A stretch of DNA of 64,000 nt from Monocercomonoides exilis PA203. Taxonomy: Eukaryota; Protista; Preaxostyla. The notes below the pieces were generated by a model. The model searched no databases, had not been told where the DNA came from, and saw only the letters and a list, made by a program, of their open reading frames with translations. Location of the stretch: assembly GCA_001643675.2 (NCBI GenBank), contig LSRY02000067.1, positions 186,001-250,000 of the forward strand. Reading direction: 5' to 3'. A program made the translations under genes and the position numbers. Shown here piece by piece: positions 1 to 64,000 of this stretch. Every line of letters begins with the position of its first letter. Position 1 is the stretch's first letter.

Positions 1-13
1 AGAAAAAGAAAAG

Positions 14-37
<24 letters not shown>
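1..37 (+). repeat. (AAAAG)n microsatellite, intronic on the kinase strand
   Basis: agaaaaagaaaagaaaaagaaaagaaaagaaaagaaa. Confidence 0.6.
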
Positions 38-44
<7 letters not shown>

Positions 45-1272
45 AAAATAAAATATAAAATTCAATAAACACACAATTTTCAGCATGTTCTGTATAATCC
101 TCTTCAGCGCCGGGTCAAAATGCTCCGGGAACGAAAGATGCTCAGAATCATACTCATACAAAATATACTCCACACTCGAACCCGAAATCGCCCCTGATTG
201 CACTGAAAGTGAGCCAGAAACTGCCAAAGGAGAAGGATTTTGAGAGGAAGCAATGAAAAATGTGGGGTTTTCTGATGAAAATGGAGGGAAAGGATAGGTG
301 TGAGTAGCCATTTCATAGAGAAGGACACCAAGTGAGAAGATGTCACCAGCAGGAATGCGTCTATTATAAAAAAAAAAAAAAACAGGGAATAATAATAAAA
401 ATTCATTTTTTTAAGTTGAATGAAATTATGTTTTGATTTTTAAAGGTTTTCAAACAATCCGTCTTTTATCAGTTCGGGTGCAGCATATCGACTGTTATTC
501 AATAAAAATTCAATGAAAATAAATAAAAGATCAAATCAAACAAAAAATTGAAGAAGAAAAGATAGATATCAATCTTGATGTTCAAATGAAGAATCACAAA
601 CTGCACAAAAGGGTCTGAAAAATCTGCGCTTCTAGTAGAATCAAGGCATTGAGCTTGACAATAATCAGCTAAATAATTATAATAATAATAATAATAATTT
701 TAAAAATTCGAAATTGAATCAAAAAAGCAAAAATACAAAATACTGCAAACAAAGTTTACAAATCCCATCTTTATCAATAAAGATGTTTTCGGGCTTAAGA
801 TCTCCATGAATTCTTCCTCTATCATGCAATTCTGAAAGGCCAAGAATAAAATGAGCGAAAAATACCCAAGTTTCCTTTGAATGCAAATGGTAAAAAAGGC
901 CCGAAATGATATGAAAAAAGAAATTCAATGACTAATTGATAAAATAATATCACACTTTATCAGAAAATTTGGTTGGATGTGATTGAAGTTGTGTCCTTAA
1001 ACTGCCACGAGAGCAATAATCCATTACCAAATAACAATGTTGCACATCTCTAAATGCAGCATGATATTTGAGGAGAAAATTGCTTTTTATGTTTGGCAGT
1101 TCTTGAATTACTTGAGGAATAGAAGATGAAGTCGATATAATCTTCAAAGGTATTTTTTTCCATGCAAATTTTTGCTCTGTTACTGCATGAGTAACTTGAT
1201 GCACTTCTCCAATCAGCCCTGATCCGATATGCTTTTCGACTCGGACTATGATGACAATTGCAAATCATTCAT
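1..1272 (-). CDS. Ser/Thr protein kinase (NEK-like), multi-exon, 3' end runs off the window; 5' end uncertain
   Basis: IGSGLIGEV Gly-loop (~1231-1202), FAWKKI, YLVMDYCSRGSL, IHGDLKPENIFID, then ADYC and YAAPEL in downstream exons separated by AT-rich GT-AG introns. Neither nearby ATG (1272, 1268) is in the kinase frame. Confidence 0.8.
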
Positions 1273-1549
1273 TTATTTATCTGAATTAATCAAATTCTCA
1301 ATAATTTTACGTTGCAGACATTGTTCATAACTAAATAGCCCATTTTGCATCGTAACGATGCTTTAATAAAAGTTATTGACAACTCGAAACAACTTTTTTT
1401 TAAGAAAATTTCCCACTATAAAATAATCATCTTCTTTTCAATAAATTATTTGCAATAAATAGAAATATATCAAAAAAAGTTCAATGAACTGGAACATCCC
1501 AAAAAGTGTTCTGACTGAACCCATATTTATTTAGTCGTTTGACCGTTAA

Positions 1550-4500
1550 ATGTCTGAATCAGTTACTGTTGCTTTAAGAGTTCGTCCTTTAAATTCAAAG
1601 GAGAAAAAAGAGAAATGCACAGAAATACAAACTATTTCTGGAAAGTCGATTACCGTTGTAAACCCAAAGGAGTTTTGAATATTTTCTTAATTAAACATTC
1701 AATTTTATTTTTTTTAAAGTAAATCAAAGAAAACTTTCACATTTGATTACGTGTATGGAACAAAGACTACGCAAGACGTTTGAGAACTCTTTTTTTCATC
1801 GGATTTTTTTATTAATGAGAAAATATATATTTTTAAAATTTCAGCAAGTTTTCAATGATCTTGGGAAATTGTATTTGGAAAACTGCTGGAATGGATTTAA
1901 CTGTACATTGTTTGCATATGGACAAACAGGAGCAGGAAAATCTTATTCTATGACAGGCTCAAATGATTCACCCGATACACGAGGTATTATTCCTCGTGGC
2001 TGCGAAGAAATGTTTCGTAGAATTGAAGCAAACGATAACCCTGACGTTTCATATGAAGTTAAGGTATTTGCACTGGGCAATCTGTTTTTGTCTCGGATTT
2101 TGAACCTTTTTGCTTTAGGTTTCTTTCCTCGAATTATACAACGAAAAACTTCAAGATTTGCTTGATCCAAAAAGCAATAAAAACATAAAAATTCGAGAAT
2201 CACCATCAAAAGGAGTTTATGTGGAAAATGTTGTTGAAGAGCTTGTTGAAAGTTATAAGGAAATTGAGGAAGTTCTGGAAGAAGGAGAAAAATCTCGAAC
2301 TGTTGCAGCTACAAACATGAACGCAACCAGTTCAAGATCTCATTCCGTTTTGACCATTTTCTTCACTCGTAATGAGGCATGAATAAATTAGAGATTGTTT
2401 ATTTTTTTTATACTTTTTAATGACTCTTTTCTTATTCAGGTTATCGAAGGGAAGAAGACCCAAAAAGATTCCAGAATAAATCTTGTAGATCTTGCTGGAA
2501 GTGAACGTCAGGCTAAAACAGGAGCAACTGGACAAAGATTGGCTGAAGCAAACGCAATCAACAAAAGTCTTTCAGGTGTGTTTTGATACTCAATTATTCA
2601 ATTTTTAATTTTAAATGATAACTAATTTATTTGTATTTGACCAATTCCATAATATTCTTTTTGAATGTTATTAAAAAATATCTTTAAATGCATTGCCTTC
2701 TTCAGCTCTTGGAAATGTGATAACAGCGCTTGCCAACCAAGCCAAGGGTAAAAACGTGTTTGTGCCTTATAGAGACTCAATCTTGACAAGAATGCTTCAA
2801 GATTCACTTGGAGGTAACAGCAAAACCATTATGATTGCTGCTATGTCGCCTGCATCCACAAACTATGATGAAGGTTTGAGAAAATTATTGATATTTGAAA
2901 ATTAAAAAAAAAATGTTATTTTCTATTCATTTTTTTATTTATATTTTAATGTTTGATTTTGAAAAATTCTATCAAACTTCTAAAAAAATTCACTTTATCG
3001 TGTAAATCTAACCCACATCCATAATTCTCATATCTTCTTCATTTTATTCCACAAACATAAACAGGTGTCTCAACACTTCAATACGCTGATCGTGCCAAGC
3101 AGATCAAGAACACACCAGTTGTCAATGAAAGTGAAAGCGACAAGCTCATCAAGGAATTGAGAGCACAAATCGAAGAACTCCAGCAGCAGCTGAGTGGAAA
3201 CGGAGGTGCTGCACAAGGCGGAGGTTTGATTATCTTAACAATGAGGAGGGATTTTTTTGTATTGCTTTTATAATAATTTTTGTCAATATGCTTTAATGAA
3301 ATTATATTTAATCTTTATGCTTTTAATTCCTTTTATTGTAATATTTAATAATTTTCCTCTAAAACATTGTTTTTTCTTTCTTTTTCTACTCCATCACTTC
3401 AGCTGTTGAATTAACAGCCGAAGAGAAAGAAGAAGCCGCAAAATTAGAAGCCGAACGCGCTGCCCTTGAAAAGAACAAGGAAGAAACCCAACAAATGGAA
3501 GAAGCACTCGAAGCCCAGCGTTTGGCGTTTGAGAAAGAGAAAGAAGCACTGAGGAAGAAAGCAGAAGAGGAAGGCAACCAAATGACCGAAGAAAGCTTAA
3601 TGAAGGCGATGGAAGACAAATTACAGGAGCTGGCGAAGCAGCAGGAAGAAATGAACGAGAAGAAGAAGAGAGAGGCAGAAGCAACTGAACAGCTGCTGGT
3701 GAAGGAGAATGAAATGAAAGCGATCCAAGAACAAAAAGAGCAGGCGGCAAGTGATCTTGCCATTGCCATGAGCCAACTGCAGAGCATGACGCAGTCGATG
3801 GAGGAGAAGAAGGCAAAAGCACAGGAGATGCACAAGAAGAGACAGAGCTACTTGCAAGACATGGGGCTTTCGACTTCTGAGATCGCCGAGATGATGGGGC
3901 TGAGCAAAGGCGCTCCACAACTGAGAAACTTGTCATTCTCACCTGATATGGCGGGTGGGCTTGTGTTCTATTTGAAGCCAGGTGCGACGATTGTGGGGAG
4001 CGATTCACAGAAAGCAGACATTGTAAGCAAAGGATTAGGGATTTTGGACGTGCACGCGAAGCTGATGCTGGATGAGGAGAAAAAAACAGTCACATTGACG
4101 CTTCCTGAGGAAACGCTGGCAAAAGGCGGGAAAGTTGTGGTGAATGGAAAAATTGTGAGCGAAAGAATGACAGCAATTGAACCAGGCGATCGTATTATAT
4201 TCGGGAGGAATTTCATGACCCGTCTGTATTACGATGACAAAGCACCGATTAAGCCACTTGGAGTGGATGCAGAAGAGTCAACAGAGATTATGCAGGCAGA
4301 GCTGGCAGTGGCGAATGGGAAGGCTTCATCAGCTGAGGAGTATCTGAAGAAGCAGCAGACGATTGGGTGGTTGATGCATGCCGATGATGTGATTGACGAG
4401 GCGAATGAGATTGCACAAACACTCCAGAGGAAGATCACATACGGAATGGACATTGTGGAGGAGAAGAAGACGGTTGTGGTGAAGGTGAATTCATTCGAAG

Positions 4501-5924
4501 AGTCAGCCACACAGGAATGGACGTTGGACGAATTGGAGAATGAGAAGCTGCCTCAGATGCGTCTTGTTCTGAAGGATTACTTGGAGAACGGTGTAGTTCT
4601 TGACCCACCAGCCATTGATCCGTTCTTTGAGCCGCCACAAGATGAGAAAATTGGTGAATGTGGAATGACAATGGCGCGGCTGTTTGTGGATGGGATGACA
4701 GAAAAAACACTTGTGATGCGAAGAGAAGTGGAGGATGAAGAGCTGGATGCACTGGACAATACTGACGTTCCTGATACTGATGCTTCTTCTTCTTCTTCTT
4801 CTTCAGATAGCAATGCAACTGAAGAGGAAAAGATGAAAGTGAGGGCAAAAGGGATAGAATATGGGCGTGTGGAAGTAGCAATGCAGCTGCGGATGAGGAA
4901 AGCGTCTGTTCCAAGCACCAAAAACCCGAAGAAGCTTGTTAAACAGCCGATTATTGCGATCCCCAGGAAGGAGAAGACGGAGCAGATGGAAGAGGAAATA
5001 AAATCGAAGACAGAAATTCCTTCTTCTTCCTCTTCCTCTTCTTCCTCTTCCACTTCTTCAACAGTTTCTGGTGCTACTTCTGTGACAAATGCACCGAAGA
5101 CGAACAAAGCTGGCGGAGGGAAAAGCAAGAGCACCAAAAATGAAGGCAAAAAGGAAGAAAAAGGAGAAAAAGGAGAAGAGAAGACGAATAACAGCTCTAA
5201 TAACAAGAAGAAGAGCGAAGAAGGAGATGATTCCGTGTCATCATCCACAACACACGATGCAGTTGATTTAGAAGCAGTTATTGGCAACACACTTGTTCTG
5301 ACGATTGATGTGAAAGGAATGCAATTGTCACCATTTGTGCAGACAACAAGCGGAGTGTTTATGCGCTTCCAATCACCATTGGAAACAGAAGTGATCACAA
5401 AAAGAACAGAAATTGCAGAGGAGGTTGAGGTGCAGCTGAACAAGCTGGAGAAGATGAAGGCGATGCAAGAGGAAGAGAAAGCTGATCAAATCGAGAAGAC
5501 GAAGGAAAGTGAATGCACAGGTGATTCAAACACACAAAAAGCCGAGCAAACTGAAGAAGCAAGTGAAAAACTGAAGAGAAAGAGGACGGTGAAGAAGTAC
5601 AAGTACTCCAATTCGGAAGCTTCATACACTTTTGAGATTGCAAATGTGACGAAGAAGGACATTGAGCATCTGTCTTCTCTTTCAATCGTGTTTGAGGTTG
5701 TGGGCCATGCCTCGTCGCACAAACAGCCTTCGACAGAAGAAACAGCCAAGCTGGTTGCACTGAGGCAGAAGACGGCGAAGAAGAGGGCGGAGAAGAAGAA
5801 GGCTGAGGTGGAGTTGAAGGAAAGGGAGGAAGAGTTGAAGAAGATGAAGGAAGAGATGGATGCACTTGCTAGTAAAGTGTCAGAACTCGAAAAAAGCGAA
5901 TCGTCAAGTTGCGTCATCCTATAA
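1550..5924 (+). CDS. Kinesin-3 family motor (KIF1/KIF13/KIF28-like) with FHA-like domain and C-terminal CaaX; 8 exons, ~1213 aa
   Basis: Exons 1550-1671, 1720-1777, 1845-2063, 2119-2376, 2440-2575, 2706-2873, 3065-3223, 3403-5924 splice in frame (3642 nt). Motifs [56 protein letters not shown]; coiled coil; FHA-like [14 protein letters not shown]...PGDRIIFG; ends SSSCVIL*. Confidence 0.93.
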
Positions 5925-6471
5925 AATTTGACATATTTTTGAGAAAGAAATATTTTGTATTTCAATAGAAATCGCTTGATTTTTTTTTTTTTAAATGAAT
6001 AGCTAGAATAAATTTTGCATATTTCATATCTTTTCATTAATCCTTTCCATAAAATTGTAATTTTCTTTATATCATTTTAACACTTGTTCTTCCTGATTAA
6101 TCCGTTTTGATCGGTTTTTTAGCCGTTTTTATCATTTTTTAAACCAACATCTTATATTTCTTTCTTTTTTTTTATCTCATATCATTCTTTTAATCATTCA
6201 AAATAACAGTTTTTAATCTAAAAATCACTTTTAAATTTATAATGTGAAGCAATAAAGCAAATGTTTAATTTTTTTTTTAGAAATACAAAGAACAATCAAA
6301 ATTTAATTTACTTCACAATAAAATTTTCTCACGAAAAATGATCAAAACCATAATATAGCAGAAAAATTTGTGCGCAAATAATAAGGAAATCAATGATAAT
6401 TATTATATATAACTTTTCATTTTTTTCAAAAAATTAATATTTTATAAAATATTTGAATTTTTTTTGAAATA

Positions 6472-6921
6472 ATGCCAGCAAAGAAAGTCGATTCACCAGC
6501 TACAGATAAGAAGCGCGTTGAGGTTGCAAAGAAAGCACCAGTGCGTGTTAAGAAAGCAGATGGAGACAAGAAATCAAAATCTCGCTCAGAGCGCGCAGGA
6601 CTGCAGTTCCCAGTTGGGCGTATCCATCGTCTGTTGCACCAAGGAAGCTATGCTGAAAGAATTGGAGCAGGAGCACCTGTGTACTTGGCAGCTGTTTTGG
6701 AATACTTAACAGCCGAAGTGTTGGAACTTGCAGGAAACGCATCTCGTGACCACAAGAAGCAGAGAATTGTTCCCAGACACATTCAGTTGGCTATTCGCAA
6801 CGACGAAGAGTTGAACAAACTTCTCTCACACATCACAGTTCCATCTGGAGGTGTGATGCCAAACATCCACAGCGCTCTTATTCCAAAGAAATCCAAGACT
6901 GGAAACGAAGAAGAAGAGTAA
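6472..6921 (+). CDS. H2A: Histone H2A, intronless
   Basis: [68 protein letters not shown]; no C-terminal SQ(E/D) motif. Confidence 0.97.
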
Positions 6922-7786
6922 ATTTTTTCAAAAAATATTAAATTCTTGTTATTTTTTTTGTGTGTTTATTAACACAGTTTTCAATAAACTTCGATAATAA
7001 TAAAATTTTCTTATTTTGTTAAAAAAGAAAACGAAAAATTATTTTAAAAAGAAAATTTTGAACTGTTAAAAAATAGCTACAAGCTGAAAAACTGTTGTTG
7101 TAAGTGAATCTTTATGTGATTGAGATTTGTCATTGGTATGAAGTTGAAAATTAATCTTTATGAAAACTTATTCAAAGAAATGGGGCAAAATTTTTTCTTT
7201 TTTGAAAAAAACCACGATTTGATCCAAACTTTTTCCACAACCTTATCATGAGAAATCTTTCATTCTCATGTCAAAAACACATAGGAAAATTTTCGGAATT
7301 GATAAATTAATTAAATGTGCAGAATGGAACAAAATTCAAAAAACAAAAAATTTCTTCCCAAATAAATGATCTTTTGAAATGTTATATAATTAAATTTATT
7401 GATTGTTTCGTTTTGATTTTCAAGGCTTTTGTCAAACTTTTCAGCAAAAATATACATTGGATAGATTTAAGCTTCTTTTTAATTTCTATTGTCGGGATTT
7501 TATTTGCCTTACTCCTCATTTAAACTTTCAACCATATTTTTATTGTTGAACGAGACTTTTGCTTGAACACAAAAGATATGAAATTCATTATGTGTTTTGA
7601 ACTGCTGGCCTATTTATGTGCCGTAGAGGACTGCAAGAATATTTTCAGTGAGGAGTCCCTTCGAAGGAAGCAATCAAATATTAATGAATATTGCTTAGAT
7701 GAGGTTTGTGCTCTGTTGCTTGCTTTGAAAATCATAGCTTTTTTCCTCGTTATTATTTATTGTGTGGGTTATGCTAGCAGAGCTCG

Positions 7787-10700
7787 GTGTCTGCATCTTT
7801 CTCTTTGCAAAATGCTTCGACACAAATATGTTTCACAACACTTGTGGTGGCAGGAAAAGGGTCCCTTGTCAGGGTCAGAGCGAATTCTTTTGTCAGTGCA
7901 TCGTCTTGTGCGATTGATGTTGTGAGAAAGGCAGAAGACTTGCCAATGCTCAGCTTTGATGGAAATGTGCAGCTGTGCAATGTTTCTTTCAATCTTCGTC
8001 AACGTGCTCAACACTTTCCGCTTTTGGCTTCTCCACTTTCGTACGAGCATTTGGAGCTGTCGAGTGAGCTTTCCATTGTGTCGTGCGCTTTTGCGGATTT
8101 TGTTCATTTGTCTGTGCCGTTTTTGCCTCCATCGATTGCCCATGTTTCTGTTGAAGGTGCAACTTTCAGGAATGTGTCGTCATCAGCACTGCATCCACGG
8201 CAGGCGCTTTGTGCATTTTCACAGGCATGCTCTTTCGAGAGCTGTTTGTTTGGATGTGTGCGTGATGCGTTTGATGGGGGAATTACGCAGTCAGTCAATT
8301 CTGAGCACGTGCCAAGGCTTCATTTTCTCAACAATTCGTTTTCACTGTGCCAACGCACTTCAAATGTCAATATCAACGGATCAGAGGGAAATCCACAAAG
8401 GCCCTCGAGGCAGACATCTCTAAGCTCTGGGATGAACGCATTTGCTTGGTGTGAATGGACAGACTCAACTGGAGATCGTGGAGGTGCAATTTCAATAAAA
8501 ACGAGCGCTGTGGAGTTAACTATTAATTTTTGCACATTCATCAGTTGCCATGCCAGTGAATACGGAGGTGCAATATATGCTGCTTCGAATTCATATTTGA
8601 GTGTGGCAAACAGTTCATTTGTCAAATGTGAGGCAACTTCATTCGATGGCGGAGGGCTTTATACGCAAAATATCAGTAATTTTTGTCTTGTTTCCAATTG
8701 TTTTTTTATGGAATGCAATTCCACATACAGTGGAGGAGGGCTTCATGTGAGGTTGCAAACTCCAATATCTTTTCGGGGAGAGGCAGAAAAAATCGAATAC
8801 ACTGTGATTAATAACTGTTCATTTGTGACCTGTTCTGTGGCAGAAAGAACTGGTGGTGGGCTTTGCTTTCGTCCTGCTCCAGATGTTCGCACAGTTTCCA
8901 AAAGCTGTATTTTTTACAAATGCACAGCTTCTTTTCAAGGGGGTGGATTGTCATTAGAACCACTTTTTGTTAAAGAAGGTTCTCAAAAATTATGTTCATT
9001 CTTTCTATTTCAGAAGTGTTCTTGTTCATCTTCCGATGCTCAAGGGCATGATGTTTTCATAGATGATCAAAAAGACAAAATTTCAGATTCTGCTTTATTT
9101 GAATGCTACACGTCTAATCCTTCTGAGCAGAGAGTGTGCTGGCGCACAAGTAATAATGAGTTTTCATGCAAAAAGGATTGTATTCTTGATGGATTGACTC
9201 TTTTTGCATGCTCAGGAGGATTGTTGGTGGAATATTGCGGATTGCAAAGATCTTCAGCCTGCAAGACCATTGACTACACACTGAACACACGTCTTGATGG
9301 AATGGCCTCATGCAAATTAGTCTTGCTGGAAAGTTCATTTGACCCGCAGTTTATAGAAGCTGCGAACAGAGATATTGTTATTTCTGGAGAAGACAAGAGG
9401 AACACAATTTTATCCACCACATCTGTATCAGGATCATCGCTGTTCGCAGCAGCGAATGGCCATTTGGAAGCAAGCACGTTTTCGATTGAGCATTCAAATG
9501 AGAGAAGAGATATTTCGTTGTTTGCCGTTTCCAGAGGGGGTGTTCTTGATATCAGTGAAATTTTGATTGCGCCATCAGCAGATCACACATTATCCACTCC
9601 TTATACTGCATCGCTGCTTGTTTCTGGAACAGGAGGGATTGCGACGCTTTCAGGCATTTCTGCTGAAGGGTTCTTCCTTTCGGGAGTTTAGGTATTTTCG
9701 TTTGACTCGTCAGCAGTGCCCGAAAATGAGGAGCAGAAGCTGACACTGGATGCCTGCACCTTTTGTGAAGTAAAACGAAGTGGAGGGGAAGGAGGAGGGG
9801 TGATTGGGTGGCAGATGGGCAGACAAGACATCTTGGCAATCAACAACTGCACATTTAGGGATTGTGAGACAGGAAATGGGAGTGGAGGAGCAATCAACAT
9901 TGAAGCAAGCGCGACGAGCGAGGTGAGAATCGGAAATGAATCAAACACTTTGTTTGAAAGTTGTTTGGCATCAGAAAAGCCAGCTGCACAAGGGAAAGGC
10001 GGAGGCATATTTCTTTGTATTGGCTCAGAACCTTCTGGAATATTGCTGAAAGAGCTGAGCTTTGTGAGCTGCCGTGCTTGGAAAGGAAGCAAGTTTTTTA
10101 TGGATGTTCCGGACATTCACACAACATTGGTGAGTGATTGCTTGCAGTTCGAGATACCACAGGGGGAGCAGACAGAAGAGGAGTTTATGGGATTTGAGGG
10201 AGGAAATCGCAATTACCCGATTCCTTTGTATTTTTATCTTGTGGATGTGACTTTACTGACATATATTGGCGGAGACAATAACTTTGACTTTGATGTGTGT
10301 GGATATCGCAACTATCCATGCAGCACAACCGCGTTTGCGGCATCAAAGCGATCAGACTTTGCGAAGCAGACTTTTGTCCTGAAATGCGGGTTTCTATGGA
10401 AGGAATATCTGGTTTTGAAAGATTCTGAATGGAACATATATTGCGAAGCTGCGTCGACAGAAATAGAAATTGGAGTGGAAGAGGCAAAAGAGAGCAGCAG
10501 TTTGGTGACGACAATGGCGAAGACGTTGATGAGCAATATTTCGTTTGTTATTCCATCGAGTTTGGGATCGTGCACCGAATCGCTGATGAAATGCACTCAA
10601 TCAGAACTATCCTTGGAAAACTGCTCGTTCTTTGCGAATGCGAATTCCAACAGCAAAATTGAATTTTGTGTGATGCGTGGGGTTGGAGGAAAAATCAGCC

Positions 10701-13700
10701 TTGAAGGAGTAACATTTAAGGACTTATCTTTGGAAATGAAGCAGCTCTTGGATTTTGATGCAAGAGGTGGAGCCAAGATTGAACTGAAGATGGTCTCTTG
10801 CCATTTTGAAAACACAACAACAAATCTGGAGTCTGGGTTGGTGCAAATCAGAAACATTGGGAAGTTGTCTGTTGGTAATTCGGCATTCTGCATGAGTGAA
10901 GAGCCAGCATGTGCGCTTTTTGAAGTGAGTGGAGTGAGTGTGTTGAATCTGGAGAACAGCACATTTTCAAGGGTGAGCAGAGGCGCAGGGTGTGGAGGAG
11001 TGATTGCTGGGAGAGTTTGTGAAGGAGATTTGATGAACGTCAGCGATTGTTCGTTTCTGTCAAACAACATCACAGAAGGAGGGATTAAAGGCGGGAGCTT
11101 GTTTGTTGCTGTGGAAAGCAGCGGGTCATTTGTTTTTGACAACAACGCGGTTTCAGAGAGCAAAGTCAGTGCAGAAAATGGGTTTGGGGGAGGACTGTTT
11201 GTGACACTGGAAGAGACAAATTGTGTGTATTCATTGAAGAAAATTGTGTTTTCGGAGAATGGAGCACAGAAGGGCCGAAACCTCTTTCTTGTGTGCCCAA
11301 CACCACGATTTGTTGTTGAGCCTGGTTTATTTGCAGGGTCAGCGGAAAAGGAAATGGGCGAGGCAGACATGTGGGTGTTTGACGATGTGAGCACACACAA
11401 AGTGGATGAGTCAATGAGAAAATATCTGTTTGTGTATGATGAGCAGACGATGTATGTTGACACCGAGCTTGGGACGAGGATGGAGAGGTGTGGGACAGAA
11501 GTGTTGCCTTGTCTGACGATGGATGAGGGTTTTGGGAATATGGCAGCCGTTCAGACGAGAATGTTCATTGTGAGATCGGTTGTTGTGGAAAGCGAGATCA
11601 AGCGAATTGGCTTGTCGCTGAGGATACAAGGCTGCGAAGAGAAGTCTGCGCTTTCTGTGAAGGAAAACAGCCACTTTGAGCAGACAAATGGAGCAAATGA
11701 TCTGTGCATTGTGTTCAGCAAGATATTGTTTGAGCTGCCTGGGGTGTCAAACAACCCAGAATTGATAACTATTGGCTGTGGAAAGTTGGATATCATTGAT
11801 TGCATTTTTGATGGCTTTTCAGAGGCTGTGCCTGTGCTTGTGACAAATTTGTTGATTATTCACTCGACAGGAGGGTCAGTGCATGTGGATGGGACAGAAA
11901 TGAATAGTCTGCAGTTTGAAGGGAATGGAGGATTGTGCTGTGCACAAGGGGGCTCTCTTTTGATGGAGAAGACAAATGTGAGGGGAATCAATGCGACAAA
12001 GTCAGGAGTCATCAAAGTGGAGCGAATGAATTCAATAATTTTGTCAACTGTTTCGTTCGAGGAGTGCGCTTCCGCTGTTTGCAGCAATGTGGAAGTTGCT
12101 GACTGTTTGAAAGCGGAAATTAATAATTGCACTATTAAAGGATGCATCGGGGAGGAAGGAGATGGTGGGTTTATGAGTTGTATGATGGAAGGAAGAGACG
12201 AGCTGAAGATCTTCAACTCGAGCATGAATGGTTGTAATGCAAAGGAAGATGGCGCAAAGGGAGGGGGAATGTTCCTCGATTTTTCGGATGATTCAGAGAA
12301 TTGCTATTTGCTGGAAAAGGTGTCATTTGAGTCGAATGTAGCAGCTATTGGAAAGAACATTTTCATGAAAGCTTCGGACTTGAATGTAACAGTGAAGAAT
12401 GGTGCTTTTGATTTTGAGTATTCTTCGATGAAAGATGATGAGAACGCTTTTGTGGGGAGTGACTTGGTGTTTGAAGAAGTCAGTTTGTTTGTATTTCTGA
12501 TTGAGTATTCGAGCTGGTCAGTTTACATATCGAGCACTGGCCACGATGTTGCTGGGTGCGGAAGCGAGATAATTCCATGCGGCACGTTTTGGAAGGGTGT
12601 TGAACATGCTGACAATTCTGGGCAAGTTGGAGAAATGATTATTGAAGGAACAGCAGAATTGCAGGAGAGCTACGATCTCTCAGGCTTTGTTGTGAGAAGC
12701 GAGCAGGATGAGGAAGCGGAGATGAAGCACGGGATTCTGCTGTTCAAGAACAAAATAGCGGAAGATGGCAAGGCGTATTTTGGGAATGAAAAGCAGCTTT
12801 CGTTTCGGATGATGAACTTCACGATTGATGGCAGTGCGAATGGAAGGATGCTGCTCATAGAAAGTGGCAAGGGATCGATTTGCATAACGCTTTGTTCGCT
12901 TCTTTCGATTGCAGCTTCGTCGTCACTGTGCAAAGATATCATGTTTCTTCACATGAAATCGGGGAGTCTGAATGTGTCAGGGCTGTATATTGAGGTGAGT
13001 CGGATGAAAAGCAATGTGATGGATGTGGCGAGCATCTGCCAGTGCGACATTGTTAATGTGAATGTGTTCGGCATCGTGATGGAGGATGGTTCGGTGATTG
13101 CGATGGAAGAACCCCTGCAGAGCGAAGGAAATCGAGAGAGTTATCTGAAGTTGAGGGACTCATCAATCCAACGAGTGACACGACTGGCTGGTGGAGCGAG
13201 TGTGCTAACTGTACCGACAACGTTGACGACTGATGTGGAGATTAACAACAGCGTGCTTGAAGTGTGTGCAGCAGGTTCTTCAGCGAAAGGGGGAGCAGTG
13301 TTTGCTGACCTGAGCAAGGAAAGCATGATCCGAGTGGTGAATTCGAAGGTTATTCAGTGTGGATGCTCTGTGACGATGGGTCGAGGAGGGGGATTGTATC
13401 TGGCGCTGAAGTATTCAGGGGAGCTGGGAATGCTGTTTGAGAGGGACGAGTTTGACTCGAACAGCGGAAAGGAAGGGAGAGACATTTTCGTTGAGTGCTG
13501 GAATATCTCGAGACAGATCAACGAGACGCTGTTCAAGCTGGACTTGAGGGAGAGCGAATTTGTGCGATACAACGCGATATTTGGGGTTGACTCAGAAAGT
13601 TCAGAAGTAGTGGATCTGATGGATTTCATTTTGATTTACCAATCAGAGACGATTGTTGTTTCATCGATTGAATGGAAAGGAGGGAAGGATATCAAGAAAT

Positions 13701-16562
13701 GCGGGACTGCAAAAGATCCATGCTATTCGATTGAATATGGTGTGACGCATCTTGCAGCGAGCGATGATATGCGCATTCGTGTGGATGGAGCTGGGGAGAT
13801 AGGAAGTGAGTTGGATCTGAAAGATGTGTGTGCTGTTTCGAAATCAAAGAAACAGGCGAAAGTGTGGTTTTCTGGTTTGTCAGGGGGCAGTCGAAGTTGG
13901 GTGATAGAAGTACAGCAATTCGTTGAACTGGAGTTGCTGAGCTTTGAATTTGCTTCTTCTTTCCCATCGTCTCATCTGCATCTGATGAAGCTATGCTCAG
14001 GAAGTGTGTCCATTCAGACATGCTCATTCAGCCCGAAAGAAGGGATTGACTGTTCGAATGTGCCTTCTTTGCTGCTGTGCGAAACCGGGTTGTTGGAAAT
14101 TGATCGATTGCTTGTGAGCAACATGAAGCTGGATTCAATTATTGAATGCTCTGGGGGGTCTATTGTTGGAGAGCGGATCGAAGCAAACAACATCACTCTT
14201 ATCAGTGGCAGTGCTATCTGTGAAGCTAATTCTGCAAACCATCAAGAGAATGATCAAGAGAATGGTGATGGGGATGGCAGAAACATTTCAGTTTCTCTTT
14301 CGCAATTCTGCAACATCACTCAGACTTCTGAAAAACCATCTGTATTTTCTGTGAAATGCAAAGGAATTGCAGTGCGAATGTTGAATTGCTCTTATTCGAG
14401 CTGCAGCTCGTTGAAAAGAGCTGGCAGCATAATTTCTGTTTCGTCAAGCAAGGATTGCTGCGTGGAATCGTGTGTTCTGAGTGGTTTCACATCCAATGAA
14501 GAATTGGAGTCTGCAAATACGATATACGAAGAATTGTGCAAATGGAATGGATCTGTTGTTGATTTTGGCAACACGTCAGCACATGTCAGATACACGACGA
14601 TTGGGAATGCTTCAAGTGGAGGGATGACGATTTATGGAGGGAACACCACAATCCAGAAAGGAGAGTTTACTGGCAACGGTGCGTCTATTACGGAATATCG
14701 GTCAGCACGAAGGAACATTGCATGCAGTGGGAATGGCACACTGAATGTTGTCAGTCTGAAAGGAGGAGATGGAGTGAAAGACAACACCTCACTGTGGATT
14801 CTGGATGGAGGATGCGCTTTGTCTGGAATAGCTGGAGAGCGGGAATCTCCATTCTTCTTGCCAACACTCGATTCAGTGGCAGTTGAAGAAGAAGCAGGAG
14901 GGGGAAAAGAGAAAGCAATGCTGACATTCAAAGGAACCCTTCTTTTGCCTTGCAACCTTTTGTTCAGGATTGTTGTTGCAAGGAATGATTCAGAATTAGT
15001 TGAGACGTATCAGTTTCATCAAGAAGGATACATCAATGAGAGCACAGCAATCGGATTAATCTCATCATCAACTATTTCGAAGGCTTCGGAGGAATCATCT
15101 GTGGAATGTTTTGTCCTGTTTGGTAAGCCAGAAAAACCATGCTCCACGAATCATATTGTTCTAAAGAATAGAAGTGAGATTGAATCAAAAGGAGATGAAA
15201 GGATTGTTGAAAGTGGAAAAGAAGGAAAATCATCGAGTGCATTGATTGTGATTGTTATAATCATGGGCATCATATTGATAATAGTTCTTGTTGTGTCCTT
15301 TGTTCTGGCAGTTCGATGGAGAAAGGCAAAAGAAGAAACAAAAGATCTGAGAGAGATTGTGAATGATACGGTGAAGAAAGATCCGAAGGCATTTGAGATG
15401 GTGACGATGGAGATGTCTCCAGAGGAGCAGTGGAGAAGGGCAGAGAGAGAGGCAGAGAAGAAGAATGAAGAGAAGATCAAGAAGAGAGTGTATGAAAAAA
15501 AGTTTGGGACACTCGGAGTCATCAGAGCATTTGCTGAGTGAGAGCGGATCGACTGAATACATATTGGGGAGAGATTCAGACAAGATCCCAGATTGGGCAT
15601 TGGAAAAAGTTGAAGAAGAGACAAGAAAGCGAACTCCTTCACCTTCCATTTCATCCACTTCAACAACTGATTCAGATTCCACATTTGTTCGAGGAGAAGA
15701 TCTTTGCCCAACCACCTCGTCAATGTCGAATCTGGTGGATGCAATGGCCTGTTCTTCGCCTCATGAGAAGCTGATTGTGGATTTGAGGGATTCGCTGTTC
15801 ATGCTGTTGCACGGAAGGAATGAGAAGAAAGAGATGGCAATAGGCACTCTGCAGGAGAGAGAAGTGACAGCTGCCCAAATCCTGTTCTGGGTGGTCAATC
15901 TTGCGCTCCACCCCTTTGATGAAATGGAAAACAAACTCCAATCATTGGCTAGTCTGAGTCCTCACATTGTTCTATTCTCCGAACACATGGTGATCTGCAT
16001 TGTGATGCACTCTGACTTCTTGTCAGATGATTCGGATTCGTCTTCCATCTCTTCGTCAACCATTGTCACATCTGCCAGTGATAATGACGATGAAGATTCA
16101 CTTCCTTCATCTGCATTTGAGGATGAGGATTATTACAAAAAAGAATGCTTGAGGTGGATGGCACCGGAGCTGCAGATCAGCAAGAACATTGGTGCAACAA
16201 AAGAGTCGGTTTCATTCTCGATCGGGATGATGCTGTGGGAATGTCTGACACTCCAGATTCCGTTTGGAGAATATGAAGCAGTAACGGCTGGTGAGAAGAT
16301 AGTGAATGGGGAGAGGCCGCGGATGAGAGTGGGATGCAGTGCAGAGATGGAAGAAGTGATGGAAAAGTGCTTATCTCAACATAAAAATGAGCGGTCGACA
16401 CTTGCAGCGCTGAAGCGGGAGTTCATCCAGCGGTTTCCGAAGGGAGCAACGATTGTAACTGTTTCTGATGCGATTGATGTGGAGTATGCGAGCGAAGTGG
16501 AAAAGCGTGGAGGCAGCTCGAGTTGTGAATTGGTTTCTTGGTGGGAGAGCAATCAGGATTAG
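7787..16562 (+). pseudogene. Very large single-pass receptor-like protein: GGAI/Cys-rich beta-helix-like ectodomain, TM helix, degenerate kinase C-lobe; disrupted or mis-assembled
   Basis: ORFs 7787-9691 and 9716-15541 are in the same frame, separated by one TAG (9689-9691). Frameshift in the A-run at ~15495-15501 into ORF 15465-16562. Repeated GGAI/GGGL(F/Y) and CG...PC.T motifs; TM ALIVIVIIMGIILIIVLVVSFVLAV ~15240-15313; kinase remnants LRWMAPEL, FSIGMMLWECLTLQIPF. True start uncertain. Confidence 0.8.
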
Positions 16563-18212
16563 CAAAGAATTTGGTAATGGAATGGAGCCGCTGGATATGT
16601 GCATTGGGGATGCAGGAGGTTTAAACAAACGAATGAACGTTGCTGTTATATTTGAGTTTTTTGCTTTGAATTTTCTTTTCTGTTGTGCAGTTAATCAATC
16701 ACCTTTTTTTCGAAGCTTTTATTGAAGAATTGTTTCTCATTCATCATCCATCATCATTTCATTCTGCAATTTTCCCGTTCCATTGTGGAAGGTGTGTATG
16801 TATTGCGAATATTTCTATGTATTGATTTCATGAATGCTTATCTTGTCATTCTCATTGAAATGGAAATATTTCCTTTCAGGTTTTTTTTCTTGTTTTTTTC
16901 CCACAACGAGAAACTGTAGTAGGTTTATCATTTAAATGGAACCAAAATTTTATTTGGACTTTTTCACTTTTTAAATTCAACATTTCGAAATGCGCTTCAT
17001 TGTTTTACTCACTTTTATTCATTGTCTCGAAATGTCTAAAACTGTTCATTGCAACTTAGCTTCATTGAAACGGTTAATCTTTTGAAGGAAATGTTGTTTC
17101 GGCATATTGCAACTAAAAGCGCATCAGTTATTTTTCACAATTTTATCATTCCAAGAAAAAATTGAAGTTATTTAAGTTAATTATTATCCATTCGTTATGA
17201 AAGCATGAAAAAATTTCAAAAAACTATAAATTGAGTAAGAAAATTAAAAAAACAAAAAATATTGATCATTTGATCACTTTGATCAGGAATTTTCAAATTA
17301 AAAATACTCTCGAAATAAGACTTTTCTGAATAAAAAAAGAGTATTGTTGCAAAGACACCTTACGAATGAATGCAAATATTACAAAAAAGAGACATAATTT
17401 GAGGATAAAAAATTTAGTGTGTTTGTAACTCTCTAAGTTTCTGCTATTTTTTCACTTTTAAAAAACTTCATCGTTAATTTATCTAAATATTTCTTGCATA
17501 TGAACTATCTTCAATAAAACTGAAAACCAAAAGAACAGAATAATAAAAATTAATGAATAATTTTAGGTTTCATTGATGTCCTTCAAGTTTCATTATGTCA
17601 CTGAAATATATGGAAAATACGATTTTATTTCATCCTTTGAGTTTTCTTCATAATAATCTTTCATCGAAAAAACACATAATAATTAAATGGAAATATGAAA
17701 ATATCATTTCAGACCATTAAATGGACATCTTTCACTCTAACAACCTTCCCTTCTGATAGCAAAACAAGTGTTTTGCTTTCAATTGTCTCAATCATTTGGT
17801 CTGAATCGAAAGAAGTTCTTTCATTGATGCAATCATCTCATTTGTTTTTGAGAATGTTTATTCTCAGATACTAATTATCAATTTTAACTATTACTGATCT
17901 TTGATTCATGTGGAAACTCTTTTTTGTACATTTATGTGAATATATTTTTGACTTGGCGAAATCCAATTACTCATTTCAGCTTAAAGCAATTAATATTTAA
18001 TGTCCGAAACAAACAGTTTGCTTTAGAAAATAGAGTTTTTTTTTTTTTTTTTGTCGAAATCTCAACTTTAATATTCAAATTTACATTTTAAAATAAAGAC
18101 ATGAAAAACAAGCAGAATTTGAAAATTACAAACATTATTTTCATATACGAATGATTTGTTCAAGTGTTTGAGTTGTGTTTATCGTTGAATACAACCACAA
18201 AAATTTCACAGA

Positions 18213-19234
18213 TGTTGCAAACATAGGGTCAATTTTTTCTTAAGATCTTTTTCCATTATTAGCACTTTTTTCGTTTTTGACTGCCAACAACCGAAAAATG
18301 CTGGATGACTTTCAGCACTTCATAAATCCTTTTTCACTTGTTTTATTCAATTTATTCACTGTTTTCTTTCTTTCTTTTTTTTACACATCGAGAAATTGAG
18401 TTTTTTTGCTAAATTTAATTGGACTTTTTCTAGCCAACCAGGCAACTCACAAGAAATTGATGAGTTGTTTTGAATGGCATAAACTATTATCTAACTATTT
18501 TTTATTTTTTTTCTCAAACACTTTTTTTTTGTTTTTTTCGCATTTCAAATTTTCATCAACATGCTAACATAAAACTATTTATTTCTTTGTAAATCTGATG
18601 AAATGATAAAAATAAAAATTTGACATGAAAAACAAATACATTAATATTGAAGAGTTGCGAAAATAAAACATTTATTTTTTCTATTTATCTTTAACGGACA
18701 AATGGCTCCATCCAAAAACGATCAACGATAAAACTTTTGTAACGAAGCAAAATTCTTGACAAATAAATAAAATTACTGTTTTATTTTCGCAACTCTTCAA
18801 TATTAATGTATTTGTTTTTCATGTCAAATTTTTATTTTTATCATTTCATCAGATTTACAAAGAAATAAATAGTTTTATGTTAGCATGTTGATGAAAATTT
18901 GAAATGCGAAAAAAACAAAAAAAAAGTGTTTGAGAAAAAAAATAAAAAATAGTTAGATAATAGTTTATGCCATTCAAAACAACTCATCAATTTCTTGTGA
19001 GTTGCCTGGTTGGCTAGAAAAAGTCCAATTAAATTTAGCAAAAAAACTCAATTTCTCGATGTGTAAAAAAAAGAAAGAAAGAAAACAGTGAATAAATTGA
19101 ATAAAACAAGTGAAAAAGGATTTATGAAGTGCTGAAAGTCATCCAGCATTTTTCGGTTGTTGGCAGTCAAAAACGAAAAAAGTGCTAATAATGGAAAAAG
19201 ATCTTAAGAAAAAATTGACCCTATGTTTGCAACA
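18213..19234. mobile_element. Foldback/MITE-like element, 458-bp inverted arms, TGT...ACA termini
   Basis: 18213-18670 is the reverse complement of 18777-19234 (tgttgcaaacatagggtc.../...gaccctatgtttgcaaca); 106-bp spacer; flanks acaga / gcaga. Confidence 0.85.
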
Positions 19235-19994
19235 GCAGATTATCTAGAGTGGAAAACAATGATATTCTAATATGCAAACTTTCAACTTTGTTGTCGCGAA
19301 AAATGATTAATTAACTTTATTTAGCGATAGCGAAATAACCACATTACATGTTTTCGTTCTTTTCTATGTTCAGAATTGAGGCATTTCATTTTTGAAAGAA
19401 GAAAATTCAGAATATCATGACAAATAAAGGATCACAATTATAAACATTAAGATAACAGAAAGAATGTGACTGAGTTTGAATCGAAAAACACAAAGAATAC
19501 AAAGTTATGAATTCAGAATCAAAGAATAATAATAATAATTAAATATATTTTGGTGATTGATAATCTTGAGGAGGAATGATTGTTTTTGAAAGAAAGCACA
19601 AAACACAAAATTCTCTTGTTATATCCAAAACACCAGAAAAGTTTTTTGTTCATGATTTGAAAAATGAAGTTGATAAGCTTGCTGAGATAAAATGAATGAA
19701 CTTCACCATTTCAGGTTACAATTCAAATGATTTGTATACATGATGGAGAACTCAAAGGAGATTTTTATATTTTTTTCACTTCCACTTCTTAAAGTGCTTC
19801 GTCAATTGTCGTTATCGAAAAAAAAGTGTTTTTCACTTCTTGGCAATCTTCAAAAAAATATTTAATCTTTTTCTAATTGTCACTAAAAGAAACTTCTTAT
19901 TTGAAAATTTAACAAATCAAGGGACGTCATTCACAATCACACATTATTTATCAAAAAAATATTCGTTTTTTCTTTCTTTTTTTATTCATGTGCA

Positions 19995-20967
19995 GGGTCA
20001 GCTTTTTATTCGTACCCAGTTTTTTATAAGAACCAAATTTTTTTTCTCATATTGATTCATATGAGAGTTTTCATTCGATAAAAATAATTTAAAACAAATA
20101 ATATATTATTATAAGGTTGTATGCTTAATATTTTTGCAAATTATTTCTTCAAAAAAAGATCTGAATTTTTTAAGTTTGATTTTTTGATCAATGTTTTGTT
20201 CATGTTTCCACAAGTTTATGAAATCAAGCGTTTTCCTTGTTGGTATTGTTTTTAAACTTTTATTTTTTAACATTTTTGGTTATTTAATAACTTCAGAAAC
20301 TCTTTTCTTTCACTTGTTTTCACACATCACCTTTTTTTAATTAAACTCAAATTTCAGCAAGTGAAATAGGAATTTAAAAATTTTCTTGCATTCAAATAAT
20401 GTCAGTTTATGAACAATATCATGTTTATAAGAATTCTTTGTTAATTATTTGTGTATGAAAATTGAAAATTCATAAATACAACATCAAATATTTCATTTTC
20501 CGAGTAAAATGTATATTGTTGTGATAAAGTTCCTTATCAAGAATTTTTAATTCTAAATTGTTTATTTGGCACATATAAAATATTCAAAAAAGAACGACAT
20601 GTTCCCTTTTTGTTTCTGCTTTGTGCAAAAAAGGAAAGGGGTGGAAACCTATAAAAAAATAGTTTTTCAAGTTTCAAAATAACCAAAAATGTTAAAAAAT
20701 AAAAGTTTAAAAACAATACCAACAAGGAAAACGCTTGATTTCATAAACTTGTGGAAACATGAACAAAACATTGATCAAAAAATCAAACTTAAAAAATTCA
20801 GATCTTTTTTTGAAGAAATAATTTGCAAAAATATTAAGCATACAACCTTATAATAATATATTATTTGTTTTAAATTATTTTTATCGAATGAAAACTCTCA
20901 TATGAATCAATATGAGAAAAAAAATTTGGTTCTTATAAAAAACTGGGTACGAATAAAAAGCTGACCC
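19995..20967. mobile_element. Foldback/MITE-like element, 291-bp inverted arms, GGG...CCC termini
   Basis: 19995-20285 is the reverse complement of 20677-20967 (gggtcagctttttattcgtaccc.../...gggtacgaataaaaagctgaccc); ~390-bp non-coding core; no TSD seen. Confidence 0.8.
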
Positions 20968-21783
20968 AATAAATAACAAATAATAAAATTTTTTTTATGC
21001 AGTCTGTCAAAAAAATTATTGATCTGAAAAAAAAAAAGAAAGAAAGAAAAAGAAAAATAGTGGATTATCCCTCAAAATTAAAAAAAAAGATATTCCCCAC
21101 ATTGCTTGTGGTAACTTTTTCTTATCATTGGTTGGTGAATTTTTCATGAATAAATGAACTCTTGAGCAAAAAAGTCTAGAAGATGTGTTGTTTTTGCTAT
21201 TTAAACATCGTCTTATTGTTTGTTAACATTTTGACAATGAAATTTTCAGCAAATATTTATTTTTTCAAAAGAAGAGTGTTTATTTGTTTTCATCTTTTTG
21301 TTCAACAAACAAGTGGAAGAATTTGACAAGTGCTTTTATTTCACTTCACTCGCTGCAAAGTTTTTGTTTGTTTTTAAATATTGTTATCATTATTTTTTTG
21401 ATTTACGTTGCAACGACTTATTTCTTTTCAATAAAGCATGTTTGAAGAATAGTTGTTGACGTTTTGTTTGTCATTGCTTTTTAAAAAGCTATTGCACTCA
21501 TTTCAATGATCGCCTCATTCAATAGAATTTGTTAAACTATTGGATAATGTGATTTTATTTTTTTCTAATAAAAAACAAAAAGATATTCTGTTTAAACTTG
21601 TTTTTGTTTTGTAAATAGAAGTGCATAAAATATGATGAACGAACAAATAAATGAATAAGTTACACAAATGTTTTTTCAACTTTGTTTTTGTTCAAAAAAA
21701 TCAATGAAATTAGAAAGCGAATGTTGTGTTCGAAACAAAAACAAACATATGAAATGGGGGAAAAATTAAAGTGAAAACTCGCT

Positions 21784-22767
21784 TCACAGATCCTTCAGGG
21801 ATATGACCTGTGGCCATATATTAGTTTCGATATCCATGATGGTTTTCCTGACTTCTTTAGCAGAAATTTCTTCAAAGGTTTTAGCCATTTCGGTGAAAAA
21901 GTGCGACTCCTCTTCCCACTTTAACGTATTTGATTCCACTCTTGCCTTCCAAATGCCAAATATGGATTCGATTGGGTTGAAAATTAAAGAATATGCAGCG
22001 TTAAATAGCATGACATGTCCGGCTTCTGAAATAAGACTGTCCTTGTTGATATGATGGATTGTTGCATTATCCATTACGATCACAGACGATTTGTAATTTT
22101 TTATGGATAATAGAAAACGCTTAATATAGGCTTCAAACACTTCATGGTTGACTGTTCATCTTTTCACTTCTGTGTAGCCCATTCCTGACATGGATATTGA
22201 TGTGATAGCTGTAATAGATAGAAATAGTGGAGGTGGAGGAACCAATACTTTTTCTCCTCTTTCTGCCCAACCGTATTTCCTTATGCAATTGACGTTCCAT
22301 GACGTCTCATCGATGTAGAAAATTAACGCTCCATCTTTCTCGTCTTGAAATAATTTTTCAATGAAATAAATTCTTTGTTTCTAATTTTCATCGGTGTTTG
22401 CGTATGATGGCCTGATAGTAATTCTCTTGAAAGAAAATATGGGGAATAAATCGAAATCATTGTTTTTTTCATGAAGCAAATTGTGCACAGTAGATTTTGA
22501 AATATGCAAACCAGTTGAAGAAAGCTCCTGCGATATCGTTCGAAGGGTGGTTAATGGATTTTGCTTCATTTTTTGTCTTATGAGATTCTTGTATCGATCA
22601 TTGTTAACTATTTTTTTTCTTCCTTTTTGCTTTTCATTGTGAATAATATCTATACCAATCTGCAGTTTTTGTGAAAATAATCTGACGACGATGTTCGAAA
22701 GAGAACATTCATTCGCATTTAAGTTTTTCAGACTTGATTCTTCCAAAAATTCTGAATAAATCTGCAA
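21784..22767 (-). pseudogene. Tc1/IS630-type (DDE_3) transposase, decayed
   Basis: One frame: HTH-like NPLTTLRTISQEL..ISKSTVHNLL, IFYIDETSW, VMDNATIHH, YSLIFNPIESIFG (about D33E spacing). In-frame TAG at 22381-22383 and TGA at 22156-22158. Confidence 0.85.
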
Positions 22768-23547
22768 GTTTTTTCATTTTTTTGAAGTTGAAGGAGTTGA
22801 AAGATTTTTTTCTTTTTCTTTCAACAGCAGTTTGCTTCTATTCGAATCGTATTAATTTTTTCTTCTTTTTCTTTCAAAGCTGATCTGATCCTGATATTTT
22901 CATGAATCGTCATAGGTGTATTTAAAGCATATTTCCAATCCTTTATTATTCTTTTAAACAATATGATAAATATAAAGTGTATTTAATAATAAAACATTTG
23001 AATGGACTAGAATTTTGAAATTCTTTTTGATCCTTGAGAAAAAACGATTTTTTTAAATCACCTGTAAATCTGAGTATTTTTCTAAAAAATAAATAAAACA
23101 AGATGATTTGAAAACAAAAACCAGATGCGAGGTCGTTAATTATAATATACTCTAATTATATTAATGATTTTTCGATAAATACACATTTTGAAAAATATAT
23201 TTAATAAACAATAGATATTTTTCGAAAAGAACAACCATTTGAGTGCAACAAATGTTATTTCAAATAAGAACGAGTTGTAGCCCGAAAGTCATATGTTTTT
23301 CGAAAAAAACCCATTTTTTCACACTATACCAATATGTATTTATAGAAGACATCACCATACGAAAAAAGGGCTTTTCTTTTGTCAATTTGTTCTGATATTG
23401 ATTTAATATCTGGAAATGAGTTTGCTTCCTCGGATTGATCCATATATTTGGTCTGTTGCATTCTTTGTTCGTTATCTTTGTGGTAATTTATAAATAATTT
23501 GTTTTTTGTTTTCAATCAAATGATATTTCTCTGAACTAAGTTCGCAT

Positions 23548-25096
23548 ATGAACTCCGTTCAAAGCAATATTCAATCTTCATCTCAGTTTGAAAAAAACTT
23601 CTCTTCTCAAGCTCTCTCGTACCAGCCTTCAGCTTTCGTGTCTGCTTCTCAGCATTCAAATGTGTTTGGTCCAATTGAAGTTCAGGAACATCCCTCAATA
23701 CTATCTAATTCACCAGCAAAAAATAAAATGGAAAGGTTCAAGTTTGAATATTGTAAAGAAATTTTTTTTATAACAAATTTTTATTCCATTTTTTTAATAA
23801 CAATCTTTATATTTTTATATTTTTTTATATTTTTTTAATTTTATATTTTTTTAATTTTTTTAATTTTTTTGATTTTTTTATTGATCTGATATTTACAAAA
23901 AAGAAACAAACAACATGTTTGATTTGGCTCTTCGAAAAGCTGATTCATATAAAGATAGCATTGAAAAGAAAATTTAGAAAACAGTAACTTGGGGATTATC
24001 ATATCACGAGCCTTGAAAAAAGCTATTTGATTTCTAACACAAACAAATATCATTTGATAGATATAAAGGAACCTTTAAACCAATAATTAACATGATTTGC
24101 GAACTTGAAAACGAAATTAGCCAGACTCCGAAAAAAGGACCAAAAGGGTCATTATCGCTTATTGACAAAATGCTTTATCACTTCGAATGGCTGTCTTCTG
24201 GAACTACACAAACAAGAATTGGGATTTGGTTTTTCAAAGCAGTCACTATATTTCTGATGCAATAATTCAAATACGTCCACTCCTGTTAATAGTTTTGAGA
24301 AAAATGAACATGGAGAAAAAAGAGACCTAAATATTCTGATACAGACGAATTTTTTGGAACGGTTGCATTCCTAGTGGACGCAACGTCTATTAGAACAGCC
24401 AAGCCAGCTAGCAGTTTTGAAAATCAGAAGTTGCTCTGGGATGGGACTCTTAAAGGTTATGGATTGAAAATCCATGTTTCAGTTGCTTCCAGCAATCCTT
24501 TTGAAGCATTATTTGCTTCAGAAGTTGCAGAAGGTCATATCCATAATTTCTCATTGTTCAAACGTGACTTACAGCCGTTGAAAGAATATCTACAAATATC
24601 AGAATATGAAAGAGAAAAATATGGGTTGGATGAAGGAATTAAACATTGGAAAGTCATGGCAGACAGAGGATATCAAGGTGCTGTTGAAGGAATAGGAGTC
24701 ATAACACCAATCAAAAATGCAAAAACGATTGAAGAAATAACATTTAATGAAAGATAAGCAAAGAAACGGATTCCTGTTGAATGGTTTTCCGGAAGAATGA
24801 AAAGGCAGTGGAAGCAATGTGCAAACAGGTGCAGAAATGGCTTGGATGATGCAAAGATAAATATCGAAATTGCAGTTTGGCTAACAAATCTGAATATTCA
24901 AGCATATGATTTATGTGAAGATGATGGATTATTTGAGAAGCAATGTATTTCTTTTAATCAATTCGAGATTGAAAAGCAAAAAGAAAAAAAGTCAGAATCG
25001 AATGCTTATTTCAGAGAAAAAATTAAAAGAATAAGAAGTGCCTCGCTAATAGAGAACATGCGCAACGAACATTCGAAACCGAAAAATTTCAACTGA
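23548..25096 (+). pseudogene. ISL2EU/PIF-Harbinger (IS5-like, DDE_Tnp_4) transposase, decayed
   Basis: KGPKGSLSLIDKMLYHFEWL (HTH_Tnp_4-like, ~24135-24195), FLVDATSIRTAKP, MADRGYQG, ITPIK, FNER*AKKRIPVEWFSGRMK. Several stops; possible intron-separated 5' exon from 23548. Confidence 0.75.
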
Positions 25097-25728
25097 TGAA
25101 ATCACCACCAATGAAAAAAGCAATGAAGAAAACTAATTTTTCTTTCACCATTTTTATTTTTTGTTTGCTCGGTTTTTCCTGATTATTGTTGCTTATTCAG
25201 TTTTTTTTGCCGCCTTGATTTGACTTTGATTTTTTTTTCAAATTATGAATATCAATAAATAATTATAAAAATCCTTCTTTTTCTAATTTCAACAATCAAC
25301 GATGGAATTTTTCATAAATATTATTTTATTCAGAAAAATAAATTGATCCCATCGTTTTGTTTTATGTTCCGTTCACTGAGAGAAGCATATTCTTTCGTGA
25401 ATGAAATAATTTTTTTCCGAAATAATACTAGAATAAATCGAAAATACTAAGTTATTGCGAAAAGATAGTTTCATGCAGAGAATAACTGTTTCATATTGAC
25501 ATGAAAAAAACGATTCCGATAAAGAATAATTCATTCCCAAAATTTCATTGGCTTCTCGAAAAGTGTGCTTCTTTCCGTAAAATATCTAATAATATTAAAG
25601 TGCGCAGCACATTAATTTTTAAGAAAAACCGCAATCCACAACACCTCTTTATTTATGGAGTGTTTATAATTGGGCAACCACTTGTATTCTTCCGAAACTG
25701 CAATATCAAATGAATTCAAAGATGAAGT

Positions 25729-27278
25729 TTATCTATTCTCTTTTCCCTGCTCTGATTGTTCTCCTTCAGTAACCTCTTCCCCTTCTGGTTCCTCCACTCT
25801 TGAGGGGAAGAGCGTATCTTGATTGACTGTCTTGCCTGAAGAATGTGTTTGAATGGCCACTATTGCATCTATTGGAGAAGCCGAGGCTTCAGCTGAAATA
25901 TCTGAAGACTGTTCAAATTGCCTTCCAAAAGTGATGGAAGTCGTTTGTTGTGTTGTTCCGATTGAAATATTTTCTGATTGAAGTCGTTGGACCTTCTCCT
26001 TCCTAAAGCCCTCGTCTGAAAGTTGAAATCCAGAGCTCTGAGGGAGAAGCATATGAGCCATTTGACTTGCTAGGTTAGTCTTGAAGAAGGATCTTAACGG
26101 TGTGTGTGCTGTTGTGGACAATCGCGCAAATCTTGCAGCGCAGGCCTCAGGAATTCCTTCTGTTGACACTTTCGAAATAGTTGCATGTTTAATGGTGTAT
26201 GGGCGAAATTCTTCTGGAACTCCTGCCCTCCCCAAACCAACATTTGCCAGTTTGCGAATCCCACTGGGAGCCAAAGGAGTGTGAGTTGTCTAGTTGAGCA
26301 GAAATGTGTCTCTTTTTTCGTAAGTTGTTCTGACCCGATCCCACAGACAACGAATCGCTCTGGCAGGACAAATGCGGCTGTATTCTTCCTGTAAGAAATG
26401 AACTGTGATGAATTCTCTTGAGCGGGATGTCTTCAGTCTCGTTGAAAGATGGATTGCTTCTGTTTCCCAAATAGATACAGACATGGATATTCGCGCGAGC
26501 TCACAGAATCGACATGCTGAAAACAACATAATTACCTGCATTCATTTAACAGTGAGATCCCAAAACGGGAGTTGTTCATTATTCAATTCTCTGGAGGAAA
26601 AACCTGCGATAATGTCTGGACTCCACATGCTAGTGTACGGTTTCCTATGGGATTGAGAGAACGAAAAGGATCTGAATATTGTGTGGATAAGCGTGATATC
26701 GCCTATCTCCCTGCCATATACTGTGCGAGAGAATAAAGAGATCGCTGACCGCATTGCGCATAAGAAAGAATATGGAGTTTCGCTATCCTTCAAGGATAGA
26801 AAACAGACTGCGCATTTCTTTATCCACTCATCGAAACATCCTGGTATTTCACCCAATTGATTAGACTTCCACTCGATGTGGAAATGAGCAAAACAGTTAG
26901 TGTATTGATTCCACGTGACTTTGGATATGCTCCTCTCCGTAATCTTTCTGATCTTGTCAGGGACCCCGCAGGCTCGAAGTCCTTTGCTCCACCATCTCTC
27001 ACCGACTCGAGCTACCATCCTATCCTTGCAGCCATATACGCCCCTGGAGGAAGTGCGGCTCCCAACTTCAACATTCCCGGTCCCGGGGAAAGGACGTCTC
27101 GAGAGCATTTCCAGATGAAGGAACGAGTCATCAGTCTCGATAGAAGGTTGCTCCAAATCTGATTCTTCCAAGCAGGAAATAAAAAGATCGCTTTCGCTTT
27201 TTCCGATTCTCCTTTCCGAAGACATGGAAGGATCAGTGGAATCGGGGGATGAATGAGAAGAATTCCTTTTCCCCAATA
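25729..27278 (-). mobile_element. DIRS-like retrotransposon remnant (methyltransferase C-part plus tyrosine recombinase), 5'-truncated
   Basis: MT-like YWGKGILLIHPPIPLI..FPAWKNQIW overlapping the YR frame; SKVTWNQY, MRSAISLF, MLFSACRFCEL, ICPARAI, RPYTIKHATISK; internal stops. Confidence 0.85.
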
Positions 27279-27519
27279 TGTCTAAATTTTTTTGAAAAGT
27301 TCCATTTGTTTAATTTTCAAAAAAATAAGAAATTCGAATTTCGATCAAATTTCTGTTTTAACTCACCAAATTATGCTGTTATAAGAACTAAATATTGACA
27401 ATTTTATAATTTCAATTTTTGAGAAGTTTCGTGAGTGGGAACAAAAATTTAACAAAAATATGAAATTTTTATTTTATTTGAAAATTTAACAAAAGGAACT
27501 TTTCAAAAAAATTTAGACA
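27279..27519. mobile_element. 241-bp MITE, TGT...ACA termini, 4-bp TSD AATA (Ginger-like signature)
   Basis: TIR tgtctaaatttttttgaaaagttcc / ggaacttttcaaaaaaatttagaca; aata at 27275-27278 and 27520-27523. Confidence 0.8.
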
Positions 27520-27953
27520 AATAGGTCCTTTTTTTTGAAATACGAATGAGGTCACAAAACATTTTGTAATTATTGCAATGATGTTTGTTTATAGATATGA
27601 AAATCTAATTTATTTTGAAATCTGATAAAATTTAATAATGTTATAAGTGAAACGATTTTTTCATGCTTTGTGCAAAAAAAGCTTGAAAGTCCGTATTTTC
27701 CCCAAATTATTCGAACATTTATTGCAATCAGAAAGTCAAATTGCACTTTTCAATGAAACGCTTTTTGGATAATATGAAAATATGTTTTGATTTTTTTTTC
27801 TACTGTGGGATTTCACTGTCAGACATAAAGAACTAAAAAAAAAAAAAAAAAATAAAAATTATTTAATATTTCGGAATGCTAACTGTTTGAAGCTTTTTAA
27901 AAAATAACGATTTAACAATTCAATTGAAAATTCAATTTCTGATTAAAGAAATA

Positions 27954-28863
27954 CACCAAAAATAATTCTATTTCGATAATTAATAATTCAATTTCGGAAT
28001 TAATAATTCGATTTCGAAAAAAAATATTTCAAATTCGGAATTAATAATTCGAATTCGAAAAAAATAATTCAAATTCGGAATTAATAATTCATTATCGAAA
28101 TTAGAAAATTAAGTTTCGAAAATAAATAATTCAAATTCGGAATTAATAATTCAATTTTGTAATTTATTAATTCGATTTCGAAAAAGAATATTTCAAATTC
28201 GGAATTAATAATTCGAATTCGAAAAAAAATAATTCGATTTCGGAAATAATAATTCAAAATCGAAAATTAATATTTCAATTTCGAAATTCATTTAAAACTG
28301 AAATTTTTAATTTTTCTCGAGAAGGGATTTCAGAAAAGTTCAAGTCATTTTTTAACCAATCAAATATTATTTCTCAAAGAAAACTGTTTTTTTTATTACA
28401 ACAATCAATAAATCAATTTTTTGAATTTTTATTCTTCATTTTCGAAAATAATCACTGAAATGATAGAAATTTCAAAAAAATTCATTCTATTGAATAACCA
28501 ATTAAAAACTGCAAATAATCAATCACAATTTATTGAATAACAAAAAATAAGATTTTTTTTCACAATTATATTTTTTTTTTTTGTTTCTTTGGAGTTAAAA
28601 TAGAAAAACATCTATTTTTTATATGAATATGAATTACTTTTCTTTTTGAATAAACTCCAATCATATTTTTTCAATAAAAAGGAATGAATATTTTTTTATT
28701 TGAGAACACATCATTTATCAAATATAGACAAACAAAGTGAATTGAGGAAATAAAAATAAAGAGAATTTAAAACCCAAAACACAAGTTATTCATCACATAA
28801 ATCAAAAAAATATTCATTTTCGATTTTGAATTATTTTTTTTCGAATTTGAATTATTTTTGGTG
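27954..28863. mobile_element. Non-autonomous CAC...GTG element with subterminal tandem repeats (CMC/CACTA-like), TA flanks
   Basis: TIR caccaaaaataattc / gaattatttttggtg; TA on both sides; ~16 copies of a ~20-bp repeat on the left, 2-3 inverted copies on the right. Confidence 0.7.
27961..28289 (+). repeat. Tandem array of a ~20-21 bp unit AATAATTCRAWTTCGRAAWT (~16 copies)
   Basis: Directly visible; includes a higher-order duplicated ~60-bp block (~28009-28070 and ~28173-28236). Confidence 0.85.
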
Positions 28864-29586
28864 TATATGATATGAATAATGTTTTCATTTTTGAAGACTT
28901 TTTCATAGTGTTAAAGAAAGAAACTATTTTTGTTCCAAATAATGGTGATAATTTTTGAATCCATATATTTCATACAAAAATTTCGGTTTGAGAATTCACT
29001 TTGGATATCGAAAAATAAACATTGAAAAGTCAAACCTTCGTTATAAGACAGTTTTTTGATGAATATAATCTCAGACATCGTTATTTTAAACAATAATCAA
29101 AATTTTTTTATTCTTTTTAGAGAATAATTACTCTCCTAAAAAAATTGAACTTTTGAACAACAACACTCCGAAAATAGTTATGATTTCTTTTATAATATCC
29201 CATATTTCTCTTCATTTATATTTTTTTCAATTTATTTTTATGCATGTTTTTTGAATATTTTTAAATGAGAATATATAAGGATTATTTCTTTAATAATCGA
29301 AATTTGATAATTTTTTGTTTTTCTCAGAAAAGGAAAGATGGTGAAGTGTCTTCAACACGTTTTAACATTTCATCAAGTGATTTAACATTTATATGTTTAT
29401 CAATTAATTTTTTTATATTTTTTCAAAATTTCATAATTCAAATAACAATTTGATCATTTAACAAAATCAAAAGTGTTTTATTTTCTCTCTATTTGTGATG
29501 TAAATTTTATAAGAAGAATGTTTGTTTTCTGAATAAATATCATGAATTAACTTTTGATGTGTGAAAAACATGCTTGAGAAATTATT

Positions 29587-29835
29587 TGTTCTGATTTTTT
29601 CAGGAAAGTTCCTTTAACATAGTTTTTGAATTTTCAGTAAAATCATAAATTTTAACGAAATTCTTTTCCCACTCACAAAATTTCTCAAAAATGATAATTC
29701 GTTCTAGGTCACGAAATAATTTCCGTCAATGATATTTAATTTTGACAGAGGAATTATTCGTTTGATAAAATTTAGCGAGATTTTTTAATTCTTGAAAATT
29801 TAACTGGAGGAACTTTTCGCAAAAATCAGGAAATA
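29587..29835. mobile_element. Diverged second copy of the 27279-27519 MITE family, opposite orientation
   Basis: ttcccactcacaaaatttctcaaaaat matches the reverse complement of atttttgagaagtttcgtgagtgggaa (~27415-27441); TIR cores aaagttcc / ggaacttt. Confidence 0.55.
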
Positions 29836-29937
29836 ATGTTGTGAAAGATGTTTTTCTCAGTTTATCAAAAAAAGATTATTGTTGTAATATTTTTTGTAAG
29901 AAAAATATCAAATTCTCTTCTCAGATATCCGATATTA

Positions 29938-30386
29938 CAGACAGAACCGGATATAATCACGTCGAATATAATCACATTCGTATATTGTCACATTTTTTGA
30001 TGCACCGACATTTTTGTCCAATTTTTGATTCATTTTCCATCGCATATTGTCACAGGGCTGAAAATATATAATCACATTTTTAATTATAATGGGTTATTTT
30101 TTCAATGAAAAATCGATTTTTTGATCGAAAATATCAATTTTTCACTTTTTCAAAATTATGTTTTTTTAGTCTGAATAACAAAATGAAACATAAAAAATTG
30201 CTATTTCGATTGAAAAATATGTATTTGCGAAGAATTTTCAAAAATAAAAAAATTGACCATTAATAAATTAATTTATTTATTAATTTTTATTTTTTTCTGT
30301 GTTAAGCAGCGTCGTGTGTAATCACAATCGGATATAGTCACAAAAAGTTGTGCAAAACTCGATGTGATTATATCCTGGTTAGACTG
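29938..30386. mobile_element. Tc1/mariner-pogo-type MITE, CAG...CTG termini, TA TSD
   Basis: ta|cagacagaaccggatataatcacgtc ... gatgtgattatatcctggttagactg|ta; internal repeats of atataatcac. Confidence 0.75.
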
Positions 30387-30409
30387 TATTGCAGAAACAC
30401 CAAAATTAT

Positions 30410-31567
30410 TCAACTCCAAAATAATCGAAATGAATGATGGCAATTTATATCCTTCTTGACAATCGCAATAAAATGACCTTGTTCCAATATATCTGTTGAG
30501 TGTTTAATGCAACCAACCAAATCATAAACGACAGATCCCTCAATGTCATACAAAATCAAATCCCTTTCTTATTTTTATTTAAATGGGTTTGAAATTTCCA
30601 AGTCATTCGGTACCTGTCCCTTTTCAACAAACACAAAAGATTTTAGGAATGCGAAAACCCGAACAGTTTCTATGACATTGTGATTAATTGACAGAATTTC
30701 TGGGAATGAAACGAAATGCACGAACGGAATGCAAGGTTGGTCCGTTTCACACCTATTACACCTTCGATTTCGTTGTTCTGTGATAAGATTAATGTTTGTT
30801 AGTAATTTTAACAAGATTTCGATAATGTCAGATCCATTTACAGTGAAATAATACCTTGTTTCACGATCCGAGACAAAGAAATTTTCACAATGAGTGCATT
30901 TACGAACGTTTTGGCTGAAGATTGAAAACATATGATAGATTTTAATCTTTTTATCCGACAACATATCCAACATTTGATCAAAAACATCAGTCAGTTTTTG
31001 TGCCACATTTCTTGGTCCAATTTTCAATTCGTAAAAGTTCCATATAGCTGTTCCATTCCAAACATTGCTGTTCTTTTTTGACTTCCGGAGCATTTCGAAT
31101 AATTGAATGAACTCTGCTTGTTCATTGTTCATCATTGCAACTTGATTGCTGTTTATGTCATGTGCAGCGAAACATTGACAAATAGAAGATAATGAACAGA
31201 CACTTCCTTTGTTCACAAGACATTTTTTTTGATTCCAATTGTTGCAACACACATAAACGTGATTTCTCTTCAATTTCATCATCCCGTTTGAGTGCATTTG
31301 AAAACGGTTTTTGTAGTTCATTTGAATCTTTCTTTCTTTTTTCCATATTTTCTTCAGCTTCAAATTGATTACTATTAAGATAATCAATTGTTCTTTCAAT
31401 TGAAGAAGATGAGAGAGATGTTTTTTCATTTGGAGCAGATGGTTATTGTGAGTTAGATGATTGTTATGCAGCAAATGATGGAAAATTTTGCAGAGAGGAA
31501 AAGTTAACTCTTTATTCAAATCAAATTTTGTTTCTTTAAAATTTGAAAACGACTGTTTTTGCAACAT
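30410..31567 (-). pseudogene. Ubiquitin-specific protease (peptidase C19)-like gene, decayed
   Basis: Cys-box-like CLVNKGSVCSLSSICQ, finger CTHC...CNRC, FPEILSI; beyond the stops a His-box-like YDLVGCIKHSTDILEQGHFIAIVKK (~30530-30455). Confidence 0.6.
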
Positions 31568-32625
31568 TTAAGAACCAAATGATGATGATTTCAATGATAA
31601 AAAATATTAAGATATTTAAAATGCAGTTGAAGTTGAAGAAGAAGAGGATCAAAAGAACGATTTTTCAACTATTGGAGTCTTTTTCGAAGGTTTCTTCTTG
31701 TTAGAAAAGAGTCGGAAAAACATTTTCTATGAAAGAGATGAACAATTCAAAGTTCTTGCAAATGAAGGTTAAAGGAAGTCAAAATGCAATTATTGGAAGA
31801 TGAAAAAAAAGTGTTATGAAGAAGATGAGGAGGAGGAAATGAAAATTTTTATATGGAAGAACATCTGATGATTCTGGAGTAGTCAAAAAAAATGAATCGA
31901 GTTGTTTAATGTTGAGATATTATTTGGCTGTTTGGAGGGATGTGCTGTTGTTGGAGAAGACTCGAAAAAAATATGTAACGAAGAAATCAAATGAAGAGAA
32001 ATTCTTGAAGAAAAATGCTGAAAAGAAGAATAACTCGTTGAAGAAAAAGGAACATATGAGAATAATGGAAATGTGTTGAAAGGAGAGTCAGGTGAAATGG
32101 AAGGCGGAGATGAGAAAGGAGAAGGAAATGAAGTCAACCATGAAGAAAAAGACTGAACATGAAGAGGGTAAAATGAAGATGCTTCTTTTCCACTATCTTC
32201 TTCGTCATATCTCTTGTTCGATGATATCTCACTTTCATCATCAAAACTGAGTAAAAATTCCTCACTAATATTTTCATTTATTTCACTTCTTCTGCATGAA
32301 TTTTCTTTCGGAAGCAGTTTCCTTTTTCTGTGTTGAATCCAATAAGCATCATCACTTAAGGATATTTCTATATTGTATCCGTATTCATTTCGTAATTCCT
32401 TTTGTGCATAATTTTCAGTTAAAGCAATAATCATCATATTCTTGATGGGAGCAGAAGCATCATTGAACGCAAACTACAATTCTTTCACAAGACATGTGAG
32501 AGGTGCTGCATTGATTCATTTCAACAGACAGATATCGAAAGAAAAAAAATCAGAAAAACAAAAAGACGAAACAGAAAAGCAAATACAAGGAAATAATTTT
32601 TTTGATTAAAAAAATAAAAATATAT

Positions 32626-32865
32626 GGGTAATTCTTTTTGAAAAGTCACAAATGTTCAATTTTCAAATAAATCAAAATTTTCATATTTTGATAAATATGT
32701 TGTTTACAAATATCAAACTTAACTTAAATGGAATCTCCTTTTGGATAATGCTATTCTATGCAGTCAAGAGAATCAACGTTAATGTTAATAGAAATTAGAG
32801 AAAAATACGAAGATTTAACATTATTTGAAAATTAAACATTTGCGACTTTTCAAAAAGAATCACCC
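32626..32865. mobile_element. 240-bp MITE, GGG...CCC termini, ATAT flanks
   Basis: TIR gggtaattctttttgaaaagtcaca / tgcgacttttcaaaaagaatcaccc; atat on both sides. Confidence 0.8.
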
Positions 32866-33631
32866 ATATATGTACATATAAAAAGACATGCAGTTTGGTG
32901 ATTTCATGGACTCAAGATAAAATGATTTTCCTAAATCGTTTTCGTTCACAAAATACGTGAACGCAACAAAGGCTCTTTCATAAAGCATATTTTGTTGCAA
33001 CTTTTCGAGGCGATCCACATCTGCTTTAATAGATTTCCTGCTCATTCCAAGATTTCTTTGCCAGTATTGAACTGTGAAAATATTTTTCTCAACAATCGAT
33101 TTTGAAACAAAAATGCAAATATTTTCAAGATTCAAAACGATAAAAAAAAAGGAAGGAAGGAAAAAGCTGCTTTAAGATTGATCAACAAATCGATGCTTCA
33201 AAAAAGTTAAACAAAATAAAAAAAGTTCATTTTTAAGTTTAGAAAGTTAAGTGATCGTTTTGTGTTGATTAGTTTAAAAATGATTTAAAATCTGCATTCA
33301 TTAATATTGGGTGATTTTTTTTTTGAAATCGTAACATTTTTCGGTGTATTGTTTTTTTAAAGGTTTTGCATCAATCATAAAATTATTCTCTCGCAGATGA
33401 TAAATGAAACAGAATAAGAACATAAGCTTAAGTTCAATTTGAAAAAAATTTTTTTTGATTTTTTTATAATTATCAATATAAAAAAAAATTTATAATTTCT
33501 TCAATCTTCATTCACACATTTTTTCCTTCAGTCTTTTTCTTAACAAACAAAAAAGATTATGACACATACTGAAAATATAAAACACACTTATGAAAAAAAA
33601 CAAAAAGGAATGATTTCATATTCAAAGATAT

Positions 33632-33888
33632 GGGTGATTATTTTGAAAAGAATATTTTTTCTTTTAAAATATTCGGTTCAAAAATTTCACTTGAACATTA
33701 AAAAAGAATATTGAAAATGGAAAACACTAACAAATTACATCATCATTTTTATTTCAACTTCAACATTTGTGATTGTAATGATTATAATTAAATTTATCAT
33801 CAAAATACAAAATTTCTTTTCAGTGACAAACAACCTTTGAAAAATCAACACCCCGAAAAAATAGATGGTTTCAAAAATTATCATTCTC
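33632..33888. mobile_element. ~257-bp MITE of the GGG/ATAT group
   Basis: atat|gggtgattattttgaaaag ... caccccgaaaaaatagatggtttcaaaaattatcattctc|atat; reverse-complement homologue of 57968-58222. Confidence 0.65.
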
Positions 33889-34744
33889 ATATATTTTTTA
33901 TCCCATTCATAAAATAAAAATAATTTTTAATTCATTAATTTATCAATTAAACATTTTAATAAAATGTTAATGATATTTAAAAAACTTTAAAAAAATATAT
34001 TTCTTATTTTCTTTGATATAACAAAGAATTTTTTATTTTTTATTCAAAAATTTAACTAAATATTTTAATATATATTGTTGAATAACTGAAAAGTTTGTTT
34101 TATTTTATAAAATAATTAATTAATTAATTCATATTAAAAACACTATTGTTCATTTTAAATAATATTTACATGTATTGAAATCTATTTATTGTTTATTAAT
34201 CAAATAAATTTTTTATAAATATAATGTTATCATTTCTTTATATTAAAATTAATTGATAAAAAAATTTTGCAAAAAAGATCGAAAGAAAGAATCAATTTTT
34301 AAGCCAAATATGCTATTTATATATCTAGAATTTTGATATAAAACAGTTCGTTTCAAAGGTTAACATTTATTTAATTAATGTTTTTAACTTATCTATTAAA
34401 ATAGTTTGAAAGGATCAAGTTACCATCAGCATATATAGTTTTTTTATTGTTATAATTGGTAATAGTGAAACTTATAATTTTAAATAATTTTGGTATTTGT
34501 TTATTAGGTTAATATCAACATAAAAAACGAAGTTCAAAATTATAAAAAATATTGTTTGATATTTCTTCAAAATCTATTTTTTGGTATATATCAAATAAGT
34601 TTTTTTTTTCTAATTATTTTAAGTTGTACATAATTAATTCTTTTTTATGCATTAATTAATTATTCTTACCCTTTCATCAAGGAAGTGTTGTTCAATGGTT
34701 ATTTTTTCCTAAAAATGCAAAGCAGCAAATTTTTTGTTACAGCG

Positions 34745-36059
34745 TTACAGAAGGTTCCTTTGGAAGTGTTGATAATACTGAATGCCACTCGTTTGAAAGC
34801 ACTCCGTTTTCCTTGAACGAAGAAACAACAGTTGCAGGAAGAAATGCTGTCTAAAGAGCTTGTGAGAGAACGTTGGAAATGGCCTCACGTTAAAGAGAAA
34901 TGGAAGAAACCGGAGACACAGAGTATAGAGAGTTGATGCATTTTTTGAAGACTGCAAACACACCACGATCATGAGGTTGTGTGATGTGTGAACTGTGTGG
35001 AATAAAAGTGACGACGTCAATGTTGTTATCAGTAAATTTCTGCCATACGTCAGGCTGAGCCCGAGATGAGTGAGAATTTAAAAGAAGAAGACATCTCTCA
35101 TTAATTTTCATTAATATTTTCCTTCTTTCGATGATTCCAGTTAATAAAACCTCTTCTGCGTATCTTTGAAATATGCTTTCCGTCATCCATCCATCGTTGT
35201 TATCCCAATCATCAATGAATGCGCTCAGAAGAACTCGCATTTCCTTTGGTAATTTGTGGCATGGCCACAACACAATGCTTTTGAGAGAATATCCATCTGC
35301 AGCAGCTGTTATAACCAAAGTGGCATTTGGCATGTTTGTGGGTGTTGTATGAAATACAGCTGGAACTCCTGTGGGGTGAATCACAAGAGTTTTGAAGGAA
35401 TCCGATAAGCGGAGTGAAGATTCATCGGTGTTAAAAATTAAAGAAGGTGAATAATGATGTGAATTGTGAAGATTTTGCAGAAGCTCGTAGAAAGGAAGAA
35501 GAGCTTGTTGATTGGATACTGAAAGACGTTGGATATCCACATTTCTGGGCATAGAAGCTTTGAGCTCAGAATTCCTTTTTGCAAATAGATATGGATATGA
35601 TTTGGACACACTGGTGGTTTCATCAACATCAGTTTCTGATCGTCTTTTTTTGTCGGAAAGGACGGATTCCATCTGAAAAATATTTATAATTATAAACGAA
35701 AGATAAATAAATGTGAAATCAAACTAATTCTCTTGTTCTCTTTGCATTTAAACTTGTTCCGGATAAACTTTCGATTTTAATAACTCCAACAATTATATTT
35801 TTGTCCTCTTCATTGAATAGTTCTGGCCTGCCAGGTGTTGCAACAGCTCTGCCGCTTTCAATTTCTGAAACTGCTTTGATAACTGCAGAAAGAGAGAATT
35901 CTTTGGTGTTTATTGTATCAAAAATTCGAACATTGCAATCAACAACAATTCGCAACATGCGTTCTTAACGATTTTCAATTCTTCAATATTCGAATAATAT
36001 CATTTTAGCTCAACGATTTAACTGACCTCATTCTTTTCAATTCTTCACAACATTTTCAT
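34745..36059 (-). pseudogene. pogo/Tc5-type (DDE_1, CENP-B-related) transposase with a 52-nt intron, decayed
   Basis: TPGRPELF, IFNTDESSL, ITAAADG, GWMTESIF, LLLLNSHSSR (catalytic D to N), SSHITQPHDRGVF; GT-AG intron 35673-35724 joins ORFs 35719-35958 and 34890-35672. Confidence 0.85.
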
Positions 36060-38210
36060 GAAAAGAAAAATTGATTATGATCTTTTTCCATTTGGAGGAA
36101 AATATGGACTTTCAAGCTTTTTATGCATAATGCAAAAAATGTTTGTTTCGCTCATAACTTTGTTTTGATCCCTCAGATTTGAAAATAAATTTGTATTTAA
36201 TATCCGCAAACAGGCATCATTGAAATCAAAACATAAAGAAATGTGACATTCCACGAATGTCTGAAAACTTTTCCATTTAAATTGCATTTTTTGATCACAA
36301 AAAGTCAATGAAAAGTGCAAATTTTTTCTATGAAAATGCCTGAAGTGAAATATTTTCCACCATTTTGTTAAAAAAAACCATTTTTGAAATAAAAAGAACA
36401 TTTTGAAAAAATTTTCTCTTTGATCATTTTCTTTCTTTTAAATTGCCGTAATCATAACCTTATCTCCTCGGGGGAGGCACTCATCAGAGATGGAGGAGCT
36501 AACCCCCCACATCTCTCTCCCCATTAGAGATAAGGAATAGAAATTATTTCTTAATAAGTTATCACTTCCTTTTCCTTTATATCGAAAACAGAAGTTAAAT
36601 AGTGTGTTTAAGAAAAATTATCATCAAACATAATCGGAATTTTAAACATCAAAATTCACTTTGATCGTTGATCAATAAACATTCAAATATTATGACTTCA
36701 TTCAAACGTAATTTTGAATGAATTTGATCTCAAACATCGTCCTTTTTAACAATTATCATGAATTATATATATATATATATATTAATTGAAAAAATAATTT
36801 TTTTCCCATGAAATAAAACGTTTAAAGAATAAACACTTGGAAATGAGTCATGATTTCAAAAATAATCACTCACATGACAAAAATTGAAATGAGAAAGAAA
36901 TGAGAATCCAAAAATGAAAAACTCACAAGTGGAATTCTTATATCTTCTTCAACTGAAAGGCCAAAAGCTGGTGCTTGTGCAAAAACTTTCACACTTGGCA
37001 CTTTCTTTCGAAATACTCATCCAAATTCTGAAATGTGAAAGCCCTTTGCATTTTGATGAAACAAGAAATTTTTATTTGAACAACATCTTGGATTTCGACT
37101 GGAAAATCAAGAATTAAAATTTTCAGAAAAAAAAGTGTTTCATCAATTCCTTCTCTTGTTTGAGAGAAGCTACAATCTATCGGTCAGTCTCCACATTTGA
37201 TCAATGATGTCAACTTCACAATTCCCTCCGATTGTTGGACTTTAGTCGTTGGCTGATTCTGCAGTGCAGCACAGCAGGGAGCAAAGCCAACCAGAGATCT
37301 TGTCTCAACCGAACATCTTTTCTTCCTCTTCAATTTTCTCACCTTCATCATCTGATAGTTTTGAACAGGAGGTGACCCCTTCAGCTGGCAGGAAAGAAAA
37401 TGAAAATAACTTTGATATATCCCAACTTATATATCAGGAGTTTATGGACATTTTTGGACAGTCGCCAAATCATTCAATTTTTGATCGAAGGCTTTCCCCA
37501 AGATTCGTTCAAGATGTTGTTGAGGAGAATGCAACACAGGATTTTAGCCTGTTGTAATCTCTTGAACCTCCAGCAGCCAAGAGAACAACAAACGAAATTA
37601 ACGATGCATTTGATCAAACAGGTTACAAGGTGGAGATTTTTCTTTTCCAGGCAATTGATGCTGCGCTCATTGGCTCAGCCGAGATACCGACTTTAAGTGA
37701 AGGTGCAAAACAAAGATTGGCTTTCATCTTGATAAAGATTACCAAGGCTCTTCAAGAGGCACGAACGGTTCGAATTCAAGGCAGGTTTGGTTTTAGGGCT
37801 GCCACAACGATGAGAACAGACGCTTCTTCAAAAATCTTCATAGAGAGATAGGAACTGGTTCTCAAAGAAACAAGGCAATGAGCCAAGCTTGAAAGAGGCT
37901 TCCAAAGACCAGCACTTCCTATTATGCGAGTTCAGGCCCATGTTAAAAAACAACCAGGTGCACTTTAAAGATAATTAGGTTATTCCATTTCTCGTACAAA
38001 CCCACGGTTTTTTCGGAGATACCCCAGGTCCTCAGCCCTCTCAAGAAGATATCAATTCGAAAGAAGGAGGAGCCAGAGCAGTTGGGACAGGAGACCAAGG
38101 AGGCGTAAACAATTTTAGGTCCAAAACACAAGGAAACAGAGCAGAGGAGGTAGATAGGAGGGAGAACCGTTTTGATTATCTCTTAATGTGAACGAATCGG
38201 AGGAGAAAAA

Positions 38211-39010
38211 TTGAAAAGCAGAGGAGTGCAGGCCAGGTGGAGAAGCAAGCAAGACAGAAAATCTCTCAGCCAAGTGCAGTTCAGAGACGTAGAGTTGCTC
38301 CTCAACCAACAAAAAATCCAGGAATTCAAGATGATATTAGAAGAACAAATACGAACAGGAGTCATTATCCCGATGGAGCAGAAGGATGTGAAATACAGAA
38401 ACAATATCTTCCTCATTCAAAAGAAGTCAGGCAGCTGGAGACAAATTCTCGATTGTCGGAAACTAAATGCAGTGGTGAAAGGAACACATATCAAGTGCGA
38501 CGTAGAGAAAACAGTGGAACGACTAATAAGACTGAAAGATTACGCAGTATCCCTAGATTTGGAACAAGCTTATTATTTGATTCCAGTTTCAAGAGAACTT
38601 ATTCCCTATCTTGCTTTCAGATTCATGGGAAAAGACTGCTCCTTCAAAGGCATTCCATTCGGCTTTGTTGATGCACTACGCCTATTCACACACATAATGA
38701 GGAAGGTGACAGCGGAGATAAGAAGAAGATGTGATGTCAAAGTCGTTGCCTATTTGGACGATCTTCTTTTTCTTCGTGAAGATCAAGTCGAAAATAAATT
38801 GATTCGAAAACCTTCTTGTTTTTAGAAAGCCTTGGTCTTCTGATCAACAAAAAAAAATGCAACCTCATACCCAGTTCGCAGTTCAGCTTCCTGGGATACG
38901 AATGGAACACAACAAGCTTAGATGTGTGCCTAAAGGAAAAAAGAAAAAAGGCATTGCGAGAGCTGTGTCGCTAGTGGGAGAGAAGGTGTTTAAGAGACAA
39001 GACTGTCAGA
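38211..39010 (+). pseudogene. DIRS reverse transcriptase (5' part, interrupted by insertion)
   Basis: FLIQKKSGSWRQILDCRKLN, SLDLEQAYYLIP, FKGIPFG, VAYLDDLLF; frameshifts after ~38800. Confidence 0.9.
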
Positions 39011-42000
39011 GGCATAAGTCTAAATGCGCTCCTTTTGCAAATTGCGTTTTTGAACCCTCAAATTATGATGAATAAATAGATAATAATTATTTAAAAACTA
39101 TTTATGGACCGATTTTTCGAAAAAAATTTTTCTTTTTGAAAATAATGATTATTGAAAAATGACCCATAAAAACATGAAATTATTAAAAAATAAACAAAAT
39201 TATCAGTAAATATGGATTTTTGCCCATCAGAACGGTTTGCATTATTATATAGACTTATTTTATTTGTAAGCTTTCATCAAAAAAATATAAATCACAAACA
39301 AAAATTTTATTAAATATCTTTGATCCAACCCACAATAAAATTTTTAATATTTGGAAAAATTGAATATGCTGTTTTCGGTTAATAAGAATTCAATAGTTTG
39401 CTATCCTTTCATTTTTGTATGTAAATTTAAGTATATTATTATATGTGCACTTGTTTTATATTGAAAACAGCTTTTATTTAAAATCAAGAGAACTTGTTGA
39501 TATGCGCTTTATTTTTAAGAAGCAACAGGAGATACATTTCAATAATGATGGTAATGTATTGAAAAAGTTTTGTTTAAACTCTGACTGAATAAAAATTGTT
39601 CAATTTAATTGAAACTTTGAAAAACTGACATTCTCTTTCATTTTTTATCTTTCATTTTTGAACTCTGCATGATTAAAACATTAAGAAAGGAATTATTAAA
39701 ATATGTTTCAGCAAAGAAGTTATTAATTAATCTATCGTTTAGAAATGTTTATATTTCATTCATTGAAAAGTGATTTTTGAATTTGTTCTTTGTTTACTTG
39801 ATCCTAGTGTCACGGATGATGATAAAAATATGTAGTGGAATAATTATAATTTGCAAGCAAAGTGAATAAATAATTGATAGAAAAATATTGAAACTGCTTT
39901 AGAAATTATAAAGATCATATCTTTTTCACAAATAATATATTCATTTCATTCTTTAAATTGTTTTATAAACATCAAACAATAATTACTAAGATGCAAATAA
40001 AGATGTGTTTCCTTTAAACAAACGAAAACATACAATATAATGTGAACAACAAGAAAATTTGAAAATTATTGTTGCAATAAAGTGAAAAAGTCCTAATAAA
40101 TATTGAAAAATGTTTTTGCTTTCATCCACACATTTCATCCCCTCGTTGTTATTCCTTCTTCATGTGAATTAGAGATTGCAAAATCTTTCATCAAAACAGA
40201 ACTGTTAACAATATCCACAAGAGATTCATCCCATTTGTACATCTCTTCCTTTATCCTCATTTACATGCTTTCCTTCTTTTTCTTCTCCTTCCTTTCCATC
40301 AAACGCACATTATCCAATCAGCACATCCACGCACTAACATATCCTTATCATCCTTCCTCTCTTGTTTGTGCACTTGCATTGAGCAAAAGAGCAGTTCAGC
40401 ACATTCAACACCCTTTCAGCTCCATCCATCTTCATCACGCTTCCTTCAATAGCCACTGAAATATTCTCAAACTTCACTTCCTTCATCTCTGTTTTCGCTT
40501 TTCCCCCAACTCTCACAACTTCCCCCTCACACTCGATATTCAACATTCTGGTTTCAACAATTGACACACCCAATTCTCCACAGAATGACAGAAGTGGCAC
40601 AGATGAATGAATTCCACTGAACAGCGTTTCGCTCATCTTCAGCTCTCCACTCTCCACATCAAGAATCATCCTCTCCATCACAAGATCCATTGCAGACGAG
40701 CTGAAAAAGCATTCTGAAATTTCCAATCTCTCATCCTTCTCTTTCAAAACACTCTCTTCAACCCCTTCAAATTCCTCTCCAAACACAAACAAACACCTCT
40801 CCACAACACACTCATTCACAAACACAATCACACTTCCTTCACTTCCCATCTCTTGAATGGCTTCATTGAAATGAATTGTTCCCTTCGCCTTCTTTATTGA
40901 CTTCACGCACAAATCTCCAACAACGCACTCCCCTCCAATGTCTCCTTCTCCATCAATCAGAATCATTTTCACAACACTTCGTCAGATGTGTTGCACACCA
41001 TTTCCAATGCTCTCACACTGATTGCTCTGTGCTCCACACTGCCTGCTGTCACTCCCATTCACACACACAAACACCTGTGAAGAATAATAGAATGTGATCA
41101 GCGGAATCAGATCAACATCATCCCTTTCCTTGTCTGACCCACATATCGAGTTCTCCTCCTTCAGTACCTCCTGGCTGAAGTCCAGTCCAGATAGTCTTTC
41201 ATTCAACTGTAACTTAATTGAGTTACACCGAATGAACACATCCTTCCCCACAAACGCATCATTCATCATGAATCGGATATACTCCAGTTTCACCCCAAGA
41301 GCTGGCATTTCCTTTTCGACTGATTTAGCATTCGGATCAATTGCATCAATCATCGCCCCTCCTCCTCTTCCATCTTCAGTTGAGCACATACACATCACAA
41401 ATGAGCATCCTCTCACTTTCAATTCTGATTCCCCTCTCTTCAAACACGCCTTTATCCCTCCTCCTTCTTTGCTCTTCTCACTTATGCACTTCGTCAGCAC
41501 ACACCCTTCGATCTCACATTCCATCCCAGATGAAAATGATCCAACATTCATCACGCATGCTCTGTTTTCTGAACATGTGATATATGTGAACGAGGAGTCG
41601 TTCACCCTCACGATTTTTTTTGTTTTCTGTTGCTTTATCGATCAACATGTTTGACAGCAACGGCTGACTCAGCGAAATTAAACTGCTTCTTGAGAATGTT
41701 GTGTTCGAAACAGACACATTCATCACATCAATCACTTCCACTTCAGGGACAAACTCTAAAACCCCTTTGGCCAGATTGAAGAGAGAAATGGTGCAATCCT
41801 CAACCACCACACTCCCTCCATCTGCTTTTATCAAGCAATAAATCACTTTCATTATTTCATCCTCGCATACAAAAGAGCATCTCACAACTGAAAGTGTTGC
41901 AGAGGAGAATGATAATGAATGAATGAATGATAAATGATTCCCTAATTCATTTGGAAGAGAAAATGAAATATTGATGAATGAACCAATAACATTCGATGCT

Positions 42001-44345
42001 ATCATTCCCCCTTCTCTTCCTTCACCTTTATTCCTTCCACCCTCACTCACTTTCAGATCTGTTCCTTCTCTCTCTCCCTCAATTGACACAACTGGAGTTA
42101 TTGATAATAATTTTGATGATAAAAATGAAATAGATTTTTGAAGAGACCCTGATCCAACAATCTTGATGTGCGATTCGCCTTTTCCAAGTGGTTCATATCT
42201 CAGCGATATCAAGTGATCAATTGATGAGCATGGTGCTTCTGAATATCCACATCCACTAAAGTCTCCTCCATTTTCCTTCGAAACGAACACATTCCTACTC
42301 CAATTATCCCACAGATAAACAACCAGTGGAATCACATATCCATTTTCTCCTGTTGTCTTCCTTTCCCATCCACACAGCTCATCCAATAACTTCTCATCAC
42401 TTGCACTCAACTCCTCTTTCAGTTGTTCGTTCGAAATAACCTCGTCCAGCTCATTTCCTGATTTGAACACTTTCTTCCCTTTCCAAGCATTGCACTGGCT
42501 GAATGTCACTCCTTCCATCTTAAATGATCACATTGCATCTGCCAAACTCACAAACATCCCTCCTCCCATTCCTCTTCCTTTCTGCAAGTTGTCCTCTGTT
42601 GGCACCTGGAATCCTGTGAATGCTACGCTTTTAATCTCCAAACTTCCACTCTCCCCGACCGATATCATCATCCCTCCTCCTTTCATCCCACTTCCTCCTG
42701 TACATATTGATGAAAAACTGCAGTTATTCACTACTGCGCTTCCTTCTGCTTGTATCTCTGCACCGATGCATCCTCCTCCTTCTCCGCTCCCACCTTCCAC
42801 CGTCACTCCACTCACTCTGCCGTTCTTTTTGTCCAACTTCTCTTCATTGGTTATTGTTATTGGTGATTTGCCGTTCATCGTCAGCGTCACTCCACCCTCC
42901 ATCACAAATTTATCAACAATCAGTTCTCCTTCATTAATCTTCAATCCTGCTTCAGATTTCTTGATTGATAAAACGCATCCTCTGGTTTCATTCAACGAAT
43001 CCACTCTAACATTCACCAGATGGCAAATGACTCCAACATCATGAATGACAAATATACTGTTTCCAACATTACATGAATCCATCGAGAAATCATTCACTTC
43101 CACGCTGCCTCCAATCACATCCACAAATACACAATCAAATCCATTGTTCACTTCTGCTTCTGAATGAAATGAACATTCACTTACCACCAAATCTCCATTT
43201 TTGCTCGAAATAATCGATTTGGCTGAGTTGTCAAATCCAGATGCCAGTTGCAGTTGGATATTCCTCAATTCGAGGTGAATTTCATTTTCCATGAAATATT
43301 CCAATTGACTTCCAATTTCCTTTTCAAAATTCAAAGTTGTTTTCAAATTCTCTTCTCCAATCTTCACACTTTTTTTAATCTGATAATTGGACAAGTTGAA
43401 TGAATCTTGAATAACTGTGGATCCTTCAGTCTCAATTGTTTTCTTTCCAGTCCCCTTTTCCATGTTTTCCATCCGCTTCAGCATTGTTTGGCATAGCTCA
43501 TCCTCACATCTACAGCTCTCAACATCAGATCCACTAGAAAAGCTATATCAATCTCATTCTTTATATTTTTGAAAACATACAAACAACAAACTTTAATAAA
43601 GTCCATTGTTTTAATAACTCAACATAATATTGCATTGAAAAATTGAAGTTTATCTGGGTAAAAAGTTTCATTTAATAATGCAATGATCTTATCTAATTCA
43701 AAAAAAACATAGAAATATAAAAGAACAAGAAAATATAAGAAATATTAAAGCAAAATAAATAATATTGTTATTTAAAGAGTCTTCTATAACCTTTTGCGTT
43801 CCTTTGCGAACGTAAATGAACTAATATTAGGTAGTTTAAAATATTCAAGCAAAAAGGTACACTTTAATGTGACTGTGAAAAAAAGCTGTTTTCAATATAA
43901 AACAAGTGCACATATAATAATATACTTAAATTTACATACAAAAATGAAAGGATAGCAAACTATTGAATTCTTATTAACCGAAAACAGCATATTCAATTTT
44001 TCCAAATATTAAAAATTTTATTGTGGGTTGGATCAAAGATATTTAATAAAATTTTTGTTTGTGATTTATATTTTTTTGATGAAAGCTTACAAATAAAATA
44101 AGTCTATATAATAATGCAAACCGTTCTGATGGGCAAAAATCCATATTTACTGATAATTTTGTTTATTTTTTAATAATTTCATGTTTTTATGGGTCATTTT
44201 TCAATAATCATTATTTTCAAAAAGAAAAATTTTTTTCGAAAAATCGGTCCATAAATAGTTTTTAAATAATTATTATCTATTTATTCATCATAATTTGAGG
44301 GTTCAAAAACGCAATTTGCAAAAGGAGCGCATTTAGACTTATGCC
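39011..44345. mobile_element. Pack-type non-autonomous TIR transposon (Merlin/MULE-like): 465-bp TIRs, 8-bp TSD CTGTCAGA, host gene cargo
   Basis: TIRs 39011-39475 and 43881-44345 (ggcataagtctaaatgcgc.../...gcgcatttagacttatgcc); ctgtcaga at 39003-39010 and 44346-44353; no transposase motifs seen inside. Confidence 0.92.
40105..43545 (-). pseudogene. Captured internal fragment of a GGAI/Cys-rich surface-protein paralogue
   Basis: ORF pieces 42528-43484, 41514-42518, 40982-41611, 40334-40972 share motifs with the 9716-15541 protein (CNAWKGKKVF, GGDFSGCGYSEAPCSS, GKDVFIRC, DLIPLITFY, KWDESLVD); no start, TM or kinase. Confidence 0.85.
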
Positions 44346-45550
44346 CTGTCAGAGTGAAGGATTTGGCATCGTTCGTAGTAGAACTCAGTTCAACACGCTT
44401 TGTTCTTCCAGACGCATCTTTGCACCTCCAAACTATCTACAAATTGTTGCGGAAAGGAATTTTAACAAACGGATGGGATGGAATGATGAGGCTGAATGCG
44501 TCAATCCTCCAACAGATAAGAAGATGGAGATGGACATTGAGGAAGAACCCCGGACGCAGACTCACACCAGTGTTTATTCCAGAAGACGGACCAACCACAT
44601 ATGCATTACAATTCTCCTGGGGAGTGACCCTCAGAATAAACAAAATGTCACTTGATTGTCACAGTTGTTTTCCATTCGCCGTGAAAAACCAATCATCCAA
44701 CTTCAGAGAATTAAAAGCTGTGGAACTTGCCCTTATTTATTTTGCACCAATCCTTTCAGAAAGTCGGATATCACAGTAACAACTTCGGTCTGACAATTCG
44801 GCAGTCGTTTTCAACGTGAACAAACGGAATGCAGGAAAGAATCTTCGCCCGACACTCAAAAGGATATAAACATTGAAGGAGAAATTGAAAATAGTCCTGA
44901 AAGCAGTTCATCTCCCCGGATTACAGAACACAAGAGCCGACGTATTGAACACCCTGGAAAGAGCAGGATACCACAGAATGATAGAAGATGAACTCTTTCA
45001 GATTCTTGCAGCGCTTAAAGTAACTCCAACGCCGGACGCCTTTGCAGCTCAACACAACCACAAGGTCGAGAGTTGGTGCGAAATAGGAAGTCCATTGGGA
45101 GAAGACGGTCTAGAATATCCATGGAAGAACGAGTGCGTTCTGGCACACCCCCCAGTTCCACTGATTCCAATGACGATTCGGAAGGCACAGAAGGAGAGAG
45201 TACCTGTAGTATTACTCCTGTCGAACTGGAATGGGCAGAACTGGGATGTGTTATTGGAGAAGACACATCATCGGACATTCGAATGGAGGAGTCTGAGAAC
45301 AGTTCTGAGAATGGGGCTTACAATGACAAACACATGTGCATGTCTCTCTCCAGGCAGGTTGAAAGTAATATTGATCAATCCACCAGAGAGAAAGGCGAGA
45401 GCTGGTGGAGAAGGGCGTTGGAGGAAAGAGCTTTCCCAGTTTCACTGGCAGAGGAATGCAGATCAGGAATTGCTCAGTCGACGTGGGATGGATATTTATT
45501 CGGTTTCGCGCATTTTGGAGAACAGTGGGAAAATAGTGATATGGACATAA
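44346..45550 (+). pseudogene. DIRS RT C-terminus, RNase H and adenine methyltransferase-like domain
   Basis: VRVKDLASFV continues the RT across the TSD; SSNFRELKAV, RSDNSAVV, AVHLPGLQNTRADVL; MT-like PDAFAAQHNHK..DGLEYPW..LAHPPVPLI. Confidence 0.85.
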
Positions 45551-46308
45551 TTCCAGAGGATATTCATGAATGGGCTGCTCGATGTTTGAGTATTTTCATT
45601 ACACTCAAAGACAATGGAATGAAACTGTCATGTTTGCAACTTATCCGCTCAGCGGTTTCATACTTCACAAGCTTGGTTTTCAACACAAATTTGTGGGATA
45701 TTCCAAAAATAAAAATATTGTTCAGAGGGTTTAGAAGAACGGATAGGACAAGAAAGAAGAAGATTCAAGAAATCTGAAATCCGAAGACCATTTTGAAATA
45801 TTTTTCTAGTCTTGGAGAAAATCAGACCTTGAGCTTCAAACATCTGACAATGAAAGCCATTGTGCTCACAATGTTATTCACTGCATGCAGGTTTACAGAG
45901 TTGGAAAGAGTAGACATGGAACGATCCAGATTCGAGCATGAAGGAATATTCCTGGACACAAGGCAAAAAACATCGCTTAATGGAACAGAGATTGCCGTTC
46001 CTTTTTTAAACGAAAACCCGACAATTTGCCCATCTTCGGCCATTCAGGTTTTGTGGGAAGAAATACAGAAAAGAAGACCAGATGGAAAGAAATTGTTTTT
46101 AAATACAGAAACATTTCATCCTTTTTCAGTAGAAGGAATCAGACGATTGGCAAAAGAGACGTTGAAAAAAGCAGGAATACCAAGCCATTTCACTCCTTAT
46201 TCAATAAAGGCTGCAACACTTTCAACGCAAACGATGTCGAGAATACTCCCCACTCAGATTGCGAAGTTTACCCGCCTATCCCCTAGAACAGACAATTTAG
46301 CGAAGTAA
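45073..46308 (+). pseudogene. DIRS tyrosine recombinase
   Basis: AQSTWDGY, IRSAVSY, MLFTACRFTEL, ICPSSAI, FTPYSIKAATLS; in-frame stop at 45775-45777. Confidence 0.85.
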
Positions 46309-47735
46309 TATGTGAAGGCCAATCTTGCTTCAACCTTGGGGAAAGTGATTGCTTCAACCATGAATGCTCCCAGTGGAGAGTTAGCAACCAAGCTGTGTGC
46401 CGAAGATGGTGTCAAAGCGTGCGTCAGACCAGAAAGAGACCAGAAGAACAAAGAGGAGAGATGGTCAATGGAATCTGGAATGGTGTTGAGGGACAATAAG
46501 CACAAAATGAAGTAATATGTGAGTGAGGAAAAAGCGAAAAACTCTGTTGAATTCCCTTCAAGAGTGGATGAGCCTGACGATGAGATGGAGGAATGGAAGT
46601 CACTTGAAGAACAATTTATTATTCGAACAAGATCACAAGTTAAAAAAGGAGGAAGAAAACAATGCAGCAAAGAAGACGCACACTGTGGAAGTTATGATGG
46701 CTTCATCATCCAACAAATTTATTCTCTCAAACAAGAGAAGGAATTGATGAAACACTTTTTTTTCTGAAAATTTTAATTCTTGATTTTCCAGTCGAAATCC
46801 AAGATGTTGTTCAAATAAAAATTTCTTGTTTCATCAAAATGCAAAGGGCTTTCACATTTCAGAATTTGGATGAGTATTTCGAAAGAAAGTGCCAAGTGTG
46901 AAAGTTTTCGCAAAAGTGAGAGTTTTTGCTCGTGCTTTAACTTTCTTTGATAATTTTAATTCTTGAAATTATAATGAATAACAACGAACTTCTTGTGATT
47001 TCATTCAATGAAAACAGCCTCAAGCACAAACTTGAGTTTTTGTTACAGTTTCATTTTCACATACTTCTTCTTCTTCTTCTCCTTCTCCTTCTTTGTGGTA
47101 GCAGTTAATTGAACACTTATAACTTTTTCACTCTCTGAGAACTTGTAAAATAATATTCACACTCTCTTGTTGTTCAGCAGCTGCTCCTTCACACACACAA
47201 ACTGTCCCCCTGCCCATCAACTGGACTTCTTCAAAACCAACATTGTACTGTCTCATGAACCACACTTACCAATTGTCTAAGTATTCCAAACTGAATGACT
47301 GTTACTCTATCTCACTTCAGTCTCTTCAACACATGTGCTCTTCCAATTTATTCCTTTTCAGTTTTCTATATGTACTCGACTGGAAACAGAAGGAGCAGGC
47401 GCACTTGCAGTTCAAATGGGGAGGAGTATCCACATCGTCCTTTGACAAACTTTCTTCACCAAATAAATGAATTTAATATCATTTCCACTTTTCATCTTCT
47501 TTTTCCACTATCCACGCGCCTGTCCAATCTTATTAGTTATTGGAACCTCTTCGCCTTTCCTCTTTTATCTTATCGCCATCAGCCCTTCCGCTGAAATCCA
47601 AACCTCCTGTTCCTATTTCCAACTTCTGAACACTTTTCGAATATCCTCAGACTTCCTCACTCGCTCCTTCATTCCTTCGTTGTTTCTCTTCACAATGAGA
47701 CGTTCCTGCTTTCAAAGCTGTACAAAATAAAAGAA

Positions 47736-50036
47736 TTGTTCGTAATCGCTCTCTGTTATTCCTCTTTCTGCCTTCCATCCACATTGTTTTCATGCGAAAT
47801 ATTCGCTTCAGCTAATATATCTTCTTCTTCTTCTTCTTCTTCTTCTTCCTTCTCCTCCTCCTCCTCCCGTTCCATCTATCTCTCCTTTGCTGGAGACACA
47901 AAAGAGCGTGTCAACTTCTTTAACAACGGAATGTTTGAGCCGTTTTGGGGGATTGCAAGGCATTTGATAGACAGATGGCGAATGATTGGGGCAAAAGGAA
48001 GAGATTTGGAAGGGTTTGATGAAGTGGAAGGGATAAAGAAGTTGAAGGAGAAGATGAGGAAGGCGAAGAAGAAGAGGGAGGAGAAGGAAAAGAGGGAGCA
48101 GGAGAGGGGAAAGGAGAAAAGGAAAGGGAAAGAGAAGGACGAGAAAAAGGAGGAAGATGAGGGATTTGATGAGGATGTAGATGAAGACGATGATGATGAT
48201 GATGATGAGGAAGAGGAGGAAGAAGAAGAAGACAAATATGATTTCATTAAAAATCAAAAATGTCAAGAAAAACATCAAAAATCAAAAGAAATCCAAAAAA
48301 TAAGCTCGTCAAGCTCTGATTTTGAGTCCGATTTTGTGGAATCTGCCTCTCTTTCTGTTTTGAGGGTACTTCATTCTCTTCTGAAGAGTGAGTATGTGAG
48401 AGAGAGAATAAACGAATGCACGTTTTATGAGGGTGTGGTGGATTTGTATAAGAGGCAGTCACATTCAACGCGGTTGAATAGGTTTTGTGCAGAGGAAGAG
48501 GAGGAAGAAGAAGATGATGATGAAGGAAAATGGAAAAGAAAAGAAAAAGAATCCAAAATGAATCAGATTTCAAAAAGAGTTTCTGGATTTGGATCTTCAT
48601 CATCATCTTTTTCATCTTCAACTTCTTCTTCATTGCATCATCCATCCTTCACTCCCTCCTCCACCCACACTCTTTTCCTCTCCTTATTCACCCTCCGCCG
48701 CTACAAGCGACTGAGCTGCATTGGCGACGGGATGAAGAAAGTGGTTCTGACGCTTCTGGGCATTGTCAGCGATTGCCTCGAAGTTGGAAGCAGAGAAGCA
48801 GCAATATCTGGGCTGAAGATTCTTTCTCTGCTTCTTCCACTCCCGCTGGGTCCACTTCTGGGGGCAGCAGGGGTGTTGAGGCAGATGGGGAGGTGGCTGT
48901 TGCATTGCAGAGACGGGAAAGTGAAGTGAATGATTACTGCGATTCTTGTACTGATGATGAAGGAAGGGAGTTATAGGAGTGATGATGATGAGGAGGAGGA
49001 AGAGGAAGAAGAAGAAATGGAAGGAGAAGAAGAGAAAGAAGGAATAAGCAGAGTTGATTCGAATGAAAACAGGACGAATCATAAAAGGTCTTTTAAACGA
49101 GCAAAGAGAATGTTTTCTGTCGAGTTTGGAAGAGAATCCACACGTGACATCAACCGAACTCTGCCTGCGAAGAAGCTCATCAGCGATTTTGTGAGTGATT
49201 TGTATGAGAGCCAGCTGCATCTTGTTTATTTCCGGCTTCTTTTCTCGAAGGATGGGGTGTCGCGTGCATGTGCCTTGAGCTTCTTCAGAGCACAGTGCGC
49301 GTTGGAGATGGCTGAAGACGGGAGGTTTTTCAGAAGAGGAGCGTTTGTGCAGAGGGAGGAAAGAAGGAGAAGAGAAAATGAGAATCATTCAAATTCTTGC
49401 ACTAATTTTTCCTCCTCTTCTTCTTCCTCTTCTTCTTCCACTATTTCAAAGAAAAAATGTGAAAGTTCGTCAAATCTCTTCCAAACGAATGCAGTTCTTG
49501 TGCTAAGCAAAAGCCAGCTTTCATCTCAAAATTGCTTCCAGATGGTGCGAATGTGCAAATGTGGTGTTCCTTTCAAAGGGTTTTGCTGCTGCAAAGAATG
49601 GAATATTGCTAATCGAATGAGGAATGGAAAGGATTGTAGCAATGAAGAAGAAGATGATGATGAAAGTGATGAAGACAATATGACAACGGGAAGTGGAAGC
49701 AATGCAAATGGCAAACTATTTCTGAGCCACATCAACAAAAAGCTGAGCTATCCGATGCGAGTTTTGTTCTTTCTGCTTGACGAACTGTTTAACAGCAGCC
49801 ATTTGAAGAGTGCAGAATGTTTGGAGATGAAGGAGGAGTATGAAGGGCTTTTGATGTCGTTCAAGTCGCTGTTTGTGTCGTTTGTGACAAATTCGAGCGA
49901 TCTGGCGAAGAAAATGCTGCTTGGGGTGCTGGGTTCTCTTCATCCGTTTGTTGTGCTGGCAGCTGCCCTCACGAAAAGAGCACTGCGCGAGGCTAAATTG
50001 AAAGGAGAAATGGAATCGCCTTTGGGCGAGTCGTGA
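47736..50036 (+). pseudogene. Hypothetical low-complexity (poly-S/E/D) protein split by an in-frame TGA
   Basis: ORFs 47736-48929 and 48930-50036 are contiguous in one frame; coding-like composition; no recognisable domain. Confidence 0.45.
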
Positions 50037-52173
50037 TGCGAGTCTGATGCTGTTTTTTGGGGGAAGATAACAAAAAGGCAAAAGAGAGAAGAAGAAGAAG
50101 AAGGGTGTTAATGTGTATTAATTAGAATATTGTATGATTGTTTTTTGTTTATTTTTCATTTACCGAAAATTTATTCAATGATGAAAAAATCATATAAAAT
50201 TATTATTATTGAATGCTTTATTTCATGCAACTCTTTTTTATATTATATCATTTCAAAATATCAATGTTTTATCGCTTTTTTTTTTTGCCATTTCGTTGTT
50301 GATTAATATTTTCAATTTTTGCAACAAAGCTGGTTATTGATGATTATGAATGACAAGCAATCTTTTCTATTCATCAAAAAATCAATAAACACAAAAAGTC
50401 ATTCAAAAAAAAAAAAAAAAAAATTTTTTTTCAAACAAAAAATATTCGTTTTGGAAATCAAAATCTTTAAAAGGAGATAAGACCCGACAGTGAATCTGAT
50501 GGATTTGCTTGAGAAAAAAATGACAAAACTTCATTCTCCACATTGAAGAATGCGTTGAAGAAGAAAACAATTTTATTGAAAAGAAGTCAAGTCATGGGAA
50601 TGTTATTTCATCTCTTGATCAAGAACAAAGAATTCAACAAGGTGCGGTCAATGGTCGTTCAGGCAAGAAGAAGAAGAGCGAATGAAACAAACTTTTCTTT
50701 TTCCTGGCGCACAAAAACAAGCAGCTGATTGAACCGCATTTTCTATTCAGCTATCCATTTTCGAAAGCCGGTGCTGTGAACAGCGAGACAAGCTAACAGC
50801 TATGCTCTTTCACGCTCAAGCACTTGATCTGCATCAGGATGTGTGTTGATGGTGGGCATTCGAAAAGTCCTTCATGCTCCAAAGGCTGAAGACATTCAGC
50901 TGCGATCAGCGGGAGATGTATGGTCTGTTCGCTACTGCTGATTGGCTCGTTGTCGGAATGGCACAGCCAGCTGAGTGTGTAATGATCAACAAGCGTCCGA
51001 ATGGCGAAGCCTTCATCGCGCTTTCGAGAAGGCAGTCAATGATTACGGAAATGTTTCCTTCGAACTTCCTCTCTCGAGTAATGCCTTTCCATTCATCCAA
51101 TAATCCCCACTATTCCCACAAAACTCTTTTCTTCCACGCACACATATTGCTGTCACCTCAAAAACATTTCCCTTATGATCTCTCAAACACATTCGCTTAT
51201 TTTCTTGTGTGTGTTAGCGTTCTCATCACATGCAGCCGCCCTCATCCACAATGCTCAACTTTTGCCACATCCAAAGAGGCGCTTCTGTCACAACTGTCCA
51301 TTCCAGCAATAATTCTTTCAAAGAAACAGCCAACACCCAATTCCTCAGCCAGTCTCGGAAGAGCCCACACAGATGCTGCAATGACCGCTCACCGAGGAGG
51401 CAGATAACATCCATCCTCTGAGTGATGCTTGCTCAATATTTCCTTTTTGCCACATATAAAAACAGATGAAGCATGAATGTTGAGAAGAAGGCTGGAGCTT
51501 CCACCACACATTCACCCTTCACCCATTCGCCCATTGATTTCTTCATCATGCCATCTGCAATCCGCAATTCAATGAATTGCTCCCTCTTTTCAACATTCCC
51601 CATCCCAAAGCGATGATTTCCCATTTAAATAATTTGAAATATTCCTGAACTTTGGAGTGATTACAGATGGAAACAACTTCACAATCAATAGGGCACAATA
51701 AAATGCACGCACGGAGAGTTTTTCGTTCCAAATTCAAATCGTTACGTTTTGTTGGTTATCCAATCTCAAAAATCATCATTCATTATTTCATCATTGGCAC
51801 TGCCTTTAAAGCGATTCATGCCACCACACTAAATAATAAAGCAAACTCAACAGGCAATGCCCGTTCGCATATCTTTCATTTGGAGATGGATAATAATGGT
51901 TTTTCAAATAATTTTTTATTTGATCATTGAACCCATTGCAAATAAAACAAATTGATAAAGTGTTGCTATTCTTTTGATAGCCAACCAAAAAATACAAATG
52001 CATAGAATGAAGGTGTGAACACTCATATTTATATGACTGTTTTGAGTTTTGTTTTCCGTCTATTTCATCAAACGAAACGTGTGTCCATTTGATGTGAATG
52101 ATGAAAATGGAATCGCTTTCTGAATACGTTGTTCTTATAAATATGCAGGAGACGGATAACACAAAGATGTTCA

Positions 52174-53558
52174 ATGGCATGCAATTGTAATTGTACTTGG
52201 ATTCTTGTAAATTGCATTTTTTTTTCAGAATTGTTTTCTGAACTGGAGCATTGCAACAAGGATGAACAGAAACAGAAAATCGGAGAAATAAATGAACATA
52301 TGGAAGAAATGAACGAGGATGAATACGAATTCGTTTTCACAAAAGAACTGTTCAACAAAATGGATGAAATGATTAAAGAAGAGAAATTGTGGATGGACAA
52401 TGCAATTTTACTGCTGAAGCATGTCGGGTATTGGAAAGAAATGAAAAGAATATTGAGCAGCAGCTTTTATCATTCTATATTGAACTCTTTTGTTCAAAAA
52501 ATGATAATTGACGAAAATGAGAAAAAAATAGAGAAGAATGTAAAGCTTTTGGTTGATCTTTGTGAAAGCTATCTTTTATCGAACTCCTGGGCTTCTCAGA
52601 AATTGCTTTCAACTTGCGTGCCTTGCCTTCTTAAAGTTGCTTTGAACAAAGAAGAAAGAGAGGAAATTCAAAAAGAAGTGGAAATGGCTTTGCTGGCTTT
52701 AAGCAATATTCCAGGATATTATGTTTGATTTCTTCTTTTTTTATTTTTGATTTATTAATTTTTTCTAATTTTTTTTTTTAAATATAGGAAGTGATAAGAG
52801 AAGTGTATTTGAATGAAATCAAAGAGGCCATTCAATATCACCAGGAACATTTCAACCTCACTCAACTTGCGTATCAATCAGCTTGGCAGTTTTTGATAAA
52901 CCGATTTGACTGCAATGGAAGGTTGGAAAAAGTTATTGTGAATGAGCTGCATTTTGCGAGAGAAGCAAGAAGAGAAATCGAAGAACTTTCAAAATGCATT
53001 GATTGGAAAAAGAAAGAAAAGATTGAAAAAAAAAGAGTTGAAGCGAAAGAAAAATATGTTTTAATGAGATTGCTTGAAATGCTGAAGTCTTTCTTCTTCT
53101 TCTGCAAGTCACAGAATGAAGAACATGTTGGGCTTATTAGCAGCATTGTTCAGATGTATCGAGCATCAAGGGATAATTACGAAGAAATAAGCAGTCAATG
53201 CACACAAATATTGAAAACTACAGTTGAAAACAAAGCTATAAAAGTTGATTTCTTGTTGAAAGGCGGAGTGATTGATGTTGTTTTAGAGGAGGTTCAGCAA
53301 CCAACAATAGATGTCAAAATGGACATTGATATCATCATGCAAAATCTTAAGCTGTCAAGTCGACTGAAAGAAAAGACTGTTGGCAAAATGGAAGAAGTTA
53401 AAAGAAAAGAGTTGAAAAGAAAAGTGTTTGAAAGTTTGGAAGAAGAAGGATATGAAGACATCATCATTTGCTTTTATGAAACATATAAAAGTCATGACAA
53501 TAAATTTATTTATAAATTTCTGCCTGAAAACTTATCTGATTATTTTGTGTACATCTGA
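52174..53558 (+). CDS. Lineage-expanded helical hypothetical protein, paralogue 1 (one intron; start uncertain)
   Basis: Intron 52723-52787 (gtttga...atag) joins the ORFs in frame; motifs FSELEHC..EQKQKI, QKEVEMALLAL, LAYQSAWQFL, LEEEGYED, LSDYFV. Confidence 0.75.
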
Positions 53559-53867
53559 GTTAATGATTTGATGTTTATTTTGAAACTCCAAATTAAAATC
53601 ATTTTTTCTTTTTTCTTTTTTTTCTTATTCCTTTTCTTCTTTTTTTTTTCCCCATTGATTAATGATTCTTCAAAACTTTGAGAATATGTTATTTCAAAAC
53701 AAAAATATTTTAACTGTATTATTTGTAATTTATCAGAGTATTTTGAAAGTGTTTGGGATAATAAAATTGAATGTTTTAACTCAAAATCTTTTTCTTTTCT
53801 TTTCTTTTCTTTTTTGTATAGCTTCACAACTTAGAAAACTGTAAAAGGAAGAAAAAAAATTTTTTTT

Positions 53868-53908
53868 CTTTCTTTCTCTTTCTCTCTCTCTCTCTCTCTT
53901 TCTTTCTC
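53868..53908 (+). repeat. (TC)n/(TTTC)n microsatellite
   Basis: ctttctttctctttctctctctctctctctctttctttctc. Confidence 0.6.
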
Positions 53909-55577
53909 CATATGAATTATTCTCTCGATCACTCAGAAAACTGTTTGCCGCTCGCCCTTTCTTCTCTTTTCTTTTTCGTCTTCTTCAAATCCACTTTTCT
54001 TGTTAATAACCATTTTTCCTTTTTTCTTGTTCAGTGTTGCATCTTCTCTTATTTTCTCTTCTCTTTTTGAAAGCATTCCAATTTTTGACACCAATTCAAA
54101 GTTTCTAAAATCCTTTTCACATTTTATTCATCCAATTCTGTTAGTTGCATCAAAATTGTGAGTCTTGCCATAAAGTCTTCCAGTTGCATGTTTCCATCAA
54201 ACCATTCTGGAAATGGCAAAGAGTTATGACAAATAACAAAAAAAAGTTGGATGCTTTTTGAATGCGAATGCCCAGCCAGCACATCTGCTCTGATAAAGAT
54301 TCTCTTCTGTCAAACATTCCGAACAAATATACCAAACAAACTGCTTTTCTCTTTTAAGCTTATGTAAAGCATTGTAATGCTGTGGTTCATACAAAACAGA
54401 TGGCAAAAGTCACGAATATCATCGTTGAATACGATGTAAATAAGAATAATCTCAAAACTTCTGAATCTTTTGAAAAAGGATAAAATGGCTTCTCTCTCTT
54501 TGCGGTATTCCTGTTCGTAACCAATCTGTATTCATTCAAAGAACATTTTAAAAGAAAAATGAACAAAACAAAAAAAGTCAAACCATCTTTTTGGTCTTGA
54601 AATATTTTCCCATCTCCAATGGATTGGTAATTGTCTGTCAAACTGGTTTTCTTTTTCTTAGAATCCATTGTGAAGTTGGCTGTGATATCTGATGAAAACA
54701 CATATTCTCCAAATTAACTCCTTTTCAAAACCCAATTCAACGACAAGTCTTTGCTGATAGCATACCAGCATGCTTCGTTCAAAATGCAAACGCGATTGTT
54801 GTAAAGGCTTGTTGAGTGTTTTGCTCAACTCGTTTCCTCCATTGTCCAACCCCCAATTCCCTTTCCTTTTCCACAAAACCAACCTTCTCCCCAAAAACCA
54901 TGTTAAACAAATCCTGCTCAAATGATATGCCAAGTACACTGCACTTCCCTGAAATGACAAAGCGGTTCAATTCAATCTTTCTAGCATTTTAATCGCTTTT
55001 TCTGCATCTTGATTGAATTATTTTTCATCAAAATATCGCAGCCAGCGTTATGCCATATGTTTTGTAATTTATTACCAAGTTCAAATCTCATATAATTTAC
55101 TCACCAATTTACTTTTCGCAAGCAATCGATGCAAACAGCCACTCGCTCCTCCATCTGCAAGAAAAGTACCTGTTCTTCTGCCATGCTATAACTCGTATGG
55201 TTGCATCCGTGGAAGTTAACCTAAGCAGCTCAAACAAACTTTTATCTCAACATATCATCAATCAAAAATATTCACTAATATAATTATATGTTTACCACCC
55301 TTATTTATTTGCACAAAAACAAGATTTTTTAATCCAAAGATTTGCTTGTTTTAATGCAAAAGACATTGATGGAAAATGAAGATTTTTGGACTCGTGTGTT
55401 ATTAGATGTTTGACTTGTTGTTTTCAATTCTTTTATTGTGAGTTTTACACGACAATTCTGATAAACGAATCTATTTGTTGTTTTGGTTTCATTTTGCATT
55501 TTCGCAGTCAACTTCAAAAAGACAAATATTTCTCGGTTTGCCAAAATTTTATGTGAAATAAATGGTAAAATTTATAA

Positions 55578-56949
55578 ATGTGTTTTTTTTTTTTCTCTTT
55601 TGATTTTTCTCTTTTTTTAGAGAAACTTTCACAGCTGGAACTATTCACCGAAGCAGAACAGAAACAAGCAATCGTCGAAATGAATGAAATGATTGATGGA
55701 ATGGATTATTATGAATACAGATGTGTTTTCACAGAAGAACTGTTCAATGAAATAGACAAAATGATTGAAGAAGAGAAACTATCAATGGAAAATGCATTGT
55801 TGTTGCTGAAATGCATTGGATATTGTAAAATTCTTTTTGGATGGTGGAGTTATGGCTTTAATAATTCCTTACTGTTCAGAAGATTTGAGAAAATGATTGT
55901 TGATGAAGATAAGAAAAATGAAGAAAAGAACGATAAGCTTCTTTTTGATCTTTGTGAGTGTTATCTTTCATTGTATTACGAATTCACGGACATTCCAGAA
56001 GAAATAACTGATATTTGTGGGGTAAATCTTATGAAAATTAAACTGAGGAAAGAGGAAAACGAGGAAACACAAAAAGAAATGGAAATGGCTTTGCTAGCTT
56101 TGTGTAATATAAGATTTAATGTGTGAGAAGTTCTTTTTCATTTTTGAAAAATTTTTTTATATTTTTATATTATTTTGTTTTTATTAGTTTTTCGAAAAAG
56201 AACTATATTTGAATGAAGTTACAAAAGTTATTAAGCATCATCAAGAACTCAACAATCTCTCTCAACTTGTCTATCAATCTACTTGGTTATTTTTGATGAA
56301 CAGATTATTCACGGACAAAAGCTTGGAAGAAGTGATAGTGAATGAGCTGCATTTTGAGAGAGAGGCAGCAAGAGAATTAAAAGATCTATCAAAGTGTATT
56401 GATTGGAAAAGAAAAGAAGAGGGAAAAGGAAAAGAAACGAAAGAATTGCTTATTTTCAGGAGATGGCTCGATGTCATTGGTTATTACATTTCCTGGTGCA
56501 AATTGCGAAACTCAGAACCTGATGGACTCGTTGGCTGCCTTGTGGATATATTTCGAGCATCGAGAGAAAATTACAAAGAAATTCACATTAAATGCATATG
56601 TTTGATTCAAAGAGAATCAGGAAGTAATAGATATGTGAAAATTGATGACTTGCTGAAGAAAGGTGCTGTTGATGTATTTTTGGAAGAAATGAAACAACCA
56701 ACATTGAAAGAAGTCATTTGGAATTGTTTGCATTTCTTTTTGGGCATTTCAATAAGATTGAAAGTGAAGACAGATGGTGAAGCTGATGAAAAGGAAAGAA
56801 AGGCAATAAAACGGAGAATATTTAAAAAGATGGAAGAAAATGGATATGAAGATACCATCGCAAGTTTCTTTGGAATATTTAATTTCCTCAACAAAAAACA
56901 TTTTCCAGAAATATCATTGAATATTTCAGATTATTTTGTGAATGTTTGA
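55578..56949 (+). CDS. Lineage-expanded helical hypothetical protein, paralogue 2 (one intron; start uncertain)
   Basis: Intron 56121-56187 at the equivalent position; colinear similarity to 52174-53558. Confidence 0.75.
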
Positions 56950-57374
56950 GAAATTGAAATACATTTCACTTTATAACTCAAAAATCAATGAACTGTGAAA
57001 TTATTTACCAGTTTTCCTAATTCTCCATTATTTTATATTGGAAATTTCAGCTTTGAAAGCCCAGAAGTTTTTTATTGAATGAGTTTAACGAATATTGGAT
57101 TGTTTTTTGAAATTGTAATTTTTTTTCTCAACACACATAGAAAAATTCAACAAGCTTGATTCTTTTGCCTTTCATTTTTTTGTTTCTCATTTTAAATTAT
57201 ATTCTTCAAAACAAATGTTCGTTTTTCTCGAAAATTCTTGGTATTCTTTGAAAAAGCACTTTCATCTATTTTGCAAATCATAATTCCCATTTTTCTTGAG
57301 GGAATGAGTATTCTGCACAAAAAATAACAAAATGGAAATGCAAAAAGATGAAGAGAATGTTAATGCAGATAAAT

Positions 57375-58660
57375 TATAAATACACAAAAAAATCTTGATA
57401 ATCATTTATTAAACGAAAATCACCAAATTCGCTGTGACAAATATTATGGAACAGTCCATTGATGCAATCTTCATATCCGTCTTCTTCCATCCTTTCAAAT
57501 ATCTTTATTTGAATGTCTTTTCTTTCTTTTTCTTCGATTTTTCCTTACTCCTTTCTTTTCAGCCGCTTTGAAATCGCAGATGAAAATCTCAGGCATTCAC
57601 ATGTCATTTCATCACCCAACTTTGTTTTCCGAATCTTCTCCAAAATAACATCGACAGCTACACTTTTCAACAAGTTACCAATTTTCACTGCTTTGTTAAT
57701 CTCTTCTTCTCCAAAACAATAAAGGCATTGCAATTGTATTCCCATGGTATAATATCGAAAAGCACGAAATATATGGGTGATTATTTATTAAATCGTTTCA
57801 TTTTTGGGAGTAGTTGACTTCATATGTTTTGTTTTTTCGAAGAGGAATTTTTTCACACAAATACAAAAATAATGATAATTGTCAAAAACAATGACATTTG
57901 AAATAGTGTAAATGAAAAAATTAACAAAAGAAAGAGTTGTATTTTTTTATCGTTCAATTATCAATATGGGTGATTATTTTTGAAATCATATCTTTTTTCG
58001 GGGTGTTGATTTTTCAAAAATTGTTTTCCTTTGGGAAGAGACTTTGTATTCAAATGCTAATATAATCACAACTATTCCAAAAGCTAATGCATAATCTGAA
58101 ATAAAAATTAAGAGGTCTGGAATTTGTCTGTTCACTTTTCAGTGTTCATTGGTTGACATTTGAAAAAAATTTTCAGTTCGAAAATTTTGAATGAAAAAAT
58201 GTGATTTTAAAAATAATCGCCCATATTCAAAGTGAATTCTCAAATTGAAATTTTTGATTGAGAAAATGTTAGTTCAAAAAAATCACCAGTCCACAAGGCA
58301 GCCAATGAGTCCATCAAGTTCATTTTTTCACAATTTGCATAAGAATAAGCCATAAATAATATCCACCAGTTATTTCCTTCAAATACACATATTTATTCCA
58401 GCGTCTATTAAAAAGTGAGTGGAAAAAAATAAGAAAAGCAAAATGAAAAAGAAATATTAACAAAAAATTTTGGCTAAAGGAAATCGAAGAAAGCAAAGCC
58501 ATTTCCACTTTTTTTTTTAGTCTCATCATTTCACTCTTTTCTCAAAACAACTTTCAGAAGATTTTGCACTCAAATTGAAAGCAAATTCTTTGAAACCCAA
58601 CCGTTGAAAAAATTATAGTTTTCACAAAGATCAGCAATAAATTATTCGTTGTTAACATCA
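57375..58660 (-). pseudogene. Third, decayed paralogue of the same family, interrupted by MITEs
   Basis: KKVEMALLSSI (~58510), AVKIGNLLKSVAVDVILEK (~57650), MEEDGYED (~57480); frameshifts and GGG-type MITE insertions at ~57775-58222. Confidence 0.6.
57968..58222. mobile_element. 255-bp MITE, GGG...CCC termini, ATAT flanks
   Basis: atat|gggtgattattttt ... aaaaataatcgccc|atat. Confidence 0.75.
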
Positions 58661-60422
58661 TTTGGGTGATTTTTTTGATGTGGGTGATTTTTTTTGAAAT
58701 CATAAAAAATAACGAAGTTTGATCATAAAAAATTTTCATAAAGGGTGAGGTTGAAAAGATTAATTTTTTTTGAAATTGCATGAAAATATTGATCGATATA
58801 TTATAATTATTAATTATTTGTTGATTTTAATTTGTTTCCAATCGTTTTTATTTCAAATATCGAGAAATAAAAATAATTTCTAAAAAAAAAACGAAAATTC
58901 GATAAACCTAATAAAACATTAGTTAACTGGTTTATAAAACAAAAAAACAATAATAACAATAAGTTGTCAATCAATTTTTTATATAAAAATTAATTTTTTG
59001 ATGTTATTGCAAAGAAATTTTTAAATTAATTTTGAAGATCATAAAACATTTGTTGAATTTTATCAATTCATATTAACACTTACGCAAAAATATAATAGTA
59101 ACATAAGACACTCATCAAGTTATCAACTGTTTGTTGATAAATTTGTTTGCAAACAAATAATCTTAGAAATATTTAATTATTATCTAAATATCAAACAAAG
59201 TTTTAGATAAATAAAGAAAATATTAAAAAATGAAAAGAAACTCGTCAATTTTTGCTTTTTCCACTAATAAAGCTTTTATCGCACGAACATCTTCATTTTA
59301 TCTTCCTCTCTTTGTTTCTCCTCTGATTCTCTCTATCTCCTTCTCATCAATAATATGTCATCCAGTTATCTGCCTCCTTCGATGCTCTGTTTTTGTCCGC
59401 CTGTTCGTTTTGAGAACAGATTGGTTAATAACCAGTTTCACATGAAAGGATATGAACAACAAAATGGTGCATGAATATAAAGCGCTGAACCATTGTTCTA
59501 GTATCCTTGTAGCGCCCATTTCTCCATATCGCTTCTGCATCCCCTTCCGCGGAACTCGCATCCCTCCGTTCACTTTCTCTTTGCTCGCTGGAGTTGACGT
59601 TGTGTCCATCTGCCCGTCTGTTCTGGCTGACTCCGATGATTTTGGGCTACCTGCTCCAGGATCCAGAAAAGTCTTCGCTTTGGACTCTGCCTGCGTCACC
59701 TTTCACCGCGCTCACCAGATATTCGTTAACCAGCACACTGGCTTCTCTTTCCATCAGTGCGGCTCCCCGCTTTCCTCCGCGCTTCTCTCTCCACAGTCGT
59801 CCACCACATCTCCCCTTCCATCGGCAACATCCTCTGGATCTGATGCTCCTCCTTCTTCGACGCCCCGACCTCCCTTGCAAACATCCGATCCGAGTTCGTA
59901 CAGTAGAGTCTTATTCTTGTTCTTTTAAACATTATCAGTTGGCTACAGATGCATTTCTCAATGGCTGTATCATCCTTAAAGTTATTCCTCCCTCTATTTC
60001 TCCCTTCGCATCCCTCCTCTTTTCTCTTTCTTTCCATCCTTTCCTTCTTCCTTCTCTCCTTCTCTCTCATCCTCCTTGCCCAGATCTCATCCTCTCTCAT
60101 TTCCAGTACTTTCATTCCTTTCTCAGTTAACCTCAGCTCCGGAGGGCATTTCAGTATGAGGCCAAAATCCCTTCTTCTTCATAGCACACAAGCTTCTCAA
60201 TGCACCATCCATCAACAGGCAGAAGCAATACGTTGTCTTCCATTGTGCTTCTCCGCCGGCATGTCTCAGCACATCCGACCCAGTGGTGGAGAAGAGAAGG
60301 AAGTGTGAAATGGAGCGAGCACTGTATTTCTTGAAGAACAGAAGAAGAAGAGGAAGATGAAGAAAACGAAGAAGAAGAAGAATATATAACTGAGTCTGAA
60401 TGTGGAGACGATGTTGAAATAG

Positions 60423-63400
60423 TCAGACGAATTTATACTGAAGAAGATGGAAATAATTTTCCATCTGGTTTAGAAAAGGCTTTTGATGAGAAGTGATGAT
60501 ACCATTTGGCTGATTTTCTGCATCATCTTCGTTTCCCTCATGTGTCGTTTCAGGAGAACTGTGAGTTTCTGCTATTTTGGCTTCAATTTCGCTTTTTTTT
60601 TCATTTTCATTTCCTTTCTCAGATTTCTTTTTTGAAGAAATAGAATGGGAGAGCAGGATTGATGAAAATGGAGAAGAGGACAATGAAGATGAAGATGGAT
60701 ATGAAAAAGCAGTGGAAGAAGATGACATCAAAGAAGAAGGTGATCGAGACGAGTTCCGCTTCTAACTTGCTTCCGGCTTCCTCTTTTGTTTTTTGAATTC
60801 AGCTGCATTTTGCGTGAGAGTTGAGAATGGATATATTATAGAGATCGGTTTGAGGGTGTTGCTGCTGTGTTTTTTATTTTTTTTTAATTTTTTTATTTTA
60901 TTTTATTTTATTTTTTTTTTTTTTTTGATTGTGTGTGAGTGGTTGGCAGCAATGAAGAAATTGTTTGAAAACAGATGCATTTTGAGAGAATGATAAGGAA
61001 GATAAACCAGAAGATGAAGAAAAAATAAATGATGATGATGTAGCTGTAATAGCTTTTGAATGAAGAGATATGGCCGATACTGATGATCTGGGTTTTGAAT
61101 GAGATGACTTTGAGGAATGAGTTTGTAAAAAATGCAAAGAAGAGGAGGATGAAGAAGCAAAAGTGTTTGGAGTTGACAGAGAAGGATGTGGAACTTCAAT
61201 TTCACTTCTCTAAGCAGAAGAATCCGAAGAAGGAGGAGAAGAGGAAGAAGCTTCTTTCATGCTTTTTTTGCTGTGTTTGACGATTATCTTGTGAAATACA
61301 AAGAAAACTTACAAATAGTGAGTTTTTCTTATAAGGATCAGAAGAAGAAAAATAATAAGTTTTGAAATCGAACATCTTAAAACGCATTCGCATTTTCACT
61401 TCGCTTTGGCTCCGAATGTTTTTGTTTTTTTTTGGAACATAATTTTCATTTTGCTTTTCTTTTTATTCTTCTTTTGATGTTCTTTTGAAGGAGACATGTT
61501 TTCTGAAATATTATCTTCTCCTTTTTCTATAGACAGAAATGTGATTTTATTCTGAATGACATCTGCAAAGCTTCCATATTGAACAGCTTGCCAGAAAAAA
61601 TTATTGATCTTTTCGAATCGACAGCGCCTTCATTATCCAAACAAATGGAGGCGATTCGAAATGCTCCTTCATCAACACCTTCCTCTTGTTCACTTCGCTT
61701 TTGAAGTTCGATTCGCTTTTCTGAATTTTCTTCTTCTTCAAATACGAGACAAACGCATTTCTCTTCTTCTCAGCCTTCTCCAGCGCTTTCCTCTGCTCGT
61801 CTTCGAGCTTTTCCCGCTCTTTCTCTGAGTTCTCATTCTCTTCCTCCAGCTGCTCCTTTGTCTCCTTCTCTGCCTCTTCCTTCTGTATCTTCTCTATCTT
61901 CCACTGTGTCGCTTTCTCTTTCTCAATTCTATCGATGCGGCTTGGAATAGCCGACTATATAGGTTCAGGAAAGCACAATGACGAAGAAGAAACGGGATGC
62001 TAAATTTGATTGGTGAAAGTTGGGGTATTGGTGGAAAAAGGAGATATAGATAACTTTGAAAAAGGAGGTGAAAGTGATGGTGTTGAAGGAGGTAAAGCAT
62101 TATCAATATGATTGTAATCAGATGGAATTTGTGAGGATAGAGAAGAAGAAGATAAGATGATTATAAAGAAGAGGAGAAAGGAGAAGAAGAGAATGATGCT
62201 GATGTAGTTGGCTGAGGAGTTGATTGAAGAGTATGATTTGGTCCATTTAACGTTGTGTTAATAGCATTTTGCTGGTTAAAAGGCAAGTTTTTCATTCTTT
62301 CTGCTTCTCTTTCTCTTTCTTCTCTCAGCTTCCTTTCTTTTATTCACCTCAATCTTTCATCAAATTTCTGTCTCACCTTCATTCATTGCTCCTTTCACCA
62401 CATCCACATCTTTCATTTCCTCCTCAAACAACTTGTCATCTGCACGCGCAATATCACCAGCTGACATCAGAGTCAGTATCCTTTCATGTGTCAGCAACGA
62501 ATACAGCGAAAGAAAATCTGTATTCTTTTTCTCCTCTTTCCTCCTCTTCATCCCTACCAATGAAGCATGAATTCCGCTTCGTGGATCCTTTGCGTATTTG
62601 TTGGAACTTTGTGGAGGGATCAATAAAGAAATCTGAGGGATAGACAAAGCAGAGGATGATGATTGAGAAACAGATGGGGTCAAAGCTTTGTTAGCAGTTG
62701 TATTCTTTGACATAAAGAAATCATCATCTTCTTCTTGAAGCAGAACCATGTTATCTTTGCTGCATTTCTTCCTTCAACCTGCCATGTTTTTTTGTCTTTT
62801 CCTTTGGATCACTGAAAAACGTTTTGAAGCGCTGTGAATAAGAAGAAAATGATCATGAAATCACTGAATATGTGTCACGAGCATGCCTATCTTTCAACGA
62901 AGCTGATTTCGACACTTCAGACTCACTTCCGTTCAAAACACTCTGCTCGCTTTTCCTTCTCTCTTCTTCCTCTTTGTCTTCGACAATAAATTGCCCCTTT
63001 CCTCTTATATTTTTCCTCATTGCATTCTCCCCTGCTGCTTCTGCTTCCTGCTTTTTGACAATTGAACATTAAAACTCTTTCTCTGAAACGACTTTTCTAG
63101 ACAATTGTTATTCTTCGAAGTATAAAACTCTAAATGATGTTCTGCTTCCATCAAATGACTCCAAATGGATCATTCTATCAACTTTTCTATTTGAAGTTCC
63201 ATCTTTCTCTATCTTTTAATATTTCTCATGTTCAATTCTTTTCCCTCTTTCTCTTCCTCTTTCATTCATTTGTTCATTCTCGTTCATATTCTTCATTTTC
63301 TTCCTGTTGACCTCTTTTTCTTTTCTTCCCAGCATCTGCCTGAAGAACTCCGTTTCAAACAAAAGGGCATCCGCATAACAGAAGAACGATGGATGGAAAA

Positions 63401-64000
63401 GCGGTGTTAACGAAGGAGAAGAACACATCAGAGTGAATTGGTGAGTGTGTGGGTGTGTTATAAAAAGAAGGCGCGCGTTTTGATGAGTGAGGGAGTTGAG
63501 AAAGAGGCAGCAGAGACAAGGGTGGAGTCGTGAGATAGAAAGCAGAGAGGAAGAAGAGAGAGGAAAATGAATTGTTTGTGTGATTGAACTGAGGCATGGC
63601 TCACTGGCGTCAAAGGAAGTTTTCACAGAGGAAGCTGAAGAAGATGTAAATAAAGATGTTGCTGTTGGGTTTGGAAAAATAGAAGCAGAACTTGATGATG
63701 ATGAAAAGAAAGAAGATTCATTTAAAGTCATTTCAAATGTTGTTGTTTGAGCATTTGCTGCTTGATAAATCTGTTTGTTTTTGTGGAAATACGGATGAAT
63801 AGCGATTGTGGGGACGATCATTCCTCCTCTCTCTTTCCTCTCCCGCTCTTCTTCTGCCCTTTCTTCTTCAAAGTCATCCAAGTCCAAAATGTCGTATCGA
63901 GTGCCTGAAACATCATAGCTCAGTTCGTTGAGCCTTCCTTCTCCCCCAAAAGACGATGCAGAAACCGGAGAATGGCGCACCAGCGAAGAACGAGGCGATG
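60423..64000 (-). CDS. Fragmented low-complexity hypothetical gene(s), begins beyond the window end
   Basis: Series of S/E/K-rich minus-strand ORFs (63216-63980, 62360-62749, 60423-60731) with frameshifts or introns; no domain recognised. Confidence 0.35.

Follow-up and report, generated by a model that had tools for sequence, protein, structure and literature searches.

Introduction

Merlin, which was reportedly described by Feschotte in 2004, is a small and little-studied superfamily of DNA transposons, known as single-gene elements with short terminal inverted repeats (TIRs). The carriage of host gene fragments by transposons was reportedly found in plants by Jiang and colleagues, also in 2004, in the elements named Pack-MULEs, whose cargos come from many independent captures by non-autonomous shells. 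Long inverted arms are present in Galileo, a foldback-type transposon of the P superfamily in Drosophila, and in the ampliconic palindromes of the human Y chromosome, where gene conversion takes place from arm to arm.

For Monocercomonoides sp. PA203, more than 100 Merlin copies in at least 7 families have been published, with TIRs of 23-29 bp and a single gene in the M. exilis families (Lopes et al. 2021, PMC8101967). Merlin is defined there by a DDE_Tnp_IS1595 transposase, a target site duplication (TSD) of 8-9 bp and TIRs opening with 5'-GG; the longest Merlin TIR cited is 462 bp, the elements are stated to lack the IS1595 zinc-finger domain, and the paper is silent on non-autonomous forms, carried genes and long arms (PMC8101967).

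The element studied here lies in a stretch of 64,000 nucleotides of the M. exilis PA203 genome (contig LSRY02000067.1), referred to below as the window. Its family resembles the published Merlin elements in the DDE_Tnp_IS1595 transposase, the 8-bp TSD and the 5'-GG termini, and differs from them in the length of the arms (465 bp in short copies, 4-7 kb in full ones), in the host-derived gene present in each arm, and in an N-terminal CxxC...CxxC motif of the transposase, to which Pfam assigns no IS1595 zinc-finger domain. As in the Pack-MULEs, a TIR element without transposase has moved as a unit with a host fragment inside and is found in several copies, but here the superfamily is another one, and a single cargo is common to the autonomous copies; in full-length elements it lies inside the inverted arms. 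With Galileo and the Y palindromes the family shares kilobase-sized inverted arms that are nearly identical within a copy (99.8-100%) and divergent between copies (82-85%); unlike them, it is assigned to Merlin and has a fragment of a protein-coding host gene in its arms. A gene-bearing, long-armed form of Merlin was not found in the searchable literature. An initial annotation of the window had considered the system undescribed in this lineage, which is correct for the carried genes and long arms, unmentioned in the paper on Merlin in this organism, but not for Merlin itself, already published (PMC8101967).

Results

A 5.3-kb insertion in a DIRS-like retroelement

The element occupies positions 39011-44345 of the window (5,335 bp, GGC...GCC ends) and is bordered by an exact 8-bp TSD, CTGTCAGA, at 39003-39010 on the left and 44346-44353 on the right. 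The outer 465 nt of its two inverted arms (left TIR, 39011-39475, plus strand; right TIR, 43881-44345, minus strand) are 100% identical, and the similarity between the arms extends inwards to cover 476 nt at 99% (39011-39486 / 43870-44345). The termini of the element are GGCATAAG on the left and CTTATGCC on the right, and the left TIR has the terminus GGCATAAGTCTAAATGCGCTCC.

The insertion is flanked on one strand (plus) by an RVT_1 domain at 38211-38825 (E 1.5e-16) and a Phage_integrase domain at 45793-46308 (E 2.2e-6), that is, by a reverse transcriptase and by a tyrosine recombinase in place of a DDE integrase, as in DIRS-like retroelements. The interval 38211-46308 covers the span from reverse transcriptase to recombinase, the outer limits of the retroelement lying beyond this mapping. 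The retroelement is multicopy, its paralogs numbering at least 26 with 80-91% identity. The 300 bp on the left and the 300 bp on the right of the insertion were each matched against the genome. Both flanks matched about 26 (at least 25) other copies of the retroelement that are uninterrupted at this exact site, and in every one of them the left and right matches abut with an overlap of exactly 8 bp (for instance C1:63889-64192 / 63597-63896 and C21:547853-548156 / 548149-548448). As CTGTCAGA is single in these uninterrupted sites and the flank matches abut with that overlap, the 5,335 bp plus one 8-mer are an insertion, and its excision joins the retroelement frame ...RDKTVR to VKDLASFV....

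No transposase was detected in the whole window by tblastn with the family transposase as query (best E = 5.8). On all these points the initial annotation was borne out, as it had described identical 465-bp arms, GGC...GCC ends with an exact 8-bp TSD, an insertion inside a DIRS element whose frame is restored by removing a unit that moved as a whole, and an interior devoid of transposase.

Perfectly identical arms in a repeat-dense region could also come from misassembly or from a local duplication in inverted orientation, and the repeat-rich assembly is based on Oxford Nanopore reads (ONT; PMC8767320). We regard this explanation as extremely improbable in the face of the exact TSD and the empty sites described above, of a 97%-identical copy located elsewhere with a different TSD, of the TSDs in 15 of the 22 family copies examined, and of a gene model at this locus that an earlier annotation, based on 454 data, already contained.

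Family members and assignment to Merlin

A genome-wide search with the TIR, a catalogue of TSDs and a search for an autonomous copy with the same ends had been suggested in the initial annotation. The TIR is not confined to the window, since 143 candidate end matches were detected across the genome; scoring covered 40 of these, and 22 copies were examined. Over its 465 bp, the window TIR shows 82-85% identity with the ends of the scored copies (at least 40), the arms of which pair at distances of 1.7-20 kb. Eight-bp TSDs were found in 15 of the 22 examined copies (14 perfect and one with 7/8 matches), among them entire elements of 10.6 and 10.8 kb, and were missing in the other seven. Nearly every examined copy has GGCATA(A/G)GT... 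at both ends, with one right end reading ...TGCA.

Transposase-bearing relatives were thus recovered; no autonomous copy sharing the window-type terminus exactly was found among the 40 of 143 end candidates scored and the 22 copies examined. The exact terminal 22-mer of the window copy is present only in this copy and in its sister copy, and shows one mismatch with the 10.6-kb copy E10a, the closest one bearing a transposase, which has an in-frame TGA in that gene. The transposase of the copy named E10b is intact. Pfam matches to DDE_Tnp_IS1595 were obtained in two copies with the same ends (L048:5221-6681, minus strand, E 1.7e-21; L037:5450-6496, minus strand, E 1.8e-23) and in a fragment, L040 (E 4.2e-12). 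The D/D/E blocks of the family transposase are EMDET, YSDKWSAY and TIESMWS, and at least 740 candidate transposase matches, with 27-100% identity, were found in the genome.

An IS1595-type catalytic domain, an 8-bp TSD and TIRs opening with 5'-GG were therefore found together in the family. By these sequence features we assign the window element to the Merlin superfamily (IS1595-like DDE), of which it is a non-autonomous member, as it has no transposase of its own. Assignments to MULE or hAT were dropped after the Pfam match to DDE_Tnp_IS1595; a Mutator-type partner with a TSD of 9-11 bp does not agree with an IS1595-type transposase and a TSD of 8 bp. Of the two superfamilies initially proposed from the GG termini and an 8-9 bp TSD, Merlin or MULE, only the former is retained, on account of the domain detected in relatives with the same ends. 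The similarity of the ends, 82-85% over the 465 bp and all but one position of the terminal 22-mer, suggests that the ends of the window copy are putative sites of recognition and cutting by the Merlin transposase.

A broken gene derived from a receptor ectodomain

The gene carried by the window copy lies on the minus strand between 43484 and 40334. It measures 3.15 kb rather than the 3.4 kb of the initial annotation, and it is not start-less, as was believed, since it begins at a conserved ATG at 43484 (MLKRMENMEK...) with the MEN start common to other copies; its natural stop is at 40334-40336. The region upstream of it, 43485-43880 (minus strand), belongs to a 1.26-kb end block of the family and is likely the promoter region of the gene. 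The reading frame is broken three times, by in-frame stops at 42528-42530 and 40982-40984 and by a frameshift within 41514-41611, where a 32-nt gap exists relative to intact copies. All three breaks are also present in the 97%-identical sister copy (L031), and as this copy is at another locus with its own TSD, the gene was already broken before the last move.

The public model MONOS_13946 (P0003) maps onto this gene and skips the breaks as introns. An alternative genetic code or genuine introns were considered and rejected: intact relatives read through the homologous codons and the sister has the same breaks, in such a way that these are read as disablements. Comparison of sequences alone thus leads us to regard the carried gene as a pseudogene, against the public model whose introns span the breaks.

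Pfam gave no match on the carried gene, and no signal peptide, transmembrane (TM) segment or kinase was found in it, the absence of a TM segment having been noticed from the outset. Its kinship with the receptor family at 7.8-16.6 kb of the window, also proposed initially, was upheld by 25% identity over 750 aa (E 2e-32) with the ORF at 9716-15541. Closer matches, at 61-75% identity, are ORFs of 2,000-3,100 aa, most of them of about 2,700, and all 80 of the 80 database relatives come from M. exilis, many with a kinase domain. On these proteins the carried gene maps to the receptor ectodomain, ending about 255 aa before the TM segment. An AF2 model of an intact relative (pLDDT 81.8) gave right-handed β-helix proteins as all of its top Foldseek matches. 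Homology and predicted fold point to the cargo being a host-derived β-helix ectodomain piece of a receptor tyrosine-kinase-like family.

The window copy as a deletion derivative

At 72-86% nucleotide identity, the same gene, of around 1,070 codons, is present in most family members and also in E10a, E10b and E20, which encode the transposase and have it in each of their two arms, with unchanged start and stop. In the large copies the arms measure 3,978, 4,426 and 7,172 bp and are 99.8-99.9% identical. Full members are organised as end, receptor-fragment gene, transposase, inverted receptor-fragment gene and end, and this arrangement gives rise to inverted arms of 4-7 kb.

When the window copy was aligned to these elements, its positions 4079-5335 (counted from its left end) matched the first 1.26 kb of other copies at 76-78%, and that of E10a at 86%; about 757-1093 corresponded to the sequence upstream of the transposase and its 5' start in E10a, E10b and E20 at 61-63%, and 1035-1479 matched E10a at 79%. 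By these alignments, the spacer at 39487-40333 of the window (minus strand) is composed of gene-downstream sequence and a remnant of the transposase-upstream stretch, and includes the deletion junction. The window copy has kept one complete arm (the end block and the gene) and 465-476 bp of the other, with loss of the transposase. We estimate a probability of about 0.9 that it is an internal-deletion derivative of a gene-bearing Merlin element; as such, it is an ordinary dead derivative. The 1.7-kb copies have TSDs and no gene whatever; the cargo is not needed in cis for movement.

The initial annotation had interpreted the locus as a Pack-type transposon, that is, a non-autonomous shell of MULE or Merlin type that itself captured a host fragment, with a cargo specific to its lineage. 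The window copy does lack a transposase and has a fragment of a host-family gene between its TIRs, the amount of interior sequence varies between copies, and the 20-kb copy contains another host-derived piece, which includes a TM segment and an incomplete kinase domain. Nevertheless, the same gene with the same limits is found in both arms of transposase-bearing copies and in most others, copies differ in their interior by deletions of that single gene, not by varied cargos, the transposase is of IS1595/Merlin type and not of MuDR type, and the TSD is of 8 bp. A capture by the window copy itself is thus very unlikely: the transposase-less unit with a host fragment stands, its own capture does not.

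It could also be argued that the cargo is a working accessory gene under selection, for example encoding a cytosolic β-helix protein, lost in the window copy alone. In favour of this, comparison between lineages gives the cargo a dN/dS ratio of 0.35-0.5, its start and its stop are conserved in position, one copy is annotated as a gene (MONOS_17547), and stop-free ORFs of 1,071-1,074 codons, only about 60-75% identical, persist in E20 (an intact 1,072-codon ORF in both arms) and in C1:1038803. Because of this ratio and these full ORFs, a function of the cargo somewhere in the family should not be dismissed. However, the gene is broken in E10b, whose transposase is intact (each arm has stops at codons 136 and 270), and also in E10a, L032, L041, L043, the window copy and its sister; copies with a broken or absent gene transposed nonetheless, and a product that lacks signal peptide and TM segment could not do the work of the receptor from which it originated. 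In addition, low dN/dS and open frames could be imported by conversion from selected host paralogs, with no selection acting on the gene in the transposon. An accessory gene maintained by selection appears doubtful to us.

Concerted arms and exchange with paralogs

The sister copy, at a different locus with its own TSD (GACTGTCA), lies within another DIRS copy, at the 3' end of the recombinase ORF. An origin by segmental duplication of the window locus was rejected, as the flanks do not align, the DIRS copy is a different one and the TSD differs. An 11-mer is common to both target sites; conversion or microhomology insertion as its cause was discarded, since the junction sequences do not fit. 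Sites similar to AAGACTGTCAG are a conceivable target preference of the window-type subfamily.

Seven sites of the 465-bp arm differ between window and sister copies. At each of the seven the two arms of an element agree, and no site is private to one arm; both arms evolve in concert. Copying from arm to arm may be what maintains this identity.

The two copies differ at 166 positions in total, 97 of them concentrated in three patches inside the gene. Identity to E20 in the patch at 40230-40600 is 99.2% for the sister and 90.8% for the window copy; for the patch at 42830-43230 nothing near-identical was found as donor, the best other matches being 88-91%. The carried genes show mosaic affinities to host paralogs, the closest of which lie at C5:1.05-1.19 Mb, C20:265-465 kb and on C34, and the non-monophyly of transposon-borne genes is based on identity tables together with a four-point argument rather than on a tree. 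These patterns argue for exchange of patches between the cargo and its paralogs by ectopic gene conversion, and a flow of sequence from host to transposon and from transposon to transposon has support. The shuffling of the receptor family proposed initially is retained to this extent, the patchy conversion and mosaic affinities agreeing with it and the reverse flow into host genes falling outside that support.

Discussion

In the mechanism that we propose, a Merlin transposase provided in trans by a related copy would bind the shared ends, excise the element and insert it at an 8-bp staggered cut, hence the 8-bp duplication. The last move of the window copy took it into the DIRS-like retroelement. 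A Merlin lineage with arms of 4-7 kb enlarged by a host gene, which transposes intact, gives rise to deletion derivatives and maintains identity between its arms, would represent a structural type new to the superfamily. The models MONOS_13946, MONOS_7956, MONOS_17547 and MONOS_3978, annotated as 'uncharacterized protein', correspond to transposon cargo, some of them being pseudogenes with false introns.

As a 3-kb ectodomain segment is held in many dispersed, mobile and inverted copies, the transposon family might also shuttle receptor-kinase sequence and recombine with that gene family, ectodomain patches moving both ways by gene conversion. We consider this unlikely; if true, it would help to diversify or spread that family. 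In any case, these elements connect mobile DNA with the largest gene family of M. exilis in a way that can be tested. This receptor-kinase family has more than 2,000 members, and 'unclassified repeat' sequence overlapping receptor kinases makes up about a third of the assembly.

Insertion of the element into a DIRS retroelement

A repeat search of the window gave a single standout inverted pair (39011-39486 / 43870-44345; 476 nt, 99% identity), the outer 465 nt of which are 100% identical, in agreement with the reading by eye of the initial annotation. These arms bound an element that runs from GGCATAAGTC... at one end to ...GACTTATGCC at the other, with CTGTCAGA on both sides as an 8-bp target site duplication (TSD). 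The decisive test for its insertion was an empty-site comparison, in which 300 bp of the left flank (8-mer last) and 300 bp of the right flank (8-mer first) were each searched alone against the whole genome (82,301,135 bases in 101 contigs; an ONT assembly, PMC8767320). Matches of 80-91% to around 26 further copies of the surrounding repeat were obtained with each flank, and in each such copy the two matches were contiguous and overlapped by exactly 8 bp. Therefore, 5,335 bp plus one 8-mer, absent from these paralogous sites, were inserted as a unit, as had been proposed together with the exact TSD. The insertion is of the cut-and-paste type, with an 8-bp duplication.

The surrounding repeat carries the DIRS gene set, a reverse transcriptase (38211-38825; RVT_1, E 1.5e-16) and a tyrosine recombinase (45793-46308; Phage_integrase, E 2.2e-6) on the same strand, around 7.6 kb apart with the element in between. 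When the element is taken out, the retroelement frame ...RDKTVR/VKDLASFV... closes, so that the restored DIRS reading also held.

The sister copy L031 (C16:864977-870308) is 96.9% identical to the window element; the site that it occupies is unrelated, and the TSD there is a different one, GACTGTCA. The two elements lie in different DIRS copies, at positions that are not homologous, yet both targets contain the 11-mer AAGACTGTCAG (window 38999-39010 / 44346-44356; L031:490-500 / 5833-5845), the duplication being shifted by 2 bp relative to it between the two targets. Across 82 Mb, only 52 occurrences of this 11-mer were counted, against 38 for the control, and no similar motif was found in the other TSDs of the family; a target preference of the subfamily may be involved.

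Copies with the same ends and their transposase

When the 465-bp arm was searched against the genome, as the initial annotation had advised, 143 candidate matches were obtained, and the 40 scored form inverted pairs spaced 1.7 to 20 kb. Among 22 copies examined in detail, perfect 8-bp TSDs were catalogued in 14 and a 7/8 one in one more, with no common sequence among these TSDs. The search for transposase-bearing relatives with the same ends gave three large copies: E10a (C16:1369301-1379912; 10,612 bp, TSD CTCATAGA), E10b (C13:173742-184510; 10,769 bp, TSD CGAATATT) and E20 (L039+L049+L040+L050, C16:997450-1017897; 20.4 kb, without TSD), with inverted arms of 3,978, 4,426 and 7,172 bp, respectively, at 99.8-99.9% identity. 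All three carry the same transposase gene, seen at the centre of E10b as an open 487-codon frame with a DDE_Tnp_IS1595 domain (E 1.7e-21), and its product combines a CxxC-x18-CxxC motif with the blocks EMDET, YSDKWSAY and TIESMWS.

Merlin transposons are defined by an IS1595-type DDE domain, 8-bp TSDs and 5'-GG ends (PMC8101967), and because the family combines these three features its sequences assign it to Merlin; of the two superfamilies first offered, MULE is thus discarded. Merlin has already been published in M. exilis, with more than 100 copies in at least seven families, all with 8-bp TSDs and TIRs of 23-29 bp, in contrast to the 465-bp arms of the window element and the 3,978-7,172-bp arms of the large copies; carried genes and non-autonomous forms go unmentioned in that paper (PMC8101967). 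The claim that the system is new to this lineage therefore falls for the transposon, but stands, against that paper, for its carried genes. A transposase search of the whole genome gave at least 740 candidate matches, of which just three or four, at 100, 94 and 82% identity, fall in the lineage of the window element.

The CxxC-x18-CxxC motif lies at the transposase N-terminus, ahead of the DDE domain (copy L048:6400-6560), where Pfam gave just a weak Elf1-type zinc-ribbon match (E 0.003); Merlin elements are stated to be without the IS1595 zinc-finger domain (PMC8101967).

As had been noticed, the interior carries no transposase: tblastn found no trace of one anywhere in the window. The exact terminal 22-mer is present only in the window element and L031, and with one mismatch at the ends of E10a and around 10 other copies. 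The E10a transposase has one in-frame TGA; that of E10b is fully open, but E10b has the other end type. The like ends, together with the lack of a transposase of its own, suggest that the window element was mobilised in trans by that of a relative.

Each 7.2-kb arm of E20 includes a transposase copy. Within the 6-kb centre are another Merlin transposase (around 52% identical; DDE_Tnp_IS1595, E 9.7e-18) and a receptor fragment that comprises a TM segment, the juxtamembrane region and some of the kinase domain. E20 looks composite. Two near-identical pairs, L032 (C1:817245-822642) / L033 (C1:847013-852408) and L043 (C91:1485393-1489650) / L045 (C91:1434072-1438329), show 0 and around 1 difference in aligned gene codons; the partners are 30-50 kb apart and inverted to each other, and only one copy of each pair is flanked by a perfect TSD, its partner having none. 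The 15-bp flanks of L055 (C49:550012-554300), atgaaagatctctga / tcagagatctttcat, are reverse complements and not a direct duplication, so a larger palindrome seems to be centred on this copy.

A family-wide gene and a deleted element

Positions 1035-3920 of the window element align at 72-78% with most other family copies, and its right 1.26 kb at 76-86%. The same gene is found inside each arm of E10a, E10b and E20, in E20 as an uninterrupted 1,072-codon ORF in both arms, and in most other copies, which contradicts the proposal that the window element itself captured a gene fragment. The shorter copies have lost parts of this one gene by deletion: L032/L033 are without codons ~458-670, L043/L045 miss codons ~211-688, and the 1.7-kb copies are without it. 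The window element has one full arm, followed by around 340 bp beyond the 3' end of the gene, reaching the stretch that in full copies adjoins the transposase start upstream, then around 280 bp without a match and, last, the left end of 476 bp. With one full arm, a truncated other and no transposase trace, it is an internal-deletion derivative, rather than a shell with a capture of its own.

Identity of the carried gene

Pfam gave no match in the cargo. Its database relatives are all M. exilis proteins (80/80), many with a tyrosine/Ser-Thr kinase domain; an intact relative is 100% identical to MONOS_17547 of this species, and a search of the genome with the intact cargo gave over 2,850 candidate loci. 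Outside the transposons, it best matches open frames of around 2,000-3,100 codons, mostly around 2,700, at 61-75% identity. The cargo is 25% identical to the giant receptor at window 7787-16562 (+), supporting the relationship initially proposed. This receptor consists of three consecutive ORFs (634, 1,941 and 365 codons). Its ectodomain is of the β-helix type, its TM segment falls near residue 1,840 in the middle ORF, and its tail is a PK_Tyr_Ser-Thr domain. Mapped on host gene models, the cargo ends around 255 residues before the TM segment; it has no hydrophobic segment, being TM-less as described, and no signal-like N-terminus. When MONOS_17547 was modelled with AF2 from 55 paralogs (pLDDT 81.8), short β-strands made up nearly the whole structure, and the top Foldseek matches were all right-handed β-helices (tailspikes, PL6 and pectate lyases, pectin methylesterases and Ag43). 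The cargo belongs to the tyrosine-kinase-like family, the largest of M. exilis, which overlaps the 'unclassified repeats' (28.9 Mb; PMC6759080, PMC8767320).

State of the carried gene

The gene is not start-less, as had been thought: it begins at a conserved ATG at 43484 and reaches the usual stop of the family at 40334-40336, with three breaks between, namely in-frame stops at 42528-42530 and 40982-40984 and a 32-nt gap with a frameshift within 41514-41611. All three are common to L031 and, since the two copies are at separate sites, the gene was already disabled by the time of at least one of the two insertions. The public model MONOS_13946 (P0003; 971 aa, window 40334-43484) skips the two stops and the frameshift by short introns, which we take as probable modelling artefacts because these codons are read without a break in intact copies. 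Both MONOS_13946 and the L031 model, MONOS_7956 (671 aa), are probably pseudogenes annotated as genes.

Mosaic structure and gene conversion

The dN/dS of the cargo is 0.35-0.5 between lineages and 0.64 between the window element and L031. These low values could reflect past constraint; conversion from selected host genes alone can also keep dN/dS low and frames open. Codons ~335-650 of the window cargo are nearest to host genes on C20, C34 and C12 (70-72%), with 61-67% to other transposon copies and 57% to C5 host genes, and the E20 cargo is nearest to C5 host genes (72-75%), with 69-70% to C20 genes. In the four-point condition, 28+25 is far below 43+30 (the E20 figures span a longer stretch), which groups the window cargo with C20 and E20 with C5 independently of rates; segment-wise best matches agree. 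Sequence comparison thus describes the cargo as a mosaic. Moreover, 97 of the 166 differences between the window element and L031 fall in three patches inside the gene, over a background of around 1.3%, and these patches are direct evidence of conversion. In the patch at 40230-40600, L031 is 99.2% identical to E20, located 130 kb apart on the same contig, and the window element 90.8%.

A module of around 300 nt near the 5' end of the cargo (window 42830-43230) has 86-91% nucleotide identity to hundreds of host receptor genes, and would be a likely hot spot for ectopic exchange, as it is far more conserved than the remaining gene.

The arms also differ between the two sister copies, at seven sites of the 465 bp, and at all seven the same base is present in both arms of each element, with none private to one arm. 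Past position 465, the arm-to-arm differences are alike in both elements. These paired substitutions indicate copying from arm to arm, which would proceed by intramolecular conversion or by repair on a fold-back.

In addition, a 260-codon ORF at window 34890-35672 (-) encodes a DDE_1 (pogo/Tigger-type) endonuclease domain (E 9e-15) and represents another DNA transposon in the window.
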